Assembly (NCBI GenBank): GCA_964354335.1 | Contig: CAYGZJ010000001.1 | Span: 1 to 38,580, forward strand | DNA from: an uncultured Planctomycetales bacterium | GTDB lineage: Bacteria; Omnitrophota; Gorgyraeia; Gygaellales; Profunditerraquicolaceae | Direction: 5' to 3' | Length of the DNA: 38,580 bases | In this document: piece by piece, positions 1-38,580 of the stretch | Layout of the letters: every line of letters starts with the position of its first letter | How positions within the stretch are numbered: the first letter of the stretch is position 1 | Program-made: the position numbers and the translations under genes | The notes under the pieces: generated by a model | What the model saw: the letters and a program-made list of their open reading frames with translations, nothing else | The model's database searches: none | What the model was told of the DNA's origin: nothing

Positions 1-152
1 GCTAAACCGAGTTTAAACATTTACAATTATTTTTTAATAATATATTGGTTATTTTCCTAACCAGTATAGCAACCAAAGCCTCTCTGCAATGTATTCTATC
101 ATAAATTACAATTTAGCGCTAAAATTAACCCTGGGGAAATAAAAATATGCCG

Positions 153-257
153 TATTCCTAGTTAATGGTTATAATCTTACCCTTAATAACGCGAGAATCG
201 CCCAATAATGCCATTAACTAGGAGTCATTAACTAAATGGCGATTTAGAGATAAAGAG
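153..257 (+). repeat. Direct repeat copy 1, flanking the Ehr-type operon on its downstream side. High-identity core 202-257; weaker similarity 153-201.
   Basis: 202-257 matches 7410-7465 at 53/56 positions in the same orientation. 153-201 resembles 7361-7409 at roughly 70 percent by eye. A 12-bp inverted partner is present (157-168 cctagttaatgg vs 211-222 ccattaactagg). Confidence 0.85.
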
Positions 258-827
258 ATAGGTTGAGGAGGTTTGGTGGGAAGGTTGTTCCTTGTCTAAA
301 TGAAGTCTCCCATGTAAGAATGCTAGTAATGTTTTTATAATTATTACTGGGCTTGGTGGGCATCCAGGAATATGCAAAATAACGGGCAAAATATTCTCTA
401 CGCCAGAACAGGTATAATAAGAGTCTTTGAATAAGCCGTCCTTCTTTGTACAGTCTCCCAAAGTAATCACAAATTTCGGATCAGGCATAGCTTCGTAAGT
501 CTTTTTAAGCGCCAGCTCCATGTTCTTAGAAACCGGACCAGTGACTAAAAGCGCATCTGCGTGGCGCGGGCTAGCTACAAAATCAATTCCAAAACGCTGG
601 ATATCATATAAAGGATTAGAGCAAGCGATTATCTCTGATTCGCATGCTCCACAGGATCCCGTATCAACTTCGCGGATATGGAATGACCTGCCGAATTTAG
701 CATGGATGGTCTTCTTAAGCTCTTCTCCTATCTTTTCCAGCTCTTGCGGAAATACAAAACCGGATAAGTCGATCTTTTCAGTAACCTTGCCCTTTTTAAG
801 GCTATTTTTTAGTATATGCAGGTTCAT
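228..827 (-). CDS. NuoB/HycG-like small subunit of a group-4-hydrogenase-related (Ehr-type) membrane complex
   Basis: 199-aa ORF. GSCGACESE, GDCTKKDG and GCPPSP supply the four Cys of the NuoB/HycG-type [4Fe-4S] cluster. It overlaps the large-subunit gene by 4 nt. The last ten codons and the TAA lie inside repeat copy 1. Confidence 0.85.
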   Translation of the reverse strand: MNLHILKNSLKKGKVTEKIDLSGFVFPQELEKIGEELKKTIHAKFGRSFHIREVDTGSCGACESEIIACSNPLYDIQRFGIDFVASPRHADALLVTGPVSKNMELALKKTYEAMPDPKFVITLGDCTKKDGLFKDSYYTCSGVENILPVILHIPGCPPSPVIIIKTLLAFLHGRLHLDKEQPSHQTSSTYLFISKSPFS

Positions 828-2407
828 AAGTCGTTACCTTGATACGATAGGTTAAAACTTTTATTACATAACGGAAAATCCGGAATAATATTCCCAAGCA
901 CCGCAAAAGTCAATCCCTCCCAGTTATGAAACGAAGGGTCTACGATCTTGCAGCGCTCAATCTGACCTTTAGCGTTTAGCCGCGTCCAGACTAATAGCGG
1001 CCCAAGCCAGGCCTCAACATATCCTAAAGCAATGCCTGCCCTTTCACCTGCGTGGACCGAAATCTGCGTATTGCACACGTCAAGTTTTTCCAGACATTGC
1101 ACTATGATCCCGATCGACTCAAATACTTCGCTGCGTCTTACCTTAAGACGCGCTGCAACGTCTCCGGCATGCTCTTTTGCCATTTTAAAATTAAAACTAT
1201 CGTAAATCCCGGGAAAAACCTTTCTTAAGTCCTGCGCAATACCGCTTGCCCTGGCCGCAAGCCCTGTTATACCAAGATCACGCGCTGTTTTAGTGCGCAA
1301 AATCCCTGTTGAGTCAACGCGATCCATAAATGATACACTCGAGAAAAGCATCTCTTCTAGAGAGGTGAAATCTTTTTTAATATTAGCCAGCGCTGTGTAG
1401 GTGAACTCTTTTTTTGCCTTATCAATATCACTTCCTACCCCTCCAACAATATTTATGCCTTTAAGATATCTGGAGCCGCAAAGCTTTTCATTTAACTGTA
1501 AAACCGACTCCTTAATAAGGCTGGCAAACTGAGCAGGAAAAGTAAAGCCTACATCGAGAGCAATACCCCCCATATCATTCGCATGATTATAAAGTCTTTC
1601 AAGCTCTAAATATAAAACACGTAAGACCTGTGCTCGCATAGGAATATTTATGCCTAGTATTTTCTCGGCACTCTGGCAAAACGCCATGCTATACCCAAAC
1701 GCCGCATCTCCGCTTATGTACTCGAAAATCCTTACGGCCTCGTGAATACTTTTGCCCTCCAGAAGCTTCTCTATACCTCTATGCTTCCAGCCAAGCCTTA
1801 TCTCCAGGTTTATGATCGGCTCCCCTGCCACGCTAAACCTGAAATGCCCGGGGCCGATTATGCCTGCATGAACAGGCCCAACAGGCACTTCAAAAATTCC
1901 CTCTCCTTCAACCCGCTTAAATACGTATCTTTGATTCCCAGCAACACCTTCATTTGGTCTGGAGAAATCCTTACGTAAAGGATAAAATCCCTTAGGCCAA
2001 ACCTCATCATGCAACTTAAGGCTCCTAAGATCAGGATTGCCTATTGGCTCAATACCGAACATTTCTTTTATCTCGCGCTCAAAAAGGCTGGCAGAATAAA
2101 TATCCTTTGCAATAGAAGCAAATTGTGGATTACCAGAGGTAGCATCTTGACAAACAAACACCCAAGCATGCATTTGGATACTTAAGAATCCGCAATAAAG
2201 CCTAAACGCATTTGATCCTGACCGTAAATCTTCAGCAAAAAAAGTCCCAACTGCTAATCTAAGATGCTTGTGCAGCAAATTGCAGGCTTTAGCAAAATCA
2301 AATGGATTTACAGTAATATATAATTCATCCGGATAAAGAAAATCCAGATTAATAATATTTATATCCTCAAAAGCGAAAATACTTTTTATGTAATCAGATC
2401 GTATCAT
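824..2407 (-). CDS. HycE/HyfG-like large subunit (NuoC-like N-terminus fused to a NuoD-like core) lacking the NiFe cysteine ligands
   Basis: 527 aa with GPVHAGIIGPGHFRF and LGWKHRGIEKL, typical of group-4 large subunits and NuoD. The expected R-x-C-G-x-C position reads EYISGDAAFGY. The expected C-terminal D-P-C-x-x-C-x-x-R/H reads NLSYQGNDL followed directly by the stop. Confidence 0.8.
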   Translation of the reverse strand: MIRSDYIKSIFAFEDINIINLDFLYPDELYITVNPFDFAKACNLLHKHLRLAVGTFFAEDLRSGSNAFRLYCGFLSIQMHAWVFVCQDATSGNPQFASIAKDIYSASLFEREIKEMFGIEPIGNPDLRSLKLHDEVWPKGFYPLRKDFSRPNEGVAGNQRYVFKRVEGEGIFEVPVGPVHAGIIGPGHFRFSVAGEPIINLEIRLGWKHRGIEKLLEGKSIHEAVRIFEYISGDAAFGYSMAFCQSAEKILGINIPMRAQVLRVLYLELERLYNHANDMGGIALDVGFTFPAQFASLIKESVLQLNEKLCGSRYLKGINIVGGVGSDIDKAKKEFTYTALANIKKDFTSLEEMLFSSVSFMDRVDSTGILRTKTARDLGITGLAARASGIAQDLRKVFPGIYDSFNFKMAKEHAGDVAARLKVRRSEVFESIGIIVQCLEKLDVCNTQISVHAGERAGIALGYVEAWLGPLLVWTRLNAKGQIERCKIVDPSFHNWEGLTFAVLGNIIPDFPLCNKSFNLSYQGNDL

Positions 2408-2408
2408 C

Positions 2409-3872
2409 TTATTTACCTAAAATTAGCTGCTGGCAATTAACAAGTAGATCAAAAAACGCTTGAGGGATCTTTAATCCGAACCCTAATATAAAAATGCCTA
2501 GAAATATTAAAGCTAGCTTTGAACTTAAACCTTCTTTTTGAACAGGCGTTCCTTGAAAGATATTGCCTAAAACTACTCTGCTAATATGATAAAGCAGTCC
2601 TGAAAAAGCAAGGCCGATAAAAATGAATATAAGTGCAGCAATGAAATAAAACTTCCCCTGAAAAGCCGCGACCAAGATTAACAATTTGCTGATAAATATA
2701 GAAAATGGAGGCATTCCTACCAGGGCAAACAATCCGAGAAACATCGCTATCCCCGTAAAAGGCATCGCCTTGATCAACCCCTGCATCTTATCCATGCTGT
2801 TGCTACGGTAGACGCGCACTGCGGAACCCGCGGAAAAAAACATCAGCGCTTTAGTTACTGCGTGGTTAAATGCCTGAAGTAACCCTGCAAAAATCCCCCC
2901 GAAAGCCCCAAAGCCAAGACCTAGAGATACTAAGCCGATATTTTCTACACTGCTATAAGCAAGAAGCCTTTTTAAATCCTTCTGCACAAGGATAAAAACA
3001 CCTGCTACCACGATAGAAAGGATTCCGAATAAAATAAATAGTTTAGCGCTAAATGCGTATCCTACCGCAAGATTCGCCAGTATCACAAAACGCAAAATAG
3101 CGTATAAAGATATCTTAAGCAATACACCGGATAACAGTCCGCTTATAGGAGAAAGCGCCTGGCTGTGCGCATCAGGTAACCAGTTATGCATCGGAGCAAG
3201 TCCTGCCTTAGTACCGTAACCGACAAAGATAAAAACCAAGGCAAGCTTTACAATCTTTGGGCTAAACATGTTTGAACCAGAGAGCATGCTCATCCATTCC
3301 AGGCTTTTTATACCAGCATCTTTTGAAGACGTGTAATAGAAAAATATTATCCCTAAAAGCGCGAAGGTTATGCCCACCGAGCAGATGATAATATATTTCC
3401 AGGCAGCCTCTATTGATTCTTTCACATTATGAAAACCTACCAGGAATGCCGAGATCAGCGTGGTCATTTCTATGGCAATCCAAACCAGAGCCAAATTATT
3501 CGATAGCGGAACCACCAGCATTGTAAGACAGAACAGATCAAATAATTGGAAATAAGCTGTGGCCTTACGGACAGAGGCTTTTCCCTCCTCTACCTCTGCC
3601 AAAATATAGCCAATAGAATATATGCTTGCGGAAAAACTCACTACGGCGGTAACAAGAAGAAAGAAAATGCTTAATGAATCAAGATAAACCAAACCCCATA
3701 AATTTATAGGCGTCATCCCGCTGGAAATAAAATCTTTTAGCAACAAAATACAGACTGCAAGGATTCCTGCGAAACCCAGGGCGTTAATCAGGCCTAGCTG
3801 CTTTATGTTTTTGATAAACAGCGAAAGGGTTAATAAAACAACGGGTATAAGAATAATTAAAACTATAAGCAT
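2409..3872 (-). CDS. HyfF/NuoN/MrpD-like antiporter-type membrane subunit
   Basis: 487 aa, polytopic. The motifs GTKAGLAPMHNWLPDAH and LLAYSSVENIG are typical of NuoL/M/N-family proton-conducting subunits. Confidence 0.85.
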   Translation of the reverse strand: MLIVLIILIPVVLLTLSLFIKNIKQLGLINALGFAGILAVCILLLKDFISSGMTPINLWGLVYLDSLSIFFLLVTAVVSFSASIYSIGYILAEVEEGKASVRKATAYFQLFDLFCLTMLVVPLSNNLALVWIAIEMTTLISAFLVGFHNVKESIEAAWKYIIICSVGITFALLGIIFFYYTSSKDAGIKSLEWMSMLSGSNMFSPKIVKLALVFIFVGYGTKAGLAPMHNWLPDAHSQALSPISGLLSGVLLKISLYAILRFVILANLAVGYAFSAKLFILFGILSIVVAGVFILVQKDLKRLLAYSSVENIGLVSLGLGFGAFGGIFAGLLQAFNHAVTKALMFFSAGSAVRVYRSNSMDKMQGLIKAMPFTGIAMFLGLFALVGMPPFSIFISKLLILVAAFQGKFYFIAALIFIFIGLAFSGLLYHISRVVLGNIFQGTPVQKEGLSSKLALIFLGIFILGFGLKIPQAFFDLLVNCQQLILGK

Positions 3873-3874
3873 GC

Positions 3875-4513
3875 CTATCCTTTTAACGATTTCATCTTTG
3901 AAGTATCAATGTGCGTAAAAAGCCTGTTTACCTTATATACAAATACCTCAATAATGACCACGAAAACAAAAATATCGAAGAAAAGTGCGATCTCCACAAA
4001 AAACGGCATGCCCCCTGCTATGGCGCTTGCCGCAAGAAATATTCCATTTTCCATAACTAGAAGCCCAATAACTTGGCCTAATGCCTTCATCCTGCTGACC
4101 ATTATAAAAAAACCTATACACATTGCTGTTATCGAAAATACAAACGCTGCTGATTCAAATGAATTAGCAAGGGCCATCGCGTTGTGCGCGAATAAATACG
4201 ATAAATACGCAAACACCAGTGCGATTATTAGGGAAAGCTGCGGATTTACGATAAGCCCAAGGTCTTCTTCTACGTTTATGCGGCGCATAATGCGAAAAAG
4301 TACAAGGGGGATAGCGATCACCTTGAGCACAAATACTAAGCCACAAACAATAAACATCTCAAGGTGGTACTGATTTAAGCCCATATATAAGGCATACAGG
4401 AATAAAAAGAAAGACTGAATCCTGAATGCCCTGATCAGGGCAGTTATTCTTTTGGCAACCACTAGAAGAAAAGTAACAACCAAGAAACCGGTTAAAATAA
4501 TGCTTAGAGCCAT
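3875..4513 (-). CDS. HyfE-like small membrane subunit (NuoK-related)
   Basis: 212 aa, about 7 TM segments, with an ENGIFL motif. It sits between the HycD-like and HyfF-like genes, as in hyf operons. Confidence 0.7.
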   Translation of the reverse strand: MALSIILTGFLVVTFLLVVAKRITALIRAFRIQSFFLFLYALYMGLNQYHLEMFIVCGLVFVLKVIAIPLVLFRIMRRINVEEDLGLIVNPQLSLIIALVFAYLSYLFAHNAMALANSFESAAFVFSITAMCIGFFIMVSRMKALGQVIGLLVMENGIFLAASAIAGGMPFFVEIALFFDIFVFVVIIEVFVYKVNRLFTHIDTSKMKSLKG

Positions 4514-4516
4514 GAT

Positions 4517-5401
4517 TTAAAACCCCAGTCCGGCTGCAATCGAAGCAAGCAGCACAATAAAGAAAGAAAAGCTTAGGAAATCAACTACTCTGAAAAGCCG
4601 CATTTTTGCTACAGATATTTCAATTAGGGCAATCACCAGGCTGATAACGGCGATCTTTATCGGGAACACTATCCACTCCCATCTTCCAGATGTCATAAAT
4701 GGAAAAAGATACCAAGAAAGTATGGTAAAGAATATAATTTGCTTAATGTGGCTTGCTAATTCAATAAGCGCCAAGGACCTTCCTGAGTATTCAAGAACCA
4801 TTGCCTCATGAACCATAGTCAGCTCAAGATGTGTTTCCTGGTTGTCTACGGGTATGCGCGATGTCTCAGTAATTGTCACCATAAGAATTGCAAATCCGGA
4901 TAACAAACTTGAGATATTAAAACAACCTATACCTGACATGCACAATACGAAAGCCGCGATAAAAGCTGTGGGTTCAGCAAAACTTGAGATAAACATTTCC
5001 CTGGAAGATCCCATGCCTCCAAATGAACTAGCTGCATCAAGACCGGCTAATGCTAAAAAGAAGCGGCCTAAACCCATTACAAAAAATGTTGCGATCAGGA
5101 TCATTACACAGTTTTCCATGGAATAACCGGGCCATATCAATAGAATCAAAAATAGCGAGCATATGCTGGCTGCAAATAACACTACCGGAGCTGCATAAAA
5201 GATCCATGAAGTATTAAGTGATACCACCTCATCCTTTGAAAAAAGCTTCTGCACGTTATAGTAAGGTTGAAAGATGCTTGGGCCCTTACGCATACGCAAA
5301 GAATTCTTAACCTTGCGAATGAATCCACTTACCAACGGAGCACACAGCACAAGTAAGATGACTTTTCCAGCAACTAAAACTAGATTGTTCAGCGTTATCA
5401 T
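4517..5401 (-). CDS. HycD/HyfC/NuoH-like membrane subunit
   Basis: 294 aa. ETSRIPVDNQETHLELTMVHEAMVLEYSG matches the conserved NuoH/HycD loop pattern (E-x-x-R-x-P-x-D ... E-L ... EYSG). Confidence 0.85.
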   Translation of the reverse strand: MITLNNLVLVAGKVILLVLCAPLVSGFIRKVKNSLRMRKGPSIFQPYYNVQKLFSKDEVVSLNTSWIFYAAPVVLFAASICSLFLILLIWPGYSMENCVMILIATFFVMGLGRFFLALAGLDAASSFGGMGSSREMFISSFAEPTAFIAAFVLCMSGIGCFNISSLLSGFAILMVTITETSRIPVDNQETHLELTMVHEAMVLEYSGRSLALIELASHIKQIIFFTILSWYLFPFMTSGRWEWIVFPIKIAVISLVIALIEISVAKMRLFRVVDFLSFSFFIVLLASIAAGLGF

Positions 5402-5403
5402 GG

Positions 5404-7200
5404 CTAAAATATAGTAGTAATTATTATCAACCCTGCTAAAGTGGCAAAAATATACAAGATATAAAGGTGTATACTCCCCGGCTGCAGCTTTTTCATCTTA
5501 AATGCGGCAGAATAGATCAATCCCAGCAAAGGCTGGTAAAAGTATCGCTTAAATACCGGAGTTGTGTGTGTTTCGTAAGTAAACTTACGTACATGATAAA
5601 AAGAATCTCTTATTTTTTCACTTTTCCTGTAAGGCAATAGAAAAAAGCTAAAGGCTATTCTGAAAGGCTTTGAAAAAGCAGTTGCCGTATATTCATTTCG
5701 GCTGTCCAGTGCATAATATCCACAATCCCAGGTATTATAACGGACTTGTTTAGTGCGTAAACCGAACTTAAACCAAAGAAAGACCGCGATGCCAAGGATA
5801 GCTAAGATTATAGCGATGATCGCAGGTAAAACTGATACAACATTAAAAGACACATCTGCTTTTTCGATACCCAGCGTTGAACGCGAAATGCTTAACAAAA
5901 CCGGCATAATTAATCCGGCCCCGAGACCGAATAAAATCACAAAGGTGGCTAGAATTGCCATGCCGACCTTCATGGAAAAACCGGCTTCCCTTGATTCCTG
6001 AGCACGAACACTCCTCGGTAACGCAAGAAAAGTTATGCCGAAAGCCTTAACAAAACAAGCTGCCGCTAGTCCGCTAGTTAAAGCTAGCGCCGAAGCTGAC
6101 AAAATCATAAAAATTTTAATCCATCCCTGAGAATGTATTACCCCTAAGAAAAATGACTGAAATGTCAGCCATTCGCTGACAAATCCGTTTAACGGCGGAA
6201 GCGCGGAGATACCCATTGCGCCGATCAGAAAAAACGACGCAGTAGCAGGCATTGTTTTTATAAGGCCGCCCATCTTTTCCATATCGCGTAATCCTGTTGC
6301 CTTAAAAACGCTCCCTGAGCAAAGAAACAAAAGCCCCTTAAACAAAGCGTGATTGATCAAATGATACAACCCCGCGCACATAGCTAACACCGCAACTGCC
6401 GCAATGCCTTGACTTCCAAAAAACATTGCTGTCCCTAAGCCTAAAAGGATTATTCCTATATTTTCAACGCTGTGATAGGCAAGTAATTTCTTAAGATCGT
6501 GGTCCATCAACGCATAGATGACTCCGACTAGGCAAGAGATAATCCCAAGCACAAGAATAAACGCGCCCCACCAGGCTAGCCCGGGGCCTAAAAGTGTTAT
6601 GAAGAAACGAATCATGCCGTAAATCGCTACCTTAATCATTACGCCTGACATGATGCTTGAAATATGCGCCGGGGCCTGCGGATGCGCGTAGGGCAACCAA
6701 ATATGTAACGGAACGACTCCTGCCTTGGTCGCAAAACCGATAAACAAAAGTAAAAAAATAACGTTTCGTTCCTGGAGAGGTAGTGAGGTTACAGCGAGTT
6801 TTACTGCAGAATAATCGAAAGAACCTGCGCAGTTATATAGGATAAAAAATGCCGCCATAAGACAGGCGGTGCCGATATGAGTCATTACCAGATAAATCGC
6901 TCCTGCGCGGACAGACTTTTCGTGCTTATAATCAAAAACTACAAGGAAGTAAGAAGCAAGCGACATCAATTCCCAAGACACAAGGAATGAAATAATGTTA
7001 CCGGACAATACTACTGAACACATAGAGAGAGTAAAAATAACTAGAAGCACCCAGGAAACAATCTTCTTTTTAAGCGTTTCTTTATACAAATACCCTATTG
7101 AGAATATTGCCGAAGGAATACAAACAAATCCGATCACAGCAAGAAATAATATTGCCAGCGGATCAATAAAAAATAGCTGTTTTGGCAGTAGATTTATCAT
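5404..7200 (-). CDS. HyfB/HycC/NuoL-like antiporter-type membrane subunit
   Basis: 598 aa. It has the NuoL-family core (ATKAGVVPLHIWLPYAHP, LLAYHSVENIG) and a HycC/HyfB-type C-terminal region containing WDCGY. Confidence 0.85.
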   Translation of the reverse strand: MINLLPKQLFFIDPLAILFLAVIGFVCIPSAIFSIGYLYKETLKKKIVSWVLLVIFTLSMCSVVLSGNIISFLVSWELMSLASYFLVVFDYKHEKSVRAGAIYLVMTHIGTACLMAAFFILYNCAGSFDYSAVKLAVTSLPLQERNVIFLLLFIGFATKAGVVPLHIWLPYAHPQAPAHISSIMSGVMIKVAIYGMIRFFITLLGPGLAWWGAFILVLGIISCLVGVIYALMDHDLKKLLAYHSVENIGIILLGLGTAMFFGSQGIAAVAVLAMCAGLYHLINHALFKGLLFLCSGSVFKATGLRDMEKMGGLIKTMPATASFFLIGAMGISALPPLNGFVSEWLTFQSFFLGVIHSQGWIKIFMILSASALALTSGLAAACFVKAFGITFLALPRSVRAQESREAGFSMKVGMAILATFVILFGLGAGLIMPVLLSISRSTLGIEKADVSFNVVSVLPAIIAIILAILGIAVFLWFKFGLRTKQVRYNTWDCGYYALDSRNEYTATAFSKPFRIAFSFFLLPYRKSEKIRDSFYHVRKFTYETHTTPVFKRYFYQPLLGLIYSAAFKMKKLQPGSIHLYILYIFATLAGLIIITTIF

Positions 7201-7210
7201 TAGATATTAA

Positions 7211-7265
7211 CCCTATAAAAATAAAAAAACCTTCGCCAGCCGTAAACATAAACTAGCAAAGGTTT
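7211..7265 (-). terminator. Terminator-like hairpin plus U-tract in the leader, 10-25 nt upstream of the first Ehr gene's ATG
   Basis: On the minus-strand RNA, AAACCUUUGC (7265-7256) pairs with GCGAAGGUUU (7236-7227). That gives 10 bp including one G-U, with a 19-nt loop. UUUUAUUUUUAU follows, then AGGGUUAAUAUCUA-AUG. Confidence 0.45.
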
Positions 7266-7320
7266 CTCGTTAAAACTTTAGTCCAGACCCACCTTAAAAC
7301 TCGGAACTAATATTGTTAAT

Positions 7321-7348
7321 ATATTATCATATATGCGATCAAAATCAA
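7321..7348 (-). promoter_or_regulatory. Candidate sigma-70 promoter for the Ehr-type operon
   Basis: The minus strand reads TTGATT (7348-7343), 16 nt, TAATAT (7326-7321). This lies about 120 nt upstream of the ATG at 7200. Confidence 0.3.
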
Positions 7349-7360
7349 GAAAATTTGCTG

Positions 7361-7465
7361 GTTTCCCAGTTTATGGCAATATTTTAACCGAAATTATTGC
7401 TAAAAATGGCCAATAATGCCATTAACTAGAAGTCATTAACTAAAGCGCGATTTAGAGATAAAGAG
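7361..7465 (+). repeat. Direct repeat copy 2, on the upstream side of the Ehr-type operon. High-identity core 7410-7465.
   Basis: See copy 1. On the minus strand the core begins immediately after the TAA of the GIY-YIG gene. Confidence 0.85.
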
Positions 7466-7471
7466 GCGGGA

Positions 7472-7750
7472 TTAATCGTGGGATTCGCTTAACTGCATAA
7501 GAAGTGTTTTATCGCCAGATACAAGGGCCGCCTTCTTCTTTTTAGCCCAGCGCTTGATCTGTGCTTCACGTGCTTGCGCACTAGATCTGTTTTGAAACGG
7601 CTCTTTATAAACAACCTCAACCGGCCTGCGATTACTGGTATAATCGCCGCCCTTACCGGCATTGTGCTCGGTTAGTCTGCGGGAAAGGTCGGATGTCGAT
7701 CCAGTGTAAAAACTATTATCTTTACAACGCAGAATATAAACATACCACAT
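7472..7750 (-). CDS. Small GIY-YIG nuclease-superfamily protein (UPF0213/YhbQ-like)
   Basis: YVYILRC..SFYTGSTSDLSRRLTEHN is the GIY-YIG core. I place the start at the ATG at 7750 (MWYVYIL), which has AAGGAG 5 nt upstream. The ORF track extends to 7768. Confidence 0.8.
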   Translation of the reverse strand: MWYVYILRCKDNSFYTGSTSDLSRRLTEHNAGKGGDYTSNRRPVEVVYKEPFQNRSSAQAREAQIKRWAKKKKAALVSGDKTLLMQLSESHD

Positions 7751-7802
7751 ATTGCTCCTTCGACGCACTCGCCTAAACTAAACAACAACTCGCTTGCTCA
7801 GG

Positions 7803-7896
7803 ATGGTTCGCCGCGCCATTATGACAACGCCCTCACCCATTCAGCGCTCACGACAATGGTGAGCAAGCCCGAACGAAGTGAGGGCGCGTCGAACCA
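7803..7896 (-). other. GC-rich nested stem-loop between the tRNA-Gln 3' end and the GIY-YIG gene
   Basis: Three stacked helices are visible: 7803-7815/7885-7897 (13 bp, one mismatch), 7830-7836/7878-7884 (7 bp) and 7846-7851/7859-7864 (6 bp, 7-nt loop). No U-tract follows. Confidence 0.5.
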
Positions 7897-7967
7897 TTGC
7901 CCCGCATGGACTCGAACCATGATAACAAGATCCAGAATCTTGTGTCCTACCATTAGACGACAGGGCA
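7897..7967 (-). tRNA. tRNA-Gln (anticodon CUG)
   Basis: Hand-folded 71-nt cloverleaf. Acceptor UGCCCUG/CGGGGCA (U1-A72), D stem GUCU/GGAC, anticodon stem CAAGA/UCUUG with loop UUCUGGA, T arm CAUGG-UUCGAGU-CCAUG, discriminator A. CCA is not encoded. Confidence 0.85.
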
Positions 7968-7978
7968 GTTATGTAAAA

Positions 7979-8007
7979 AGTATATCGTGGAGAAGATGTT
8001 AAATCAA
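7979..8007 (-). promoter_or_regulatory. Candidate sigma-70 promoter for tRNA-Gln
   Basis: The minus strand reads TTGATT (8007-8002), 17 nt, TATACT (7984-7979). The -10 ends about 11 nt before the tRNA 5' end. Confidence 0.5.
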
Positions 8008-8061
8008 GAAGATTGTTTACGGGGATAACCCTGGTGTCCAAAAAGTGTCCACTGGGAACCT

Positions 8062-8094
8062 GTATAAACAAAAAGGACTCAAACGGTTAAGTCC
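8062..8094 (-). terminator. Weak intrinsic terminator after the zinc-ribbon gene
   Basis: The minus-strand RNA has GGACU(U)...(G)AGUCC, a 5-6 bp stem, followed by UUUUUGUUU. Confidence 0.3.
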
Positions 8095-8119
8095 GGCCCT
8101 TATAAGATTTGCTATGCTT

Positions 8120-8398
8120 TTATTTGTCTACCTTAGACCCTACTTTTTCTCCGGCTTCTACCTTTTCTTTTTTGTCTTCTTTTACATTTTTTACTTCTTT
8201 TACTTCTTCCTTTTTGTTTTCCTTCTTTTCTCCTTTGGAATCTTGATTAACCAAAGGAATTTTTTTATTTTTTTCATCTAAAATTTCCTGACACCTTGAA
8301 CATGCTAATACCCTTCTTCTTTTTTCATTTATAGTCATAACTATTATTTTTAAATAATTATGGGCTAATTTCGTCCCGCATCTTATGCAATTATTCAT
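8120..8398 (-). CDS. Hypothetical zinc-ribbon protein with a Lys/Glu-rich tail
   Basis: 92 aa with CIRC...CSRC (two CxxC pairs) and a C-terminal KE-rich low-complexity region. AAGGAGAG lies upstream of the ATG. Confidence 0.55.
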   Translation of the reverse strand: MNNCIRCGTKLAHNYLKIIVMTINEKRRRVLACSRCQEILDEKNKKIPLVNQDSKGEKKENKKEEVKEVKNVKEDKKEKVEAGEKVGSKVDK

Positions 8399-8447
8399 CT
8401 CGTCTCTCCTTTATCGTCTTGAATTTTCCTTTTTTCTTCTTCCCCAC

Positions 8448-8900
8448 TTATTCCTCTTTTAGAAATTTACATGAATCCATATTTAAATCAAATGTCTTGC
8501 TATCTAGATTTCCTTCGGGGAAAATGAGTGTTAATTTAACAAACATAATTTCCTTTCTTAAATCAAACGTTTTGTATTTTATCCCTTGGGCGGTGAAATC
8601 AATTTCAATAGGATTACCTGCGGGCATTTTGGGAGTAACAACTAGCGATTTCAGTCTATCTGCATCCAGAGAATCTATTTGATCTTTTTTTACAAACTTC
8701 TTGAACTCCTCTAAATTTGCTGGCCAGTTTTTATTTTTATGATAATACTGCACTAAGGCCTTTGTAAGTGGGTTGATGTACTCACCGGCTATTCCTAATC
8801 CTGTATCTGTGCTACCCTCCATACCTGCTCCACAATCTGAAGAATATAATAAAACTACTGATGCCAAGCATATAAGAAGAGATAGTCTTATAATTTTCAT
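8448..8900 (-). CDS. Hypothetical secreted protein
   Basis: 150 aa with an N-terminal signal-like segment MKIIRLSLLICLASVVLLYSS. A strong SD is present (AAAGGAGGAAAGAU-AUG). No recognisable domain. Confidence 0.55.
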   Translation of the reverse strand: MKIIRLSLLICLASVVLLYSSDCGAGMEGSTDTGLGIAGEYINPLTKALVQYYHKNKNWPANLEEFKKFVKKDQIDSLDADRLKSLVVTPKMPAGNPIEIDFTAQGIKYKTFDLRKEIMFVKLTLIFPEGNLDSKTFDLNMDSCKFLKEE

Positions 8901-9150
8901 ATCTTTCCTCCTTTAGCGTATCATACCAAACAAAAAGGCAGCCCCCCATTGAGAGAGTTGGCAATAAACTTTATCTGATTAACCTCATTACCACTCCTTT
9001 GCGATTACACGCTTATTATACTCCTAAATTCCAAAAAATTGTGAGTAATTTGGGAGACACTATCTTAGACTCATAGCCCCACTCCACATACCCCCCCGAC
9101 TAAGTGTCCATAATAGACACCAATTGGCACCAACACACACCAACAGCCAC

Positions 9151-9182
9151 AAAAAAAACTCCGTAAGTGCTTAACGGAGTTT
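9151..9182 (-). terminator. Rho-independent terminator
   Basis: 9156-9164 pairs with 9174-9182 (9 bp, 9-nt loop). An eight-U run overlaps the last two pairs of the 3' arm, leaving six unpaired U (complement of 9151-9156). Confidence 0.75.
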
Positions 9183-9225
9183 GCATTTACAACAAAATCA
9201 ATTATTTATGGAAATTTTCCTTATC

Positions 9226-9359
9226 GATCCCTGAATCTTGCGTCCTACCCCCCCCTCCTTCGCCCTTTTAATCTAAAGTAAGAGATCCGATGGGCTTCGG
9301 GGGGCTGCGCTCGCATATAGCTAACCAAATCTGGCTCGCTTGATTAGACGACAGGGCAG
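9226..9359 (-). pseudogene. tRNA-Gln 5'-half remnant interrupted by a 93-nt insert at the D-loop
   Basis: 9343-9359 is identical (17/17) to 7952-7968. 9226-9249 matches 7929-7951 with two substitutions and one indel. The pieces are separated by 9250-9342. The T arm and 3' acceptor strand are absent. Confidence 0.7.
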
Positions 9360-9385
9360 TAAGGTAATTTCTAGGAGCGGATTGA

Positions 9386-9414
9386 ATTATATATCTCCGT
9401 AGGGATTCTTGCAA
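9386..9414 (-). promoter_or_regulatory. Sigma-70 promoter (minus strand) driving the tRNA-half transcript
   Basis: TTGCAA (9414-9409), 17 nt, TATAAT (9391-9386). Confidence 0.6.
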
Positions 9415-9437
9415 TAGAAATATAAATATGCTATATT
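9409..9437 (+). promoter_or_regulatory. Sigma-70 promoter (plus strand) for the 9498 gene
   Basis: TTGCAA (9409-9414), 17 nt, TATATT (9432-9437). It uses the same palindromic hexamer as the divergent promoter. Confidence 0.55.
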
Positions 9438-9497
9438 GGGTTTGTTCAATAGCAGTGCTATGCGCCTACTGTTAAGAATGCCCTAAGGAGGTCATTA

Positions 9498-9944
9498 ATG
9501 AGAAGACTACAATACGCCGCCTTGGTTTTGTCCTTTCTACTAACCGGCACTTTCATTCTTTACGCTCAATCCGATGCAACATCAGCTAATAAAAAAGGTA
9601 CTGTAAGGCCGCTGCCTATTGTCACCTCATCAACCATTTCTGAAGCCGAAACAGATCAGGACACATTCGGCTATAAGATGGGGCAGGGCGTACTCAACAT
9701 AGCCACTGCCTGGACCGATATCCCCCAACAGATACAGGAAACCTCCAAAGAAAGCAACATCTTCGTGGGTGCCACCGTGGGACTTATCAAAGGGATTTTC
9801 ACCGGACTTTACCGCGGGGTCACCGGGGCAGTCGACGTGGCCACCTTCGGTGTTCCTCCGTATGACGATGCAAAGGCAGAGCCGAGATATACGGTGAAAG
9901 ACCCGGAAAAAGACGGATACAAAGTAAATCTCTTCAACTGGTAA
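9498..9944 (+). CDS. Secreted small protein resembling the exosortase-system-associated TIGR04073 family
   Basis: 148 aa with a signal peptide and an AAGGAGG SD. The pattern KMGQGVLNIATAWTDIPQQI ... GLIKG..TGLYRGVTGAVDVATFGVPP resembles the family signature as I recall it. It is the only plus-strand gene. Confidence 0.5.
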   Translation: MRRLQYAALVLSFLLTGTFILYAQSDATSANKKGTVRPLPIVTSSTISEAETDQDTFGYKMGQGVLNIATAWTDIPQQIQETSKESNIFVGATVGLIKGIFTGLYRGVTGAVDVATFGVPPYDDAKAEPRYTVKDPEKDGYKVNLFNW

Positions 9945-10001
9945 CCGCCAGGACTTCCAACCGAAACACTTCTTTTATTTAATACTTACTAGCTATTTGA
10001 T

Positions 10002-13000
10002 TTATTTTTCAGAGGACTCCATGGTCTTGCGCGCTGCTTCTGAGCGGGTAAGTTCAAACTTATCGAGGAACTTTGACTGGAATTTCTGCATATAGAGGAA
10101 AAGTCCGGGAGTGACAAAAAGCGTGATAATCTGTGAAAATATAAGCCCTCCGACTACGATAAGACCCAGCGGCCGGCGGGATTCTCCGTCAGCTCCGAAG
10201 CCCAACGCAATAGGCACTGCTCCCATGATCGCGGCTAAACCGGTCATCAGGATCGGGCGAAAACGTACAATACAGGCATCATAAATCGCGTCAAAGTCGC
10301 TGACATTTCCCTTGTTAAGATTGGCGTTGGCAAAGTCAACCATCATGATGCCGTTTTTAGCGACGATGCCCAACAACATGAACATGCCGACGTAGCCGTA
10401 AAGCGAAAGCTCTGACCCGCATAAGAAAAGCGTAAGCAGACCTCCGAAAGTAGCCACAGGTAGAGTAGTCAAAATAGTAAGTGGGTGGACATAATTTTCG
10501 TAAAGTATGCCCAGGACTATGTATTTAAGGAAAACAGCGATAATAATCAAAATGCCCAGACTTGCCACCGCCTCCTGAAACTGCTGGGCCTCCCCCTGGA
10601 AGAATCCGGTGACACCCGGAGGAAAAGCCTTAGCTGCCGCATTCTCTAAAGTAGTAGTAGCATTGCCGATCGGAACACCCGGGTCAACATTAAAAGAAAG
10701 TGTCGCAGCATTGAGCTGGTTATAGTGCGGCACATCCTGCGGTCCTACTCCCTGATCCCACTTAGCTATGGCGCTTAAAGGAACAAGATCTCCACTTCTT
10801 CCCCCGTGAGGAACAAGAGCGGCGGTCGACGTAGAATGCATATATATGTGCGAAAGATTCTCCGGATTTTTCTGGAACTTTTTGTCTAGCTCAACAATAA
10901 CATTATAGATATCAACATCCGTCTTAAAGGTAGTGACCTTTCCCTGCGCATAGGATAAGGCCAGGGCATTTTCAATATCCTCGGCAGTGATGCCAAAAGT
11001 TGAAGCCCGGTCACGGTTGATCTTTATATTAAGCTGGGGCATGTTCAGCTTGACGCTGTTTTGCACATCGCGGATACCCGGAAGCTTGCGCATAGTCTTC
11101 TCAAAATCCAAAGCAGTTTTATAAAGCTGGTCCTGATCCGGCCCGGTCAAAACATAGGAATACTTGGCACCCGATGCCGTGCTTTCGGCTCCGGAGCTTA
11201 TTTTTAAGGTCGGAACAGGCTCTAAGAATACAAATCCGCTAGGAATCCTTCCTAGCTGGCCGCGCAACTTTTTGGTGACATCCTGAATATTCTCTTTTCT
11301 TTCTTCAAGCGGTTTCAAAATACTGAAGAAAAACCCTGTGCTCTGATCCGCTCCCGGAGAAAGCCCGGTGACCGTGATAAACCTGTCTACCGCTTTATCA
11401 TTTAAAACTACCTTGTCTATCGTCTGCTGATAAAGCTGCACCTTCTTTGTGGATGTCCCCAGAGGCACCAATATCCCGCCGCTTATAGAGCCGCTATCGC
11501 CTTCAGGAAGAAAGGACTGCGGCAGGACCAGGAAAAAAATAATTGTGCCCACAAAACAAAACACCCAGGCGATAATCGTAGTCATTGGCCGCTTCAGGGT
11601 CCAGGTAAGCCAGACTCCGTATGTATCGATGACATCTTTCATGAATTTATTCATGAATTTCTGCAGTGATTTTTCTTTGGTCTTCCCCTTTTCCTCTAAC
11701 ATGCGCGCGCACATCATCGGCGTAAGGGTCAGGGAAATGACTCCAGAGCAGAGAATCGCCAGGATTACCGTGATCGCAAACTCCTGAAACACCCTTCCTA
11801 CAGTACCGCCCATAAATACCAACGGCACAAAAATGATCGCCAGGGACAAGGTCATGGAAATGATTGTAAAGGTGATCTCCTGCGCGCTCTCAATAGCCGC
11901 GGCTAATGGCTTTTTTCCTTTTTCAACCAGGCGGACTGTATTTTCCAATACGACAATGGCATCATCAACCACAAAACCCACTGAAAGCGTCAGGCCCATC
12001 AGCGAAAGGTTATCGAGGCTGAACCTAAAGACATACATAAGTATGAAGGTGGCAACAATGGATAAAGGCAGGGTGATACTGGGAATGATCGTGTCTGAAA
12101 GGCTGCCCAGAAATAAATAAATGATAAGGATGACCAGGATCAGCGCGATAACAATGGTAAGCTTTACATCATTGACTGAATCCACGATAGTAATGGACTT
12201 ATCGTAGAATATATCCACTTTTACCGAACCGGGAATTTCCTTTTGTAACTGCGCGATTGTCTCCCTGAGACGCTGGGCAAGAGCCACTGTATTAGAGCCG
12301 CCGACACGTGAGATAGCTACTACCACCGTTCCGCCGTGCACTCCCTCTCCAGACTTACCGTAATCGACGCTCATCACGTCATTATCAACGCTATCAATAC
12401 ACCTGCCGATATCCTTAAGTCTTATCGGCGCATTATTGCGGTAGGCGACAATGACATTCTCATAATCCTTAGCCAAGAAAAGCTGTCCCTTGGGCTCGAT
12501 AGAAAATGTGCGTACTTCCCCATTTAAACTTCCTCCAGGAACAGTAACTGTGCCGCTATTAATGGCATTGGCCACTTCGGCGATACCTATCTGGTAGGCG
12601 GACATTTTATTAGGATCAACCTGAACTCGTACCGCGGTCTTTGCGCCCCAGGTCTGCACCTGCGAAACATCCTGCACCATACTCAGGCGCTGGCCGATAG
12701 TCCTGTTCCCAAAATCATAGAGCTGTCCGGAAGTAAGGGTATCAGAGTTAACCAGTAAATACATAATCGGTGTATCGCTAGGATTAGTCTTGGAATAGCT
12801 GGGCGGCGCCGGAAGGTCAGTAGGAAGATTTCCTGTTGCGCGCTGAATTGCCGCCTGCACGTCAGGAGCAGCCAGATCAACGCTGCGGCTGAGCTCAAAG
12901 GTAAGCATGATCTTGGTCTGGCCTTCAGTGTTATCCGAAATAATGGTGTTAAGCCCGGGAATCTGGGTAAACTGATTTTCCAGAGGCGAAGCCACGGTCA

Positions 13001-13181
13001 TAGCCATGGTATTGGGGCTTGCTCCGGGATAAGAGACGCTAACCGTAATAACCGGATAATCAACAACCGGAAGGTCACTGATTGGCAGCTTCATGTATGC
13101 CGCGATGCCAAATATCAACACCACCACCATCACCAGGGTGGTCATGATCGGCTTGCGGATAAAATTTTCCGAGAAATTCAT
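10002..13181 (-). CDS. RND efflux transporter permease (AcrB/HAE1-like)
   Basis: 1059 aa with 12-TM/two-large-loop architecture. The N-terminus FIRKPIMTTLVM and the conserved TM4 region VGFVVDDAIVVLEN are typical. Confidence 0.9.
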   Translation of the reverse strand: MNFSENFIRKPIMTTLVMVVVLIFGIAAYMKLPISDLPVVDYPVITVSVSYPGASPNTMAMTVASPLENQFTQIPGLNTIISDNTEGQTKIMLTFELSRSVDLAAPDVQAAIQRATGNLPTDLPAPPSYSKTNPSDTPIMYLLVNSDTLTSGQLYDFGNRTIGQRLSMVQDVSQVQTWGAKTAVRVQVDPNKMSAYQIGIAEVANAINSGTVTVPGGSLNGEVRTFSIEPKGQLFLAKDYENVIVAYRNNAPIRLKDIGRCIDSVDNDVMSVDYGKSGEGVHGGTVVVAISRVGGSNTVALAQRLRETIAQLQKEIPGSVKVDIFYDKSITIVDSVNDVKLTIVIALILVILIIYLFLGSLSDTIIPSITLPLSIVATFILMYVFRFSLDNLSLMGLTLSVGFVVDDAIVVLENTVRLVEKGKKPLAAAIESAQEITFTIISMTLSLAIIFVPLVFMGGTVGRVFQEFAITVILAILCSGVISLTLTPMMCARMLEEKGKTKEKSLQKFMNKFMKDVIDTYGVWLTWTLKRPMTTIIAWVFCFVGTIIFFLVLPQSFLPEGDSGSISGGILVPLGTSTKKVQLYQQTIDKVVLNDKAVDRFITVTGLSPGADQSTGFFFSILKPLEERKENIQDVTKKLRGQLGRIPSGFVFLEPVPTLKISSGAESTASGAKYSYVLTGPDQDQLYKTALDFEKTMRKLPGIRDVQNSVKLNMPQLNIKINRDRASTFGITAEDIENALALSYAQGKVTTFKTDVDIYNVIVELDKKFQKNPENLSHIYMHSTSTAALVPHGGRSGDLVPLSAIAKWDQGVGPQDVPHYNQLNAATLSFNVDPGVPIGNATTTLENAAAKAFPPGVTGFFQGEAQQFQEAVASLGILIIIAVFLKYIVLGILYENYVHPLTILTTLPVATFGGLLTLFLCGSELSLYGYVGMFMLLGIVAKNGIMMVDFANANLNKGNVSDFDAIYDACIVRFRPILMTGLAAIMGAVPIALGFGADGESRRPLGLIVVGGLIFSQIITLFVTPGLFLYMQKFQSKFLDKFELTRSEAARKTMESSEK

Positions 13182-13184
13182 ACT

Positions 13185-14390
13185 TTACCTTTTCTGTTTT
13201 TGCATCTGCATTTTTTCTTCCATAGCCTTCATCTGAACGGTATCTATGACCCATGCCCCGGGACTTAAACCAAGCTGACCGGCGGTGACTACTCTTTCAC
13301 CCGGCTTAACGCCAGCATATACAACAATATTTCCTTCCTGGCGGTTTCCGGTTTTAACCAGCCTTAAATCTGCTTTGTTATCGGCAGTAACTACAAAAAG
13401 ATAGCTACCACTCTGCCCCAACTGCACCGCATCATACGGCACCTGTATCGCATTTTTTTCTATGCTTAAAATAAGACGGACGGTAACAAATTGTCCGGCC
13501 CATAATTGTCTGTCTTTATTGGAAACGATGGCGCGCAGAAGAAACGTACCGGTGGTGTTATCCACTGCATTATCCAGCAGCGTAAGCTCTCCCGTATAGA
13601 CCTTAGTCGGATCATCGTTAGCCACGATTTCCACTTTAAGCTTTCCCTCGCCCATCGCCTGTCGCACCTTGAACAGATCAGTTTCGGTAACAGTAAAATC
13701 CACATACAGTTCGTCTATGGCCTTGATATTCACCAGCGTCGGTCCGTCATTGGCAGTAATGATATTGCCGAGATCCACCTGGTGTTTTCCACTGCGACCG
13801 TCTACCGGAGAACGGATGTAGCAATATTCCAGATTGATTTTTGCCAGTTCAACTTCCGCGTTATCTAAGCGCACCTGTGCTTCTGCGCTGGACAAATCCA
13901 CGGAATACGTGTCAAAGTCCTGTTTAGAAATAAGCTGCTTATCAGAAAGAACCTTGTTTCTTTCGTAAGTCACCTTCTTGAGCTTCAGGTCAGCCAGGGC
14001 CTGATTCAGACTAGCCCTAGCCTTATCCAGCTGGGCCTTAAAAGTCGCTGGGTCAATGGTAAAAAGCAGGTCGCCCTTTTTTACTTCATCCCCTTCCGTA
14101 AAGTTAATCTCTTTTATCTGGCCGGTAACCTGGGATTTTATATCCACGTCATAAAGCGAATAAAGGTTGCCGAAAGATTCCAGATATACCGGAGCGTCTT
14201 TTGTAAAAGCCAACCCGACTTCTACCGGACGAGGAAAAGCTTCCTGATGCGGTTTCTTATGGAAAACCCCCTTAAAAATAAAAAACCCTCCCGCGATCAC
14301 ACAGGCAATGATAATCATGCGCATGCCCATATTCGACTTTTTTGTCTTAGCCGGCACCGGCGTAATCTCTAATTCTTTTTTATCCATCAT
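13185..14390 (-). CDS. RND efflux periplasmic adaptor (membrane fusion protein)
   Basis: 401 aa with an N-terminal anchor, lipoyl/hairpin/beta-barrel pattern (GQIKEINFTEGDEVKKGDLLFTID). It ends 3 nt upstream of the RND permease gene. Confidence 0.85.
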   Translation of the reverse strand: MMDKKELEITPVPAKTKKSNMGMRMIIIACVIAGGFFIFKGVFHKKPHQEAFPRPVEVGLAFTKDAPVYLESFGNLYSLYDVDIKSQVTGQIKEINFTEGDEVKKGDLLFTIDPATFKAQLDKARASLNQALADLKLKKVTYERNKVLSDKQLISKQDFDTYSVDLSSAEAQVRLDNAEVELAKINLEYCYIRSPVDGRSGKHQVDLGNIITANDGPTLVNIKAIDELYVDFTVTETDLFKVRQAMGEGKLKVEIVANDDPTKVYTGELTLLDNAVDNTTGTFLLRAIVSNKDRQLWAGQFVTVRLILSIEKNAIQVPYDAVQLGQSGSYLFVVTADNKADLRLVKTGNRQEGNIVVYAGVKPGERVVTAGQLGLSPGAWVIDTVQMKAMEEKMQMQKQKR

Positions 14391-14430
14391 GTGTCCCCCT
14401 ATAATCTACCCGTGATAGAAGAAAAATAAA

Positions 14431-15963
14431 TCATTTATCTTTTTCTAAACCAATTTTTATATTCGGCGTCCCGGTTGAATGCGCAAGCTCTGCCAATGAG
14501 GTAAAAACTTCCTTTTTGGCCTGGATAAGCCGGCTGCGCGCCTGAGAAAGATTACTTTGCGACTGGACCAGATCCAGGATACTTTTTAATCCGGCGTTGT
14601 AGCTTTCCAAAGCAAGATCATAGGAAGTTTCCGATGTCTCAAGATACGAACGGCTGAATTTAAGCTTCTGCACCGCGGTACTAAAATCATAATATTTTAC
14701 CCAGACATCGGAGCTAGCGTCAAGCTCTGCCTGGACCAGCTTATCAAAAGCTATAGCTGCCTGATAGTCCGCCTCTTTCTTTTTGTTCCAGTTATTGAAC
14801 CCGTCAAAAACATTCCAGTTCACGCTTAAATAAGCGGAGTAATCGCGCTGGTTATCCTTAAGGCCTCCGGAATTATAATAGCGGTACCTATCCTGCTGGG
14901 CGCTGGCTCCAAGATTTAAATTCGGCAGTACATCGGAAAAAGCGGCGCGCGCTGCAGCCTTCTTAGATTTTAGATCAGCCTGAAACGCCTTTATATCCGG
15001 ACGCTTGCTCAGCGACTCTTCGATCAGCCGGCTGACATCCTCTTCAGTGACTCCAGTAGGCACATCTTTAGCAGGGGCGACAATTTCAAAATTGGTATCT
15101 GCCGAGACTCCTATAACTTTGGCCAGGTCAGCCTTAGCATTTTTTACTTCTCCTTTAGCGCTTTCTAAGTTATATAGCGAATTCTCGTAGTCAGACTTAG
15201 CCTGAAGCACATCAAGCTTAGCAACCAGGCCCACATCAAATTTAGCCTGCGCGGCGTCGTAGTCGGTCTTGGTATTCTTGACATCCAGCTCTTCCGCCTC
15301 TACCAACGACTGAGCGCTGTAGTAGGCGTAATAGGTTTTCTGCACATCACGGATCAGGTCCTGCAAAGACTGGTCATATTGGGCATTGGCCTCAAGGACC
15401 TTCTGAAATTTAGACTCAATGGAGGCGCTTCTGCCGCCGAAATCAAGCAAGAGATAGGTCAGCTGGGCGCTGGGACCGTAATAAGAATTATTGATGCTGT
15501 TCCCGGCGATATTAGAGACCTGTTTCTGGCGGGTTATAGTCTGGGCAATAGTTAACTGCGGATAGAGTAAGCTCTCTGCCTGTTTTTCCTGCGCCCTGGC
15601 TACGCGCGTCTGCTCCCAATCCTGTCGCGTTTGGGGATTATTGCTAAGCGCCATATCAACAAGTTCAGTCAAAGTAAAATTCTTTTCTGAATTTATCCTT
15701 TGTTTCTGAATGGATTTCCAGGCAGGATCCTTGATTTTGGCTGCGGTGGCTTTGGCATCCGCGGTTGGCCTGCCTTGCCGCTTCCTGTCTTTAATGAAAT
15801 CATCCGCGAAAGACTGGGCTTCCTGTATCTGTTCTGTTTTGGCCGTATCGACCTGCAACAGCGAAGGAGCTGGCGGCGTCCTGACCATATGACAGCCGGC
15901 TAAAAAAACCAGAACACCAATAATTAGTACGGGTACCTTATTATCTTTTAATAAATAGGGCAT
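14431..15963 (-). CDS. TolC/OMF-family outer-membrane efflux protein (lipobox LAGC)
   Basis: 510 aa with two TolC-like repeats rich in coiled-coil/Ala-Gln segments. It is the first gene of the efflux triad. Confidence 0.8.
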   Translation of the reverse strand: MPYLLKDNKVPVLIIGVLVFLAGCHMVRTPPAPSLLQVDTAKTEQIQEAQSFADDFIKDRKRQGRPTADAKATAAKIKDPAWKSIQKQRINSEKNFTLTELVDMALSNNPQTRQDWEQTRVARAQEKQAESLLYPQLTIAQTITRQKQVSNIAGNSINNSYYGPSAQLTYLLLDFGGRSASIESKFQKVLEANAQYDQSLQDLIRDVQKTYYAYYSAQSLVEAEELDVKNTKTDYDAAQAKFDVGLVAKLDVLQAKSDYENSLYNLESAKGEVKNAKADLAKVIGVSADTNFEIVAPAKDVPTGVTEEDVSRLIEESLSKRPDIKAFQADLKSKKAAARAAFSDVLPNLNLGASAQQDRYRYYNSGGLKDNQRDYSAYLSVNWNVFDGFNNWNKKKEADYQAAIAFDKLVQAELDASSDVWVKYYDFSTAVQKLKFSRSYLETSETSYDLALESYNAGLKSILDLVQSQSNLSQARSRLIQAKKEVFTSLAELAHSTGTPNIKIGLEKDK

Positions 15964-16058
15964 TGAGATTATATTTTTTATTAATTTAGTATTCTACCAC
16001 AAAAAACTGTTATTTTATACAGTTTAGAAGAATTTTTGCGCGGGGCTTATTATTTTTA

Positions 16059-16418
16059 TTATCGGGCAGGTGATGCGTGCGGGGAACCGAGAATGCTTTC
16101 TAGTTGGGAAACGCTGTTTTCCATGATGTTGCTTGCGCCGGATTCTAAACCGGTAGATTCCTCGGAAATAATTCCTGATGTTTGGCTTGGGGAGCTAAAA
16201 CTATCCGATGTGTCTGAGAAAGATTCTTCGGGCGCGCTGAAATCAGATGATGGCGCGCTAAAATCCTCGGAAGGGCTGCTGAAATCTTCTGATGGGCTGC
16301 TGAAATCTTCCGATGGGCTGCTGAAATCCCCGGAAGAATCGCTAAATGATGAATCTTGCGCCCAGGCAACGGTTAAAAACAAAAACGAAGCAAATATCAA
16401 CATGACAATTTTTCTCAT
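16059..16418 (-). CDS. Secreted acidic Ser-rich repeat protein
   Basis: 119 aa with signal peptide MRKIVMLIFASFLFLTVAWA. The mature part is dominated by (S-P-S-E-D-F-S)-type heptads. Confidence 0.55.
   Translation of the reverse strand: MRKIVMLIFASFLFLTVAWAQDSSFSDSSGDFSSPSEDFSSPSEDFSSPSEDFSAPSSDFSAPEESFSDTSDSFSSPSQTSGIISEESTGLESGASNIMENSVSQLESILGSPHASPAR
16231..16335 (-). repeat. Five tandem 21-bp (7-codon) repeats inside the Ser-rich gene
   Basis: Units start at 16231, 16252, 16273, 16294 and 16315. The units at 16273 and 16294 differ by one base; the unit at 16315 shares their first 14 bases (gggctgctgaaatc) and then diverges. Confidence 0.85.
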
Positions 16419-16422
16419 ATGA

Positions 16423-16866
16423 TCACAAAATCCTTTTCTGCAGAAAAAGTATAAACAAGCCGACTAAAATCTGAATTCCCGCAAAAACTTTAAGCATACG
16501 GATCGGTACTTTCGCAAATTGCTCTGTAAGCTTTCGCAGCGCTTTCTTTCTTAAAAAAATGAATGCCCGGATAATAATAAATACCCCGGCCACGATCAAC
16601 AATATTGAGGCGATGCCCGGGACTTTAGAGCTTAAGGATATAAAAAGCATGGCCACATAAAGAGTAAGAAAAAACAGCGGCCACTTAAGGATCCCGAAGC
16701 TCTGGCTGATCAGCTTATTGCGCGCCCTTTCCGGACGCGCTAAAAACATGGCCCCGGTAATGATCAGAAACCAACCTAAGATTATGATAAAAATCTTGGT
16801 CTTGCCAAAAAGGAAATTAATTAGCTTATAAAATCCTGTTTTAATAAGTTTTAATAAATAAAACAT
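16423..16866 (-). CDS. Hypothetical membrane protein (about 4 TM)
   Basis: 147 aa, hydrophobic. It ends 4 nt before the next gene. Confidence 0.5.
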   Translation of the reverse strand: MFYLLKLIKTGFYKLINFLFGKTKIFIIILGWFLIITGAMFLARPERARNKLISQSFGILKWPLFFLTLYVAMLFISLSSKVPGIASILLIVAGVFIIIRAFIFLRKKALRKLTEQFAKVPIRMLKVFAGIQILVGLFILFLQKRIL

Positions 16867-16884
16867 GTGATTTTCAGATTATGT

Positions 16885-17307
16885 TTATTGAATATTCGAT
16901 ACGGTGTCAGCGCCTGATTTACCAAGCTCTGCTTTTAATGCGGCGTTCTCTTTGGCAAGCGTATTGTTCTCGGCGTTGACCTGCTCCAGCTTCCACTGCA
17001 CATCCTTCAGATCCGCTTCCAGCTCCGCGACCTTATCCTCGCCGGCCTTGACCTTCTCATCCAGATCAGATTTTATCTGAGTGAAATTCTGCTGCAGCTC
17101 TTTTTTGGCTTCCGCATCCCTGCGCAGCGACTCGTTTTCCGCGGCCAATTTCTGGTTTTCCTCATTGACCACATCGATCTGAAACTGCCTTTCCTTGAGC
17201 GCCTGGGCAAGATCATTCCTGTCCTTCAGGAGCAACAAAGAAAAGCTAACGCTGCCTACAATGATGATCCCGCAGATGATGCGGATGATCAATTTCGTGT
17301 TTTTCAT
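16885..17307 (-). CDS. Hypothetical N-terminally anchored coiled-coil protein
   Basis: 140 aa with one N-terminal TM helix and then heptad-rich sequence (..NQKLAAENESLRRDAEAKKELQQ..). Confidence 0.5.
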   Translation of the reverse strand: MKNTKLIIRIICGIIIVGSVSFSLLLLKDRNDLAQALKERQFQIDVVNEENQKLAAENESLRRDAEAKKELQQNFTQIKSDLDEKVKAGEDKVAELEADLKDVQWKLEQVNAENNTLAKENAALKAELGKSGADTVSNIQ

Positions 17308-17310
17308 ATG

Positions 17311-17745
17311 TTAAGAAAAAAGCTCGCGCACTGATTTTCTGCTGAAGAACATATAGAAAAAAACCGGCAGGAAAATCAAAACGATGATACGCAAAATCAA
17401 CGGTACTATTCTTATCGGGAACGTCGGCATCAGATTCTTGGCATGGGCGATAGCGAACACCATCACCCCGCTGACAAGCAGGCCGAATAAAATGGAAACA
17501 GCGCAAAAAACATACAGGGAGTAGCGCGCCCAATGCTTACGATAGAGTATCCCGATACCGGTTACCACAAACCAGATGATAAAAGGGGTTACGGCGTAAA
17601 GAAAGCTATGCGGATCAAAATTTTTCGGAAGCTTGTCTTTAATGGACTCTATGAAGGAAACTGCCATTAGCGAAACCCGCAGAAAATACAACCCGGCAAA
17701 AACAAGATATAAGCCTGTAGCTATAATGATTATTTTTTTTGCCAT
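17311..17745 (-). CDS. Hypothetical membrane protein (about 4 TM)
   Basis: 144 aa, hydrophobic. It ends 3 nt before the next gene. Confidence 0.5.
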   Translation of the reverse strand: MAKKIIIIATGLYLVFAGLYFLRVSLMAVSFIESIKDKLPKNFDPHSFLYAVTPFIIWFVVTGIGILYRKHWARYSLYVFCAVSILFGLLVSGVMVFAIAHAKNLMPTFPIRIVPLILRIIVLIFLPVFFYMFFSRKSVRELFS

Positions 17746-17756
17746 TTTCTATCCCT

Positions 17757-17969
17757 TTACCAGAGGTTCTTTTTTATCCAGGCATCCAGGCCATTAGCGC
17801 CTAAGAAAGTATTGTAATCGCATTTAGCGCCTTCAGCAGCGCCAACCGCTGCCCCTGTCATTGCCCCTACGCCTGCACCGGCAGCTGTGCCTACCGCAGT
17901 AGCGCAGCCACTCGCAAGAACAACCAAAAAAGAGAATGCCACCACCAGCAATCCCGCTTTCCTAATCAT
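17757..17969 (-). CDS. Small glycine-zipper lipoprotein
   Basis: It has lipobox LASGC followed by GTAAGAGVGAMTGAAVGAAEGA. I place the start at the ATG at 17969, which has AAGGAG upstream. The ORF track start at 17996 would overlap gltX. Confidence 0.55.
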   Translation of the reverse strand: MIRKAGLLVVAFSFLVVLASGCATAVGTAAGAGVGAMTGAAVGAAEGAKCDYNTFLGANGLDAWIKKNLW

Positions 17970-17983
17970 CCCTACTCCTTTTT

Positions 17984-19288
17984 TTATCGTATCCACTTGC
18001 TCAAACGCTCTTTTGTCCGTTCCTTGCCCAAGTAGTATATCACTTCAAAAAGCCCCGGTCCAATAGTTTTTCCGGTAAGCGCCACGCGCAACGGATGGAT
18101 CAGCTCCTTGGATGAAATACCCAACTCAGCCACTAAAACCCGGAATACCTCTTCTATCGCGGCGATATTGAACTTGCCTTCGGCATACAAAACATCAAGC
18201 CGCTCTGAAAAAAGCTTAAATTCCCCGGATAGGTTTCCGGATAAATATTTTTGTTGCGCCTGTGGGTCGATATTGATCTCTTTTTGAAAGAAGAAATCCG
18301 CCCAGTCCACAAACTCATTGAGCCGTGTCAGGCGGGGTTGAAAAAGCTTGATGATAGTTAAAACATACTCTCTATCAAAGCCGTCCGCTTCAATATACTT
18401 CTTTTCCACAAGCTGCGGGAAAAGCTCATCAAGAAGCTTTTCCGGATTTTCTTCCTTAAGATACTGGTTGTTGATCCAGTCCAATTTCTTCATATCAAAG
18501 GTCGCCGCGGTCTTGTTAACATCAGTGATATCAAAGATTTTTATCGCTTCTTTAATATCAATCACTTCCCGGTTATCTCCCGGAGCCCAGCTTAACAGTA
18601 AAAGATAATTCATCAGAGCCGGAGCAAGGTAACCCATTTTGCGGTAATCCGAAATAGCCGTGGCCCCGGTGCGCTTGGAAAGCCTGCCCCCTTCAGCTCC
18701 CATAATAAGCGGCAGATGGGCGAACTGCGGCAGCGGATACCCAAGCGCCTCATAAAGAAGGATCTGTTTTGGCGTGTTGGAAATATGGTCATCTCCGCGG
18801 ATGACATGAGTGATGTCCATCAGCGCGTCATCTACGACGCAGGCGAAATTATAGGTAGGCGTTCCGTCGGACTTTATAAGCACCTGGTCCTTTATCGTCT
18901 CGGCCTCAAATTCGATCTCTCCGCGGATCAGGTCCTTTACCGTTATTTTCTGGGGGGTCACTTTAAAGATTACCGCCTCCCCAGGCTTATCCGGAAGTTT
19001 TTCAGTATAGGCCTTGCCCTCTTTTAGTAATTTATCCGCCTGCTGACGATAGATATCAAAACGCCCACTTTGATAATAGATCTCATCCCAGTTAAAACCG
19101 AGCCAGGAAAGGCTTCCCAGGATCTCATCCACATATTCTTGCTTTGAGCGCTCGCGGTCCGTGTCCTCGATGCGCAAAACAAACTTTCCCCGCTTTGCCT
19201 GGATATAGAGCCAGTTAAAAAGCGCGGTGCGGCTGCCGCCGATATGTAAATTTCCCGTTGGCGAGGGGGCAAAACGGACTCTGATCAT
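17984..19288 (-). CDS. gltX: Glutamyl-tRNA synthetase
   Basis: 434 aa with the HIGH-type motif (PSPTGNLHIGG) and the KMSKS-type motif (RLSKR). Confidence 0.9.
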   Translation of the reverse strand: MIRVRFAPSPTGNLHIGGSRTALFNWLYIQAKRGKFVLRIEDTDRERSKQEYVDEILGSLSWLGFNWDEIYYQSGRFDIYRQQADKLLKEGKAYTEKLPDKPGEAVIFKVTPQKITVKDLIRGEIEFEAETIKDQVLIKSDGTPTYNFACVVDDALMDITHVIRGDDHISNTPKQILLYEALGYPLPQFAHLPLIMGAEGGRLSKRTGATAISDYRKMGYLAPALMNYLLLLSWAPGDNREVIDIKEAIKIFDITDVNKTAATFDMKKLDWINNQYLKEENPEKLLDELFPQLVEKKYIEADGFDREYVLTIIKLFQPRLTRLNEFVDWADFFFQKEINIDPQAQQKYLSGNLSGEFKLFSERLDVLYAEGKFNIAAIEEVFRVLVAELGISSKELIHPLRVALTGKTIGPGLFEVIYYLGKERTKERLSKWIR

Positions 19289-19815
19289 CGTAATCCCATT
19301 CCTTGTTCCAATGCGTTAATGTTAATGCTGATAAGGTCTAATTTGTCCGGCGGGGCGATCTTACGCATCACCTCAATAATGGTTTTTTCTTTAAGGATTT
19401 TCTTCTTGGTAAGATAATTTCCCAATGCGACCATGTTGGCGACTTTTATGTTGCCGAGCTTTATCGCGATATCCGTAAACGGATGCGCTATCACACGGCC
19501 ATCGGAGCCTTCAGAGACATCTACCAGGGAGCTGTTGATAAATAGCAGCCCGCCTTTTTCAAGCCGGGCTTTGAATCGCTGTAGCGACGGAGCGTTCATA
19601 ATGATCAGGATGTCGGCTTTCTTAACCCAGGGGGAGCCGATTTCTTTATCGGAGATGGTCACCATGCAGTGGGCGGTGCCGCCACGCACCTCTGCCCCGT
19701 ATGAAGGGATCCAGGTAACAAACTTTTTCTCCATCATCGCCGCTTCGGCAATGATCTTCCCCAGGAGCATGATCCCTTGTCCGCCTGAACCAGCTATAAT
19801 GATTTTTTCTATCAT
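19285..19815 (-). CDS. 2-oxoacid:ferredoxin oxidoreductase, gamma subunit
   Basis: 176 aa with the N-terminal IAGSGGQGIMLLGKI pattern of POR/KOR gamma subunits. The stop overlaps the gltX start (ATGA). Confidence 0.85.
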   Translation of the reverse strand: MIEKIIIAGSGGQGIMLLGKIIAEAAMMEKKFVTWIPSYGAEVRGGTAHCMVTISDKEIGSPWVKKADILIIMNAPSLQRFKARLEKGGLLFINSSLVDVSEGSDGRVIAHPFTDIAIKLGNIKVANMVALGNYLTKKKILKEKTIIEVMRKIAPPDKLDLISININALEQGMGLR

Positions 19816-19832
19816 AAGTATTTATGAATCAT

Positions 19833-19944
19833 AAATTCAAAGTCTAAAATTAAAAATATAAAACAAGCTTAAAGTCTAAAATTCAAATTTTAAAATTTAT
19901 ACTTTAACTTTGTTTTGATTTTTTTACTTTGAATTTTAAATTTA
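19833..19944. repeat. Family-A AT-rich palindromic intergenic element, copy A1
   Basis: The left arm carries aaattcaaagtctaaaat (19833-19850), identical to 24360-24377 and 31246-31263. The right arm carries ttttttactttgaatttt (19920-19937), identical to 31339-31356. The arms are imperfectly complementary. Confidence 0.85.
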
Positions 19945-19960
19945 ACGTACTTTATCCTCA

Positions 19961-20689
19961 TTACTTAATTCTACCCAAGGGGAATTCTTTAGTCATGCAA
20001 TCCTTTATCCAATCAAGAGACTCTTCGGGAGACAGCCCCCAGTATGTCGGACACGGTGATAATATTTCCACCATTGAAAACCCGACACGGTTAATCTGAT
20101 TTTGGAATGCCTCTTTTATCGCGCGCTTGGTCTTCAATATCTCCGGAACCGAATGCAGCGAGGTGCGGTTAATGTATTTTACTCCGGGTAAAAGCGCGAG
20201 CATCTTGGAAATATGCAGCGGATGGCCCTGTTCATGATGATCCCTGCCAAGCGGGGTAGTCGCGGTCTTCTGGCCCAGCAGCGTAGTAGGCGCCATCTGT
20301 CCGCCGGTCATGCCATAAACAGCGTTGTTGATAAAAACTACGGTCAGATTTTCTCCGCGGTTTGCCGCGTGGATAGTTTCATTGGTGCCGATAGCTGCTA
20401 AATCACCGTCTCCCTGATAAGTAAAAACGATGTTTTCCGGACGCACGCGTTTTATCGCGGTTGCCACTGCCAGGGCCCGGCCGTGCGCTGCCTCTGAACA
20501 GTCAAAATCCCAATAATCATAGGCGATGACTGCGCAACCGACCGGAGCTACGGCGATCACAATTTCCCGTATATCTAATTCATCCACTACTTCCGCTATA
20601 AGGCGATGTACAATACCGTGCCCGCATCCGGGGCAGTAATGCGTAGAGATGTCGCGCAATGATATTGTTCTGGAAAATACTTTTTCCAT
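19961..20689 (-). CDS. 2-oxoacid:ferredoxin oxidoreductase, beta (TPP-binding) subunit
   Basis: 242 aa with CPGCGHG near the N-terminus and the GDGD...NN TPP motif ([11 protein letters not shown]...[15 protein letters not shown]). Confidence 0.9.
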
Positions 20690-20691
20690 AA

Positions 20692-20808
20692 TGTTATTTT
20701 CGTTGGGTTCGTTATTTTCGTTAGGTTCGTTAGGTTCGTTAGGTTCGTTAATGTCGTTTAAAAGTTTTAAACGAAACTGACGATAATAACGGTATTAACG
20801 AACTAAAC
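20692..20808. repeat. Family-B 'TCGTT' palindromic element, copy B1
   Basis: It has six tandem 9-mers ttcgttNNN (20699-20752), a centre cgtttaaaagttttaaacg, and then four inverted (a/g)acg(a/g)NNNN 9-mers. The last 14 nt overlap the alpha-subunit C-terminus and stop. Confidence 0.85.
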
Positions 20809-21850
20809 TATTTAATTTTTTAATAACCTCTTCTTCCGAAGGTATTCCACCTCCGGCCCTTCCAAGAAAAGCCACCGGAGCTTTTCCGTTAAGCGAAAGG
20901 CGTACGTCATCAAGCATCTGCCCGTAAGACATCTCAACAACCAAAAACTTAGCTGTTGGCTTGCGCTTGGCCAGCGCCTTTTCAGGAAACGGCCAGAGCG
21001 TTATCGGCCTTATGAGCCCGACTTTCTTGCCTTTTTCCCGCAGCCGCATCATGGCGCTTTTACAGATGCGCGCCATTGAGCCATAGGCGACCAAAATAAT
21101 CTTTGCGTCATCCACAAACAGGCTTTCCCAGTCCTGTTCTTTCTGTTTTATCTTTGCGTAAGTCTCTTGCAAAATAAGATTGAAGTCCTCAAGCTCAGTA
21201 TCACGCATAAAAAAAGACTTTACGATATTTGGTTTTCTTCCTTTACAGCCGGTCAGGGCCCATGGTTTTTTGACATTTTGAATTTTTAATTTTGAATTTT
21301 TAACCTGCAGAGGTTCCATCATCTGTCCAAGCATCCCGTCCCCTAAAATAATAACCGGATTGCGGTATTTGTCCGCCAGTTTAAAAGCCCTGAACATTAA
21401 ATCATAGGATTCCTGGACTGTTGATGGGGCAAGGACAATGCAATGATAATCGCCGTGTCCGCCTCCGCGCGTAGCCTGAAAATAATCCGATTGCGAAGGC
21501 AGGATATTGCCCAGGCCCGGGCCTCCCCGCATCACATTCACTATTACAACCGGAAGTTGAGCTCCGGCGATATATGATATCCCCTCCTGCTTCAGGCTCA
21601 TACCGGGGCTGGAAGATGAAGTCATGGAGCGCGCGCCCGCGGCAGCGGCACCAAAGACCATATTTATGGCAGCTAGCTCTGATTCTGCCTGAATAAAAAT
21701 ACAGTTTTTTAACGGCATATGCTTTGCCATATAGCCGGTAAGCTCGTTTTGCGGAGTAATGGGGTAGCCGGCATAAAAAGTGCATCCTGCGTCAATGGCG
21801 CCCTGCGCGACCGCCTCATTTCCACTCATTAAGATCCTAGTCTTATTCAT
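20795..21850 (-). CDS. 2-oxoacid:ferredoxin oxidoreductase, alpha subunit
   Basis: The sequence MNKTRILMSGNEAVAQGAIDAGC..YPITPQNE is typical of POR/KOR alpha. I prefer the ATG at 21850 over the TTG at 21865 used by the ORF track. Confidence 0.85.
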   Translation of the reverse strand: MNKTRILMSGNEAVAQGAIDAGCTFYAGYPITPQNELTGYMAKHMPLKNCIFIQAESELAAINMVFGAAAAGARSMTSSSSPGMSLKQEGISYIAGAQLPVVIVNVMRGGPGLGNILPSQSDYFQATRGGGHGDYHCIVLAPSTVQESYDLMFRAFKLADKYRNPVIILGDGMLGQMMEPLQVKNSKLKIQNVKKPWALTGCKGRKPNIVKSFFMRDTELEDFNLILQETYAKIKQKEQDWESLFVDDAKIILVAYGSMARICKSAMMRLREKGKKVGLIRPITLWPFPEKALAKRKPTAKFLVVEMSYGQMLDDVRLSLNGKAPVAFLGRAGGGIPSEEEVIKKLNSLVR

Positions 21851-21956
21851 AATTTTTAAACTCAAAGTCTAAAGCTCAAAAATCAAAGCAATTTTAAAAT
21901 TTAAATTTTAAAATTTGAACTTGTTTTGAATTTTGAGTTTTGAATTTTAAACTTAA
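21851..21956. repeat. Family-A palindromic element, copy A2
   Basis: ctcaaagtctaaagctcaaaaatcaaagc ... gttttgaattttgagttttgaatttt around a tttaaaatttaaattttaaaattt centre. Confidence 0.75.
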
Positions 21957-21976
21957 CTGGTAATTTACCATACTCT

Positions 21977-22180
21977 TTACTTATAAACTTCTATGCAGCA
22001 ATCCGGGCAGATAACCGCGCACAGCGCGCAACCCAGGCATTCCCCGCTATCCTTAAATTTCACCGGCTTAACCCCGCGAAGATTCAATTTGCTATCCGCG
22101 CTGATCAACTCCTTAGGACAGACGCTGATGCACAAAAGGCACCCTTTACATTTATCGCGATTAATGGTTATCTTTCCCAT
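21977..22180 (-). CDS. 4Fe-4S ferredoxin-type delta subunit of the oxidoreductase
   Basis: 67 aa with two CxxCxxCxxxCP motifs (CKGCLLCISVCP, CLGCALCAVICP). Confidence 0.85.
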   Translation of the reverse strand: MGKITINRDKCKGCLLCISVCPKELISADSKLNLRGVKPVKFKDSGECLGCALCAVICPDCCIEVYK

Positions 22181-22204
22181 AAATATTCGTTATAAGTTTA
22201 TATT

Positions 22205-24073
22205 TTAAACCAAGGCCCGGAATTGCATAACAGCTTTAATTTTATCCGCTATCCCCTGCCCGGTTAAACCATAATTGGTAAGCAAAAGCTCGCGTTTTCC
22301 GTGCGCGATGAACTCACAAGGCAGTCCGATCTTGACTACGGGACGCGATATCGCATCTTCTACCGCGCTGCCAAAACCTCCGGAAACAATCCCTTCTTCC
22401 GCGGTAAAGACGTATTTCGCTTTTTCCGATACTGCCTTAAACATATCCCCGTCCAAAGGCTTTGCAAAGCGGGCGTTGATAAGTTTGCCCGAAAAACCCT
22501 CTTTCTCAAGAAGCAACAATGCTTCCAGGCAAGTCATGACCATACTGCCTAAGGCAATAATCGCAAAATCTTTTCCCTCCCTGAGCAATTCCGCCCTCCC
22601 AAGGTCTATGGGATAAGTAGGGGCTCGCGGCACCGGACAGCTGGCACGGGGATAACGCAACGCCACCGGCCTATCTAACTGGACAGAAAACTCAAGCATC
22701 GCCTCAAGCTCAAGAGAATCTTTTGGAGCCATGACCACCATATTAGGAATACTGCTCATATAACTGATATCAAACAGCCCCTGATGCGTAACCCCGTCTT
22801 CTCCGACGATACCGGCGCGGTCGATAGCAAAAATCACTGACGCATCCTGCAGGGCGACGTCCTCAATAAGCTGATCGTATGAACGCTGCAGGAAAGTCGA
22901 ATATACCGCGACAACCGGCTTAAGGCCTGTCTTGGCAAGCCCGGCGGCAAAACATACGGCATGCCCTTCTGCGATACCCACGTCGAAAAACCTATCCGGA
23001 TACAGGTCGCGGAATTTATCCAGGCCGGTTCCCTCCGGCATAGCAGCAGTTATGGCAACGATTTTTTTGTCCCCCGCGGCCAGCGCGATCAATTTTTCGC
23101 TAAAAACCTCAGTATAAGATTTGGGGGAAGCGGCTTTATCTTTGGCTAAGCTTTCTCCGGTTTCCACATCAAAAGGGCCTGTGCCGTGAAAACGCACCGG
23201 ATCATTCTCTGCCGGCGCATAACCTTTGCCTTTCTGCGTGATCACATGCAAGATCTTCGGGCCCTTGATGGGAAGGATATTTTTAAGCGTATTCACCAGT
23301 AAATTCACATTGTGTCCGTCAAAAGGCCCGAAGTAGCGAAATCCTAATTCCTCAAAGAGCATCCCCGGGATAAAGAACCCTTTCAGGCTTTCTTCAAACT
23401 TATTCGCCAAAGAAAGGATCCTGCTTCCCTTAGGCATACGGGACTTGACGAAATCTTCCAGGGAATCCTTGAAACGGTTATACGCGGGCAAAGAAATGAT
23501 CTTGTTCAGATACGTGCTGATCGCGCCTACGTTAGGAGAGATGCTTAGTTCATTTGTATTTAAAACCACCAGGATGTCTTTTTTCAGGTGGCCGGCATTA
23601 TTAAGGCCTTCGAAGCAGAGCCCGCCGCTTAAAGATCCGTCTCCCACAACCGCGACCACTTTAAAGGGTGCTTCCTTGATGAGGTCGCGTCCTGCGGCAA
23701 GCCCCAGAGCTACTGAAACAGCGTTTGAAGAATGTCCCGCAGTAAAAATATCGTATTCTGATTCATTCTTTGAAGGAAACCCGCTGATCCCGCGGTATTG
23801 GCGCAGGGTAGCAAACTCTTTGTTTCTGCCCGTAAGTATTTTATGCGCGTAAGACTGGTGCCCTACGTCGAATACGATCTTATCCAGCGGGGTGTTCAGG
23901 CAGTAGTGCAGCGCGATAATAAGCTCAGTTGCTCCCAGGCTGGAAGCAAGATGGCCGCCGGTATTGGCCACTACCTCGACAAGGCGGCCGCGCACTTCCT
24001 GCGCCAGGGCAGGCAGTTTTTCAAGCGGGAGATTACGCAGATCTGCCGGAGATTGTATGGTATCTAGCAACAT
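22205..24073 (-). CDS. dxs: 1-deoxy-D-xylulose-5-phosphate synthase
   Basis: 622 aa with GGHLASSLGATEL, DVGHQSYAHKILTGR and the GDGS TPP motif. Confidence 0.95.
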   Translation of the reverse strand: MLLDTIQSPADLRNLPLEKLPALAQEVRGRLVEVVANTGGHLASSLGATELIIALHYCLNTPLDKIVFDVGHQSYAHKILTGRNKEFATLRQYRGISGFPSKNESEYDIFTAGHSSNAVSVALGLAAGRDLIKEAPFKVVAVVGDGSLSGGLCFEGLNNAGHLKKDILVVLNTNELSISPNVGAISTYLNKIISLPAYNRFKDSLEDFVKSRMPKGSRILSLANKFEESLKGFFIPGMLFEELGFRYFGPFDGHNVNLLVNTLKNILPIKGPKILHVITQKGKGYAPAENDPVRFHGTGPFDVETGESLAKDKAASPKSYTEVFSEKLIALAAGDKKIVAITAAMPEGTGLDKFRDLYPDRFFDVGIAEGHAVCFAAGLAKTGLKPVVAVYSTFLQRSYDQLIEDVALQDASVIFAIDRAGIVGEDGVTHQGLFDISYMSSIPNMVVMAPKDSLELEAMLEFSVQLDRPVALRYPRASCPVPRAPTYPIDLGRAELLREGKDFAIIALGSMVMTCLEALLLLEKEGFSGKLINARFAKPLDGDMFKAVSEKAKYVFTAEEGIVSGGFGSAVEDAISRPVVKIGLPCEFIAHGKRELLLTNYGLTGQGIADKIKAVMQFRALV

Positions 24074-24108
24074 CGGCTTTCTCTTTTACTTTCTAAGCTC
24101 TAAAAGTT

Positions 24109-24342
24109 TCAAGACTCACTAGGGGGATCAAATGGTTTGAGCTCAAATTCTCCCTTTTTATTCTTTACCAGAAGGTCTATTTTCTTTTTCGCATTATCCA
24201 GGCGCTGATTGCACAGGCGCGAGAGCTCTATTCCTTCCTGATACTTCTTCAGCGCCTCATCCAAAGAAAGGTCTCCCCCCTCCAAATCCTCAACGATCTT
24301 TTCCAGCTTCTTTAATGCCTCTTCGAATTTCATCTCAGCCAT
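24109..24342 (-). CDS. xseB: Exodeoxyribonuclease VII small subunit
   Basis: 77 aa. FEEALKKLEKIVEDLEGGDLSLDEALKKYQEGIEL is the canonical XseB pattern. A GGAGGA SD is present. Confidence 0.9.
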   Translation of the reverse strand: MAEMKFEEALKKLEKIVEDLEGGDLSLDEALKKYQEGIELSRLCNQRLDNAKKKIDLLVKNKKGEFELKPFDPPSES

Positions 24343-24358
24343 GTAGTATCCTCCGTGT

Positions 24359-24533
24359 TAAATTCAAAGTCTAAAATTCAAATTTTAAAACAAATTAAAA
24401 GTCTAAAGGTCAAAACATTTTAAATTTTAAGCTTTAACCTTGCTTTTCCCGCTACCCATCTAGTTCTAGGCGGGATCCCGCTCTCGATTTATATTGCTCG
24501 GCGGGAGAATTTTTTACTTTAGACTTTAAAATT
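24359..24533. repeat. Family-A palindromic element, copy A3, carrying a nested GC-rich insert
   Basis: The left arm includes the shared 18-mer (24360-24377). The right arm is ttttttactttagactttaaaatt. Between them, 24447-24506 holds two abutting TCCCGC-N17/19-GCGGGA hairpins. Confidence 0.8.
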
Positions 24534-24542
24534 ATCGCATAA

Positions 24543-25886
24543 CTAATCTTTCTTCTGAACAATCTGTGTTACAGTACTTACTACTTCTCCCTTATGCAAC
24601 CTGGTCTTAATACTTTCTCCCGCCTTCAGGCTGCCTGCGTCCTTAATGATCGCCTCATCCGGCATGCGAAAGGTAATGCTATATCCGCGGCCCAGGATAT
24701 TCAGCGGACTTAAGGAAGAAAGCTTTTCCGCCACCCCGCTAAACTCCGCATAGCGTAATTGCAAAAAGTGCTCCGCGCGCACGGCGATTTGTTTAGTCAT
24801 GGTAAGTAGTTTTTCCTTGTACTGCTGGATCAAAACAATCGGATTCAAAAGCGCCAGCTTCTTCTGCGCAGCCTCAAGCTCCCCGCTAGTCAACTTATAA
24901 ATATTTTCGGTATTAAGTTTCAGGCGGTGGATGAAATTCGTTATGGTGTCCTGTTCGGTTGCAATCAGATCCGAGAGCGAACGCGAAAGGTCATTAAGAA
25001 TACCGCTTAGCCGCGTTTTAAGTTCTTCTTTTTTAGGAACCACCAGTTCCGCGGCCACTGACGGGGTTGCCGCGCGCACATCCGCTACTAAATCCGCGAT
25101 GGTCCAGTCCCGCTCGTGTCCGACGGCAGAAACAATCGGGATCCTGGAATCATAAATCGCCCGGGCCACGACCTCCTCATTAAAAGCCCACAAATCCTCA
25201 ATGCTTCCCCCGCCTCTTCCTACAATTAAAACCTCGATACGCTCATCGGCTCGGACACTATCATTTAAAGCGTTAAATTCCCTGATCGCCTGGGCAATCT
25301 CTGTTTTAGCCGCTTCCCCTTGCACCTGCACGTGGTTTATCACGATATTTATGTCGCTAAACCGGCGGTCCAGGACTTTTAAGATATCGCGGATCGCCGC
25401 GCCCTGCGCAGAGGTCACTATTCCGATTCGCGATGGCAAATACGGGATCGGCCGCTTATGCTCCGGAGCAAAAAGGCCTTCCTTCTCCAGCTTTTTCTTC
25501 AGCTGCTCCAGGGCCAGCTGCAGGCTGCCGATGCCTTTGGGCTCAATTTTCTCGACGATAATCTGATAGTTTCCCCGCGGTCCGTAGGCGCTGATCTTGC
25601 CAAGACAAATAACCTTAAGGCCGTTCTCGACTTTGAATTTTAGCTCTTTATTGGCGCGGCTGAACATCGCGGCCGGCAGTACCGAGGTATCATCTTTTAA
25701 GGTAAAATAAAAATGCCCGGCGGCGGAAGGCTGAAAATTGGAGATCTCACCCTCGACCCAGATCTCAGGATAGGTGTTTTCTAATATTATCTTTATATCC
25801 TGGGCGATCTCGGAGACGGTGAAAATATGCTTTCCCTTGTCCGCCTTAAATGCCTCTTCAAAAAGATCCATTTCTTTTTCAGGCAT
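24543..25886 (-). CDS. xseA: Exodeoxyribonuclease VII large subunit
   Basis: 447 aa with an OB-fold N-terminus (WVEGEISNF..SGHFYFTLKD) and a catalytic core (RGGGSIEDLWAFN). Confidence 0.9.
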   Translation of the reverse strand: MPEKEMDLFEEAFKADKGKHIFTVSEIAQDIKIILENTYPEIWVEGEISNFQPSAAGHFYFTLKDDTSVLPAAMFSRANKELKFKVENGLKVICLGKISAYGPRGNYQIIVEKIEPKGIGSLQLALEQLKKKLEKEGLFAPEHKRPIPYLPSRIGIVTSAQGAAIRDILKVLDRRFSDINIVINHVQVQGEAAKTEIAQAIREFNALNDSVRADERIEVLIVGRGGGSIEDLWAFNEEVVARAIYDSRIPIVSAVGHERDWTIADLVADVRAATPSVAAELVVPKKEELKTRLSGILNDLSRSLSDLIATEQDTITNFIHRLKLNTENIYKLTSGELEAAQKKLALLNPIVLIQQYKEKLLTMTKQIAVRAEHFLQLRYAEFSGVAEKLSSLSPLNILGRGYSITFRMPDEAIIKDAGSLKAGESIKTRLHKGEVVSTVTQIVQKKD

Positions 25887-25890
25887 AACT

Positions 25891-27699
25891 TTATTCTTTT
25901 TTGGTTACCACATTACCCTTGTTATTTTCAACCGGTTCGCCCCCGGCCGCAGCCACCGTAGGATCCTGCGAAACTTTCTTTAAAACGATAAACTGTATGG
26001 AGTAAGGGGTAAGGTTTACTGCCTCCTGGTATCCTTCGGCGATGGTGATGGTTTTTTTCTCCGCGGCAGGAAACCCATTACTAAAGTCCGCTGCGGCATC
26101 AATGGTAAAACGCTCGTACTGATAATCTCCCTGCAGATTTTTAATATTCAGCTTGATCGAGCGGCCGGAAGCGGTAAGCTTTTTCGCCTGGTCGTTTAAC
26201 TCCACAGTCCTCTTAAGAAGACTTGAGAATTTATTGTTGAACCCCAACATCTGCACATCTAGCTCATGATTGAGTATTTTATCCATGCGGCGCGAGCGGA
26301 TAAGATTAAGCAGCATCTTTCTGCTGGTACTGGATACCGTACAAATATTGCGGGAAAGGTAATTATTTGCGATATCCGGGTCGATATAATTATACAGGAT
26401 AAGCGCCAGGCCATCCGCGGTCTTGGTGGCGATAACTCCGGCGAATTCATCATTGATTTTGAGCGGATAAAGCTTTGGGCCCAGAGAATTCAACATCTGG
26501 CAGGCGTAATAAGAAAGCTTCGGCTTTCCTTTGTAAGCAGCCGAGTCGGCGTCAAAAGAGAAAAGGCCGACATTGCGCACCACCCCTTCTTTGTTTCCGT
26601 CAAAATCTTCCAGGCAGTAATAAATCTGGTAGTTCAGCCCTGCCTCATACATATTCCTTATGCGGCTGGGGATGTAACTGGCGCTGACATAAGATTTTTC
26701 CTGACGCTCCGCTAAAACATTGCCATTACGGTCGAAATTCCATTCGTCAACAATAAGCGGGATGTCGGGATTAAGGTGAAAATATGAAAGCCAGGTGCGG
26801 ATCAACTGTATAACGTTTTGGTTATATAAAGTAAGGGCCTTTTCCGGGGCCGGATCAGTGGAATAGCCGTGCCAGCTGACAAAATCCAGCGGTAGGCGCT
26901 GATAATAACAGTAGCGGATAAGTTCATATATCAGGGCGTTTTCCGGATACACTATGGTGTTTCCGTCGATACTCTGGAACCACCAGCTGATGCTTGGCCC
27001 GCCGATAGGAATATGGATTTTATATTCTGCTTCCAGCTCCCTGACGCATTCAGCGATAGTGCGGTAGAGGCGGAAATATTCCGGGCGTCTGCCCAGGAAG
27101 AAATCTTCCGAATCCGGAGAGGTCCAGACCTCATACCAGATATTCAGCCGCTTAATACAGCTTAAATCGCGGATAGTGTTCTTTATCAGGTTCTTGAACC
27201 CGCGGTAGTCATGCGGCGGGCTCTTAATATCCAGCACCTTTCCCAGGCCGGCGGGCATGCCAAAAAGATCCAGAATCACCGTACCGTCGGCATCGTTTAT
27301 TTTTTTGATGATACTTTCGTAGTTAGCCTTTAGTTTTTCCTGGAGCGGTTTATTCTTATAAAGCTGGTTGATCTCCCAGAGGTTATATTGCATCCGAAAG
27401 AAGCCGGAAAAACCGACTTCCTTCTGCCAGAGATCGAGCACTTTTTTCTCGGCAACCCCCTGCGGCCAGGTTATTTCCCGGTTAAATCCGCGGCCGCTTA
27501 AATCAACGCTGGGCTTAAAAATTTTCGGCAGGTCTACGGTAGTGGCAGAAGCATCTAGGGTTAACTCTATTGCGCTGACATCCTGCGCACAGGCAAGCCC
27601 ACAAAGTCCAAAATTCAAAGTAAAAAATCCAAAATAAATATAAAGTATATACTTTAAATTTTTAACTTTTAATTTGTTTTGAACTTTGAATTTTATCAT
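25891..27699 (-). CDS. Secreted glycoside-hydrolase-like TIM-barrel protein (clan GH-A, GH39/PslG-like by motif)
   Basis: 602 aa. It has a signal peptide, YEVWTSPD at the place of the (E)VWNEP acid/base motif, GGPS, and IVDEWN as a nucleophile-type motif. The family call rests on motifs only. Confidence 0.4.
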   Translation of the reverse strand: MIKFKVQNKLKVKNLKYILYIYFGFFTLNFGLCGLACAQDVSAIELTLDASATTVDLPKIFKPSVDLSGRGFNREITWPQGVAEKKVLDLWQKEVGFSGFFRMQYNLWEINQLYKNKPLQEKLKANYESIIKKINDADGTVILDLFGMPAGLGKVLDIKSPPHDYRGFKNLIKNTIRDLSCIKRLNIWYEVWTSPDSEDFFLGRRPEYFRLYRTIAECVRELEAEYKIHIPIGGPSISWWFQSIDGNTIVYPENALIYELIRYCYYQRLPLDFVSWHGYSTDPAPEKALTLYNQNVIQLIRTWLSYFHLNPDIPLIVDEWNFDRNGNVLAERQEKSYVSASYIPSRIRNMYEAGLNYQIYYCLEDFDGNKEGVVRNVGLFSFDADSAAYKGKPKLSYYACQMLNSLGPKLYPLKINDEFAGVIATKTADGLALILYNYIDPDIANNYLSRNICTVSSTSRKMLLNLIRSRRMDKILNHELDVQMLGFNNKFSSLLKRTVELNDQAKKLTASGRSIKLNIKNLQGDYQYERFTIDAAADFSNGFPAAEKKTITIAEGYQEAVNLTPYSIQFIVLKKVSQDPTVAAAGGEPVENNKGNVVTKKE

Positions 27700-27710
27700 T
27701 TGAATTTAAC
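27601..27710. repeat. Family-A palindromic element, copy A4, translated as the N-terminus of the GH-like protein
   Basis: caaagtccaaaattcaaagtaaaaaatcc ... centre taaagtatatacttta ... gttttgaactttgaatttt. The ATG at 27699 lies in the right arm. Confidence 0.8.
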
Positions 27711-28490
27711 TTACAGCTTTTTCTGTATTCTTATTATAGATCTGGCTTTGCCTGTTTCTTCATCAATATCCACAACTGCTCCGGCAAGCTGCACGTTTTC
27801 CTGCGCCACTTCAAAACGCACCGGAATAGCAGTTAAGAACCTCTCCAGCACATCCTCAACGCGCCTGCCAATAACCGAATCATACGGCCCGGTCATCCCG
27901 ACATCAGTCAGATACGCCAGGCCCTGCGGCAGAATACGCTCGTCAGCGGTCTGGATATGGGTATGCGTACCTAAAACAGCGGAGGCCTTGCCGTCAAGAT
28001 ACCAGCCCAGAGCAACTTTTTCCGAAGTCGCCTCGGCGTGTATGTCCACTATGATCACCTTAGTCTGTTCTGCCAGGGATTCGACTGCCTGCATACTTGT
28101 GCGAAATGGGCACTCCAGTGCTTCCATAAAAACCCGGCCGTTGACATTGACTACTCCGACTTTTTTGCCGGCCTTTGTCTTATAAACCGCCCATCCCCGG
28201 CCAGGAGCCCCGGCGGGAAAATTTGCCGGACGCAAAATGCGCTCATCAGAGTTGATTATTTCAAAGACGTCTTTTTTCTTCCAGATGTGGTCTCCGGAAG
28301 TAAGGACATCGACGCCGCAGCTAAATAATTCCTCTGCCACCCGCGGCGTGATCCCTGATCCGCCTGCGGCATTCTCGGCGTTGACGATGACAAAATCCAA
28401 CCCAAATTCGTTCACTAATCCCGGAAGGAGCTTTACCACCGCTTCCCTGCCGGGACTGCCCACAACATCGCCGATGAATAGTATCTTCAT
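27711..28490 (-). CDS. ymdB: YmdB-family metallophosphoesterase (TIGR00282-like)
   Basis: 259 aa with MKILFIGDVVGSPGR, VNAENAAGGSGIT and a GTHTH motif. It lies directly downstream of rny, as in Bacillus. Confidence 0.85.
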   Translation of the reverse strand: MKILFIGDVVGSPGREAVVKLLPGLVNEFGLDFVIVNAENAAGGSGITPRVAEELFSCGVDVLTSGDHIWKKKDVFEIINSDERILRPANFPAGAPGRGWAVYKTKAGKKVGVVNVNGRVFMEALECPFRTSMQAVESLAEQTKVIIVDIHAEATSEKVALGWYLDGKASAVLGTHTHIQTADERILPQGLAYLTDVGMTGPYDSVIGRRVEDVLERFLTAIPVRFEVAQENVQLAGAVVDIDEETGKARSIIRIQKKL

Positions 28491-28594
28491 TTTCGTTATT
28501 ATCGTTTTGCTCGTTAATATCGTTAATATCGTTAATATCGTTTTAAAAGTTTTAAAACGATCCTAACGAAATTAACGAAAATAACGGACTAAAC
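28491..28594. repeat. Family-B 'TCGTT' palindromic element, copy B2
   Basis: It has six tandem 9-mers tcgttNNNN (28493-28546), a centre cgttttaaaagttttaaaacg, and then four inverted aacg(a/g)NNNN 9-mers ending ...aacggactaaac, as in B1. Confidence 0.85.
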
Positions 28595-28596
28595 AA

Positions 28597-30150
28597 TTAC
28601 TTTGCATACTCTATCGCTCTTGTTTCTCGAATAACCGTGACCTTGATCTGCCCGGGATATTCCATACCCTCTTCGATCTTTTTACGGATTTCGCGCGCAA
28701 GATTCACCGCGTCAGGATCAGAAATCTTTTCCGGCTGCACAATAACGCGGATCTCGCGGCCGGCCTGAATGGCAAAGGATTTCTCTACGCCCTTAAAGAG
28801 ATTGGCGATGGACTCGAGTTTCTCCAGGCGCTTGATATAGGTTTCCAGCGTCTCGCGGCGCGCCCCGGGACGGGCAGCGCTGATGGCATCTGCCGCCACT
28901 GCCAAGACCGCGTAAAGACTTTGCACCGGAGCCTCTTCATGATGCGCCTCGATTGCCGAGACGACTTCCGGGGACTCATTGTATTTCTTCGCTAACTCCG
29001 CGCCCAATTTGGCGTGCGTTCCTTCCACCTGATGGTCCACGGCTTTGCCGATATCATGCAAGAGGCCGATGCGCCGGGCAAGTTTAAAATCAAGCCCGAG
29101 CTCTGATGCCATTACCCCCAAAAGAAAAGAAACTTCCTTGGAATGCTGCAGGGCGTTCTGGCCGAAACTGGTGCGGTAGCGAAGGCGGCCCAGCAGCTTG
29201 ATAATCTCCGGGTGCAGACCGTTTACCTGCGCCTCAAAAGCGGCGCGCTCACCTTCCTCGCGGATCTTTTCATCCATCTCTTTCTTAGTCTTCTCGACAA
29301 TTTCCTCGATTCTTCCCGGATGGATCCTTCCGTCGTGAAGCAGTTTCTCAAGGCTAAGGCGCGCGATCTCGCGGCGCACCGTATCAAAAGCCGAAAGCGT
29401 AACTGCCTCCGGGGTGTCGTCAATGATGACATCTACTCCCGTGGCCATTTCTAAGGCGCGGATATTACGGCCTTCCCTTCCGATGACCCTTCCCTTCATC
29501 TCATCATTAGGCAAGGTCACGACACTTACCGTTGATTCAACTGTATGTTCGGCGGCGCAGCGCTGAATGGCGAGGCTGACAACTTCCTGTGCCTTCTTAT
29601 CAACCACACTCTTTAGTTCCTCTTCCTGCCGTTTAATCAATACCGCCTTCTCATTATTCAGTTCCTCATTCAGGCGGCTGAGCAATATCTGTTTTGCCTC
29701 TTCCGCAGAAAGTGAAGAAATTTTCTGCAGGCGCTCTTTCTCTTCGGCGACAAGCGCTACAAGCTGGCCTTCTTTTGCCTTAAGCGCCTCTTCCTGCTTC
29801 CTGACATTATCCTGACGCGTCTCGATTTCCTTTTCTTTCTTCTCCAGGAGATCAAGGCGGCGATCAATATTTTCCTCTTTCTGTGAAAGACGCTTCTCAA
29901 GAACCGTGATTTCCTGGCGCCTATCTTTGGTCTCGCGTTCAAAATCCTGACGCATCCGGTAAAGCAGGTCCTTTGCTTCAAGCTCTACCTCGCGGCGCCT
30001 GTCCTGGGCTTCTTTCTTAGCCTGTTCCAGGATATGCTGCGCCTGAGTTTCCGCGGCTTTGATCTTTTTCTCGGCGATGTGCTTTCGCATAAAGTAGCCT
30101 GCGAAGGCAGCGATTACGCCGATGACAATAAAAATAATGATGTTTAGCAT
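28597..30150 (-). CDS. rny: Ribonuclease Y
   Basis: 517 aa with an N-terminal TM helix, a coiled coil, a KH domain ([15 protein letters not shown]) and an HD domain (LLHDIGKA). Confidence 0.95.
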
Positions 30151-30251
30151 GGTTTATCCGACCTCCTTCAAATGAGAATACGGCATGCCTGTCTTTTAAA
30201 ACAGATGCCTTAAACTCTTCTTTTTCTTTTTACCTTGTGGCTGCTGTATGG

Positions 30252-30815
30252 CTAGGCAAACAGGGCTTTGGTGACGCTTATATCGTGGGAGGCGGTGGGA
30301 ACGCGCGGTAAGATTTGGAAGTCAAATGCCAGCCCAAGACAAGGCGTGTCTTTGGGCAGCGTGCTTAAAAAACGGTCATAGTAACCTTTGCCGCGTCCGA
30401 GGCGGTTTCCTTTTTTGTCAAAGGCAAGTCCCGGCACGATCACAAGATCCAGATCCTCAATGCCTATCGGCCGCTCCACCGCTGGTTCGCGGACACCGTA
30501 AGGGCCGATTTTCAGGCCTCCATGACCATCTAAAATACATGGCTTCATCAATAGGCTGCCCTTCCTGCAAACAGGGACAGCCACTATCTTACCTAATTGT
30601 TTTGCCGCGTTTATCATTTCTTTTGTATTTACCTCGCCGCTTAGCGCGATATAAAACATCACTGTTTTTGCCTGCTTGAAAATCTTAGTCCGTAAAAGCT
30701 TCTCCTTTATTGATGCACTTTTTCGGTTTCGATCTTCCTCCTTCTGTCTTGTTAACCTTATAAGGATTTTACTACGTATTTGCTTTTTTGTCAATCCAAC
30801 TAGTCTAGTGTTCAT
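30252..30815 (-). CDS. 5-formyltetrahydrofolate cyclo-ligase
   Basis: 187 aa with LVIVPGLAFDKKGNRLGRGKGYYDRFL, the family signature. Confidence 0.85.
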   Translation of the reverse strand: MNTRLVGLTKKQIRSKILIRLTRQKEEDRNRKSASIKEKLLRTKIFKQAKTVMFYIALSGEVNTKEMINAAKQLGKIVAVPVCRKGSLLMKPCILDGHGGLKIGPYGVREPAVERPIGIEDLDLVIVPGLAFDKKGNRLGRGKGYYDRFLSTLPKDTPCLGLAFDFQILPRVPTASHDISVTKALFA

Positions 30816-31236
30816 TATGTCCGTGTTTATGCTCTTTGATCACAAAGGGCACAGGTAATCCCTGTTTCTGGTAATAATCCTTCAGTGCCGAACGCAGCGC
30901 TTCTTCCGCAAGCACGGAGCAGTGCATCTTCACCGCAGGAAGGCCTCCCAGGGCCTCGGCAACCGCAGAATTGGAGATCTGCAGGGCCTCATCAATAGTC
31001 TTACCCTTGACCATCTCGGTGACCATGGAGCTGGTTGCGATCGCCGCACCGCAGCCGAAGGTCTTAAACTTAACGTCAACGATAATGTTGTTTTCGATCT
31101 TTAAAAACATCTTCATCACGTCCCCGCAGATAGGATTTCCGACGGTGCCTATCCCGCTGGCATCAGCGATCTCGCCGACATTGCGGGGATTGGTGAAGTG
31201 ATCCATTACTTTTTCTGAGTATGGTAAATTGGCCAT
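30805..31236 (-). CDS. NifU/IscU-type Fe-S cluster scaffold with a His-rich tail
   Basis: 143 aa with the three scaffold Cys (GNPICGD, FGCGAAIA, HCSVLAE). The C-terminus is KEHKHGHNEH. Confidence 0.85.
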   Translation of the reverse strand: MANLPYSEKVMDHFTNPRNVGEIADASGIGTVGNPICGDVMKMFLKIENNIIVDVKFKTFGCGAAIATSSMVTEMVKGKTIDEALQISNSAVAEALGGLPAVKMHCSVLAEEALRSALKDYYQKQGLPVPFVIKEHKHGHNEH

Positions 31237-31238
31237 GT

Positions 31239-31363
31239 AAATTTAAAATTCAAAGTCTAAAATCCAAAATTCAAAACAAATCAAAAGCTAAAAGGTCAAA
31301 ACAAACATTTAAATCTTGAGCTTTGAACTTGTTTTAAATTTTTTACTTTGAATTTTGGACTTT
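31239..31363. repeat. Family-A palindromic element, copy A5
   Basis: It carries the shared 18-mers at 31246-31263 and 31339-31356. The right arm (31343-31363) encodes the last six codons and TAA of the upstream gene. Confidence 0.85.
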
Positions 31364-32017
31364 ATCGCTCGGCATTATCAGCCTATGCGGTTTGGTCGCT
31401 TTCTTAAAATCGCGCGGGCCCCGTATGGCTTTGAAATCTTTGGACTTACCCTGCTTTTCCAGCTCCTTATAAATAAGCACCCAGGCGCAGTCTTTGTCTT
31501 TATCGACCTCACACTTGCCTTTATCCGCGCCGCCGCAGGGACCGTTCAAAAGCCCTTTGGCGCACAGGGTCACCGGACAGATCCCCCCGGTCTCATCCAG
31601 AACGCAATCCCCGCAAAGGGAACATTTCTCATAAAAATTACCTGCGGAATCCATGACCGCGCCAAAAATGGTATTCAGGGCCGGCAACACCGCATGACTT
31701 AATCTGTCATTGTCTTTGACCGACTGCACCCCCAAACCGCAGGCCAAGACCAGGATGGCCTGCGCATCACGCAAGACCGGCATATTCTTAGCCAACTCTG
31801 TCTTAACTTTGGCTGCCACGCAGGGAGCGGAAGGAATACATGTACCGACAATAACCTTACCCTTAGCCTCTAATTCCTGCTTGATCTGGGCCAATTCCGG
31901 CTCCCCTCCGGTCTTACAGGTAGTGGCGCACTCCCCGCAGCCGACCAGGAATATTTTGGTAAAGCCTTTGAGGCTATCTATAATCTCTTCAATGGTTTTT
32001 CGCTCTGATATAATCAC
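31343..32017 (-). CDS. MetV-like protein (methylene-tetrahydrofolate reductase C-terminal-domain family, Cys-rich)
   Basis: 224 aa with CSLCGDCVLDETGGICPVTLCAKGLLNGPCGG..GKCEV, matching the MTHFR_C-type signature as I recall it. It has a GTG start with AAGGGG upstream. Confidence 0.6.
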   Translation of the reverse strand: MIISERKTIEEIIDSLKGFTKIFLVGCGECATTCKTGGEPELAQIKQELEAKGKVIVGTCIPSAPCVAAKVKTELAKNMPVLRDAQAILVLACGLGVQSVKDNDRLSHAVLPALNTIFGAVMDSAGNFYEKCSLCGDCVLDETGGICPVTLCAKGLLNGPCGGADKGKCEVDKDKDCAWVLIYKELEKQGKSKDFKAIRGPRDFKKATKPHRLIMPSDKVQNSK

Positions 32018-32085
32018 GGATTACCCCTTAAGATAGTAAATTTTAACACGATTTAGCGCGGCGGGCAAGGATAAAATGGGGATTA

Positions 32086-35000
32086 TTACTGTTCCTTGGC
32101 TTCTCTTGCCTTCTTTTCTTCCACGATCTTCTGGGCGATTTCGGTGGGGACCTGCAGGTACTTGGAGAATTCCATAGTGGCATTGGCGCGCCCGCTGGAG
32201 AGCGAGCGGAATGCCGTGGCATAGCCGAACATCTCAGCTAACGGCGCTTCTGACTCGATGATCTTTTGTTTTCCCTTTGAATCCATATTAAGGATCTTGC
32301 CCCGGCGGGAACAGATATATCCTACGCAGGCGTTCACATATTCTTCCGGAGTAGTCACTACTAATGACATGTATGGTTCAAGCAGGACCGGTTTTGCCCG
32401 CATAAAGATTTCCTTGAAGCCCATTATCGCCGCCATGCGAAAGGCTATTTCCGAAGAGTCGACTTCGTGGTAAGAACCGTCATTAAGATCCACCTTGATA
32501 TCCACTATCGGGTAGCCCGCAAATACCCCCTTCTGCATCGCCTCCACAACCCCCTTCTCCACCGCCGGAATATAGGATTGCGGGATCGCTCCTCCTTTGA
32601 TGCTGTTGATAAAATCCAAACCCTGCCCCTGCGCATTAGGCGAAAGCTCCATCACCACATGGCCGTACTGGCCGCGGCCTCCGGACTGCTTGATGTATTT
32701 ACCTTCCCCCTCCGCCGTCTCCTGAATGGTCTCTCGGTAAGCCACTTTTGGCTGGCCCACAATCGCCTCAACCCCAAACTCTTCCTTGAGCCTATCCACA
32801 ATAATTTCAAGGTGCAGCTCGCCCATACCGGTAAGAATTGTCTCCTTGGTTTCTTCGTCTGTCTGCACCATAAAAGTCGGGTCTTCATCCATCAGTTTTG
32901 CCAGGCCCTTGCCTAATTTATCGCTGTCCCCGCGCGACTTAGGCGCAATACTCAAAGAAACCACCGGCACCGGGAACTGTATCGCCTCAAGCAAAACCGG
33001 TTTTTCCGGATCGCAAAGCGTATCTCCGGTGATGGTGTTGGCTAAACCCGGGATCGCCACGATATCTCCGGCAAAAGCGAAGTCGATATTTTCGCGCTGA
33101 TTGGCATGCATCTGCACGATCCTGCCGATACGCTCTTTTTTGTTCTTGGTGCTGTTTAAAATATATGTGCCTGTGCCTAAAAATCCGGAGTAGACGCGGA
33201 CATAGACAAGCTTTCCCATGTGCGGGTCTGCCTGGACCTTAAAAGCGAGCGCGGTCGGCGGCTCATTGACATCAGGATGAAACTCTATTTCCTTCTCCGG
33301 ATCATCCGGATCGTGCCCTTTTACCGCGGGCATGTCCAGCGGCGACGGCAAATAGAGGACTACCGCGTCCAGAAGTTTCTGCACCCCTTTGTTTTTGAAT
33401 GAGGCGCCGCAAAGCACCGGCACAGCCTTGTTGGCCACTGTACCTTTGCGGATGGCCTGAATGAGCTCTTCCTGGGTGATGGAATTGGCATCCTCCAGAT
33501 ATTTTTTCATCAGGACATCGTCAAAGGCGACTGCCCGCTCAACGAGCGTACGGCGGAATTCCGCTGCCTTCTCTTTTAGGTCCTCGGGGATTTCATCGAC
33601 GGTATACTCCTTGCCCAATGTTTCATCCTGGTAGAAGTAGGCTTTCATTTCGATCAAATCCACCACCCCGCGGAAATTCTCCTCGGCTCCGATAGGAATT
33701 TCCAAAGGCAGGCCGTTACCTTCCAGTATCTGGTCGATCCCATTGACCACTGCGTAAAAATCCGCTCCGGTGCGATCCATCTTATTGATGAAGGCGATCT
33801 TGGGAACGCTGTATTTGTTGGATTGATGCCAGACAGTCTCTGACTGCGGCTCCACTCCGCCGACCGCGCAGAAAACCGCGACTGCGCCGTCTAAAACACG
33901 AAGCGACCGCTCGACTTCGGCGGTAAAATCCACGTGGCCGGGAGTATCGATGATATTGATGCGGTAATCCTTCCAGAAACAGGTGGTGGCCGCGGCGGTA
34001 ATAGTGATGCCGCGCTCGCGCTCCTGCTTCATCCAGTCCATCTGAGTCGCCCCATCATGGACTTCGCCGATTTTATGGGATTTGCCGGTATAAAAAAGGA
34101 TCCTCTCGGTAGTGGTGGTTTTTCCGGCGTCGATATGCGCCATGATCCCGATATTGCGCACCAGGCGTAAATCGATTTTGGGAGTCGGCCGCGCCTGCGG
34201 TTGACGCTTTAATTCTTTTTCTTCTTCCACCTGCGCAGCTTCTTCTGTAGGCGCCTGGACCTCTTCCTGCGGAGGTGTTTCCTGCTTTGCGTATTCTTCA
34301 ACAACCGGTTCTGCTACGGGGACTTCCTGTGGCAATATTTCTTGCGGTATTTCTTGGGGAGCCTCTACTTGCGCAGTTTCTACCTTCGGCGGCGTAAGAA
34401 TATCTTCTTGGACATTCGCCGTTTCAGGCGCAGCGCCAGCCTGATGCTGGAGCCGGCTATTAAGATGCGTGATTTCTTCGGTAAGCAACCTGATGCGTTC
34501 TTCTTTTTCCTCGAATTCTTTTTCTAAAACGCTGAACTCTTCATTTAGTTTATTGAATTCTATCTTTGGCACCCACTCGCTTTCCTTTTCTTTTTTCCTG
34601 TATTCCGTAATGGTGGCTAAATGGGCCTTGATGTCATTGGCCAAGCGCTCGATCTGATGCTTTTGCGCTTCTATCTGGTCAGACTTATCTTTGATTTCTT
34701 TATCCAGCCCCTGGATTTTATCGCTTAGCTCGCGGGCTTCCTTAGACAATCCTACACTTTTAGAAAATTCCCTTTCCAGCTCCTGCTCTTTAGCGCTGAA
34801 CTTTCCCCGCAAGTCCAGGTTTTCCGCCTTTACTTTATCCAGCATTTCTTCGGAGGTAGCCACCCAGTCTTTGCGCCGGTCTAATTCTATTTGCAGCTGG
34901 GCAGCTTGCGCCTTTGCCGGTTCTAGCTCATTCTGCATCTGGACAAAACCGGCTTTAGTTACTTCCAATTCATGCTGGAGCGTAACCACCTGAGCCTGCA

Positions 35001-35172
35001 GCCGCTGTATCCTTTGCTCCTGATAATAAGAATCCGAGCCCGGCTCTTTGGGAAGGGCTTGCCGACGGACGCGACCGGATTTTTCTTCGCTGCTGGCGAA
35101 GAAAAGATAAAGGGAGTATATGATAAGTATAACTCCGCAGACTAAAATAATCGGCACAAGAATATTATTCAT
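32086..35172 (-). CDS. Elongation factor G fused to a 332-aa N-terminal TM / coiled-coil / acidic-linker extension
   Basis: aa 333-1028 form a complete EF-G. Motifs present are [31 protein letters not shown] and [10 protein letters not shown]. aa 5-26 form a TM helix followed by KSGRVRRQ. aa ~50-240 are heptad-rich. aa ~245-330 are P/E/Q-rich. There is no in-frame stop anywhere. Confidence 0.8.
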
Positions 35173-35196
35173 ATGGTTTACGGTAATGCGGGCACG

Positions 35197-35589
35197 TTAA
35201 AAAGGCATGAAGTCCAGCGGCCGGGTGGAATTCCTACTCTGCATAGCCTCGGCCATTTTAGCCTGTAGACGCTTGATCACATGGATCACTATATCTTTAT
35301 TCGTATCCACAAACTCAACACCCACGGTATAAAATGTCGAACGCTGCGATTGCGGGACATTGACATATTTGATCCTTCCTGTCCCTTGCAGCGGCCGTTC
35401 CAGAATAGGCGCCGTCAACTCAAATTCAACGATTGTCTCCGGCTCGATTTTTTCCGCGGCAAACATGCCAAAACCCACAAAGCTGATATTATCCAGAAAC
35501 GCTTTGAAGGCAACCGGAGAGCCGTTCTGGCTGATAATGCGGATATCTCCGTCGACCTTCAACCGGTCATAGCCTCTTCTTTCCTGCAC
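35197..35589 (-). CDS. PilZ-domain (c-di-GMP-binding type) protein
   Basis: It has RRGYDR (RRxxxR) and DNISFVG (D/NxSxxG). I place the start at the GTG at 35589, which has GAAGGAGA 6 nt upstream. The ORF-track ATG at 35664 would overlap the upstream gene by 62 nt. Confidence 0.75.
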   Translation of the reverse strand: MQERRGYDRLKVDGDIRIISQNGSPVAFKAFLDNISFVGFGMFAAEKIEPETIVEFELTAPILERPLQGTGRIKYVNVPQSQRSTFYTVGVEFVDTNKDIVIHVIKRLQAKMAEAMQSRNSTRPLDFMPF

Positions 35590-35602
35590 GGATAATCTCC
35601 TT

Positions 35603-36052
35603 CTATAGCCCCTGCATCGCGTTAATAACTTTTTGTGACACTCCCTGCTCTTTAAGGTAATCAAGGTCTGCCTGCGTCAGGGTGAACTTGGAATTGCTCA
35701 GGCGGATCTTATCGACAATGACGTCTTCATGAACTCCCTGCTTAGCAAGATCTACGATCTGCTGCATGGACATCTGGCTTGGGTTAACCCCGCCCTGCGT
35801 TCCCTGTCCTGCATTTTTGTTCTTATTCATTTGTCCGCCAATAAGCCCACCGGCAAGAGCGCCGGTAACCGCCCCAATAGCAGCGCCTTCGGCGCCATGA
35901 TGCCCGGTTGCGGTACCGATACCATATCCGGCTCCTGCGCCCAATACGCCGCCGATTATAGCTCCCTCTGTCGCGCGTGTCTGCGTGTTCTGGCAGCCAA
36001 CTGTCAATAAGCCGATTGCCGCGATAATAATTATGACTAATAATTTCTTCAT
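35603..36052 (-). CDS. Glycine-zipper lipoprotein with a C-terminal tandem helical motif
   Basis: 149 aa with lipobox LTVGC and GAIIGGVLGAGAGYGIGTATG...GALAGGLIGG. The C-terminus holds two ~25-aa repeats (QQIVDLAKQGVHEDVIVDKI / DLDYLKEQGVSQKVINAM). Confidence 0.6.
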   Translation of the reverse strand: MKKLLVIIIIAAIGLLTVGCQNTQTRATEGAIIGGVLGAGAGYGIGTATGHHGAEGAAIGAVTGALAGGLIGGQMNKNKNAGQGTQGGVNPSQMSMQQIVDLAKQGVHEDVIVDKIRLSNSKFTLTQADLDYLKEQGVSQKVINAMQGL

Positions 36053-37377
36053 CTGCTGTCTCCTTTCAGCTTCTCCATCCGCTGTTTGATTTTAGACTCA
36101 TGGCCGATATCTGTCGGCTCATAATAACGGACTTTCTTTCGCGTATATTTTTGATCCACGTAATGGCCTTCAAAATCATGGGCATACTTATAACCTTTGC
36201 CGTGGCCCAGGCCGTCTCCATCAGCAGTTTTGTCTTTTAAATGATCCGGCACTTCCTGTACCCTCTTATTTTCGATATCCGAGAGGGCTTTGTCAATAGC
36301 TAAATAGCTGGCATTGGATTTGGGCGCGCAGGAGACATAAATACATGCCTGGGCCAGAGGAATACGCGCCTCGGGCATTCCTACGAATTCCGAAATCTGC
36401 AATGCCGCGTTTGCCAGGACTAGCGCTAAAGGATCGGCATTACCGACATCCTCCGCTGCAAGGATACAGATGCGCCGGGCGATAAAACGCGGGTCCTCAC
36501 CGGCATAAAGCATTTTTGCCATCCAGTATATCGCCGCATCGGGATCTGACCCGCGCATGGACTTGATGAACGCCGAGGCAGTGTCGTAATGCGCGTCTTC
36601 ATCGTGATCATAGACCACCGCTTTTTTCTGAATGGACTCTTCTGCTACCGCGAGAGTAAAATCAATAAATCCTTCTTTTGTCTTTGGCGTAGTAAGCGAT
36701 CCGACCTCAAGTGCGTTTAGAGCCCGGCGCGCATCGCCTTCGCAAGTTTTTGCCAAAAACATCAGCGCCTTTTTATCGATCTTTATCTTAAGCTCTCCTA
36801 GCCCGCGCGTTTTTTCCTTTAACGCGGCGCCCAGGATCTCGGCGATTTCGCTATCTTTAAGCGCTTTTAATTCGCAGACTACTGAGCGCGAAACAAGCGG
36901 GGCAGCAATGGAAAAATATGGGTTATGGACTGTGGCGCCGATTAAAATAGGATTGCCTTCTTCGATGTCCGGCAAAAGCACATCCTGCTGGGCTTTATTA
37001 AAACGGTGGATCTCGTCGATAAAAAGGATGGTTTTTGTGCCGGCATTGGCCTTGCGCTGCTTGGCTCCGGAAATCGCGCGGCGCAATTCTTCTACATTGG
37101 AAGTGGTGGCGTTTATAGAAACATAGTAGGCTTTGGTGACATGGGCGATGCACCAGGCAAGGGAGGTCTTGCCGCATCCTGGAGGGCCGTAAAGAATAAG
37201 AGAGCTTAAGCGATCCGCCTCAATAGCCCGGCGCAAGAGTTTACCCTGGCCTAAAATATGCTCCTGGCCGATAAACTCATCAAGCGCCGCCGGCCGCATG
37301 CGCACGGCCAAAGGCAGATTTTTCAAGTCTTTTGGCTTTTCTGTTTCGAATAAATCCACTGAGGAAAGCGCTTTCAT
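36049..37377 (-). CDS. rarA: Replication-associated recombination protein A (AAA+ ATPase)
   Basis: 442 aa with Walker A GPPGCGKTSLA, DEIHRFNKAQQD, and the MgsA C-terminal region (YDTASAFIKSMRGSDPDAAIYW). Confidence 0.9.
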   Translation of the reverse strand: MKALSSVDLFETEKPKDLKNLPLAVRMRPAALDEFIGQEHILGQGKLLRRAIEADRLSSLILYGPPGCGKTSLAWCIAHVTKAYYVSINATTSNVEELRRAISGAKQRKANAGTKTILFIDEIHRFNKAQQDVLLPDIEEGNPILIGATVHNPYFSIAAPLVSRSVVCELKALKDSEIAEILGAALKEKTRGLGELKIKIDKKALMFLAKTCEGDARRALNALEVGSLTTPKTKEGFIDFTLAVAEESIQKKAVVYDHDEDAHYDTASAFIKSMRGSDPDAAIYWMAKMLYAGEDPRFIARRICILAAEDVGNADPLALVLANAALQISEFVGMPEARIPLAQACIYVSCAPKSNASYLAIDKALSDIENKRVQEVPDHLKDKTADGDGLGHGKGYKYAHDFEGHYVDQKYTRKKVRYYEPTDIGHESKIKQRMEKLKGDSR

Positions 37378-37431
37378 TTTACCTTAAAAATTTAGCCCCT
37401 CGGCTGAAGGGCTTTTACCCCTCGCCTAAGC

Positions 37432-37462
37432 GCCTCAAAAATCTCTTCGATATTTTTGAGGC
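37432..37462. other. Perfect 11-bp hairpin in the pheT-rarA spacer
   Basis: gcctcaaaaat (37432-37442) pairs with atttttgaggc (37452-37462) across a 9-nt loop. No adjacent U-tract is present on either strand. Function is unknown. Confidence 0.4.
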
Positions 37463-37740
37463 AGGCTTCGGGGTATTTTACATACTCTGGCTACTGCGGG
37501 TAAAATAAAAATCCCCGCATTGTGCCGTTGGATAGACAGTCTGAACCGATTTGGTTTCAGGTGGGTGCCGCTCTTGAATGCCTAAGCGCTCAAGAAGTTG
37601 AGGCCCCCAGATAGTTAGTGTTGGTTCAACAATTATCAAATTTCCAACGCGCACCGCAGGGATTTTTAAAAGAGCTTTGTCTTGCGAAAGAAGTATACCA
37701 TATATATAAAAGGAAATCAACCCGCTTATTTTTCAAGCAC

Positions 37741-38580
37741 TTAGCGCATTTTCGCGCCAAAGCGCTCAGCCAAGAGCTGACAAAGCTTTGCGTGCAAGGG
37801 GGATACTTCCGCTTCAGTCAGCGTGCGCTCATCCGAACGGTATACACAGCTTATGGTCAGGCCACGGAAGCCAACGGGGATCTGCTTACCTTTATAATAG
37901 TCCGCGATTTTGACCTGCCGCAACAATGATCCTGCCTCCTGACGCATGTCCTTCAGGATCTCCTGTGCCGAAATCTCCTCTTTTAAGATAAAGCTGATAT
38001 CCCGGGTTATCTCCGGATACTTGGGAGGGGCGCTAAACTTACGGTTAAGGCGGACATGGTTAAATAAAAGATCCAAAGAAACTTCGGCAACAAAAACTTC
38101 TCTGTTTTTAATGTCGCTTCCGGCCAGGGCCTCTTTGCCCAGGCGTGTAAGCGATCCGACCCTGATGTTGTTGGCCGATATCTCGACGGAAAAAGCATCT
38201 AAAGCAATAAAATCGTATGCGGCGATCCCCAGGCGGTCAAAAAGAACAGCCAGTATCCCTTTGGCCTGCAGGAAGCCCGCCTCCTCCCTGGTCAGGCCCT
38301 GTTCTGACAGGAATGATCTTGTTCCGCTTAATGCCAGGCCAAGGGTAAGCTCTTCTTTTGGCGGATTAGCCACCGGGACAAAACGCGCAGCTATCTCAAA
38401 GATGTTTACATACTCCTGCTTCTGATTGAAATTATAGGAAATGCAACGGGCAAGGCTCGGGGCAAGGCTAAAACGCAACACTTCCTGCTCTTTACTTAAA
38501 GGGTTGAGGATCTCTACGGCCCGGATATTGTGCTCAACAGGAAAACCTTGCCACGAATTAATATCTACCAGGCTGTAGGT
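37741..38580 (-). CDS. pheT: Phenylalanyl-tRNA synthetase beta subunit, C-terminal part (5' end outside the window)
   Basis: The frame stays open to the window edge (..YSLVDINSWQGFPVEHNIRAVEILNPLSKEQEVLRFSLAPSL..). A C-terminal FDX-ACB-like domain is present (ISFILKEEISAQEI...GLTISCVYRSDERTLTEAEV). Confidence 0.85.
   Translation of the reverse strand, partial: TYSLVDINSWQGFPVEHNIRAVEILNPLSKEQEVLRFSLAPSLARCISYNFNQKQEYVNIFEIAARFVPVANPPKEELTLGLALSGTRSFLSEQGLTREEAGFLQAKGILAVLFDRLGIAAYDFIALDAFSVEISANNIRVGSLTRLGKEALAGSDIKNREVFVAEVSLDLLFNHVRLNRKFSAPPKYPEITRDISFILKEEISAQEILKDMRQEAGSLLRQVKIADYYKGKQIPVGFRGLTISCVYRSDERTLTEAEVSPLHAKLCQLLAERFGAKMR

Follow-up and report, generated by a model that had tools for sequence, protein, structure and literature searches.

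Within the 38,580-nt stretch analysed here (the window; contig CAYGZJ010000001.1 of assembly GCA_964354335.1, an uncultured Omnitrophota bacterium), six co-directional minus-strand genes (7200..228 in the window's ORF list) very probably encode a complex of the Ehr type: a derivative, in six subunits, of group-4 (4f-like) membrane hydrogenases, with the architecture of the complex I Q- and P-modules. Most likely it translocates ions without turning over H2. The assignment rests on the agreement of gene order, domain families, ligand replacements, the standalone A-B-C-D-L-S module, the likeness to hyq-type operons and the literature definition of Ehr ("energy-converting" or "Ech hydrogenase-related"). 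The class was reportedly defined by Marreiros et al. in 2013, and Geobacter sulfurreducens EhrA-D/L/S are said to be GSU0739-45, after Coppi. The literature relates Ehr to group-4 hydrogenases and complex I, gives its function as unknown, and reports it from Geobacter (EhrABCDLS) and later from Nitrospira, ammonia-oxidising archaea, CPR bacteria, Methanomassiliicoccales and Mycobacterium. The Geobacter cluster carries the six subunit names A-B-C-D-L-S, and its subunits increase on formate (PMC7894505). One proposal couples charge translocation by Ehr to a redox reaction in the cytoplasm (PMC6349859), and the Ehr of CPR bacteria and M. tuberculosis have been judged unable to act on H2.

The gene order HyfB-, HycD/NuoH-, HyfE-, HyfF-, HycE/NuoCD- and HycG/NuoB-like, proposed in a previous sequence-only reading, was confirmed by the ORF list and by profile matches (Table 1); the E-values of the Pfam and NCBI-type HMM profiles place these family assignments far beyond chance. 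All six ORFs are intact and tightly spaced, with gaps from EhrA to EhrL of 2, 3, 2 and 1 nt in order and a 4-nt overlap between EhrL and EhrS. The GC content of the operon is lower than that of the remainder of the window. In Pfam scans, the window's other large ORFs yielded neither a HycF/NuoI subunit nor a formate dehydrogenase, NuoEFG or hyp/hycI genes, which bears out the earlier remark that electron-input and maturation genes are missing from the window, with two qualifiers: a 67-aa 2x[4Fe-4S] ferredoxin-type protein is encoded at 21977..22180, and only 227 nt of sequence lie 3' of the EhrS gene inside the window. The ferredoxin-type protein belongs, as delta subunit, to a 2-oxoacid:ferredoxin oxidoreductase (OFOR) operon some 14 kb off, outside the Ehr cluster, and the EhrS gene closes the operon in two related Omnitrophota genomes too. 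The genes flanking the operon vary among Omnitrophota genomes; neighbour clustering of 76 loci revealed no conserved donor or acceptor enzyme beside it, the only recurring neighbours being sigma-54 and ArsR-type regulators.

Table 1. Coordinates of the Ehr operon, its diagnostic motifs and the OFOR genes in the window.
Feature	Position	Strand	Evidence or remark
EhrA, HyfB/HycC/NuoL-type antiporter-like, 598 aa	5404..7200	-	PF00361 2e-57; HyfB NF005086 1e-181
EhrB, HycD/NuoH-type membrane subunit anchoring the peripheral module, 294 aa	4517..5401	-	PF00146 7e-28
EhrC, HyfE-like small membrane subunit, 212 aa	3875..4513	-	NF008556 (hydrogenase 4 membrane subunit HyfE) 4e-22, full length
EhrD, HyfF/NuoM/N/MrpD-type antiporter-like, 487 aa	2409..3872	-	PF00361 7e-52; HyfF NF005044 6e-129
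EhrL, NuoC and NuoD/HycE-like domains fused in one large subunit lacking NiFe ligands, 527 aa	824..2407	-	PF00329 3e-16; PF00346 3e-36
EhrL Y230-I-S-G-D-A235 codons, in place of NiFe motif R-x-C-G-x-C	1703..1720	-	HycE alignment
EhrL N519-L-S-Y-Q-G-N-D-L527 codons, in place of D/E-x-C-x-x-C-x-D-R	827..853	-	Stop codon at 824-826
EhrS, NuoB/HycG-type small subunit, one [4Fe-4S] site, 199 aa	228..827	-	PF01058 about 2e-25
EhrS cluster ligands	Cys59 651-653; Cys62 642-644; Cys126 450-452; Cys156 360-362	-	HycG, MbhJ, NuoB alignments
Four-subunit OFOR (2-oxoacid:ferredoxin oxidoreductase)	19285-22180		Same window

Of immediate interest is the large subunit. EhrL aligns with E. coli HycE (7z0s_E) at a phmmer E-value of 1.7e-61, and HycE is also the top Foldseek match (TM 0.94) of its AlphaFold2 model (pLDDT 95.7); the PF00374 score is below the cut-off. 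Residue by residue, HycE R-V-C-G-I-C falls on Y230-I-S-G-D-A235 and D-P-C-Y-S-C on N519-L-S-Y-Q-G524, which puts Ser232, Ala235, Ser521 and Gly524 at the four NiFe cysteine positions. An alignment that might have restored cysteines there placed none, and the loss of all four ligands noted previously stands; they are missing family-wide in Ehr large subunits, and the complex cannot ligate a NiFe(CO)(CN)2 centre. It had also been noted that EhrL carries no protease-cleaved extension. This is correct as to the N-D-L527 end followed by the stop, but the feature is not diagnostic, since the closest hydrogenases bearing all four cysteines terminate at the same residue.

The column profiles show what took the place of the ligands. 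Position 232 is Ser in 78% of the Omnitrophota clade and 65% of other Ehr, and position 235 is Thr, Ser or Ala in Ehr, whereas both are Cys in 100% of hydrogenases; the same holds for Ser521 (conserved in 99% of the clade and 88% of other Ehr) and Gly524 (98% and 91%). Position 234 is Asp in all 120 Omnitrophota sequences and in 86% of other Ehr against Val/Ala in true hydrogenases, and is a conserved gain. Asp526 is invariant, Asp490 is conserved, and loop 176-191 is conserved to about 100% inside the clade; of the 527 columns, 156 show conservation of at least 97% within the clade, and at two of these the window copy differs, a number inside the normal range. From the conservation of Asp234, Ser521, Gly524, Asp490, Asp526 and the loop, and from these few deviations, we infer that the former NiFe pocket (S-G-D … S-Y-x-G-x-D-L) is remodelled and conserved rather than decayed. 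The quinone residues Tyr87 and His38 of complex I correspond to Gly233 and Ile184. The Omnitrophota clade, which forms its own branch in a crude NJ tree, differs from other Ehr by E185G, R230C/Y, R489V and an EhrA N-terminus about 65 residues shorter (offset 61-70 aa); H239Y is a further pocket change of the clade. Glu185, which we take to be the equivalent of the hydrogenase proton-gate Glu, is near-universal elsewhere, and Arg489, invariant in the related hydrogenases, is also frequent among the remaining Ehr. The window EhrL also carries R468L at a PRG arginine that is otherwise 99% conserved.

The four [4Fe-4S] cysteines previously assigned to the small subunit were recovered by alignment (Table 1). 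All four are kept in 120 of 120 sequences of the Omnitrophota clade and in 55 of 66 family members; in the other 11 homologues (CPR, Endomicrobiales, Thermoleophilia, Methanosarcinales and others) they are replaced, in order, by Asp/Thr/Ser, Glu, Asp/Gly and Asp/Asn, and the EhrL partners of these proteins retain the whole pocket signature. Cysteine invariance fits electron transfer and a structural role alike, and was counted, as a non-discriminating point, against the mechanism proposed below. EhrS has no NuoI/HycF-like ferredoxin domain, unlike some Ehr (e.g. of Margulisbacteria) in which a NuoI-like domain is fused to S. Its C-terminal tail of 27 aa, missing from relatives (172-177 aa), extends into a flanking repeat.

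EhrL and EhrS would sit on the NuoH-like EhrB, with EhrC, EhrD and EhrA as the membrane arm. EhrA spans positions 76-667 of the NF005086 profile, and its best PDB match is HycC (7z0s_C, 6e-77); EhrB matches HycD (7z0s_D, 2e-21) and MbhM (6cfw_M, 3e-15), and EhrD matches MbsH (6u8y_H, 5e-42) and MbhH (6cfw_H, 1.5e-40). EhrC gave no match in Pfam or among PDB sequences, and its place within the module is kept across phyla. Both EhrA (SWE, FATKAG..PLH.WLP.AH, TM8 Lys, NHALFK, TM12 Glu) and EhrD (IEM, GTKAG..P.H.WLPDAH, LLK, NHAVTK, PPFSIFISK) carry the motifs with TM5 Glu, TM7 Lys, TM8 Lys and TM12 Lys/Glu that are canonical for antiporter-like subunits; judging from these motifs, the proton-moving Lys/Glu/His set of such subunits is retained in full. 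No ion-binding site was identified in the complex, a point also counted against the mechanism below.

The window operon is a further member of an established class and is not rare: more than 100 full-length Omnitrophota homologues (57-74% identity) were found, with relatives in at least 600 species-level genomes of other phyla. In the majority of 83 loci, drawn from many phyla and including taxa with literature-reported Ehr (Nitrospira, Thaumarchaeota, CPR, Methanomassiliicoccales), the A-B-C-D-L-S module occurs by itself. The Ehr assignment made in the sequence-only reading was upheld in every testable feature (a group-4-type NuoC/NuoD fusion without NiFe cysteines, the A-B-C-D-L-S set, an intact EhrS site). 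Compared by description rather than sequence, it resembles Geobacter Ehr in its NuoL-like A, NuoH-like B, HyfE-like C, antiporter-like D, L lacking the NiFe cysteines, and S. Group-4 (4f-like) [NiFe]-hydrogenases (e.g. five loci from Thermincola, Selenomonas and Desulfotomaculum, among others) share the A-B-C-D-L-S order and have large subunits 36-41% identical, with the same C-terminal end and no cleavable extension, but they keep C-G-x-C … C-Y-x-C plus Glu and Arg near the site, and their small subunit has an extra 2x[4Fe-4S] ferredoxin domain. Among solved structures, E. coli formate hydrogenlyase (HycC, HycD, HycE, HycG; 7Z0S) matches EhrA, EhrB, EhrL and EhrS best; unlike the window complex, it has a NiFe site, a C-terminal extension, the ferredoxin subunits HycF and HycB, the formate dehydrogenase FdhF and a single antiporter-like subunit, without HyfE. 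P. furiosus MBS/MBX (6U8Y) and complex I share the NuoB/NuoD/NuoH core, antiporter-like subunits and conserved charged transmembrane residues. The differences are that the 13 subunits of MBS include an Mrp module and the NuoI-like MbsN, that complex I possesses the quinone Tyr87/His38, NuoA/J/K/N and an N-module, and that the Mrp antiporter lacks a NuoB/D/H cap.

Rhizobial Hyq (hyqRBCEFGI of Azorhizobium and Rhizobium) has six structural genes in identical order. Over 436 aa, the large subunit encoded by a plasmid-borne operon of Rhizobium shows 38% identity; its sequence is GRVSGDS…NKSFNCSYSGHDL-stop, with S-G-D and S-Y-S-G-H-D-L-stop where the cysteine motifs were. In the small subunit, Cys55 and Cys58 are the first two cluster ligands, at positions listed for HyqI in the Hyq paper. 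Hyq differs in retaining Glu185, Arg230 and a full-length HyqB, in adjoining a regulator, in belonging to the nif regulon in A. caulinodans, and in being claimed to act as an H2:quinone oxidoreductase, a role for which nothing speaks in a fermentative Omnitrophota bacterium.

As to mechanism, we tentatively favour, at somewhat less than an even chance, an H+/Na+-translocating machine without H2 turnover, in which the rebuilt pocket would couple or gate and the lone cluster would be structural or redox-sensing. The conserved polar/acidic site (Ser232-Gly-Asp234, Asp490, Ser521-Tyr-x-Gly524-x-Asp526), with the invariant beta1-beta2 loop, may form an element signalling to EhrB and the membrane arm, and the EhrS cluster would be no station toward a reducible substrate; direct reduction of this cluster by ferredoxin is proposed, since there is no NuoI-type wire. 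In its working, such a complex would be less akin to a hydrogenase than to a secondary cation/proton transporter of the Mrp type that bears a regulatory cap. The Cys-less EhrS proteins beside pocket-keeping EhrL, the lack of NuoI/HycF and of a recurring donor or acceptor, and the variable flanks all argue against a substrate-reducing pocket. Weighing on the other side, all biochemically characterised relatives (complex I, MBH, MBS, FHL) are to our knowledge redox-driven, and we know of no complex I-like machine demonstrated to work without electron transfer. The FeS-free evidence comes from other lineages and the Omnitrophota pocket is itself altered (E185G, R230C/Y, R489V, H239Y), so the clade may act differently.

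A redox-driven ion pump, the conventional view of Ehr, has a real if minority chance of being correct: reduced ferredoxin, e.g. from the window OFOR, would reduce the EhrS cluster directly, and electrons would move on to a small acceptor in the EhrL/EhrS/EhrB cavity, driving H+/Na+ export through EhrB/C/D/A. The acceptor could be a sulfane-sulfur species, by analogy with P. furiosus MBS, or some different oxidant, whether soluble or in the membrane. MBS illustrates that a NiFe-free relative can act as a ferredoxin-driven pump, and MbsL and MbsJ are detectable homologues of EhrL and EhrS. The invariant cluster ligands of the clade, the intact coupling loop and membrane-arm residues, an OFOR indicating that the organism makes reduced ferredoxin, the proposed redox-coupled charge translocation (PMC6349859) and the formate response in Geobacter (PMC7894505) all suit such a pump. 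They are set against the missing electron-entry subunit and conserved partner gene, the absence of the quinone Tyr/His and of every NiFe ligand, the loss of Glu185 and Arg489 in the clade, and FeS-free members with the same pocket signature, which are hard to square with a reduction site. That H2 is oxidised or evolved at a site without the four cysteines, as claimed for A. caulinodans Hyq, is very improbable for the window complex. The rhizobial operon is demonstrably of the same family, and deletion of hyqRBCEFGI impairs diazotrophic growth, H2 evolution being ascribed to Hyq (PMC2650096, PMC3357923). The earlier statement that the role is not established holds for the Ehr class, although the published genetics of this one member were read as hydrogenase activity. 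The accessible portions of the Hyq accounts give no purified-enzyme activity, the four ligands are gone family-wide, the window has no hyp/hycI, the clade lacks Glu185 and the window EhrL its PRG arginine, and other authors judged the Ehr of CPR and M. tuberculosis H2-inactive. Least credible of all is a decaying hydrogenase cluster with no present role: the lost catalytic ligands, R468L, the read-through EhrS tail and the low operon GC would fit it, but the ORFs and their spacing are preserved, the Omnitrophota homologues are numerous and full-length, the window copy departs from so few conserved columns, and the Ser/Gly/Asp replacements are conserved across phyla. In one related Omnitrophota genome, moreover, the Ehr module lies 8 kb from a true Ech-type hydrogenase (ERICGICSSSH), which indicates that Ehr is no degenerate version of the hydrogenase of the same cell.

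The six open reading frames of the operon, assigned with Pfam and NCBIfam profiles, make up a complete Ehr gene set of four membrane subunits (EhrA, EhrB, EhrC, and EhrD), a large subunit (EhrL), and a small subunit (EhrS), and the same module is found in relatives. The genes are spaced by 1-3 nt, and those for EhrL and EhrS overlap by 4 nt (ATGA); the sequence-only reading had described just such a packed and overlapping order of six genes, with which the ORF coordinates and profiles agree. Profile PF00374 scored 19.6 bits on EhrL, under its cut-off of 25.8 bits. The top relatives of solved structure are subunits of the E. coli formate hydrogenlyase: HycE (1.7e-61), HycG (4e-34), HycD (2e-21), and HycC (6e-77). 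EhrD found its best PDB matches in MbsH and MbhH of Pyrococcus, and EhrC had no match among the PDB sequences, even at E<=1.

Features of the Ehr operon and of the other parts of the window discussed in the text
Feature	Position (nt)	Strand	Support or remark
EhrA gene, HyfB/NuoL-type, 598 aa	7200..5404	-	PF00361 2e-57; NF005086 1e-181
EhrB gene, NuoH/HycD-type, 294 aa	5401..4517	-	PF00146 7e-28
EhrC gene, HyfE, 212 aa	4513..3875	-	NF008556 4e-22
EhrD gene, HyfF-type, 487 aa	3872..2409	-	PF00361 7e-52; NF005044 6e-129
EhrL gene, fused NuoC+NuoD, 527 aa	2407..824	-	PF00329 3e-16, PF00346 3e-36
EhrS gene, NuoB/HycG-type, 199 aa	827..228	-	PF01058 1.5e-25
Direct repeat, downstream copy	142-257		encodes last EhrS codons and stop
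Direct repeat, upstream copy	7350-7465		
GIY-YIG-domain gene	7472-7768		directly upstream of Ehr operon
tRNA-Gln(CTG)	7897-7967		directly upstream of Ehr operon
2-oxoacid:ferredoxin oxidoreductase (OFOR) operon	19285-22180		delta, alpha, beta, gamma
OFOR delta, 67-aa 2x[4Fe-4S] protein	21977-22180		
EF-G-family GTPase, 1028 aa	32086-35172	-	recognised domains from residue 338 on
6S/SsrS RNA gene	37508-37665	-	Rfam RF00013, 63 bits

Alignments to HycC, MbhH, and MbsH show the motifs of the TM5 Glu, TM7 Lys, TM8 Lys, TM11 His/Lys, and TM12 Lys/Glu to be preserved in EhrA as well as in EhrD. Resemblance to the Mrp antiporter is limited to the MrpA/D-like EhrA and EhrD, with partial NCBIfam matches below cut-off; a search of the window brought up none of the MrpB, E, F, and G families, and the operon does not have Mrp's seven-subunit MrpA-G set, although the transmembrane Lys, Glu, and His residues are common to both. 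The operon holds no gene for a HycF/NuoI-type 2x[4Fe-4S] subunit or domain, and the CxxCxxCxxxC motif was not found in its EhrS, unlike in long EhrS forms elsewhere. Within the 38.6-kb window there are no hyp maturation or endopeptidase genes and no NuoA/J/K/N, NuoEFG, or other electron-input families (the operon consists of six genes only), so that the earlier statement that HycF/NuoI, an electron-input module, and hyp/hycI genes are missing from the window holds.

The large subunit proved to have lost all four NiFe cysteines, as had been proposed from its sequence. In a phmmer alignment R-V-C-G-I-C of HycE falls on Y230-I-S-G-D-A235 of EhrL and D-P-C-Y-S-C on N519-L-S-Y-Q-G524, and pairwise and multiple alignments agree in placing Ser232, Ala235, Ser521, and Gly524 at the ligand positions. 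EhrL terminates in N-D-L527 followed directly by the stop codon; the reported lack of a C-terminal extension is thus correct but does not discriminate, because the nearest true hydrogenases end in L-C-Y-x-C-x-D-R-stop and are likewise without one. In an alignment with Thermus Nqo4 and plant NAD7, the EhrL residues that match R-V-C-G-I-C of HycE are also those on which R-(L/M)-D-Y of complex I falls, with Gly233 in the place of Nqo4 Tyr87 and Ile184 in that of Nqo4 His38 (beta1-beta2 loop), the quinone-ligating residues of the T. thermophilus protein. With the NiFe ligands and the quinone Tyr and His all missing, EhrL has no NiFe site and no canonical quinone site, and a complex I-type quinone reductase was rejected because the latter two are not there. 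By contrast with the ligands of the large subunit, the four [4Fe-4S] cysteines of the small subunit were correctly read as intact: Cys59, Cys62, Cys126, and Cys156 of EhrS align with the four proximal/N2 cluster ligands of HycG, MbhJ, and NuoB. An AlphaFold2 model of EhrL (98-sequence alignment) reached a mean pLDDT of 95.7 and a pTM of 0.94; in the PDB, Foldseek matched it best to HycE (7z0s_E, TM 0.94, 28% identity) and next to E. coli NuoCD. No Ehr structure was found in the PDB up to April 2026. Homology of EhrL to NuoD and to the large subunits of group-4 [NiFe]-hydrogenases, ligand loss, and the A-B-C-D-L-S gene set together support the placement of the operon in the Ehr class.

The name Ehr (Ech-hydrogenase-related) was coined for GSU0739-45 of Geobacter sulfurreducens, whose subunits are named EhrA, B, C, D, L, and S, the set to which the window operon is likened here by the published subunit names (PMC7894505, PMC6147122). 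Marreiros et al. 2013, as quoted in later papers, broadened the term to 'energy-converting hydrogenase-related complexes' (via PMC4758237, PMC6349859). The function of Ehr is given as unknown in the literature (including PMC7894505, PMC6147122); a formate dehydrogenase-Ehr supercomplex is among the published proposals (PMC6349859), and in Geobacter Ehr is more abundant on formate (PMC7894505). The hyqRBCEFGI operon of Azorhizobium is described with the same six structural genes as Ehr (PMC2650096, PMC3357923). A tblastn search of plasmids with EhrL found rhizobial operons, and on plasmid p3 of Rhizobium sp. NLR16a the gene order is regulator-hyfB-nuoH-hyfE-hyfF-large-small. The NLR16a large subunit is 38% identical to EhrL over 436 aa and reads G-R-V-S-G-D-S … N-K-S-F-N-C-S-Y-S-G-H-D-L-stop, while the first two cluster cysteines of its small subunit lie at 55 and 58, the positions listed for HyqI. 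On the shared gene order, motifs, identity, and HyqI-like cysteines, we regard Hyq as an Ehr.

A search with EhrL of a collection of 5.8 billion proteins returned one identical protein and over 100 others with 57-74% identity, all of which, wherever named, come from Candidatus Omnitrophota MAGs and are annotated as 'NADH-quinone oxidoreductase subunit C' or 'Ni,Fe-hydrogenase III large subunit'. An exhaustive HMMER search, run over 1.84 billion cluster representatives, gave the 150 closest 50%-identity representatives, and these were aligned with MAFFT. Their ligand positions read S/A – T/S/A/E/N – S – G in the majority and C-C-C-C in 22 of the 150. The cysteine-free EhrL carry an N-terminal motif E-(R)-[IV]-S-G-D-x and the C-terminus N-K-S-F-N-L-S-Y-[SA]-G-x-D-L-stop; the nearest true hydrogenases have E-R-I-C-G-x-C … N-K-S-F-E-L-C-Y-x-C-x-D-R-stop. 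Column statistics, comparing 120 Omnitrophota sequences with 110 other Ehr representatives and with hydrogenases, revealed strong conservation of the EhrL beta1-beta2 loop and of the pocket replacements. Asp234, Val or Ala in hydrogenases, is a conserved gain (100% of Omnitrophota, 86% of other Ehr); Ser521 (99% and 88%) and Gly524 (98% and 91%) stand where the hydrogenases have Cys in 100%; Asp490 (100% and 72%) replaces a Ser; and Asp526 is present in 100% and 99%. Since the replacement residues are conserved in this way, the pocket is, as far as alignments can tell, rebuilt and constrained, which is more than mere degeneration.

The Omnitrophota homologues form a clade with several departures of its own. 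Glu185, in the loop G-P-V-H-A-G-I-I-E-P-G-H-F-R-F, is kept in 96% of other Ehr and 95% of hydrogenases but is Gly in 89% of the clade; Arg230 (the R of R-x-C-G-x-C) has become Cys in 77% of the clade, whose member in the window has Tyr here; Arg489, found in 100% of hydrogenases, is Val in 92%; and His239 is Tyr in 68%. Compared with its counterparts in other phyla, EhrA begins 61-70 residues further on, at position 76 of the HyfB profile, from which we infer that about two N-terminal helices are probably missing. EhrS has a minimal form of 172-177 aa with Cys59, Cys62, Cys126, and Cys156 in 120 of 120 sequences; the 27-residue tail of the window EhrS, not present in relatives, arises from read-through into the downstream flanking repeat. 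The window EhrL has Leu468 (CTT, 1004-1006) where the Arg of a W/P-R-G motif is conserved to 99% within the clade and to 95% within the family; this Leu could be a true variant or a MAG consensus error. In two related Omnitrophota genomes the six genes have an identical order within unrelated flanks: one has a DEAD-box helicase downstream, the other has genes for tRNA modification and NAD synthesis. The operon is thus a self-contained unit, with the small-subunit gene as its last. One of these two genomes (GCA_030650425.1) carries, 8 kb downstream of its Ehr operon, a separate and genuine Ech-type [NiFe]-hydrogenase cluster (locus L003, 18643-21578) with a NuoI-like ferredoxin, NuoH, NuoB, NuoC, and a large subunit with E-R-I-C-G-I-C-S-S-S-H; as the two coexist in one genome, Ehr is a distinct paralogue and not that hydrogenase decaying.

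Other lineages were surveyed in GTDB, with one genome per species and a pattern that included the loop Glu. At least 600 genomes matched, and the best 80 were retained; Omnitrophota are not among these because the pattern required that Glu. The best 80 of at least 600 include Nitrospira, Verrucomicrobiota, Acidobacteriota, Rokubacteria, Firmicutes, CPR (Falkowbacteria, Daviesbacteria, Saccharibacteria), Thaumarchaeota, Methanosarcinales, and Methanomassiliicoccales, taxa from which Ehr has been reported in the literature. The module order is A-B-C-D-L-S in most loci and S-A-B-C-D-L in some. Two Nitrospirota loci (L041 and L079) have two complete modules in tandem (A-B-C-D-L-S, A-B-C-D-L-S), and their paired large subunits differ in the pocket (S-G-T-S and S-G-D-T). 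Six loci with the Ehr layout are bona fide hydrogenases (C-G-x-C … C-Y-x-C), and these are the closest catalytic relatives. In five of them (Thermincola, Anaerovibrio, Negativicutes, Selenomonas, Desulfotomaculum) the small subunit is 236-249 aa long, with one or two CxxCxxCxxxC ferredoxin motifs in four of the five; no small subunit was recovered from the sixth, Ectobacillus. As a comparative lead, the forms may be arranged in a series from a 4f-like hydrogenase through Ehr with a ferredoxin domain, and then Ehr with only the lone cluster, to Ehr that has no cluster; the NJ tree that we built is too crude to separate single from repeated cysteine loss.

Among 66 small subunits from other lineages, 11 have Asp/Thr/Ser, Glu, Asp/Gly, and Asp/Asn in place of the cluster cysteines, so that no [4Fe-4S] cluster can form in them. 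These EhrS belong to CPR, Endomicrobiales, Thermoleophilia, Bdellovibrionales, and Methanosarcinales (loci L035, L036, L039, L047, L056, L063, L066, L073, L074, and L076), and such complexes would be devoid of any redox cofactor. Their partner EhrL keep His180, Glu185, Arg230, Ser-Gly-Asp, His239, Arg489, Asp490, and Ser-Tyr-x-Gly-x-Asp. Clustering of the neighbouring genes at 76 loci gave no conserved electron donor or acceptor gene beside the module; only sigma-54/NtrC-type (10 loci) and ArsR-type (7 loci) regulators recur, and apart from regulators the clustering brought up just an ABC ATPase and some universal stress proteins. A further neighbour 'family' consisted of spurious antisense ORFs that a crude ORF caller had produced in high-GC loci.

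If the pocket were a reduction site, it should drift once the cluster is lost, yet its signature stays. For this reason we tentatively favour ion translocation that the cap gates or couples as the core activity of the Ehr scaffold; the cluster, where present, would be a structural or redox-sensing element. Ranked close behind is the conventional view of a ferredoxin-driven pump that would pass its electrons to some acceptor, because the cluster ligands are invariant in the Omnitrophota clade and every characterised relative of Ehr is, to our knowledge, redox-driven. The OFOR of the window, a likely supplier of the organism's reduced ferredoxin, could plausibly feed such a pump; the Ehr operon, however, has no NuoI-type electron wire, and the pocket signature is unchanged in relatives that have lost the cluster. 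It is conceivable, if rather doubtful, that Ehr is the first machine of the complex I/hydrogenase type to work without electron transfer, its pocket being a non-redox ligand or ion site that gates an antiporter or couples the gradient to a non-redox reaction of the cap. That site would consist of the conserved Ser-Gly-Asp, Asp, and Ser-Tyr-x-Gly-x-Asp, and the argument for it is that cluster-free members (CPR, Methanosarcinales, and others) keep the whole signature; the Omnitrophota form would be further derived, with the cluster still in place but without the loop Glu, two of the pocket arginines, and the first two EhrA helices.

Two other explanations fall well short of these. The Hyq authors argued on genetic and physiological grounds for a respiratory 'endo-hydrogenase', while conceding that any catalytic site is speculative (PMC2650096, PMC3357923), and for CPR bacteria and M. 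tuberculosis authors have judged Ehr unable to act on H2; we hold a non-canonical hydrogenase to be very improbable. A dead relic is the least credible explanation of all: the window EhrL departs from the clade at only 2 of 156 invariant columns, which is typical for clade members and means that it is not decaying, and on this and the intact ORFs the pseudogene reading was rejected.

The window operon is an extra, somewhat stripped-down member of the known, functionally unsolved Ehr class, and no new kind of system. The class is widespread, in nitrifiers, acidobacteria, methanogens, CPR bacteria, mycobacteria, and rhizobia, and is commonly misannotated as 'hydrogenase' or 'NADH-quinone oxidoreductase subunit C'; to credit an organism with H2 metabolism or complex I from Ehr genes alone is to reconstruct it wrongly. 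Ehr stands at the evolutionary junction of membrane hydrogenases and complex I, and its function, once known, would reveal ways in which the coupling machinery is driven or gated. To this the window contributes one more lineage, the Omnitrophota, and a stripped-down variant, but it leaves the functional question no more testable, as the host is uncultivated. The Asp-rich remodelled pocket and the FeS-free members that retain it are leads testable in cultivable hosts, and with the hydrogenase-to-Ehr series they may help with the puzzle at the level of the class.

Two copies of a direct repeat, each about 116 nt long, frame the Ehr operon exactly. They are 78% identical overall, with all 50 of 50 pattern-specified positions identical in a 53-nt core (none expected by chance), and each holds an internal inverted repeat of 12-13 bp (CCTAGTTAATGG…CCATTAACTAGG). 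The repeat had no match in JGI metagenome contigs and is covered by no Rfam family; its fold is no better than that of shuffles (z = -0.8). A promoter/terminator scan gave no more sites than in shuffles. GC is 0.39-0.43 over the operon against 0.45-0.52 elsewhere in the window, which, with the GIY-YIG-domain gene and tRNA-Gln(CTG) next to the operon, would fit a lateral origin. The bracketing repeat, the low GC, and the flanks that are not conserved in relatives hint at lateral movement of the cassette, but the repeat could be no more than a local intergenic element; it may be the mark of a mobile cassette or a REP/terminator-like element. Farther along the window the EF-G-family GTPase, with domains recognised only from residue 338, has an N-terminal extension of about 335 aa to which no domain is assigned. 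AT-rich intergenic repeats of the AAATTCAAAGTCTAAAATTCAAA type (28-79 nt, 5-7 copies) lie between housekeeping genes at 19.8k, 21.9k, 24.4k, 27.6k, and 31.3k.

Follow-up and report, generated by a model that had tools for sequence, protein, structure and literature searches.

An Ehr-type operon probably gained at a tRNA-Gln island hotspot, between two copies of a putative serine-recombinase island end-module

The window analyzed here, the whole 38,580-nt stretch from an uncultured Omnitrophota genome (G000), carries a 7-kb Ehr-type operon, which encodes a membrane energy complex, is flanked by two direct repeats, and lies next to a tRNA gene. This layout raises the question of whether the operon was gained or lost as a unit, and of what the repeats are. 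A preliminary description had proposed cassette-like gain or loss. Our analysis supported the gain, through a derived gene fusion, empty sites in relatives, and base composition, and spoke against the loss. The operon was probably gained as a recombinase-less cassette of the cis-mobilizable type at a tRNA-Gln island hotspot, with a serine recombinase as the presumed agent. The features on which the argument draws are as follows, from the tRNA gene downstream.

7897-7967, minus strand: tRNA-Gln(CTG), docking gene of the array (ARAGORN; Rfam, 61 bits)
7472-7768, minus strand: small gene of the GIY-YIG nuclease family (Pfam PF01541, 3.6e-22)
7350-7465, minus strand: repeat copy 2, a three-motif site (covariance model R1), with a direct pair of 9-mers at 7434-7442 and 7420-7428 and a degenerate inverted copy at 7367-7375
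312-7349, minus strand: inserted segment of six Ehr/Mbh-type genes with leader and own promoter (Pfam, collinearity with relatives)
7343-7348 (-35) and 7321-7329 (extended -10), minus strand: operon promoter, conserved in G001 and G002
7201-7316, minus strand: operon leader with a terminator-like hairpin
7200-228, minus strand: six-gene operon
228-827, minus strand: NuoB-like small subunit (Pfam, Oxidored_q6)
258-311, minus strand: remnant (last ~54 nt) of a tRNA-to-site spacer, now translated in the small-subunit tail (BLAST, MAFFT)
142-257, minus strand: repeat copy 1, a three-motif island site (covariance model R1), with 9-mers at 226-234 and 212-220 (direct) and 159-167 (inverted), core 202-257, and distal arm 142-201
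91-141, minus strand: downstream flank of copy 1; its homolog at the G002 empty site lies upstream of a patatin-like gene

The two repeat copies align without gaps over 116 nt (window 142-257 with 7350-7465) at 78% identity. Re-alignment bore out the core match that had first drawn attention to the locus (202-257 with 7410-7465, 53 of 56 positions), and the weaker similarity reported beyond it is also present, over the distal 60 nt (142-201 with 7350-7409; ~63%, 38/60). The longest exact stretch common to both copies is 20 nt. A search of the whole 1.44-Mb assembly returned these two copies only; the repeat is therefore not a dispersed REP-type repeat, an alternative that the preliminary description had raised. 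Each copy holds a ~105-nt site in which the 9-mer TAGTTAATG occurs three times, as a direct pair 14 nt apart and an inverted copy 52 to 53 nt off. This geometry is exact in copy 1 (159, 212, and 226), and the third 9-mer is degenerate in copy 2. Both arms of copy 1 are similar to recombinase-linked sites elsewhere, for example, in G060:C10 and G073. The left arm of copy 2 is 90% identical to copy 1, and its right end is nearest to TAGTTTATG-type sites (0.81 to G100 versus 0.67 to copy 1, a weak comparison over ~30 nt). The distal arm of copy 1 is 80% identical to that of G002, versus 63% to copy 2, and the cores are 95% identical; such a mosaic would fit the pattern expected for two units of separate origin.

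The same motif geometry was found just 3' of a large serine recombinase (LSR) gene in G013, G001, G002, G028, G034, G039, and G014. The linked LSR genes encode Resolvase, Recombinase, and Zn_ribbon_recom domains and have a DUF2924 partner gene. Covariance model R1, built from ten sequences (mostly recombinase-linked sites, with both window copies among the ten), scored copy 1 at 82.9 bits and copy 2 at 74.2 bits and detected 44 sites in 25 of the 151 family genomes. A tRNA gene (His, Gln, Met, or Asn) lies upstream of the site in 20 of the 30 loci examined. The distance from tRNA end to site is 180 to 193 nt in 18 of these 20 and 198 nt in G002; copy 2 of the window begins 431 nt downstream of tRNA-Gln because the GIY-YIG gene fills the spacer. 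At 14 of the 30 loci the site is followed, at a distance of 25 to 55 nt, by the end of a convergent LSR gene; a further locus retains an LSR remnant. In G133, G118, G022, G001, and G002 a site lies 171 to 198 nt downstream of tRNA-Gln, and in the first two of these genomes it is followed by a convergent serine recombinase gene. All three 9-mers co-vary among subfamilies (TAGTTAATG, TATTTAATG, TATATAATG, TAGTTTATG, and TAGTAAATG), as would be expected if a protein encoded by the islands recognizes them. Four other genomes (G074, G059, G063, and G060) carry arrays in which two or three site copies in direct orientation are separated by cargo that lacks a recombinase. For G059, G060, and G074 the alignment extends far enough upstream to show that every internal boundary consists of a tRNA-3'-like fragment followed by a spacer and a site. 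The repeat is a conserved end-module of tRNA-linked serine-recombinase islands of Omnitrophota rather than a simple target duplication. Because the operon lies between two end-piece copies of this tRNA-docking family, an island hotspot is the probable place of its gain.

The window itself holds no such enzyme. A convergent LSR gene with its DUF2924 partner is absent directly after either copy; copy 2 is followed by the operon promoter and copy 1 by the noncoding flank. The cassette has no recombinase, and PF00239 gave no match in the assembled genome (86% of the genome), which has only two tyrosine recombinases, of ~293 amino acids.

The location 3' of tRNA-Gln was confirmed, as was the placement of copy 2 right after the GIY-YIG stop codon (TAA), with a gap of 6 nt and the same-frame reading SRLFISKSRFS*. 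The GIY-YIG gene occupies the position of the relatives' tRNA-to-site spacer; it is absent there in G001 and G002, and G018 has a homolog (51% identity) next to its tRNA-Gln. In G001 and G002, which belong to the same genus, the locus is an empty site made up of tRNA-Gln, spacer, and one site, with no operon. The site core lies 171 nt from tRNA-Gln in G001. Sequence like window 91-260 (80.6% over 170 nt, G002:C50) lies 198 nt from tRNA-Gln in G002, again without the operon. Conservation of both copies in synteny, which the preliminary description had named as evidence against its own proposal, was thus not seen in these relatives, and their operons lie on different contigs, flanked by genes for ACR3 and CsoR. 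G000 has no operon at the G001 position: in this genome a Thi4 gene precedes CsoR, and homology ends at the CsoR -35. In G000 the patatin ortholog maps to contig C194, whose link to C1, the contig of the window, is not assembled.

The inserted segment aligns collinearly to G001:C41 (window 312-7306, 77.7%) and to G002:C58 (window 1675-7350, 78.2%), and Pfam places all six cassette genes in the one complex. Its 3' junction, at 311/312, cuts three codons from the last gene. With these codons the small subunit has lost its stop, and translation continues for 25 residues into spacer and site DNA (228-302), so that the protein ends ...LAFL|HGRLHLDKEQPSHQTSSTYLFISKSPFS here versus ...LAFLNNP in G001. 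As had been noticed, copy 1 is the source of the last ten codons and TAA (LFISKSPFS*). The C-terminus is normal in 12 of 12 relatives, and all orthologs end at query residues 171 to 176. Because this 3' end is a derived fusion, the direction of change is gain and not loss. Using BLAST, we aligned the G001 spacer to window 279-196 at 87%, and in a MAFFT alignment CTAAATGAAG.CTCC matched the G002 spacer at 14 of 15 positions. A tRNA-like fragment was sought at 258-330 and was not present, only the end of the spacer. Compared with the canonical array boundaries, the junction lacks the tRNA-like fragment and ~130 nt of spacer, so that its origin requires one or more events that were not site-specific. 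The earlier statement that the copies enclose exactly the operon and its leader stands in that they bracket the six genes, promoter, and leader; it fails at the inexact 3' end.

The impression that the operon is more AT-rich than its surroundings was also correct. Its GC content is 0.413 versus 0.467 for the genome, within the lowest 1% of 7-kb windows, and the GC3 of the six genes is 0.386 to 0.437, versus a mean of 0.538 (sd 0.05) over 687 long ORFs. Hydrophobicity is not the cause, as the average over hydrophobic ORFs is 0.534. The G001 ortholog has a GC3 in line with its own genome background. Since neighboring genes are low in GC3 too (patatin, 0.45; GIY-YIG, 0.44), a regional effect may contribute, and the low-GC stretch continues past the tRNA to ~9400, where a displaced tRNA 5' half sits. 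The operon proteins are on average 82.5% identical to those of G001 and G002, versus a median of 68% for background genes, a similarity equally explained by slow evolution of the complex. No donor genome was found, the best outside matches to the large subunit being at most 74% identical, and no site adjoining the operon was found in other genomes.

Some of these results would also follow if the genome's own operon had moved, or had been duplicated and then lost, by illegitimate recombination that duplicated a target of ~116 to 170 nt, with neither lateral transfer nor a site-specific recombinase. The imprecise 3' junction truncates a gene, no recombinase is present, and the operon is most similar to its same-genus orthologs. 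Gene order near these loci is scrambled between G000 and G001/G002 (the CsoR, Thi4, and C153/C2 blocks are all placed differently), and one tandem duplication plus two deletions could explain all three junctions. We nevertheless consider such a move unlikely. It does not predict an operon GC3 that is 2 to 3 sd under the genome mean when the G001 ortholog fits its own genome, the low identity of the two distal arms relative to that between copy 1 and G002 is unexpected for a duplication after the split, and the site-cargo-site layout recurs in four other genomes.

An assembly artefact, in which the first ~0.3 kb of C1, or the first ~7.9 kb up to tRNA-Gln, was misjoined from another metagenome population, is very unlikely. 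In that case no single genome would have the bracketed layout, or the contrast in composition between it and the remainder of the contig. The genome is a MAG in 227 contigs with 4.2% contamination, only 141 nt separate copy 1 from the start of C1, and the tRNA-Gln is 100% identical to one from another family and thus a possible chimeric join point. However, an assembler would not be misled by so short an exact match as the 20 nt shared by the copies, and no k-mer is shared at the 311/312 junction. The low-GC stretch does not end at the tRNA, the assembly has no second operon copy and none at the G001 position, and even a chimeric join at the tRNA would leave both copies and the operon on the same side.

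It is more improbable still that the repeats are kept as regulatory DNA or RNA (a shared operator, an insulator, or a structured RNA, acting ahead of the operon and ahead of the next gene) and are not traces of mobility. Both copies do lie just upstream of promoters, that of the operon (7321-7348) and a TGATAGAAT region below copy 1, and the cores are 95 to 96% conserved in G000 and G001, though the G002 copy has decayed. Against this, neither copy has an Rfam match, and both have ordinary fold energies (z = -0.9 and -1.25). At 14 loci what comes after the site is no promoter but the 3' end of a convergent recombinase gene, and a hairpin would not need all three 9-mers to co-vary.

An ancestral arrangement from which G001 and G002 lost the operon is hardly credible: recombination between the 95% identical cores would yield their one-site locus, but both hold an intact operon elsewhere with a normal C-terminus, like ten other genera, the fused, truncated small-subunit end is in G000, and the one-site tRNA-Gln module is also found in G022, G133, and G118.

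The gain of the operon at the hotspot would have produced a two-unit tandem array at tRNA-Gln, with copy 2 and the operon cargo first and copy 1 and the patatin-gene region second. As cargo, the first unit would hold the whole Ehr-type operon, including its own promoter and leader, and the operon would have reached this site within the G000 lineage. Composition suggests that its source was probably a related, more AT-rich Omnitrophota genome. The operon would have come together with copy 2, and perhaps also with the GIY-YIG gene, and the resident site (copy 1) would have been left downstream, as in tandem accretion of islands. Illegitimate recombination or deletion may have made the 3' junction or remodeled it later; that event would have taken out the three small-subunit codons together with most of the second spacer and whatever tRNA-like fragment was present, and would have fused the small-subunit reading frame to island DNA. 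The repeat, the site family with its contexts, the empty sites, the gene fusion, and the anomaly in composition are observed; we infer the serine recombinase as the agent of insertion, another lineage as the source of the operon, and the order of these events. The cassette may now be fixed, or at best cis/trans-mobilizable. Its deletion by recombination between the copies is plausible and would remove the only operon copy of the assembly.

The cassette belongs to an established type of genomic island; its cargo is unusual, and it lacks a recombinase of its own. Classical tRNA-gene islands use a tyrosine recombinase as integrase, and the tRNA 3' end itself forms their direct repeat. Like them, the cassette is adjacent to a tRNA gene, has direct repeats and deviant composition, and is absent at this site in close relatives. 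Unlike them, it has no own integrase, its associated enzyme family is LSR, and its repeat contains no 3' part of the tRNA and starts, in this family, ~180 nt beyond it.

The islands at ssrA in Dehalococcoides are tandem, lie downstream of a small structured-RNA gene, have low G+C, and break synteny; by attL they have a reverse-strand integration module that starts with a serine recombinase of ~540 residues, they carry energy-metabolism cargo (vcrABC, rdhA), and units without the module were proposed to be cis-mobilizable elements (PMC3146451). The present system resembles them in its tandem units at a structured-RNA gene, low G+C, broken synteny, energy cargo, and recombinase-less units, as well as in the reverse-strand serine recombinase module next to the boundary. 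The boundaries differ: 20-bp repeats of the ssrA 3' end there, and a 116-nt three-motif site with partial spacer here, without a tRNA fragment on the operon side. The partner gene is DUF2924 here and of the DsiA/RecF/ParB type there, and the docking genes of the present, putatively mobile units are tRNA-His, Gln, Met, and Asn instead of ssrA.

Cis-mobilizable elements (CIMEs) have no integration or transfer genes, carry att-like sites at both ends, and stand in tandem at a docking gene; functional attL/attR sites are part of their definition (PMC5704250). Their origin is in decayed ICEs or IMEs, most of which use tyrosine integrases. The cassette likewise lacks such genes, is bounded by putative att-type sites, and forms a tandem unit at the same docking gene, but it has damage at one boundary, and what it carries is a core operon found throughout the family, not the remains of a mobile element. 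SCCmec and enterococcus cassette chromosome islands are LSR cassettes 3' of one conserved gene, rlmH, with ~50-nt direct repeats that contain inverted repeats, highly variable cargo, and recombinase-less remnants (PMC6222049). The LSR family, docking 3' of a conserved gene, direct repeats with inverted repeats inside them, highly variable cargo, and recombinase-less units are shared with the present system; docking at rlmH and the use of two recombinases (CcrA, CcrB) are not, and the repeat sequences are unrelated. A three-fold arrangement of co-varying 9-mers is not described for SCCmec-type islands in PMC6222049.

It is conceivable, though doubtful, that the Ehr-type complex is exchangeable island cargo, moved in trans within a recombinase-less cassette by a tRNA-docking LSR and replacing the operon of the recipient, and that the site is part of the LSR substrate. 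If so, the moved cassette would consist of site, promoter, leader, and six genes, passed between Omnitrophota lineages. The ~105-nt site with three co-varying 9-mers, ~190 nt from the tRNA end, would then be an essential element, not described before, of the recombination substrate of this recombinase clade. The minimal sites of studied serine integrases are ~50 bp, unlike the ~105-nt site proposed here.

We compared the repeats that bracket the Ehr/Mbh-type operon. On the plus strand, 142-257 (copy 1) and 7350-7465 (copy 2) aligned as direct repeats over 116 nt without gaps, at 78% identity. The core (202-257 and 7410-7465) matched at 53 of 56 positions and the distal 60 nt at about 63%, recovering both the close match and the weaker extension that the preliminary description had reported. 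The frames that it gave were also correct: copy 1 supplies the end of the small subunit (LFISKSPFS*), and copy 2 would translate as SRLFISKSRFS*. The shared reading arises because the nucleotides are identical, and from nothing more. The search for further copies, by BLAST against the whole assembly (a MAG of 1,443,755 nt in 227 contigs, completeness 86%, contamination 4.2%), returned these two only. The window makes up the opening 38.6 kb of contig C1 in this assembly. Each copy contains the 9-mer TAGTTAATG three times, as a direct pair 14 nt apart and an inverted one 52-53 nt away (226, 212 and 159 in copy 1; 7434, 7420 and a degenerate 7367 in copy 2). The minus strand carries every gene of the operon-tRNA stretch. 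In transcription order, the features are the following:

7967-7897, minus strand: tRNA-Gln(CTG), first in order
7768-7472, minus strand: GIY-YIG protein of 98 aa, between tRNA-Gln and copy 2
7350-7465, minus strand: copy 2, then promoter and leader, between the GIY-YIG gene and the operon
7200-228, minus strand: Ehr/Mbh-type complex, six genes
142-257, minus strand: copy 1, last in order, after the operon

The operon products are two Proton_antipo_M proteins, a NuoH-like protein, a 212-aa protein without a domain match, a fused 30-kDa/49-kDa subunit, and the NuoB-like small subunit.

Empty sites were found in related genomes, as the idea of a gained or lost cassette had implied. Both congeners, G001 and G002, have one site beside tRNA-Gln without the operon. 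In G002 (contig C50), a match of 80.6% to window 91-260 lies 198 nt from tRNA-Gln with a patatin-like gene directly after it, and the operon and the GIY-YIG gene are both absent from the locus. In G001 (C1), the core lies 171 nt from tRNA-Gln and is 96% identical to copy 2; homology stops about 17 nt past the second 9-mer. The same succession of tRNA-Gln, spacer, and site was present in G022, G133, and G118, with a recombinase next in the latter two. The G001 operon is on a separate 41.5-kb contig (C41), collinear with window 312-7306 at 77.7%, with an ACR3-type gene upstream and a CsoR-type gene downstream. Collinearity with the G002 operon reaches 7350.

Comparison with both congeners delimited the inserted segment to 312-7349. 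Its upstream end falls immediately 5' of the operon -35 (TTGATT at 7348-7343, with TGATAATAT at 7329-7321), a promoter that is kept in G001 and G002. Its downstream end falls three codons short of the native stop. The small subunit ends in ...LAFLNNP* in the relatives, whereas in the subject genome (G000) it ends in ...LAFL plus 25 residues, the first 15 or so from a 54-nt spacer remnant and the last ten from the site. BLAST aligned this remnant with the G001 spacer (window 279-196, 87%), and further out it matches the G002 spacer at 14 of 15 positions. In all 12 orthologs, drawn from ten other genera and both congeners, the small subunit stops at query residue 171-176; the end in G000 is therefore derived. 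Only two features are established as derived: the placement of the operon between two sites and the gene fusion. The odd 25-residue tail is explained as read-through into island DNA once the junction had formed, and a functional extension is not implied. A possible tRNA-like remnant, CATGGGAGAC at 311/312, matched the tRNA at 7 of 13 positions and was judged not significant.

The repeat belongs to a family of sites that often adjoin large serine recombinase (LSR) genes. In G013 (C3), a 75% match to window 156-274 lies 38 nt past the stop of a 545-aa LSR with Resolvase, Recombinase, and Zn_ribbon_recom domains; a DUF2924 gene is directly upstream. Orthologous LSRs in G001, G002, G028, G034, G039, and G014 adjoin sites of the same geometry with the variant 9-mers TATTTAATG and TATATAATG. 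We built a sequence-only covariance model (R1) from a ten-site alignment (A3). This search revealed 44 sites in 25 of the 151 family genomes, one to four per genome, and a pattern scan of named genomes found sites mainly in Candidatus Omnitrophota MAGs. Thirty loci were oriented and inspected. An upstream tRNA gene (His, Gln, Met, or Asn) was present at 20 of them, ending 180-193 nt before the site in 18; the exceptions were G002, at 198 nt, and the window's copy 2, at 431 nt. A convergent recombinase gene ended 25-55 nt past the site at 14 of the 30 loci, and one further locus held a remnant.

Five variants of the 9-mer were seen, and from one subfamily to another all three copies change together. 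We dropped a structured-RNA reading of the repeat, as indicated by the ordinary folding energies of both G000 copies (z = -0.9 and -1.25). An Rfam search of window 1-9000 at a permissive threshold detected the tRNA only, with the repeat copies unmatched. Since a hairpin needs only two of the 9-mers to covary, and given the ordinary folding and lack of an Rfam match, we read the 9-mers as protein-binding sites, putatively for an island-encoded protein. The right end of copy 2 was marginally closer to another subfamily (0.81 versus 0.67 over about 30 nt). A hybrid copy 2, with a left arm of TAGTTAATG type and a right arm of TAGTTTATG type, was set aside as only suggestive, resting as it does on about 30 nt. 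In sites of the TAGTTTATG subfamily the 9-mer occurs a fourth time (ATAAACTAG), about 30 nt past the third, giving two direct and two inverted copies (L121 5034-5200, L122, and L119 12089-12260); this fourth copy is absent from the G000 repeats. Distant LSRs, 30 to 41% identical to the G013 enzyme, lie within about 0.6 kb of tRNA-Gln(CTG) in three other genomes (G016:C54, G012:C12, and G030:C34), so docking there is not restricted to one recombinase subfamily.

Direct-orientation arrays of two or three sites, 1.7-9.9 kb apart and with cargo lacking a recombinase between them, were found in four other genomes.

Site arrays in four other genomes, with putative cargo as named from reading of the sequences
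G074 (L119, G074:C206 10109-15129): tRNA-His, then three sites
G059 (L120, G059:C8): tRNA-His, then two sites; Fur-like regulator, MinD-like ATPases, ZIP transporter, metallo-beta-lactamase-fold protein
G063 (L121, G063:C11): ABC ATPase and ArsM-like methyltransferase among the cargo; recombinase remnant after the second site
G060 (L122, G060:C10): ClC channel, DsbD-like protein, aldo-keto reductase

The cargo consists mainly of metal, ion, or redox homeostasis genes, with some unknown proteins of defence-like look. In the three arrays that aligned far enough upstream (G059, G060, and G074), the repeated unit is larger than the site. First comes a degenerate 3' end of a tRNA, comprising T arm and acceptor strand, and then a spacer of about 180 nt in which a terminator-like hairpin and a GAGTTAGGGC box occur; the unit ends about 10-40 nt past the third 9-mer. 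Spacer and site are homologous across tRNA-His and tRNA-Gln loci; therefore, they travel with the islands and are not the native flank of one tRNA. The tRNA fragments suggest that crossover could occur at the tRNA end; a position inside the site would be the other candidate. On the distal side of the G001:C24 island, a tRNA-His 3' fragment that would locate the crossover was looked for, and none lay within 20 kb.

The G000 locus follows the order tRNA, site, cargo, site, cargo, which matches islands accreting in tandem at a docking gene. We conclude that the operon is a cassette without a recombinase, set in a tandem array of islands beside a tRNA gene and notable for its cargo and its well-defined three-motif site family. 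The island-type gain proposed in the preliminary description is thereby supported and made more specific; the junction evidence comes from one MAG contig. Four features are at odds with a clean site-specific event. At the 3' boundary, the tRNA-like fragment is absent, the spacer is only 54 nt long, and the last gene is cut, which calls for an illegitimate join or a later deletion at the least. The GIY-YIG gene fills the spacer ahead of copy 2. No serine recombinase domain was found in the G000 assembly, and its only two tyrosine recombinases (about 293 aa) are, by their size, probably Xer-type. Finally, the distal arms diverge. Those of copies 1 and 2 are 63% identical, compared to 80% for copy 1 and G002, and the cores are 95% identical. 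Separate origins of the two units fit this pattern better than recent duplication does.

The operon had been judged AT-rich by eye, and its composition bore this out. Its GC content is 0.413 versus 0.467, in the lowest 1% of 7-kb windows. GC3 of all six genes (0.386-0.437) falls in the lowest 0.4-2.6% of the 687 ORFs that are 250 aa or longer (mean, 0.538; sd, 0.05). Membrane-protein bias does not explain this, since the average of hydrophobic ORFs is 0.534. The G001 orthologs, at 0.46-0.54, are in line with their local background (0.467). Elsewhere in G000, GC3 is low in the GIY-YIG (0.44) and patatin (0.45) genes and not in CsoR (0.63). The operon proteins share 77 to 87% identity with their G001 and G002 counterparts, against a median of 68% for 20 other ORF comparisons at the loci analysed. 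A donor search with the large subunit against 5.8 billion proteins gave a best match of 74% and no closer relative. Judged from sequence, the operon was probably acquired laterally from a related lineage richer in AT. A slowly evolving complex together with a regional compositional effect would be the alternative to transfer. The low-GC tract runs from about 312 to about 9400. Upstream of the tRNA, the AT-rich stretch runs from 7968 to about 9225, where it meets a displaced tRNA-Gln 5' half (9359-9225, minus strand) with its own promoter, split after TCTAAT by a 93-nt GC-rich insert. The tract stops at this fragment rather than at the tRNA gene, which speaks against a chimeric join at the latter; one larger replacement or two separate events may have shaped the locus. 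Two metagenome scans, with the GIY-YIG/copy-2 junction and with the core, found no second instance of the arrangement, and in exact-protein look-ups neither the GIY-YIG protein nor the tailed small subunit turned up on another contig.

Less probably, the lineage's own operon may have relocated within the genome with target duplication, without lateral transfer or a site-specific recombinase. Within this reading only, one tandem duplication and two deletions could explain all three junctions, given former adjacency of the tRNA-Gln and operon loci. The G000 CsoR gene lies on contig C2 with a Thi4 gene before it, and homology with G001 starts exactly at the CsoR -35. Contigs C194 and C2 each start inside the Thi4 (thiazole synthase) gene, which they split at a shared codon (...ERKLS / SVGGGMWGGG...); these contigs are therefore adjacent, and the order is likely patatin, Thi4, CsoR. 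However, Thi4 and CsoR stand in unrelated contexts in G001 and G002, which leaves the ancestral adjacency without support. Gene order differs widely between G000 and the two congeners, and no contig-end overlap joined the C1 start to the patatin contig C194. The promoter of the CsoR-type repressor gene, TTGACATACCATACCCCCCTATGGTATACT, has a C-tract between inverted ATACC/GGTAT arms (G000 C2 770-830; L043, G001:C41 at about 4800-4860) and is near-identical in G000 and G001 despite different upstream neighbours. This element is probably CsoR's own operator.

Energy-complex operons are usually viewed as core and vertically inherited. Docking at tRNA genes is mostly the role of tyrosine integrases; to our knowledge, the clade of tRNA-docking serine recombinases is barely described. 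The recombinase-less cassette indicates that a whole multi-subunit energy-conserving complex can land among the arrayed cassettes of a mobile-island family, and it offers a concrete route by which energy complexes could be laterally exchanged, or replaced by xenologs, in small Omnitrophota genomes. For the recombinase clade, it provides a clean three-state comparison (empty site, recombinase-bearing island, and recombinase-less cassette), and the conserved site with its three motifs is defined well enough for biochemical work. In structure, the cassette matches the published definition of a cis-mobilizable element (CIME) (PMC5704250). The closest described system to the array is that of the Dehalococcoides ssrA-specific islands, which are tandem, low in GC, and downstream of a structured-RNA gene, with a serine recombinase gene of about 540 aa on the reverse strand beside attL; they carry respiratory operons as cargo, and some units lack an integration module (PMC3146451). 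SCC and ECC cassettes, with direct repeats of about 50 nt, are a second analogue (PMC6222049).

The G000 tRNA-Gln(CTG) (7897-7967) is 100% identical to that of G028, from another family, 99% to that of G024, and 90% to those of the congeners, from which it differs in the anticodon stem. The operon leader (7201-7316, minus strand) is 73 to 81% conserved across G013, G022, G024, G004, G014, G001, and G002. It ends, about 14 nt ahead of the first start codon, in a terminator-like hairpin and U-run, had no Rfam match, and could be a candidate undescribed attenuator or riboswitch of Ehr-type operons. Hairpin elements of about 85 nt occur in the tRNA-Gln-to-site spacers of G001:C1 (L042 5925-6053) and G002:C50 (L041 6370-6490). 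Copies 77 to 88% identical are present on at least five G000 contigs (C77, C91, C166, C152, and C98), and the elements resemble a small REP/MITE-like family of dispersed repeats within the genus.

Follow-up and report, generated by a model that had tools for sequence, protein, structure and literature searches.

A fragment of a tRNA-Gln gene, interrupted by a structured insert, lies on the minus strand of the 38.6-kb stretch of DNA analysed here (the window), which is part of a 62-kb contig and belongs to an uncultured Omnitrophota bacterium. With moderate confidence, we read it as a tRNA-Gln 5′ fragment displaced at an att-like junction and secondarily split by a low-copy insertion restricted to the D-loop. 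The orphan fragment spans about −9 to position 38 of tRNA-Gln(CUG) and would form one attL-like junction. The locus is most likely a curious scar of genome rearrangement, and not a proven new RNA gene. The comparison was made with sister-strain contigs, and three alleles of the locus were available (the window, L001 and L087). Coordinates are collected in Table 1.

Table 1. Features of the tRNA-Gln-derived locus and of the interval that separates it from the intact gene (window coordinates).
Feature	Position	Strand	Remarks
Sigma70-type promoter	9386–9414	−	−35 TTGCAA 9414–9409; 17-nt spacer; −10 TATAAT 9391–9386
Predicted 5′ leader of transcript	9361–9385	−	Hypervariable segment
tRNA-Gln-derived block 1	9343–9360	−	tRNA positions −2 to 16
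Structured insert	9250–9342	−	93 nt, between TAAT and GGTA of the D-loop
tRNA-Gln-derived block 2	9226–9249	−	D-loop end, D-stem 3′ strand, decayed anticodon stem-loop
Candidate H1 3′ strand CGAUAAGG	9219–9226	−	Pairs with tRNA-like nt 5–10 (CCUGUC, 9356–9351)
AU-rich 28-nt segment CATAAATAATTGATTTTGTTGTAAATGC	9183–9210	−	No change among three alleles
Intrinsic terminator	9151–9182	−	9-bp stem, 9-nt loop, U8
TTGGTGY array, then ATGGACAC	9097–9150	−	3 repeats here; 4 at 12-nt spacing in L087
Interval cargo	8120–9096	−	Cassette promoter region and two ORFs
Lipoprotein-like ORF	8448–8900	−	150 aa
Zinc-ribbon-like ORF	8120–8398	−	92 aa
Repeated module	8030–8105	−	~75 nt; terminator hairpin GGCCGGACTTAACCGTTTGAGTCC and T-run, then TATACAGGTTCCCAGTGGACACTTTTTGGACACC
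Intact tRNA-Gln(CUG) gene	7897–8007	−	Gene 7967–7897; own promoter TTGATT-17-TATACT 8007–7979

Most of the anatomy given in the preliminary description was recovered. The minus-strand promoter TTGCAA-17-TATAAT (9414..9386) was the top site of a promoter scan across positions 7600–10000, with a score of 10/12. Its palindromic −35 box doubles as the −35 of a plus-strand promoter, TTGCAA-17-TG-TATATT (9409–9437), which belongs to a 148-aa gene. The hairpin with its run of eight U was found at 9182–9151, with arms AAACTCCGT and ACGGAGTTT around a 9-nt loop, then T8 (−11 kcal/mol). It was absent from the automatic scan because the loop limit of that scan is 8 nt. The identity reported between 9343–9359 and 7952–7968 (17/17) actually extends to 18/18 (9360–9343 against 7969–7952), and covers the acceptor 5′ strand, U8 C9, the D-stem 5′ strand and the start of the D-loop. 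A BLAST search within the window gave E = 1.3e-4 for this 18-mer, and when the match is extended into the leader, 25 nt are found at 92% identity to the tRNA-Gln gene. The last ~7 nt of the orphan's leader are similar to the leader of the true tRNA gene. Block 2 (GGTAGGACGCAAGATTCAGGGATC, 9249–9226) matches tRNA-Gln at 7951–7929 (GGTAGGACACAAGATTCTGGATC) with 21/23 identities, and its anticodon loop reads, as noted before, UUCAGGG instead of the UUCUGGA of the intact tRNA. Between the two blocks, the insert measures exactly the 93 nt announced (9342–9250) and separates U16 from G18. The blocks are not a chance resemblance, because they are collinear, and contiguous in a sister strain.

As already proposed, the orphan is not functional as a tRNA. 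ARAGORN and the Rfam tRNA model recognised only 7897–7967; ARAGORN and Infernal found no tRNA in the orphan, which has no cloverleaf, no T arm and no 3′ strand and therefore cannot be one. The intact tRNA-Gln(CUG) gene (7967–7897) lies 1.39 kb downstream in the same orientation, also on the minus strand, and is the counterpart from which the 5′ half was duplicated. The 38-codon ATG frame of the preliminary description does not exist, the longest ATG frame in the transcript having 23 codons (ATG at 9317). A coding function was rejected: there is no conserved ORF, and this ATG, located in the insert, is missing from the other two insert copies.

That description also implied a novel, purpose-built RNA. 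The part of it that stands is a split tRNA-Gln 5′ half placed between consensus transcription signals, but the comparison of strains does not support a purpose-built RNA. The insert is a presence/absence polymorphism at the strain level: the orthologous locus of L087 carries it, and that of L001 lacks it exactly, with TAAT directly followed by GGTA and the two tRNA blocks contiguous. Other strains carry it in a different partial copy of tRNA-Gln, at the identical point of the D-loop. The anticodon-arm remnant changes at the rate of a neutral spacer, as block 2 is 78–83% identical between strains and non-coding spacer 75%. The −10 box reads TATAAT in the window, AATAAT in L001 and AATAAC in L087, and the segment comprising this box and the leader (9361–9403) is 58–60% identical to the L087/L001 allele. 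The −35 box is conserved, but it is the palindrome common to the divergent promoter of the 148-aa gene. Homology to the tRNA is lost at positions 37–39, the 3′ edge of the anticodon loop, in all three alleles; the loops read UUCAGGG, UUCAGGA and UUCUGAA, and the D-stem is kept in all. Taken as a whole, the configuration (a 5′ fragment upstream, the point where homology ends, repeats, variable cargo) matches what a tRNA fragment displaced at an integration junction would look like.

Rapid decay in close relatives had been named beforehand as an argument against an RNA gene. It is seen for the tRNA-like part, the fastest-evolving part of the locus, but not for the 3′ end: the AU-rich 28-nt segment is 100% identical across the three strains, with diverged flanks, and the terminator stem is kept in L001 and L087. 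The insert is 95.6% identical between the window and L087, for 96% in the neighbouring CDS and 75% in the nearby spacer. A function of the RNA is possible because the insert and the 28-nt segment are unusually conserved. No orthologous locus was found in L002, the nearest GTDB genome (AcrB 91% identical), because synteny stops directly after acrB.

The following scenario is deduced from the arrangement of these sequences. The anticodon loop of the tRNA-Gln gene, reportedly a classical sublocation of crossovers, would have been the entry point of incoming DNA, and an integrase would have made the junction. The incoming DNA would have supplied a replacement promoter and 5′ half, now those of the intact gene at 7967–7897, and the original 5′ half, with its upstream promoter, would have been displaced by 1.39 kb. 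A displaced 5′ half is a rarer orientation than a displaced 3′ half. TTGCAA-17-TATAAT probably still drives transcription of the orphan; the transcript, as a by-product, would continue for ~75 nt into element-derived sequence and end at the intrinsic terminator. The predicted RNA measures ~230 nt here and ~137 nt in L001, which has no insert. The split would be a separate and later event, in which a 90–93-nt element came to lie between U16 and G18 of the D-loop. This element may have spread by site-specific insertion, or by recombination between tRNA-Gln repeats that used the tRNA homology on either side of it.

The scars that integration usually leaves are partial tRNA copies. Under the Islander method, a 5′ fragment is accepted upstream of the tDNA and rejected downstream of it, and a 3′ fragment is rejected when upstream. 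Canonical crossover sublocations are the anticodon loop, the T-loop and the 3′ end. Here, the fragment matches an intact tRNA gene of the same replicon (18/18 and 21/23 against 7897–7967), is a 5′ fragment located upstream on the same strand (9360–9226 relative to 7967–7897), and loses homology at a canonical crossover sublocation in 3 alleles out of 3. No integrase was found in the interval, which encodes only the 150-aa and 92-aa ORFs, nor among the larger ORFs of the window, and the element would therefore be degenerate or mobilised in trans. An empty site (the TTGCAA promoter driving an intact tRNA-Gln) or an excised circle was not found among the few related contigs examined.

The interval between the orphan and the intact gene varies by strain. 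From gltX to tRNA-Gln, ~10 kb are present in the window, versus one gene in the distant relative L085. The lipoprotein-like ORF had no homologue among 5.8 billion proteins. Cassettes are bounded by the ~75-nt module, of which L082 has three copies flanking small-gene cassettes. At the internal boundaries of this L082 array, the GGACAC module is present and the tRNA core absent; simple tandem integration therefore fails to explain the array. The interval is edged by GGACAC/GGTGTC repeats, ~65–130 nt from the tRNA sequences: TTGGTGY is repeated three to four times and followed by TGGACAC after the orphan, and TGGACAC occurs twice before the tRNA promoter. Within the window, TGGACAC is confined to the two ends of the interval. 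We propose that the TTGGTGY array and ATGGACAC are putative arm-type sites of an integrase, on the element side of the junction.

The same motif was found beside integrases elsewhere. The exact 19-mer GTGGACACTTTTTGGACAC (8052–8034) occurs in four IMG/VR contigs. Two of these (L094 and L096) have it at the 3′ end of tyrosine-integrase genes (Int_N and Phage_integrase domains), 60–80 nt from the 3′ end of a tRNA, and L095 has it ~100 nt from a tRNA fragment. These are unrelated proviral contigs, in which the 19-mer neighbours tyrosine-integrase genes and tRNA att sites. The GTGGACAC repeats are candidate sites for integrases of the Int_N family (PF24624), and both GTGGACACTTTTTGGACAC and the TTGGTGTC array are putative integrase-binding sites. 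Scans of viral contigs for the constant 3′ segment, and for the GGTGTC array, found neither.

The insert folds at −33.6 kcal/mol, in agreement with the hairpin closed by C6/G6 with an inner GCCC/GGGC helix that had been drawn from the letters. The fold is more stable than shuffled sequences on the sense strand (z = −2.5), but not on the antisense strand (z = −0.7). It comprises a hairpin P1 (AGC.GAGCCA-GNUU-UGGUU.AGCU) and a long hairpin P3 (CCCYYC/GGRGGG, GAA/GAA loop, GCCC/GGGC, AUCG/AAAA loop, GAUCU/AGAUU), whose base helix is retained in three ways, as C6/G-run, CCCUCC/GGAGGG and CCCUUC/GGAGGG. Every substitution falls in a loop or is compatible with pairing. Over the three sequences, 98.8% of the cells counted are paired, with no double-sided covariation and without exceeding the controls. 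The ends of the insert read CAAGCGAG and GGAGGGGGG, respectively. An origin from a GIY-YIG leader, with which it has CAAGCGAG...GCGAGYGC...CGAAGGAG in common, was rejected, the similarity being no better than with random window segments.

Copies of the insert lie at the same D-loop site in L087, L082 and L086, with 94–96% identity. In L082/L086, the third copy sits in a second partial tRNA-Gln copy, which forms the leader of the intact tRNA; the order is 18 nt, insert, GGTAGGACA, 14-nt spacer and full tRNA. No single simple event explains this arrangement. The insert is 90–93 nt long, has the sense orientation every time, and is found only inside dispensable tRNA-Gln 5′ copies. A BLAST search found no second copy in the window, and a covariance model found none beyond the tRNA-Gln sites in 163 kb from 16 related loci.

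Could the insert be an active, non-autonomous mobile mini-element specific to the tRNA-Gln D-arm, entering between GTCGTCTAAT and GGTAGGAC? Its precise insertion and excision would depend on an enzyme whose gene lies elsewhere, it would survive only in dispensable tRNA-Gln copies, and the RNA locus would be just one of the places where it has landed. We hold this for a possible, although doubtful, explanation. The insertion point is identical in two different loci, absence is precise, with neither target duplication nor scar, and presence is independent of the flanking haplotype. The L086 and L087 copies, which come from one metagenome, differ at ~6% of positions, and a recent gene conversion between them is therefore unlikely. 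Moreover, the L082 insert has just 9 nt of homology on its right-hand side, little for homologous recombination to act on. However, an element of this kind has to be reconciled with one to two copies per genome, with a 20-nt core present in only two contigs of the JGI metagenome collection, both in a tRNA-Gln context, and with its absence from 2.9 million viral contigs. Direct reading of the copies revealed no terminal inverted repeat (TIR) and no target-site duplication (TSD), and no transposase was found nearby; lacking many sites, TIR and TSD, the insert is unlike MITE or IS200-IS605 elements. A single insertion, followed by recombination between strains and between the two homology blocks on either side of the insert, could give the same pattern. 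We are more sceptical of the broader idea that the 90–93-nt element is an undescribed, IVS-like structured RNA module that colonises the D-loop of tRNA-Gln-derived sequences in this Omnitrophota lineage and is kept by selection. It appears rather improbable that tRNA-type promoters express such a module both as a ~230-nt RNA and as a tRNA-Gln leader, with the D-stem as scaffold, and that the locus, instead of being a scar, represents a true non-coding RNA gene or a novel mini mobile element targeted to tRNA.

It also seems unlikely to us that the locus is a true non-coding RNA gene, acting in trans or as a scaffold, that arose from a duplicate of tRNA-Gln. The D-stem and a closing helix would then display a 90-nt structured domain, the AU-rich 28 nt would be a functional seed, and the same domain would be expressed as the tRNA-Gln 5′ leader in sister strains. 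The unit has its own consensus promoter and Rho-independent terminator, both insert locations are in the sense orientation downstream of promoters, and the conservation of the insert, the 28 nt and the terminator stem described above also speaks for it. One pair of H1 reads G.U, A-U and G-C across the three strains, which is not significant at n = 3. These features, namely the conserved insert and 28 nt, the pair-compatible substitutions and the change in H1, are compatible with selection, acting either on an RNA or on a DNA site, and conservation of the 3′ segment is equally expected of an att arm at the DNA level. Against such a gene, only three distinct sequences are at hand, so that related genomes give conservation of insert and 28 nt but no significant covariation; single-sequence MFE folds of the three alleles disagree, and RNAalifold favours another hairpin, with UUUUGUUG, over H1. 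A long-range rod fold (CCCUG/CAGGG, CCUUA/UAAGG, GAAAUU/AAUUUC) was discarded, not being conserved in L001 or L087. The −10 box degrades in L087, L001 is devoid of the 90-nt domain, and the locus is missing from L002. Rfam returned no match that explains the locus, either at the gathering threshold or at E ≤ 10; the weak matches to PyrR, L31-leader and STnc390 were all far below threshold and were dismissed. Pairing with mRNAs, which had been envisaged, found no favour either: the invariant 3′ segment was compared with 32 translation-initiation regions from the window, and its best duplex (−14.4 kcal/mol) had the same energy as the mean of shuffled sequences. Finally, it is scarcely credible that the orphan supplies the 5′ half of a tRNA that is split or contains an intron, in the manner of archaeal split tRNAs or of bulge-helix-bulge introns at non-canonical positions, and that is joined or spliced into a functional molecule; we consider this reading effectively refuted. 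The clean position of the insert in the D-loop and a D-stem retained by every allele would suit a split tRNA, but the window contains no 3′ half, no complementary partner and no second tRNA-Gln fragment. Furthermore, the anticodon stem is destroyed and its loop varies by strain, an intact tRNA-Gln(CUG) lies 1.4 kb away, Rfam gave no intron or ribozyme match (group I included) at E ≤ 10, and on direct reading no bulge-helix-bulge can be drawn at the junctions.

Known systems resemble the locus in part. The displaced tRNA-gene fragments of islands and prophages (Islander or tycheposon type) share with it a partial copy co-oriented with the intact gene, variable cargo between the copies, an end of homology at the anticodon loop, and repeated, putatively arm-type motifs flanking the junctions, the same motif lying beside tyrosine integrases at tRNA genes elsewhere. 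They differ in that, here, it is the 5′ half that is displaced, the interval is 1.4 kb with no integrase, and the orphan, having promoter and terminator, is a potential transcription unit with a secondary insertion. The intervening sequences (IVS) of bacterial 23S and 16S rRNA genes are removed by RNase III, and their hosts are functional rRNAs. Like the 93-nt insert, they are extra stem-loops (~90–150 nt) in a loop of a structured RNA gene, sporadic among copies or close strains, with no transposase, terminal repeats or target duplication; the insert, however, lies in a non-functional tRNA fragment or in a tRNA leader. The palindrome-associated transposable elements (PATEs), miniature and non-autonomous, which derive from IS200/IS605, are also small, with subterminal hairpins, precise presence or absence with no duplicated target, and a strand-specific orientation, but they have a 4–5-nt target and many copies, whereas the insert has one to two copies, a single tRNA-Gln D-loop position and no TnpA gene. 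With tRNA-derived or tRNA-like regulatory RNAs the orphan shares a tRNA-gene origin and its own promoter and terminator; unlike them, it has neither cloverleaf nor T arm, and its tRNA-like part evolves fastest.

If the locus is indeed a displaced tRNA-Gln 5′ fragment at an att-like junction, it would serve as a useful marker, showing that small gene cassettes accumulate beside tRNA-Gln, on its 5′ side, in this uncultured Omnitrophota lineage. It would also mean that orphaned tRNA halves can persist as units transcribed from a promoter, and that both annotation pipelines and sRNA screens would misread them as novel RNAs. What remains unusual is the 93-nt insert, structured, well conserved, low-copy and tied to one nucleotide position of tRNA-Gln-derived DNA. 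Should it be mobile or functional, it would represent a new type of tRNA-associated element, and a natural instance of a tRNA scaffold presenting an RNA domain.

The preliminary description had placed a short RNA gene on the minus strand, and on reading the sequence its parts (promoter, split tRNA-Gln 5′ half, 93-nt insert and terminator hairpin) were all present (see table). The TTGCAA-17-TATAAT combination scores 10/12 in a promoter scan and is the top promoter-like site within 7600-10000; the tRNA-Gln(CUG) gene (7967-7897) is the sole tRNA in the window. Folding bore out the hairpin announced for the insert, C6/G6 with an inner GCCC/GGGC helix (z = −2.5 on the sense strand, −0.7 on the opposite strand). 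No known Rfam family reached threshold at the locus, and permissive matches were noise. The announced 38-codon ATG ORF could not be recovered: ATG frames are at most 23 codons long, and the start codon of the longest is not conserved.

Features of the RNA locus, its surroundings and related contigs
Feature	Position	Strand	Observation
−35 box TTGCAA	9414-9409	minus	promoter scan; palindromic, common −35 of two back-to-back promoters
−10 box TATAAT	9391-9386, after 17-nt spacer	minus	promoter scan
−10 box TG-TATATT	9432-9437	plus	partner of the same −35, for the 148-aa secreted protein
Leader	~25 nt, between −10 box and block 1	minus	sequence reading
−10 box plus leader			identity 58-60%, window vs other two alleles (segment comparison)
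Block 1 ACTGCCCTGTCGTCTAAT	9360-9343	minus	18/18 match to tRNA-Gln positions −2 to 16
Insert	9342-9250, 93 nt	minus	between U16 and G18 of D-loop, exact; identity 95.6% (segment comparison)
Block 2 GGTAGGACGCAAGATTCAGGGATC	9249-9226	minus	GGTAGGACACAAGATTCTGGATC in intact tRNA; identity 78-83%, three alleles (segment comparison)
AU-rich stretch	~45 nt, between block 2 and terminator	minus	sequence reading
28-nt AU-rich segment	9210-9183	minus	identity 100% in 3/3 alleles
Terminator	9182-9151	minus	9-bp hairpin + U8, −11 kcal/mol (fold energy); stem intact across alleles (segment comparison)
Downstream spacer			identity 75% (segment comparison)
148-aa CDS			identity 96-99%, three alleles (segment comparison)
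Shared promoter / 5′ UTR			identity 98-100%, three alleles (segment comparison)
~75-nt module (terminator hairpin + TATACAGGTTCCCAGTGGACACTTTTTGGACACC)	window 8030-8105; L082 265-340, 1393-1469, 2083-2160		sequence comparison
GIY-YIG leader element	window 7770-7896	minus	
GIY-YIG leader element, other copies	L085 7016-7134; L083 1420-1552; L088 1058-1192; L089 9861-10002; L090 40-187; L091 141-260		
19-mer GTGGACACTTTTTGGACAC	L094 4013-4031; L096 118-136; L095 7515-7533; L097 14142-14160		exact match

The most economical reading of this sequence is that of a displaced tRNA-gene fragment at a recombination junction. Similarity to the tRNA starts ~9 nt upstream of position 1 and stops, in 3/3 alleles, at the 3′ side of the anticodon loop (UUCAGGG, UUCAGGA or UUCUGAA), with unrelated sequence beyond. 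The orphan fragment and the intact tRNA-Gln are on the same strand, the fragment 1.39 kb further upstream; a 5′ fragment so placed is accepted by Islander as a displaced fragment, and partial tRNA copies are the normal scars left by integration into tRNA genes.

Whether the locus is also a real ncRNA gene was weighed from the alleles of the window and of two sister-strain contigs, L001 and L087. The −10 box is TATAAT in the window only (AATAAT in L001, AATAAC in L087), and the conserved −35 hexamer, a palindrome, doubles as the −35 of the plus-strand promoter of the 148-aa gene. Together with the identity of block 2, this indicates that the tRNA-like part decays like a pseudogene, and that the promoter of the RNA is not clearly maintained. 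In favour of a gene, the insert and the 28-nt 3′ segment are conserved above the neutral spacer, and base changes within the insert either lie in loops or preserve the pairing; the basal helix of the long hairpin reads C6/G-run, CCCUCC/GGAGGG and CCCUUC/GGAGGG in the three copies. Similarly, one pair of a candidate helix between tRNA-like nt 5-10 and CGAUAAGG is G.U, A-U or G-C. However, with three sequences only, neither the pairing pattern nor the helix exceeded controls, RNAalifold favours a hairpin other than the CGAUAAGG helix, single-sequence folds of the alleles disagree, and the suggested pairing with mRNAs gave no target that stands out in the window. Since conservation of the 3′ segment is equally expected of an att arm acting as DNA, we consider an ncRNA gene unlikely.

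The interval between the two tRNA-Gln copies can be read as built like an integrated element. The orphan's terminator is directly followed by 3-4 TTGGTGY repeats, spaced 12 nt in L087, and then by ATGGACAC(TTTTTGGACAC); GTGGACACTTTTTGGACAC sits 66 nt before the tRNA-Gln 5′ end, behind a terminator hairpin, and within the window TGGACAC is confined to these interval-end repeat sites. Cargo varies among strains, with lipoprotein and zinc-ribbon ORFs in the window, and a zinc-ribbon ORF, a 264-aa PilZ protein and a 136-aa ORF in the sister contig L082; each cassette closes with the same ~75-nt terminator-plus-GGACAC module. The modules bound successive small-gene cassettes upstream of tRNA-Gln, in an integron-like array variable among strains. 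No recombinase gene was found near the array, and the lipoprotein ORF has 0 homologues.

The exact 19-mer GTGGACACTTTTTGGACAC was also found in four otherwise unrelated IMG/VR contigs; in that whole collection, a rough estimate gives less than one chance occurrence of a 19-mer. In L094 and L096, tyrosine-integrase genes (Int_N PF24624 + Phage_integrase PF00589) carry it at their 3′ end, 60-80 nt from a tRNA gene 3′ end, and in L095 the distance to a tRNA fragment, at the edge of an island, is ~100 nt; L094 and L097 also have GTGTCCA in inverted orientation close by. These positions are clearly non-random, and the comparison suggests a widely conserved arm-type site for integrases with the Int_N domain. 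Because the 19-mer recurs beside integrases and tRNAs, we read the interval-end repeats as putative integrase arm-type sites. The RNA locus would be an attL-like junction, joining the chromosomal promoter and 5′ tRNA half to an element arm that includes the invariant 28-nt segment and the terminator as well as the repeat array, and the tRNA-proximal module would be the other arm. A domain search of ORFs detected no integrase in the interval or the window. This absence is the main weakness of the integration-junction reading, and would mean that the element is degenerate, or mobilised in trans.

Along the minus strand, the gene order is DXS, POR, gltX, three small ORFs, TolC/MFP/AcrB, the 148-aa secreted protein (plus strand), the RNA locus, a 150-aa lipoprotein-like ORF, a 92-aa zinc-ribbon ORF, tRNA-Gln, a structured leader, a 92-aa GIY-YIG protein and the nuo operon. 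The AcrB-type pump adjoining the locus is 91% identical to its counterpart in a Candidatus Omnitrophota MAG. In L002, the nearest species-level genome, synteny ends directly after acrB. The order in the distant Omnitrophota relative L085 is DXS, POR, gltX, PilZ, tRNA-Gln, GIY-YIG; compared with the window, this means that the window's lineage has gained ~10 kb 5′ of tRNA-Gln. The 7-kb nuo operon lies between two copies of a ~116-nt direct repeat (7350-7465 and 142-257, 78% identity). As the L082 stretch following GIY-YIG corresponds to window 154-262, in the copy beyond nuo, the nuo block may be an insertion downstream of GIY-YIG. Elsewhere, the minus strand of the window encodes a full-length 6S RNA (37508-37665, Rfam RF00013, 63.4 bits) and a 1028-aa EF-G-like protein (32086-35172), whose GTPase domain begins only at residue 338, after a long N-terminal extension without Pfam match.

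The close-relative contigs recovered were of three kinds: L001 (Logan SRR32827935), L087 (JGI Ga0315275), and L082 (ENA) with L086 (JGI Ga0315275). L001 holds the orthologous RNA locus, in which the 148-aa gene is 98.7% identical to that of the window, and neither the shared promoter region nor the 3′ segment differs (100% identity); the insert is exactly absent, TAAT and GGTA being uninterrupted. In L087 the locus is again present, here with an insert of 91 nt, the leader allele of L001 and a different anticodon-loop remnant. L082 and L086 correspond to the tRNA-Gln locus itself: the tRNA promoter is followed by ACTGCCCTGTCGTCTAAT, a 90-nt insert, GGTAGGACA, a 14-nt spacer, the complete tRNA-Gln and GIY-YIG. 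The insert copies are three distinct sequences, 94-96% identical, found at two different loci but always at the D-loop site of a tRNA-Gln 5′ copy and in sense orientation, and they are present or absent among strains otherwise nearly identical around them. We conclude that the insert is a discrete element. No further copy was found elsewhere in the window, in 163 kb of related loci or in viral contigs, and in the JGI metagenome collection its 20-nt core is present in two contigs only, L086 and L087.

Presence of the insert is uncoupled from flanking haplotypes: the 3′ allele is common to the window and L001, the leader allele to L087 and L001, and the insert to the window and L087. The mosaic ancestry of the window relative to L001 suggests recent recombination around the RNA locus. 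Between them, the divergence is 1.3% of nucleotides in the 148-aa gene (9498-9944) but 6.7% in the adjacent acrB 3′ end (10002-10746), and the 57 nt separating the two genes can hardly be aligned. GGACAC, the hexamer of the proposed arm-type repeats, also occurs inside tRNA-Gln (D-stem 3′ strand, A26, C27; 7942-7947, minus), directly 3′ of the insertion point.

Two routes for the movement of the insert fit the data. In the first, a trans-acting enzyme recognising the tRNA-Gln D-arm would insert the element site-specifically and excise it precisely; this is favoured by the use of one and the same site in two loci, by absence without a scar, by the ~6% divergence between the two copies from one metagenome, and by a right-hand homology of 9 nt only in L082. 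Alternatively, one original insertion would have been shuffled among tRNA-Gln-derived repeats and strains, through recombination within the flanking homology blocks (18 nt and ~19 nt), selection purging arrangements that leave the insert in a functional tRNA. In L082/L086 a second, 27-nt partial copy is interrupted by the insert and followed by the 14-nt spacer, and no single simple event accounts for this structure. The closest analogue would be the rRNA intervening sequence. A classical MITE or IS200/605 was rejected: copies are not numerous, there is no short target shared by varied sites, and neither TIRs nor TSD are present.

A highly structured element of ~120-150 nt spans the tRNA-Gln 3′ end to the start codon of the 92-aa GIY-YIG protein, and is conserved in several Omnitrophota lineages. 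No tRNA gene was found upstream of it in L083, L088, L090 and L092/L093. Its fold sequesters the Shine-Dalgarno region and has an outer helix beginning at the tRNA 3′ end, and RNAalifold detected compensatory changes in 11/28 pairs (for example GCCAUGGU/ACCAUGGC vs GCCACCCU/AGGGUGGC). It has no Rfam match, and may be an undescribed cis-regulatory or mobile-element RNA. Directly past the tRNA-Gln 3′ end, ATGGTTCGA (7889-7897, minus) repeats the T-arm 5′ strand and loop (ATGGTTCGAGTCCAT), and in L083 the element is preceded by an apparent remnant of the tRNA-Gln 3′ end (T arm and acceptor 3′ strand). This hints that a tRNA 3′ fragment moves together with the GIY-YIG unit.

Overall, the observation stands, and its intricacy exceeds what chance would produce. 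It is doubtful that the 93-nt module represents a new functional or mobile tRNA-associated RNA element. Displaced tRNA-gene fragments are a known kind of object, but the variant described here is unusual: the 5′ half is displaced, with promoter and terminator, the interval lacks an integrase and bears cassettes, and a 93-nt element restricted to the D-loop has secondarily interrupted the fragment.

Follow-up and report, generated by a model that had tools for sequence, protein, structure and literature searches.

Among the small dispersed repeats of bacteria are MITEs, such as Correia/NEMIS, RUP and ERIC, and, in proteobacteria, REPs, which are 20-40 nt long, GC-rich and marked by a conserved 5' tetranucleotide. 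RAYT genes are flanked by their own REPs, and Y1 transposition uses hairpins and leaves no target-site duplication; some REP/BIME elements have been proposed to serve the host in operon expression. The Rickettsia palindromic elements are in-frame insertions inside coding sequences, and the Drosophila FB elements, on a kilobase scale, have inverted arms of short tandem repeats and sometimes a coding middle. We know of no catalytic activity of PF05635 proteins, and to our knowledge this "23S rRNA IVS protein" family is otherwise known only as the DGR accessory protein Avd, a homologue that works with reverse transcriptase. Intervening sequences with a PF05635 ORF occur in the 23S rRNA of Leptospira and other bacteria, gene-less hairpin forms exist as well, and rRNA intervening sequences are excised by RNase III (PMC10053308). 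Finally, the heptamer repeats GGGAATC in Xanthomonas and GGGGAYT in Nostoc stand in near-perfect tandem arrays, which were investigated for G-quadruplex formation; Xanthomonas has 70-75 convergent inverted heptamer pairs per genome, and no link to mobile elements was found (Rehm et al. 2015, PMC4692102).

In the window analysed here, a 38,580-nt stretch of an Omnitrophota genome, five AT-rich palindromes that an earlier note had picked out proved to be genuine copies of one repeat family (family A), all lying where it had placed them. They share the window with two elements of a second family (family B). The features are as follows, with no strand assigned to any of them:

19826-19948: family A copy A1 (19833-19936 if the ends are set by the inverted repeat), in the 145-nt gap between the porB stop and the porG start; nhmmer E=8e-23
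20691-20808: family B element B1, in the porA/porB gap (105 nt); z = -4.1
21854-21960: family A copy A2, in the porD/porA gap (129 nt); nhmmer E=1.3e-19
24353-24537: family A copy A3, long (mosaic) form, in the xseA/xseB gap
24447-24508: nested GC-rich double-hairpin module, TCCCGC...GGCGGGATCCCGC...GGCGGGAGA
27598-27712: family A copy A4; nhmmer E=2.5e-20
28475-28597: family B element B2, in the rny/ymdB gap; z = -6.7
31241-31367: family A copy A5, in the g31343/nifU gap; nhmmer E=1.2e-25

The left-arm 18-mer AAATTCAAAGTCTAAAAT is present at 19833, 24360 and 31246 and the right-arm 18-mer TTTTTTACTTTGAATTTT at 19920 and 31339, both as first described; the reverse complement of TTTTTTACTTTGAATTTT also occurs at 27610. 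An nhmmer profile of the five copies gave 146 matches in the 1.44-Mb genome, which clustered into 74 family A loci at E<1e-3 (the best down to 1e-25), versus 0 matches in the base-reversed genome. Similarly, the signature 13-mer TTCAAAGTCTAAA occurs 38 times in the genome and 0 times when it is read backwards. Family A is therefore not AT-rich low complexity, the outcome that the earlier note had named as refuting its observation. With at least 74 copies, its density is roughly one per 20 kb. Rfam at gathering thresholds returned only 6S RNA and one tRNA in the window, with no match at the elements, and a scan of public collections with the 18-mer turned up nothing beyond isolated chance matches in viral contigs and unrelated AT-rich genomes. 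Family B is a sister family, not part of family A: B1 is built of 9-nt TCGTTAnnT units around a TTTAAAAGTTTTAAA centre, and at least 22 loci were counted genome-wide.

The ends of family A are defined and inverted, reading (G)TTAAATTCAAAG...CTTTGAATTTAA(C), with no more than one mismatch in 60 copies. In having terminal inverted repeats, and in being non-coding and multi-copy with loci of ~70-195 nt (typically ~100-115 nt, or ~140-195 nt with the nested module), the family conforms to a MITE. The ends enclose an ordered consensus of ~110 nt, whose arms consist of degenerate ~7-nt tandem units (TTCAAAG, TCTAAAA, TTCAAAA and others) in fixed order; the number of units differs among copies, and a repeat finder sees the 7-nt period only as offset self-matches. 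Identity among the copies is only 71%, with a maximum of 84%, and there is thus no sign of very recent copying. The initial remark that all copies have the same orientation has little meaning for near-palindromes, and relative to transcription their orientation is mixed genome-wide.

Copy A3, at 175 bp, is long because of a nested 62-nt GC-rich module (24447-24508), which separates the left arm, loop and inner right arm (24353-24446) from the outer right arm (24509-24537); its RNA is predicted to fold into a four-way junction (-51.7 kcal/mol, z = -3.9). About one-third of the family A copies hold this double hairpin. Its site does not vary, and neither does its polarity with respect to the inner and outer arms. 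The module core GGYGGGATCCCGY is common to 24 copies in the genome. Of these, 18 are no more than 120 nt away from a family A locus found by the profile; among the remainder, every copy but one is flanked by family A-type arm sequence.

One family A copy encloses a gene. On contig C27 (6585-7340), the order is family A left arm, PF05635/TIGR02436 (Avd-like four-helix-bundle) ORF (67.6 bits to TIGR02436), inner right arm, nested module, outer right arm; both arms match the family A consensus (score 34). Since the ORF has no canonical start, a live master of family A may be missing from this genome. A second contig, C185, has a full PF05635 gene between arms of TTCGTGAG units, which are not family A arms. 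PF05635 genes are generally linked with inverted short-unit arms: in relatives, 22 of 27 are bracketed by inverted short-unit arrays that score above all shuffles, and the same holds for 5 of the 6 PF05635 loci on plasmids of the cultured bacteria Nostoc, Calothrix, Anabaena and Riemerella. We found no paper linking PF05635 to heptamer-array hairpins, and the link seen here on Nostocales plasmids is absent from the study of the heptamer repeats (PMC4692102).

Overall, the evidence supports the MITE-like behaviour of family A, a dispersed and non-coding family with terminal inverted repeats. Family A resembles bacterial MITEs in being small, high-copy, intergenic, presumably co-transcribed and lineage-specific, in its terminal inverted repeats and hairpin fold, and in having a longer relative with a gene between the same ends. 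It differs from them in that no target-site duplication was detected, the longer form carries an Avd-like gene rather than a DDE transposase, and each arm is a series of degenerate ~7-nt units in tandem. Its nearest relatives are heptamer-array foldback elements with a PF05635 gene, and we think it fairly probable that family A is a gene-less, MITE-like derivative of such PF05635-bearing foldback elements with inverted ~7-nt arrays. The 23S rRNA intervening sequences have the same gene family inside a long inverted-repeat hairpin in a transcribed region, whereas family A lies between protein-coding genes and not in rRNA helices. With the Xanthomonas and Nostoc heptamers and the cyanobacterial STRR it shares 7-nt tandem units, a mostly intergenic location, frequent convergent stem-loop pairs and variability among related species; unlike the heptamer arrays, it has an ordered, degenerate ~110-nt consensus with defined ends. 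The likeness to Drosophila FB elements, which are eukaryotic and unrelated in sequence, is an analogy of architecture only.

The machinery that might have moved these elements was sought along the lines first proposed. No target-site duplication emerged from the direct-repeat score of each copy's own flanks (4.74, versus 4.74 permuted; p=0.50, n=60), a test in which a palindromic TTAA or TA duplication looks the same as the inverted repeat. Neither TnpA nor TnpB of the IS200/IS605 type adjoins any family A copy; TnpB was not found in the genome, and the sole Y1 match is a RAYT-like gene unlinked to the family. The initial label "MITE/REP-like" is supported in its MITE part, as a dispersed inverted-repeat family, and not in its REP part; the features sought of RAYT and IS200/IS605 systems are missing. 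Retro-mobility through an Avd/reverse transcriptase pair was rejected, as RVT_1 had no match in the 86%-complete genome. RNase III was found neither in this genome nor in 20 relatives, which makes excision of the rRNA intervening-sequence type unlikely here, and processing by this enzyme was likewise rejected. Nor does the cargo gene support the idea that loss of RNase III explains the elements: families of the phylum that have RNase III carry this gene just as often.

Family A is lineage-specific. The signature 13-mer has 0 occurrences in both same-genus genomes and at most 4 in any other of 40 relatives, where the sites inspected are isolated matches and not elements. In the presence/absence comparison suggested at the outset, family A is missing at the orthologous junctions in most of 15 relatives. 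For example, porB and porG overlap at stop and start (e.g. ATGA) in 11 of the 13 relatives with both genes, versus 145 nt here; the porD/porA gap is 1-22 nt in 12 of 15 relatives, versus 129 nt; and the porA/porB gap, occupied here by B1, measures -2 to 12 nt in 11 of 15 syntenic relatives, versus 105 nt. Two relatives (G012 and G017) have palindromes of their own at the A4 position, and many unrelated unit sequences are found among the relatives' arrays. In a sister strain of 96-97% identity, all three comparable junctions hold different repeat families: a family C element with a remnant of a family A end at xseA/xseB, an element of TAGTAAC/TCGTAAC units in place of the entire rny/ymdB gap, stop codon to ATG, and a family C-type arm at the A5 junction. 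A metagenome scan with porB found no close strains (best match 82% amino-acid identity), and exact-protein look-ups (porG, porB and ymdB; rny and xseA of the sister strain) gave no further sister contigs. Among the 15 relatives and the sister strain, no clean pair of empty and filled sites at high identity was obtained, so we infer mobility from distribution. Junctions that differ at 3-4% divergence with no sign of very recent copying fit replacement or recombination as well as classical transposition.

Within the genome, 50 of 57 family A copies lie between co-directional genes; the copies sit at a median of 6 nt past the stop codon and ~15 nt ahead of the next start. Hairpin elements, of one design if our reading is true, fill 116 of the 438 gaps of at least 50 nt, 52 of them being family A. 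Some copies reach into the genes. A2, whose sequence is also present in an independent Logan contig (L029), abuts the porA ATG at 21850. A4 overlaps the 5' end of a GH39-like ORF (25891-27699, ATG at 27699), in which it codes for the signal peptide, and the arm of A5 provides the final residues (..KVQNSK) and TAA stop of the upstream ORF g31343; set beside the Rickettsia palindromic elements, A4 supplies the 5' end of an ORF and A5 a tail with its stop. A family A-like stretch within porA (21266-21310) was rejected as an in-frame insertion because the loop has equal length in 13 of 15 relatives and its residues are partly the same. At A1, an SD-like TGAGGA lies ~18 nt upstream of the hairpin base and the ATG ~17 nt beyond it, a spacing too long for a hairpin-bridged ribosome-binding site, and the split-SD idea was dropped.

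Within polycistronic transcripts, family A is predicted to form RNA hairpins. The window copies have z of -1.8 to -4.1 against dinucleotide shuffles, and the family consensus folds into a 48-bp hairpin (-41.6 kcal/mol); the consensus sequence was folded since RNAalifold gave no consensus structure for 44 copies. In being intergenic palindromes in operons, in their mosaic build, in showing no target-site duplication and in their proposed action as mRNA hairpins, the elements resemble REP/BIME and REPIN-RAYT systems; they differ from REPs in being AT-rich, in their ~48-bp hairpin and in that the RAYT-like gene is unlinked.

This placement could also reflect selection by the host, the elements being intercistronic stabilisers, processing sites or translational-coupling devices rather than selfish DNA. 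Consistent with such a role are the strong bias to co-directional junctions, right after stops and ~15 nt before starts, the scarcity of SD-like motifs (9 of 50 downstream genes, versus 36% genome-wide), the better-than-shuffled fold of most copies, and the rny/ymdB junction, which holds some element in 8 of 15 relatives. However, the same junctions lack elements in most relatives, where the genes overlap, and the families swap at one site within 3-4% divergence. Neither promoter-like sites (20, versus 16.7±3.6 expected) nor terminator-like sites (17, versus 16.3±4.2) are enriched, the mosaic copies have mixed orientation (the module is on the 5' side relative to transcription in 11 and on the 3' side in 5), and one copy holds a cargo gene. 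The arms, moreover, mutate without compensation: 82.8% of cells are paired, versus 82.9% with shuffled partners, and a copy's own arms score 24.8, versus 24.9 for the arms of other copies. Family A arms thus show no compensatory evolution, and we regard host selection as unlikely.

It is very unlikely that the elements arose in place, in the manner of STRR and without transposition, by slippage that expands ~7-nt units and template switching that mirrors them. The 7-nt periodicity of the arms, the variable number of units, the many unrelated unit sequences in relatives, and the lack of both a target-site duplication and a transposase would all fit such an origin. Yet 74 loci have in common an ordered ~110-nt consensus, identical 18-mers and defined ends; the nested module keeps to one position and one polarity; and the arms of a single copy resemble each other no more than arms of different copies do, where arm-to-arm templating would predict the reverse. 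Mobilisation of family A as single-stranded hairpins by the RAYT-like Y1 transposase of contig C26, as in REPIN-RAYT systems, is most improbable: this single Y1_Tnp gene (53.8 bits to PF01797; 66.5 bits to NF047646, REP-associated tyrosine transposase) would account for the missing target-site duplication, but it falls below the NCBIfam cut-off of 80 bits for NF047646 and is flanked by neither family A sequence nor heptamer arrays, unlike RAYTs between their REPs, while family A is AT-rich and ~110 nt long, versus GC-rich REPs of 20-40 nt, and the genes found associated, in relatives as in this genome, are PF05635 genes rather than Y1 genes.

As gene-less derivatives of PF05635-bearing foldback elements, the copies would have spread from a palindromic master, would rarely land or survive anywhere but at gene boundaries, and would then decay with no selection for pairing. 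They would be co-transcribed with the flanking genes and looped out as AU-rich hairpins; looping-out would keep stop and start close, which may be why insertion at junctions that formerly overlapped or were coupled is tolerated. Transposition of the copies, its agent and every RNA-level effect are things we infer.

More tentatively, families A, B, C and D could all be gene-less offspring of one widespread and hitherto undescribed class of bacterial mobile elements, with inverted ~7-nt arrays around a PF05635/TIGR02436 gene and a hairpin-dependent spread. Taken jointly, this broader reading is doubtful. It would add that the spread involves no target-site duplication and no classical transposase, and that the same class explains the cyanobacterial STRR, the Nostoc heptamers and the ORF-bearing 23S rRNA intervening sequences, and perhaps the Xanthomonas heptamer pairs too; the hairpins might have been free to accumulate in operons once RNase III was lost from this Omnitrophota clade.

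Family A is apparently parasitic and once mobile, and it fills the gaps between genes. If our reading is true, about a quarter of the longer intergenic gaps in this genome are filled by one hairpin design. The elements would then have separated genes whose ends overlap in relatives, and have given some genes their stop codon or C-terminal tail and, in one case, even the signal peptide. One is led to ask how operons with 50-bp hairpins are expressed in a clade that yielded no RNase III. Our reading would also give a testable origin for the long-puzzling cyanobacterial heptamer repeats, and perhaps for those of Xanthomonas, and would for the first time assign a genomic role to the large PF05635 "23S rRNA IVS protein" family.

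The window forms C1:1-38580 of a 1.44-Mb genome (G000; 227 contigs, 46.7% GC, 86% complete), in which every gene between 19.2 and 32.0 kb lies on the minus strand. The window holds the following features:

7472-7768 (-): GIY-YIG gene, 98 aa, adjoining a tRNA gene and preceded by a GC-rich inverted repeat (7770-7895)
16236-16340: four tandem 21-nt units (GCTGAAATCTTCTGATGGGCT), a unit that would encode 7 residues, within overlapping ORFs 16036-16422 (+) and 16059-16418 (-)
19.2-32.0 kb (-): g31343, nifU, the 5-formyl-THF cyclo-ligase gene, rny, ymdB, a GH39-like gene, xseA, xseB, dxs, porD, porA, porB and porG
20691-20808 and 28475-28597: family B, a palindrome family of 9-nt TCGTTAnnT units around a TTTTAAAAGTTTTAAAA centre, with further copies at C4:8776, C170:2696, C147:1962 and elsewhere

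An earlier note had described five AT-rich palindromes (family A, copies A1-A5) and two 18-mers, each shared by some of them; we found all of these at the positions it reported. When a profile built from these five copies was searched against the genome with nhmmer (E<1e-3), 146 hits, the best at 1e-25, clustered into 74 loci, whereas the base-reversed genome yielded none. Similarly, the 13-mer TTCAAAGTCTAAA occurs 38 times in the genome and never when read backwards. These contrasts dispose of the low-complexity alternative raised in that note and show that the similarity between copies is homology rather than AT-rich composition. The elements are also not assembly artefacts, since two independent Logan assemblies (L029 and L032) are identical to the window, elements included.

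The consensus of 44 short copies spans ~113 nt (TAAATTCAAAGTCTAAAATTCAAAATTCAAAACAAAT...ATTTGTTTTGAATTTTGAACTTTAAACTTTGAATTTAA), with arms made of degenerate 7-nt units in ordered series and well-defined ends, (G)TTAAATTCAAAG and CTTTGAATTTAA(C). It is predicted to fold into a 48-bp hairpin (-41.6 kcal/mol), and single copies have predicted-fold z-scores of -1.8 to -4.1. A GC-rich double hairpin of 60 nt (core GGYGGGATCCCGY) is nested in the family and present in 24 copies in the genome; 18 are no more than 120 nt from a family A locus defined by the profile, and, as judged by eye, family A-type arms also flank five of the other six. The site of this module, between the outer arm (...AAAATTC) and the inner arm (AAAACAA...), is constant, as is its polarity, and for the mosaic copy A3 a four-way junction is predicted. 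On contig C186, a CCCGCC/GGCGGG double hairpin resembling the module precedes another copy of the window's small GIY-YIG gene.

Across the genome, 116 of the 438 gaps of at least 50 nt contain a palindrome scoring beyond the 99th percentile of shuffled sequences, and 52 of these are family A. Among the rest are family B (at least 22 loci), which fills gaps as family A does, family C (at least 7), family D (2) and a terminator-like GGGGTCAGAATT family. A dispersed hairpin family, AATGGGGTCAGAATT...AATTCTGACCCCATT, looks terminator-like; its many copies (C2:9804, C20:6813, C45:3429, C129:3702, C26:5323 and others) often lie at gene 3' ends or between convergent genes.

Among the 57 family A copies with both flanking genes called, albeit crudely, 50 lie between co-directional genes. 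The element begins a median of 6 nt after the upstream stop codon, which in 11 of the 50 is a TAA made of a flanking T and the element's first two A's, and ends ~15 nt before the next start codon. An SD-like motif was found at only 9 of the 50 downstream genes; genome-wide the share is 36%, and among random 17-mers 12%, gene starts being those of a crude longest-ORF call. Across the genome, copies lie in both orientations relative to transcription; by our own count, the mosaic copies include 11 with the module on the 5' side and 5 with it on the 3' side. Two window copies contribute coding sequence: A4 (27598-27712) provides the ATG and signal-peptide codons of the GH39-like ORF, and an arm of A5 encodes, at 31343-31367, the last residues (..KVQNSK) and TAA stop of g31343 (ORF 31343-32017). 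In the A4-derived signal peptide, the Lys/Asn-rich n-region comes from the A-rich arm and the hydrophobic core from the T-rich arm; in two relatives, G012 and G017, different palindromes play this part. Alignments of the g31343 product to most relatives stop at residue 215 of 224.

The earlier note had also proposed a comparison with relatives. Fifteen genomes from the family or order of G000 keep all or most of the 14-gene order that runs from g31343 to the gene beyond porG, and their por junctions are mostly tight: porB/porG is an ATGA overlap in 11 of 13 relatives (145 nt in the window), porA/porB spacing is -2 to 12 nt in 11 of 15 (105 nt), and porD/porA spacing is 1-22 nt in 12 of 15 (129 nt). 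The relatives carry gap-filling palindromes of their own at other junctions, 90-220 nt long and built of units such as TCCAAAT, GTATCAAA, AGTTCAT, TAGCGTN, AGGTATN and GGGATNN. Neither same-genus genome contains the family A 13-mer, and no other of the 40 relatives has it more than four times; the inspected sites are isolated matches rather than elements, so family A is an expansion specific to this species lineage. PorA of G012 (L018) and G024 (L026) has 9 (YRISHIAYR) and ~12 extra residues, respectively, in a variable loop (window residues ~183-195); these may be in-frame repeat insertions.

A sister strain, represented by three contigs from two ENA assemblies with genes 96-97% identical to the window, carries a different repeat family at all three comparable junctions, its elements lying at L028 2700-2840, L030 2040-2240 and L031 1-150:

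rny/ymdB: family B in the window; an element of TAGTAAC/TCGTAAC units in the sister strain
xseA/xseB: mosaic A3 in the window; a complete family C element, then a ~35-45-nt stretch of the right end of family A, in the sister strain
g31343/nifU: A5 in the window; a family C arm of TTTGTAA/TTTGGAA units in the sister strain

At rny/ymdB, homology ends exactly at the rny stop and returns at the ymdB ATG. G000 also holds families C (units CACAAAT/TTTGTAA) and D (units TAGTAAC) at other places, and families A and C have GTTAAAT...ATTTAAC ends and a CAAACAAAT core in common. No filled/empty pair was present among the three junctions, and the replacement of one family by another at each of them shows that occupied junctions turn over quickly, through insertion into resident elements or exchange between them.

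The earlier note had suggested looking for target-site duplications and a cognate transposase, for example IS200/IS605 or REP-associated, and neither emerged. Direct repeats in a copy's own flanks score no higher than in permuted flanks (4.74 vs 4.74, p=0.50, n=60 copies), a palindromic TTAA or TA being inseparable from the inverted repeat. TnpB was not found in G000, nor was a reverse transcriptase in this 86% complete assembly. The sole Y1 gene is RAYT-like (66.5 bits, cut-off 80), and its flanks hold neither family A copies nor a heptamer array:

C26:4224-4556 (L113 1225-1866, -): RAYT-like Y1 transposase gene, 213 aa; the next gene has no NCBIfam match

The arms do not covary: standard pairs fill 82.8% of pair cells, against 82.9±0.4% with partners shuffled among copies, and broken cells outnumber compensated ones (312 vs 39). 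Nor does an arm fit its own partner better than those of other copies (24.8 vs 24.9, p=0.61). Both results argue that copies decay from a palindromic master, with no selection keeping the arms paired, and that they were not built arm against arm in place. Since pairwise identity averages 71% (79% to the nearest neighbour, 84% at most), no very recent burst is visible.

One family A copy bears a gene:

C27:6585-7340: family A left arm (consensus 0-56, score 34), ORF, inner right arm, nested module, outer right arm (consensus 51-111, score 34), the terminal 187 nt (right arm and nested module) in tandem duplicate (C27:7025-7340)

The ORF matches PF05635 (53.6 bits) and TIGR02436 (67.6 bits, cut-off 24), an Avd-like four-helix-bundle family, and lacks a canonical start codon; the closest relative of this ORF, found in G025, begins at an ATG within its own left arm. 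An intact PF05635 gene (110.9 bits) lies on C185 between arms of TTCGTGAG units. Overall, PF05635 genes occur in 22 of 41 genomes (G000 and 40 relatives), and at 22 of the 27 loci examined the arrays of short units on the two sides complement each other and outscore all 30 shuffles; one locus has family D units and one A-like units. Such flanks also accompany five of six homologues on plasmids of cultured Nostoc, Calothrix, Anabaena sp. 90 and Riemerella (units GGGAGTA, GGGTGTA, CCTGTCA, GGGAAAA and AACCTTG), where two of the genes lie within operons (nrdB/nrdA and cas6/cas4). On L286 (Nostoc edaphicum pNe_5), L284 (Anabaena sp. 90 pANA02), L282, L281 and L285, these 'four helix bundle protein' genes lie between inverted heptamer arrays. 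The PDB relatives 2GSC (Xanthomonas XCC0516) and 2RLD have five chains each, and Avd, the accessory protein of DGRs, is a homologue of PF05635 (PMC10053308).

The best explanation of family A is that it derives, as a gene-less and MITE-like form, from such PF05635-bearing foldback elements. Its nearest published neighbours are MITEs, REP/BIME elements, 23S rRNA intervening sequences carrying an ORF, and the heptamer repeats of Xanthomonas and Nostoc; those of Xanthomonas form 70-75 convergent pairs per genome, and the authors saw no link to mobile elements (PMC4692102). Our searches of the literature returned nothing on palindromes in the intergenic gaps of Omnitrophota and nothing that connects PF05635 genes with heptamer arrays. 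Processing like that of rRNA intervening sequences, with excision by RNase III, is unlikely: three models (PF14622, PF00636 and TIGR02191) detect no RNase III in G000 or in 20 relatives from its order, of which 11 are at least 90% complete. Across the phylum, 51 of 81 sampled genomes have the enzyme, so its absence here looks like a clade-specific loss; PF05635 is equally common with and without it. RNase III was also not found in most families of the class.

Of the MITE/REP-like behaviour first proposed, the MITE-like character stands, and no target-site duplication, TnpB or family A-flanked RAYT was found. The missing duplication, the hairpin architecture and the replacement pattern together suggest movement by a hairpin- or recombination-dependent mechanism rather than DDE transposition. 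Family A would have spread in this lineage and now be decaying, its copies apparently tolerated almost only at gene boundaries. At the RNA level, copies would be co-transcribed with their neighbouring genes and loop out, which would leave stop and start ~20 nt apart, and the looped-out hairpins could in this way preserve re-initiation at formerly overlapping gene pairs.

Follow-up and report, generated by a model that had tools for sequence, protein, structure and literature searches.

Elongation factor G fused to a transmembrane coiled-coil stalk forms a conserved family in Candidatus Omnitrophota

The window, i.e., the whole 38,580-bp stretch analysed here (contig CAYGZJ010000001.1 of assembly GCA_964354335.1), contained on its minus strand a tethered elongation factor G (EF-G) gene (32086..35172), which had an ATG start, encoded 1028 aa plus stop, and was free of internal stop codons; all parts of this gene described below lie on the same strand. 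The gene product displayed the structure transmembrane (TM) anchor–coiled-coil stalk–acidic spacer–EF-G core, with a whole N-terminal extension of ~335–338 aa and a canonical EF-G core at aa 333–1028 (32086..34176), the latter being delimited by Pfam, TIGR00484, and motifs and modelled by AlphaFold2 with pLDDT 80–93. The core opened with the normal EF-G start (pattern P.P[KR].[SD]L..[VT]RNIG) and contained five Pfam domains in EF-G order (PF00009, PF22042/PF03144, PF14492, PF03764, and PF00679): the G domain with G' insertion (aa 338–610; 33343..34161; PF00009, 1.4e-65), EF-G domain 2 (aa 640–721), domain III (aa 733–806), domain IV with both tip loops (aa 808–927; 32392..32751; PF03764, 1.2e-45), and the C domain (aa 929–1015).

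Assignment to EF-G rested on the equivalog score, the five domains, the motifs, and full-length similarity to characterised EF-Gs. The NCBIfam equivalog model TIGR00484 scored 1050.3 bits (cut-off 659.4), with residues 332–1021 matching profile positions 4–690 of 691, while all NCBIfam paralogue models stayed below their cut-offs: EF-G2 (507 versus 890), tet_protect (384 versus 775), RF3 (250 versus 473), LepA (169 versus 534), and BipA (228 versus 757). The 69 homologues compared shared, without variation, GTPase motifs G1–G4, the catalytic His of switch II, and the tip loops of domain IV (GGRGQYGH and DGS.H.VDSS). An earlier sequence-only reading had proposed a complete canonical EF-G that carries all GTPase motifs and the tip loops of true EF-G rather than of Tet(M), RF3, or LepA, and both proposals were borne out by these models and motifs. 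Compared to canonical EF-G (fusA; Thermus thermophilus 1DAR/4V5F and Escherichia coli 4V7B), the core had the same five-domain fold, motifs, and tip loops and ~60% identity over the full length, with end-to-end alignments scoring 868 bits for T. thermophilus EF-G and 852 bits for E. coli EF-G (Thermus EF-G2: 423 bits), but the tethered protein additionally possessed TM helix, coiled coil, and spacer, was located outside a str operon, and belonged to a clade of its own. Judged by its sequence, the head looks fully functional as an EF-G.

The N-terminal extension was composed of six segments: (i) a TM anchor at aa 5–26 (35095..35160; AlphaFold2 helix with pLDDT 85–94 and Kyte–Doolittle 19-residue maximum of 2.75); (ii) a basic disordered juxtamembrane segment at aa 27–46 (35035..35094; pLDDT <50) with a K/R patch conserved in the alignment; (iii) coiled-coil helix 1 at aa 47–198 (34579..35034; ~22.5 nm; pLDDT 92–98), whose hydrophobic 3.5-residue period was coherent over the whole helix (power 2.47 versus median 0.06); (iv) the kink motif S-E-W-V-P-K at aa 198–203 (34564..34581), with a helix break at 199–202 in the AlphaFold2 model; (v) coiled-coil helix 2 at aa 203–244 (34441..34566; ~6 nm), recognised from AlphaFold2 and conserved residues; and (vi) an acidic, disordered Glu/Pro/Gln spacer at aa 245–332 (34177..34440; ~90 aa; pLDDT ~35–42). 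Helix 1 harbored the conserved motifs EQKIxRLE, RRxEWVAKSEEML..KVKEENL.LKNKF..KEKELQEEF.KNVNL, and QIExQKHQIEK together with W103, which was invariant in the family alignment; conservation within the stalk peaked at the kink (W200 and K203 invariant; S198, E199, V201, and P202 at ≥90%); and helix 2 had F206, L209, N210, E212, E217, and E233 as invariant residues. The spacer of the window had a net charge of −13 and abundant E, P, and Q; family-wide, spacers were variable in sequence and length (median length ~95 aa) and were made up of E (22%), P (14%), and K (11%). When searched against Pfam and PDB, the stalk gave generic coiled-coil matches only, all of them sub-threshold. AlphaFold2, periodicity, and composition thus agreed with the TM helix, ~190-aa coiled coil, and ~90-aa acidic linker that had been noticed in the letters alone.

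No K/R residue preceded the TM helix of the window and five occurred in the 20 residues after it, and the medians over 88 distinct extensions were likewise zero before and five after; these counts uphold the cytoplasmic placement of EF-G previously drawn from the positive-inside rule. The predicted topology is N-out/C-in, with the EF-G head at the cytoplasmic face. Because the heptad register was unbroken, the stalk is probably a parallel homo-oligomer, and stalk plus head would then carry two or more EF-G heads. By geometric estimate, the stalk measures ~29 nm and the spacer has a contour length of ~30 nm with a typical span of ~8–9 nm, so that the head could reach a shell roughly 30–60 nm beneath the membrane.

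The same fusion was present in ~100 species-level genomes or more, nearly all of them Candidatus Omnitrophota, and was represented by >120 full-length homologue clusters (~1000 aa; 61–80% identity and 98–100% coverage). Carriers of the tethered gene included CP070807.1 and the 1.19 Mb contig CAWDSS010000010.1, both closed or near-closed. A total of 61 of the 81 classified loci were fused, and the final tree held 84 distinct tethered sequences, all of which were TM-initiated. The window protein carried every feature by which the "tethered EF-G clade of Omnitrophota" was defined in this analysis, namely a TM helix, an EWV.K-type stalk, an acidic spacer, and a core with C-terminal A[ST]MEF.KY. 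In viral contigs, the single-protein scan gave no match and the alignment scan gave unrelated EF-Gs only. The homologue search therefore left the architecture proposed from the window standing as real, but not its standing as a one-off: it belongs to a large monophyletic family of EF-G paralogues across Omnitrophota.

These data also bore on the reading of the gene as an artefact, in which a membrane protein gene and fusA would have been misread as one gene or EF-G would be made from an internal start. PGAP products of 693–718 aa beginning at internal codons, and locus L082, whose lineage carries an A8 run and in which stalk and EF-G lay in separate frames, spoke for such a reading, but it can be regarded as essentially refuted. 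An assembly frameshift, one of the routes by which the sequence-only reading expected to be overturned, was excluded since the fusion occurred in >100 independent genomes, and L082 was the only locus in which the fast-evolving spacer did not keep the frame (open in 61 of 81 loci; 84 distinct sequences). A second such route, initiation at the core only, was rejected together with a dual product at the level of sequence because no start codon was conserved: no ATG, GTG, or TTG position was shared among the family loci in the 30 codons preceding RNIG, more than half of the loci had no start codon whatsoever there, and 81 of the 88 tethered sequences began with ATG at their N-terminal end. In the window, these 30 codons contained two GTG (one of which lies a single codon ahead of RNIG, as already noted from the letters) and no ATG, and the gene did not encode a soluble ~700-aa protein starting ~10 residues before RNIG in the manner of a housekeeping fusA. 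In addition, the extension was conserved as protein (invariant W103, W200, and others), and the PGAP starts were non-ATG codons, with one mismatch at residue 1, that left ~1 kb unannotated.

Databases already listed the family simply as "elongation factor G", in many cases truncated: GenBank/PGAP records frequently shortened these genes to ~700 aa (693–718 aa), a systematic annotation error that makes the family invisible to users of deposited proteins. Full-text literature searches found no description of an EF-G with this architecture; the claim that the architecture is undescribed accordingly held for the literature and had to be tempered for the databases. A ComFB paper retrieved in these searches mentioned EF-G merely as a loading control.

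In a neighbor-joining tree, the tethered cores were monophyletic (bootstrap 48/50) and stood next to the free EF-G type, and the window sequence fell within the tethered clade. Identity to the str-operon EF-Gs of other phyla was 56% for tethered cores versus 61% for free ones, while the mean within-type identity was ~72.5% for both; such equal core conservation is also expected of a sole housekeeping EF-G. Tethered and free types were separated by a handful of conservative type-specific substitutions, none of them in functional motifs. Both types were present in at least six genomes, residing on one contig in L159, L211, and L271 and in one metagenome-assembled genome in JAHJCI01, JAIWAR01, and CAZABB01, and they were probably together in JAQTOI01 and JAQUOR01 as well. 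The free-type C-terminal signature gave at least 120 matches and was detected in at least ~72 Omnitrophota genomes; among the matches listed, none of the ~100 crown-group genomes appeared, and at least 5 of the ~20 basal tethered lineages were positive. Since no crown genome was among the listed free-type matches, this EF-G lineage may be represented in the window's genome by the tethered copy alone.

Three neighbours of the tethered gene were located on the same (minus) strand. A PilZ-domain gene (35197..35664; likely start GTG at 35589, preceded by AAGGAG) lay upstream, its stop 24 nt before the EF-G ATG, and this adjacency was confined to the near relatives L001, L003, and L010. Further upstream lay rarA/mgsA (36049..37377), a neighbour that stalk genes of the crown group share on this side, and downstream a likewise conserved DUF5981 gene (31343..32017), after which came nifU, the 5-FTHF cyclo-ligase gene, rny, and ymdB. 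The surroundings were of housekeeping character (thrS-infC-rpmI-rplT-pheST-rarA); basal lineages had no conserved partner, with FabZ, nitroreductase, L13-S9, CBS, or rhodanese as neighbours in mutually unrelated contexts. Genes for S12, S7, and EF-Tu were absent from the window, where the order rpsL-rpsG-fusA-tuf did not occur, in agreement with the location outside that context claimed at the outset. By tblastn, none of these three genes adjoined EF-G of either type, tethered or free, in the Omnitrophota loci examined, while the same search did detect them next to the EF-G genes of Bacilli, Vicinamibacteria, and Methylococcales. Within ~3 Mb of locus sequence, the Omnitrophota loci, as distinct from whole genomes, contained neither a str operon nor a third EF-G, and no Sec, YidC, or SRP gene was linked to tethered EF-G. 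According to a preprint, some of the complete chromosomes of Omnitrophota have S12-S7-EF-G-EF-Tu operons.

The stalk also occurred alone, with identical synteny, in 17–19 genomes comprising one derived clade plus L065 (JAQURC01, JAQTQQ01, and DAONDX01 are examples from the clade): the EF-G head had been deleted cleanly from the same crown-group locus in a 16-species clade and again in L065. L028 was rejected as a further independent head loss, its stand-alone stalk gene being located in a different context. Among the matches listed for the stalk-only genomes, a relocated tethered-type EF-G was found in none versus ~6 expected (32% re-sampling rate), and no free-type signature was seen. With the head deleted and neither a relocated tethered type nor a free type among the listed matches, these genomes must hold another type of EF-G, which was, most simply, already present in the common ancestor. 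Distant stand-alone stalk relatives had 215–235 aa, and stalk-like proteins bearing MshEN and PilZ heads were found as well. The N-terminal part of the tethered EF-G is a pre-existing membrane coiled-coil protein also found alone, not a mere extension, and stalks of this kind make up an uncharacterised family of membrane proteins; as this family also carries c-di-GMP receptor heads, a modular "membrane stalk + exchangeable head" system in Omnitrophota is suggested. In these MshEN and PilZ proteins, only the coiled coil resembled the stalk, and composition may account for part of that resemblance.

Given the coexistence of both types in several genomes and at least two losses of the head, the family is more likely to supply an extra, specialised EF-G than to be the sole EF-G of the cell, and we infer another EF-G in the window's own genome. 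On balance, and with confidence only slightly better than even, we favour a duplicated free EF-G fused to the stalk gene and acting as a second, spatially restricted, probably oligomeric translocase for near-membrane ribosomes. The family would have arisen in a single event, by fusion of a duplicated free EF-G of the phylum downstream of an already existing gene for a membrane coiled-coil protein. Through the stalk, the N-out/C-in TM helix would tie EF-G to the inner membrane on its cytoplasmic side, and the disordered spacer at the stalk tip would let the head search the shell ~30–60 nm under the membrane. A high local EF-G concentration would thereby be offered to ribosomes at or near the membrane, e.g., during co-translational insertion or secretion, while the untethered other EF-G would serve the remaining translation; in the sequence-only reading, the leash could bias elongation by membrane-proximal ribosomes. 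An N-terminal fusion is compatible with ribosome binding, as structures of ribosome-bound L9-EF-G chimeras are available (PDB 4WPO and related entries; names and alignment ranges taken from structure matches). Omnitrophota cells are ~0.2 µm across (PMC10066038), so a reach of 30–60 nm would cover a large cortical shell, and the spatial restriction may accordingly be weak, the "restricted" zone amounting to 70–90% of the volume of a 200-nm cell.

That small diameter also makes it feasible that crown Omnitrophota rely mainly or solely on the tethered protein as their EF-G, with all translocation and recycling anchored at the membrane, a reading we consider possible but rather unlikely. It is consistent with the fully canonical core, which is conserved as well as that of free EF-G, with the housekeeping neighbourhood, and with the free-type signature being seen in 0 of ~100 crown genomes and at least 5 of ~20 basal lineages among the matches listed; but the crown head deletions at one and the same locus, the headless genomes with neither relocated tethered type (0 versus ~6 expected) nor free type among the matches listed, and the operons of the preprint argue against it. 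That the crown group, including this genome, has lost free EF-G and has the anchored protein as its sole translocase is unlikely. Were it true, each elongation and recycling event in 200-nm cells would need a membrane-bound factor, and bacterial translation would be physically organised by the envelope.

Two further readings concern what the tether does to the head. The tether might serve storage or regulation, keeping EF-G off most ribosomes until it is freed by spacer proteolysis or by c-di-GMP/PilZ control, much as LepA/EF4 is reported to be sequestered at the membrane in E. coli; this we hold improbable. It would be suited by the long, protease-accessible spacer, the PilZ gene 24 nt upstream in the window and its nearest relatives, the stalk-like proteins fused to MshEN and PilZ c-di-GMP receptor domains, and the separate frames of L082. 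Against it, no protease site or protease gene was conserved, the PilZ adjacency was restricted to a small subclade, the resemblance to the MshEN and PilZ proteins was of the coiled coil only and may be partly compositional, and a 30–60 nm reach in a 200-nm cell would barely sequester. Alternatively, with similarly low probability, the head has changed its role and docks or parks ribosomes (hibernation or anchoring), or acts in recycling or rescue only, rather than in routine translocation. EF-G paralogues of spirochaetes and of other groups are known to divide functions between them, the distance to other-phyla EF-Gs is slightly greater for the tethered clade than for the free type (56% versus 61% identity), and the head is dispensable in some lineages; but all catalytic and decoding-centre motifs are invariant, the few type-specific substitutions are conservative and lie outside functional motifs, and the equivalog score far exceeds its cut-off while the EF-G2 models fail.

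EF-G is the textbook freely diffusing factor, and how it finds ribosomes is posed as a question of diffusion. A lineage-wide anchored EF-G on a stalk of defined length, if acting as we favour, would be a natural experiment on how translation is organised in space and would show a translocase able to work while tethered. It would also provide a handle on the supply of membrane-bound ribosomes in ultra-small cells that also make giant secreted proteins, and a ready-made design for localising translation factors.

Comparison was extended to other known systems. The second EF-Gs (Thermus/Mycobacterium EF-G2, spdEFG1/2, and Bacteroidetes EF-G2) are likewise kept beside another EF-G, as is the tethered one in several genomes, but they are soluble and diverged and fail the equivalog model, on which tethered EF-G scores 1050 bits while failing the EF-G2 models. 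FtsY has an acidic A domain and, in some bacteria, a TM anchor, and LepA/EF4 is membrane-stored; both are, like tethered EF-G, GTPases of the translation apparatus at the cytoplasmic membrane, and the N-terminal region of FtsY is likewise acidic. Tethered EF-G, however, lacked the LepA C-terminal domain and had no Pfam or NCBIfam match to an SRP54-type NG domain, so the resemblance to FtsY is functional only, and in the tethered protein the translocase itself is covalently anchored. TonB/TolA-type proteins begin with a TM helix and end in a globular head, with a long spacer, helical or rich in Pro/Glu/Lys, in between, i.e., the same anchor–spacer–head plan with a defined reach from the membrane, but their topology is opposite (by charge, the tethered head is predicted to be cytoplasmic) and there is no sequence relationship. 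The L9-EF-G chimera (PDB 4WPO, 4WQF, and 5HAU) is an N-terminally fused EF-G that still binds the ribosome, albeit an artificial crystallography construct fused to a ribosomal protein. RNase Y, encoded in the same window (28597–30150; PF12072), is another enzyme of the RNA machinery with an N-terminal TM plus coiled-coil anchor; its stalk is much shorter and has no disordered spacer, and the likeness is by layout alone.

The minus strand of the window at 32086–35172 was a single 1,028-codon ORF starting with ATG, and its product carried the complete EF-G domain set (Pfam PF00009, PF22042/PF03144, PF14492, PF03764, and PF00679) at residues 338–1015. This product scored 1050 bits against the NCBIfam EF-G equivalog TIGR00484 (cut-off 659), while the EF-G2, Tet(M)/(O)/(Q), RF3, LepA, and BipA models each remained below their own cut-offs on it. 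In the search of solved structures, the core was aligned over its full length with Thermus thermophilus EF-G (868 bits, ~60% identity) and Escherichia coli EF-G (852 bits), but just 423 bits were obtained with Thermus EF-G2. The EF-G motifs listed by the sequence-only reading were all found and were invariant in a 69-homologue alignment, and its assignment to true EF-G rather than a Tet(M)/RF3/LepA paralogue was borne out by these model scores. Every sequence and structure criterion tested thus agreed in placing the window protein, as judged from its sequence, within the EF-G family and outside the EF-G2, Tet, RF3, LepA, and BipA families. The gene differed from the housekeeping str-operon fusA in both context and architecture, the rpsL–rpsG–fusA–tuf surroundings being absent as already noted from the sequence.

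The N-terminal 335 residues had no real relative in Pfam or PDB. AlphaFold2, run with family alignments, predicted the following order: a TM helix (aa 5–26), a basic disordered stretch (aa 27–46), an unbroken first stalk helix (aa 47–198; pLDDT 92–98), a four-residue helix break between aa 198 and 203 at invariant SEWVPK, a second stalk helix (aa 203–244), and, from aa 245, a spacer of ~90 disordered residues (pLDDT ~35–42) before the EF-G fold. In the family-wide periodicity analysis, a hydrophobic 3.5-residue period was kept in register across all of aa 47–198 (power 2.47 versus median 0.06) and was absent from the spacer; this pattern is the hallmark of a genuine coiled coil, as opposed to an amphipathic helix, and the proposed arrangement of TM helix, coiled coil, and linker was supported by both lines of evidence. 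Arithmetic estimates gave a rod of ~29 nm (both helices at 0.148 nm per residue) and a spacer contour length of ~30 nm. Lys/Arg residues numbered zero before the window TM helix and five in the following 20 residues, equal to the medians of 88 distinct extensions (zero before and five after); given the positive-inside rule, the stalk and EF-G are predicted to be located on the cytoplasmic side. The extension was conserved as protein (32–49% identity), with W103, W200, K203, F206, L209, N210, E212, E217, E233, and P331 invariant in the 37-sequence extension alignment; E217 became nearly invariant once the 69-sequence full-length alignment was used.

The search of ~5.8 billion proteins gave >120 clusters of ~990–1050 aa with 61–69% identity and 98–100% query coverage, and the extension profile retrieved the same arrangement from species-representative genomes, of which almost all bore the label Candidatus Omnitrophota; later scans added more, and the final tree contained 84 distinct tethered sequences. 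Our own ORF analysis found the fused frame in 61 of 81 classified loci, and all 88 distinct extensions opened with a hydrophobic helix, 81 of them using an ATG start. An assembly frameshift joining two genes, raised as a possible explanation by the sequence-only reading, was ruled out by this recurrence across clusters and species genomes. Initiation at the EF-G core itself fared no better: no ATG, GTG, or TTG was conserved in the 30 codons before the G-domain RNIG strand, more than half of the loci having none at all, and so EF-G at these loci would be produced only within the long protein. The junction P.P[KR].[SD]L[ED]K[TV]RNIG corresponded to a normal EF-G N-terminus minus its start codon, free EF-G copies beginning with MARxIELxKVRNIG. 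Shine-Dalgarno-like motifs preceded 50/88 tethered-gene starts (versus 330/891 other long ORFs), and the weak ribosome-binding site of the window gene is therefore nothing unusual. One homologous locus (L082, 7100–10136) had stalk (314 aa) and EF-G (711 aa) in separate frames with a 44-nt overlap at an A8 run (A-run at ~8003–8012), the product being identical in one JGI and one ENA assembly; the gene may be genuinely split, or transcriptional or +1 slippage may occur at this site. MAG JAZDPH01 contained two different tethered EF-G loci (L004 and L010); either the second copy is genuine or the bin is mixed.

The tethered EF-G is real, ancient, widespread in one uncultured phylum, and often mis-annotated. 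Many GenBank proteins of these genes were only 693–718 aa long and displayed ~99.86% identity to the long ORFs, with residue 1 as the sole difference, indicating that a non-ATG internal codon had been taken as the start; in these GenBank/PGAP records, ~1 kb of conserved coding sequence (stalk plus spacer) upstream bore no gene (loci L083–L087, e.g., 7027–8000 in L083). One cluster united a 1026-aa ORF with the 698-aa nr entry MBI4982225.1, and in JGI, ENA, and Logan assemblies the genes were called at full length. All named entries read plain 'elongation factor G'. The earlier statement that no described EF-G of this architecture was known agreed with the literature, full-text searches finding no paper on a membrane-anchored EF-G, but the family is already present in databases under that plain name. 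Contigs with Omnitrophota-type tethered EF-G were also present in MAGs labelled Methanosarcinales archaeon, Deltaproteobacteria, and Margulisiibacteriota (L129/L132 in JAIWAR01, L117, and L073); these are likely mis-binned or mislabelled, and the Methanosarcinales case could be an epibiont co-binned with its host.

The crown group (the window's Omnitrophota group with rarA synteny) shared the conserved gene order (thrS–infC–rpmI–rplT–pheS–pheT)–rarA–(Gly-zipper lipoprotein–PilZ)–stalk–EF-G, followed by (PPIase)–(uvrD)–DUF5981–nifU–5-FTHF cyclo-ligase–rny–ymdB. At the same locus, 17–19 genomes harbored the stalk gene alone (250–400 aa, own stop), with PPIase and uvrD directly after it. In the stalk tree, these stalk-only loci formed one derived clade of 16 species nested within the fused diversity, plus the separate L065, and thus the EF-G head was deleted at least two times with the stalk retained. 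L028 was dropped as a third loss: its stand-alone 285-aa stalk gene (1320–2177), with all motifs, lay beside pyruvate kinase in a different context. Together with a distant 218-aa stalk copy near tethered EF-G in L118 (8039–8695), likewise outside the rarA locus, it indicated that the stalk family has its own paralogues. Two further ORFs were observed around these loci: (i) a 276-aa ORF with a faint LAGLIDADG match, an insertion separating nifU from the 5-FTHF cyclo-ligase gene (L082, 11293–12123); and (ii) an ORF of >2692 aa with a Metallophos domain (L085, 9014–14094), two genes downstream of tethered EF-G and running off the locus, which recalls the giant proteins reported for Omnitrophota.

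The EF-G-core scan also retrieved ordinary free EF-Gs (10-residue N-terminus) from Omnitrophota and Auribacterota. With str-operon EF-Gs from other phyla as outgroup, the 84 tethered cores formed one clade in the NJ tree (bootstrap 48/50). Identity was ~72.5% within either type and 65–67% between types, and against the outgroup it was somewhat lower for the tethered cores (56%) than for the free type (61%); few conservative positions split the types, e.g., C-terminal A[ST]MEF.KY (tethered) versus Y[ST]MHFEKY (free). Both types were found on one contig in L159 (2003–5113 and 7989–10076, 5 kb apart), L271 (free at 5578–7671 directly upstream of tethered at 2007–5249, both on the minus strand), and L211. 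They also shared a MAG in three cases (JAHJCI01, JAIWAR01, and CAZABB01) and probably in two more (JAQTOI01 and JAQUOR01); all such genomes and contigs belonged to basal tethered lineages. The tandem or ≤5-kb pairs are consistent with tandem duplication, and the most parsimonious scenario is that free EF-G was duplicated once, with later fusion to a membrane coiled-coil gene that already existed.

Another EF-G is quite probably encoded in the window's genome. The main rival, in which the tethered protein is the sole EF-G of the crown group, draws on the free-type signature, which was absent from the ~100 crown-group genomes among the matches listed (versus at least ~72 Omnitrophota genomes with it, and 5 of ~20 basal tethered lineages among the matches listed), so that the free type seems lost there; it also draws on the lack of a str operon at any Omnitrophota tethered or free locus examined, the same search finding S12, S7, and EF-Tu beside EF-G in other phyla. 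However, the head was deleted in crown-group stalk-only genomes, which must therefore hold another EF-G, and a 2026 preprint describes S12–S7–EF-G–EF-Tu operons in several complete Omnitrophota chromosomes. The stalk-only clade was absent from the best 80 loci of the EF-G scan (0 versus ~6 expected, with the scan re-finding 32% of known fused genomes) and displayed no free-type signature among the matches listed; thus, its EF-G would be of a third kind, which by parsimony was present in the crown ancestor and so is probably present in the window's genome.

The head, read from its conserved core, is a canonical EF-G on which purifying selection has been strong, and engineered L9–EF-G chimeras solved on ribosomes show that EF-G can bind the ribosome with another protein fused to its N-terminus; the head is therefore taken to be an active translocase. 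We infer that, tied by its anchor, rod, and spacer, it would be restricted to a shell ~30–60 nm beneath the membrane; a parallel dimer or trimer is probable, given that the anchors share one end of an unbroken heptad register. Omnitrophota cells are ~0.2 μm across (PMC10066038), and by arithmetic estimate such a shell would thus occupy ~70–90% of cell volume; the tether would raise local EF-G concentration near membrane-bound ribosomes, with most other ribosomes not excluded. The evidence best fits an additional EF-G with a spatial bias, serving ribosomes at the envelope; regulated release of the head from its tether, a changed role of the head, and an artefactual fusion are all less likely. 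A similar design was displayed by RNase Y, a membrane-anchored RNA-metabolism enzyme bearing an N-terminal TM helix and a coiled coil of its own, encoded in the same operon-like run (28597–30150, minus strand), and thus two RNA-machinery enzymes within 5 kb are both membrane-tethered. TonB and TolA share the anchor–spacer–head design but have inverted topology and no homology.

The stalk profile matched 327 representatives (E ≤ 1e-3). Many stood alone (215–400 aa), with TM helix, basic patch, coiled coil, and the [ST].W[VI][SA]K.E[YF]..L motif and no Pfam family match, while three (P0241, P0280, and P0301) carried C-terminal MshEN or MshEN plus PilZ c-di-GMP receptor domains instead of EF-G; the similarity of the latter, limited to TM helix and coiled coil, may be partly compositional. 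A small PilZ gene (35197–35664, minus strand; likely start GTG at 35589, preceded by AAGGAG) ended 24 nt before the tethered EF-G start, and the three closest relatives of the window likewise had PilZ directly upstream. These observations point to a membrane stalk able to carry different heads, possibly with a c-di-GMP link, the latter being a lead and not a finding.

Elsewhere in the window, an AT-rich, gene-poor stretch (~7200–9950; GC 0.34 at 8001–9000), flanked by an Mrp/Nuo-like membrane complex and an AcrB-type efflux operon, contained tRNA-Gln (7897–7967, minus strand) and two ORFs with no Pfam match (8448–8900, minus strand; 9498–9944, plus strand). Three consecutive small minus-strand ORFs (147, 140, and 144 aa; 16423–17745) had no Pfam family above cut-off, the middle one giving a weak YabA-like coiled-coil match. 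A 6S RNA (37508–37665, minus strand; Rfam RF00013, 63 bits) was located just upstream of rarA, and a terminator-like hairpin was recognized in the sequence after it (37394–37413).
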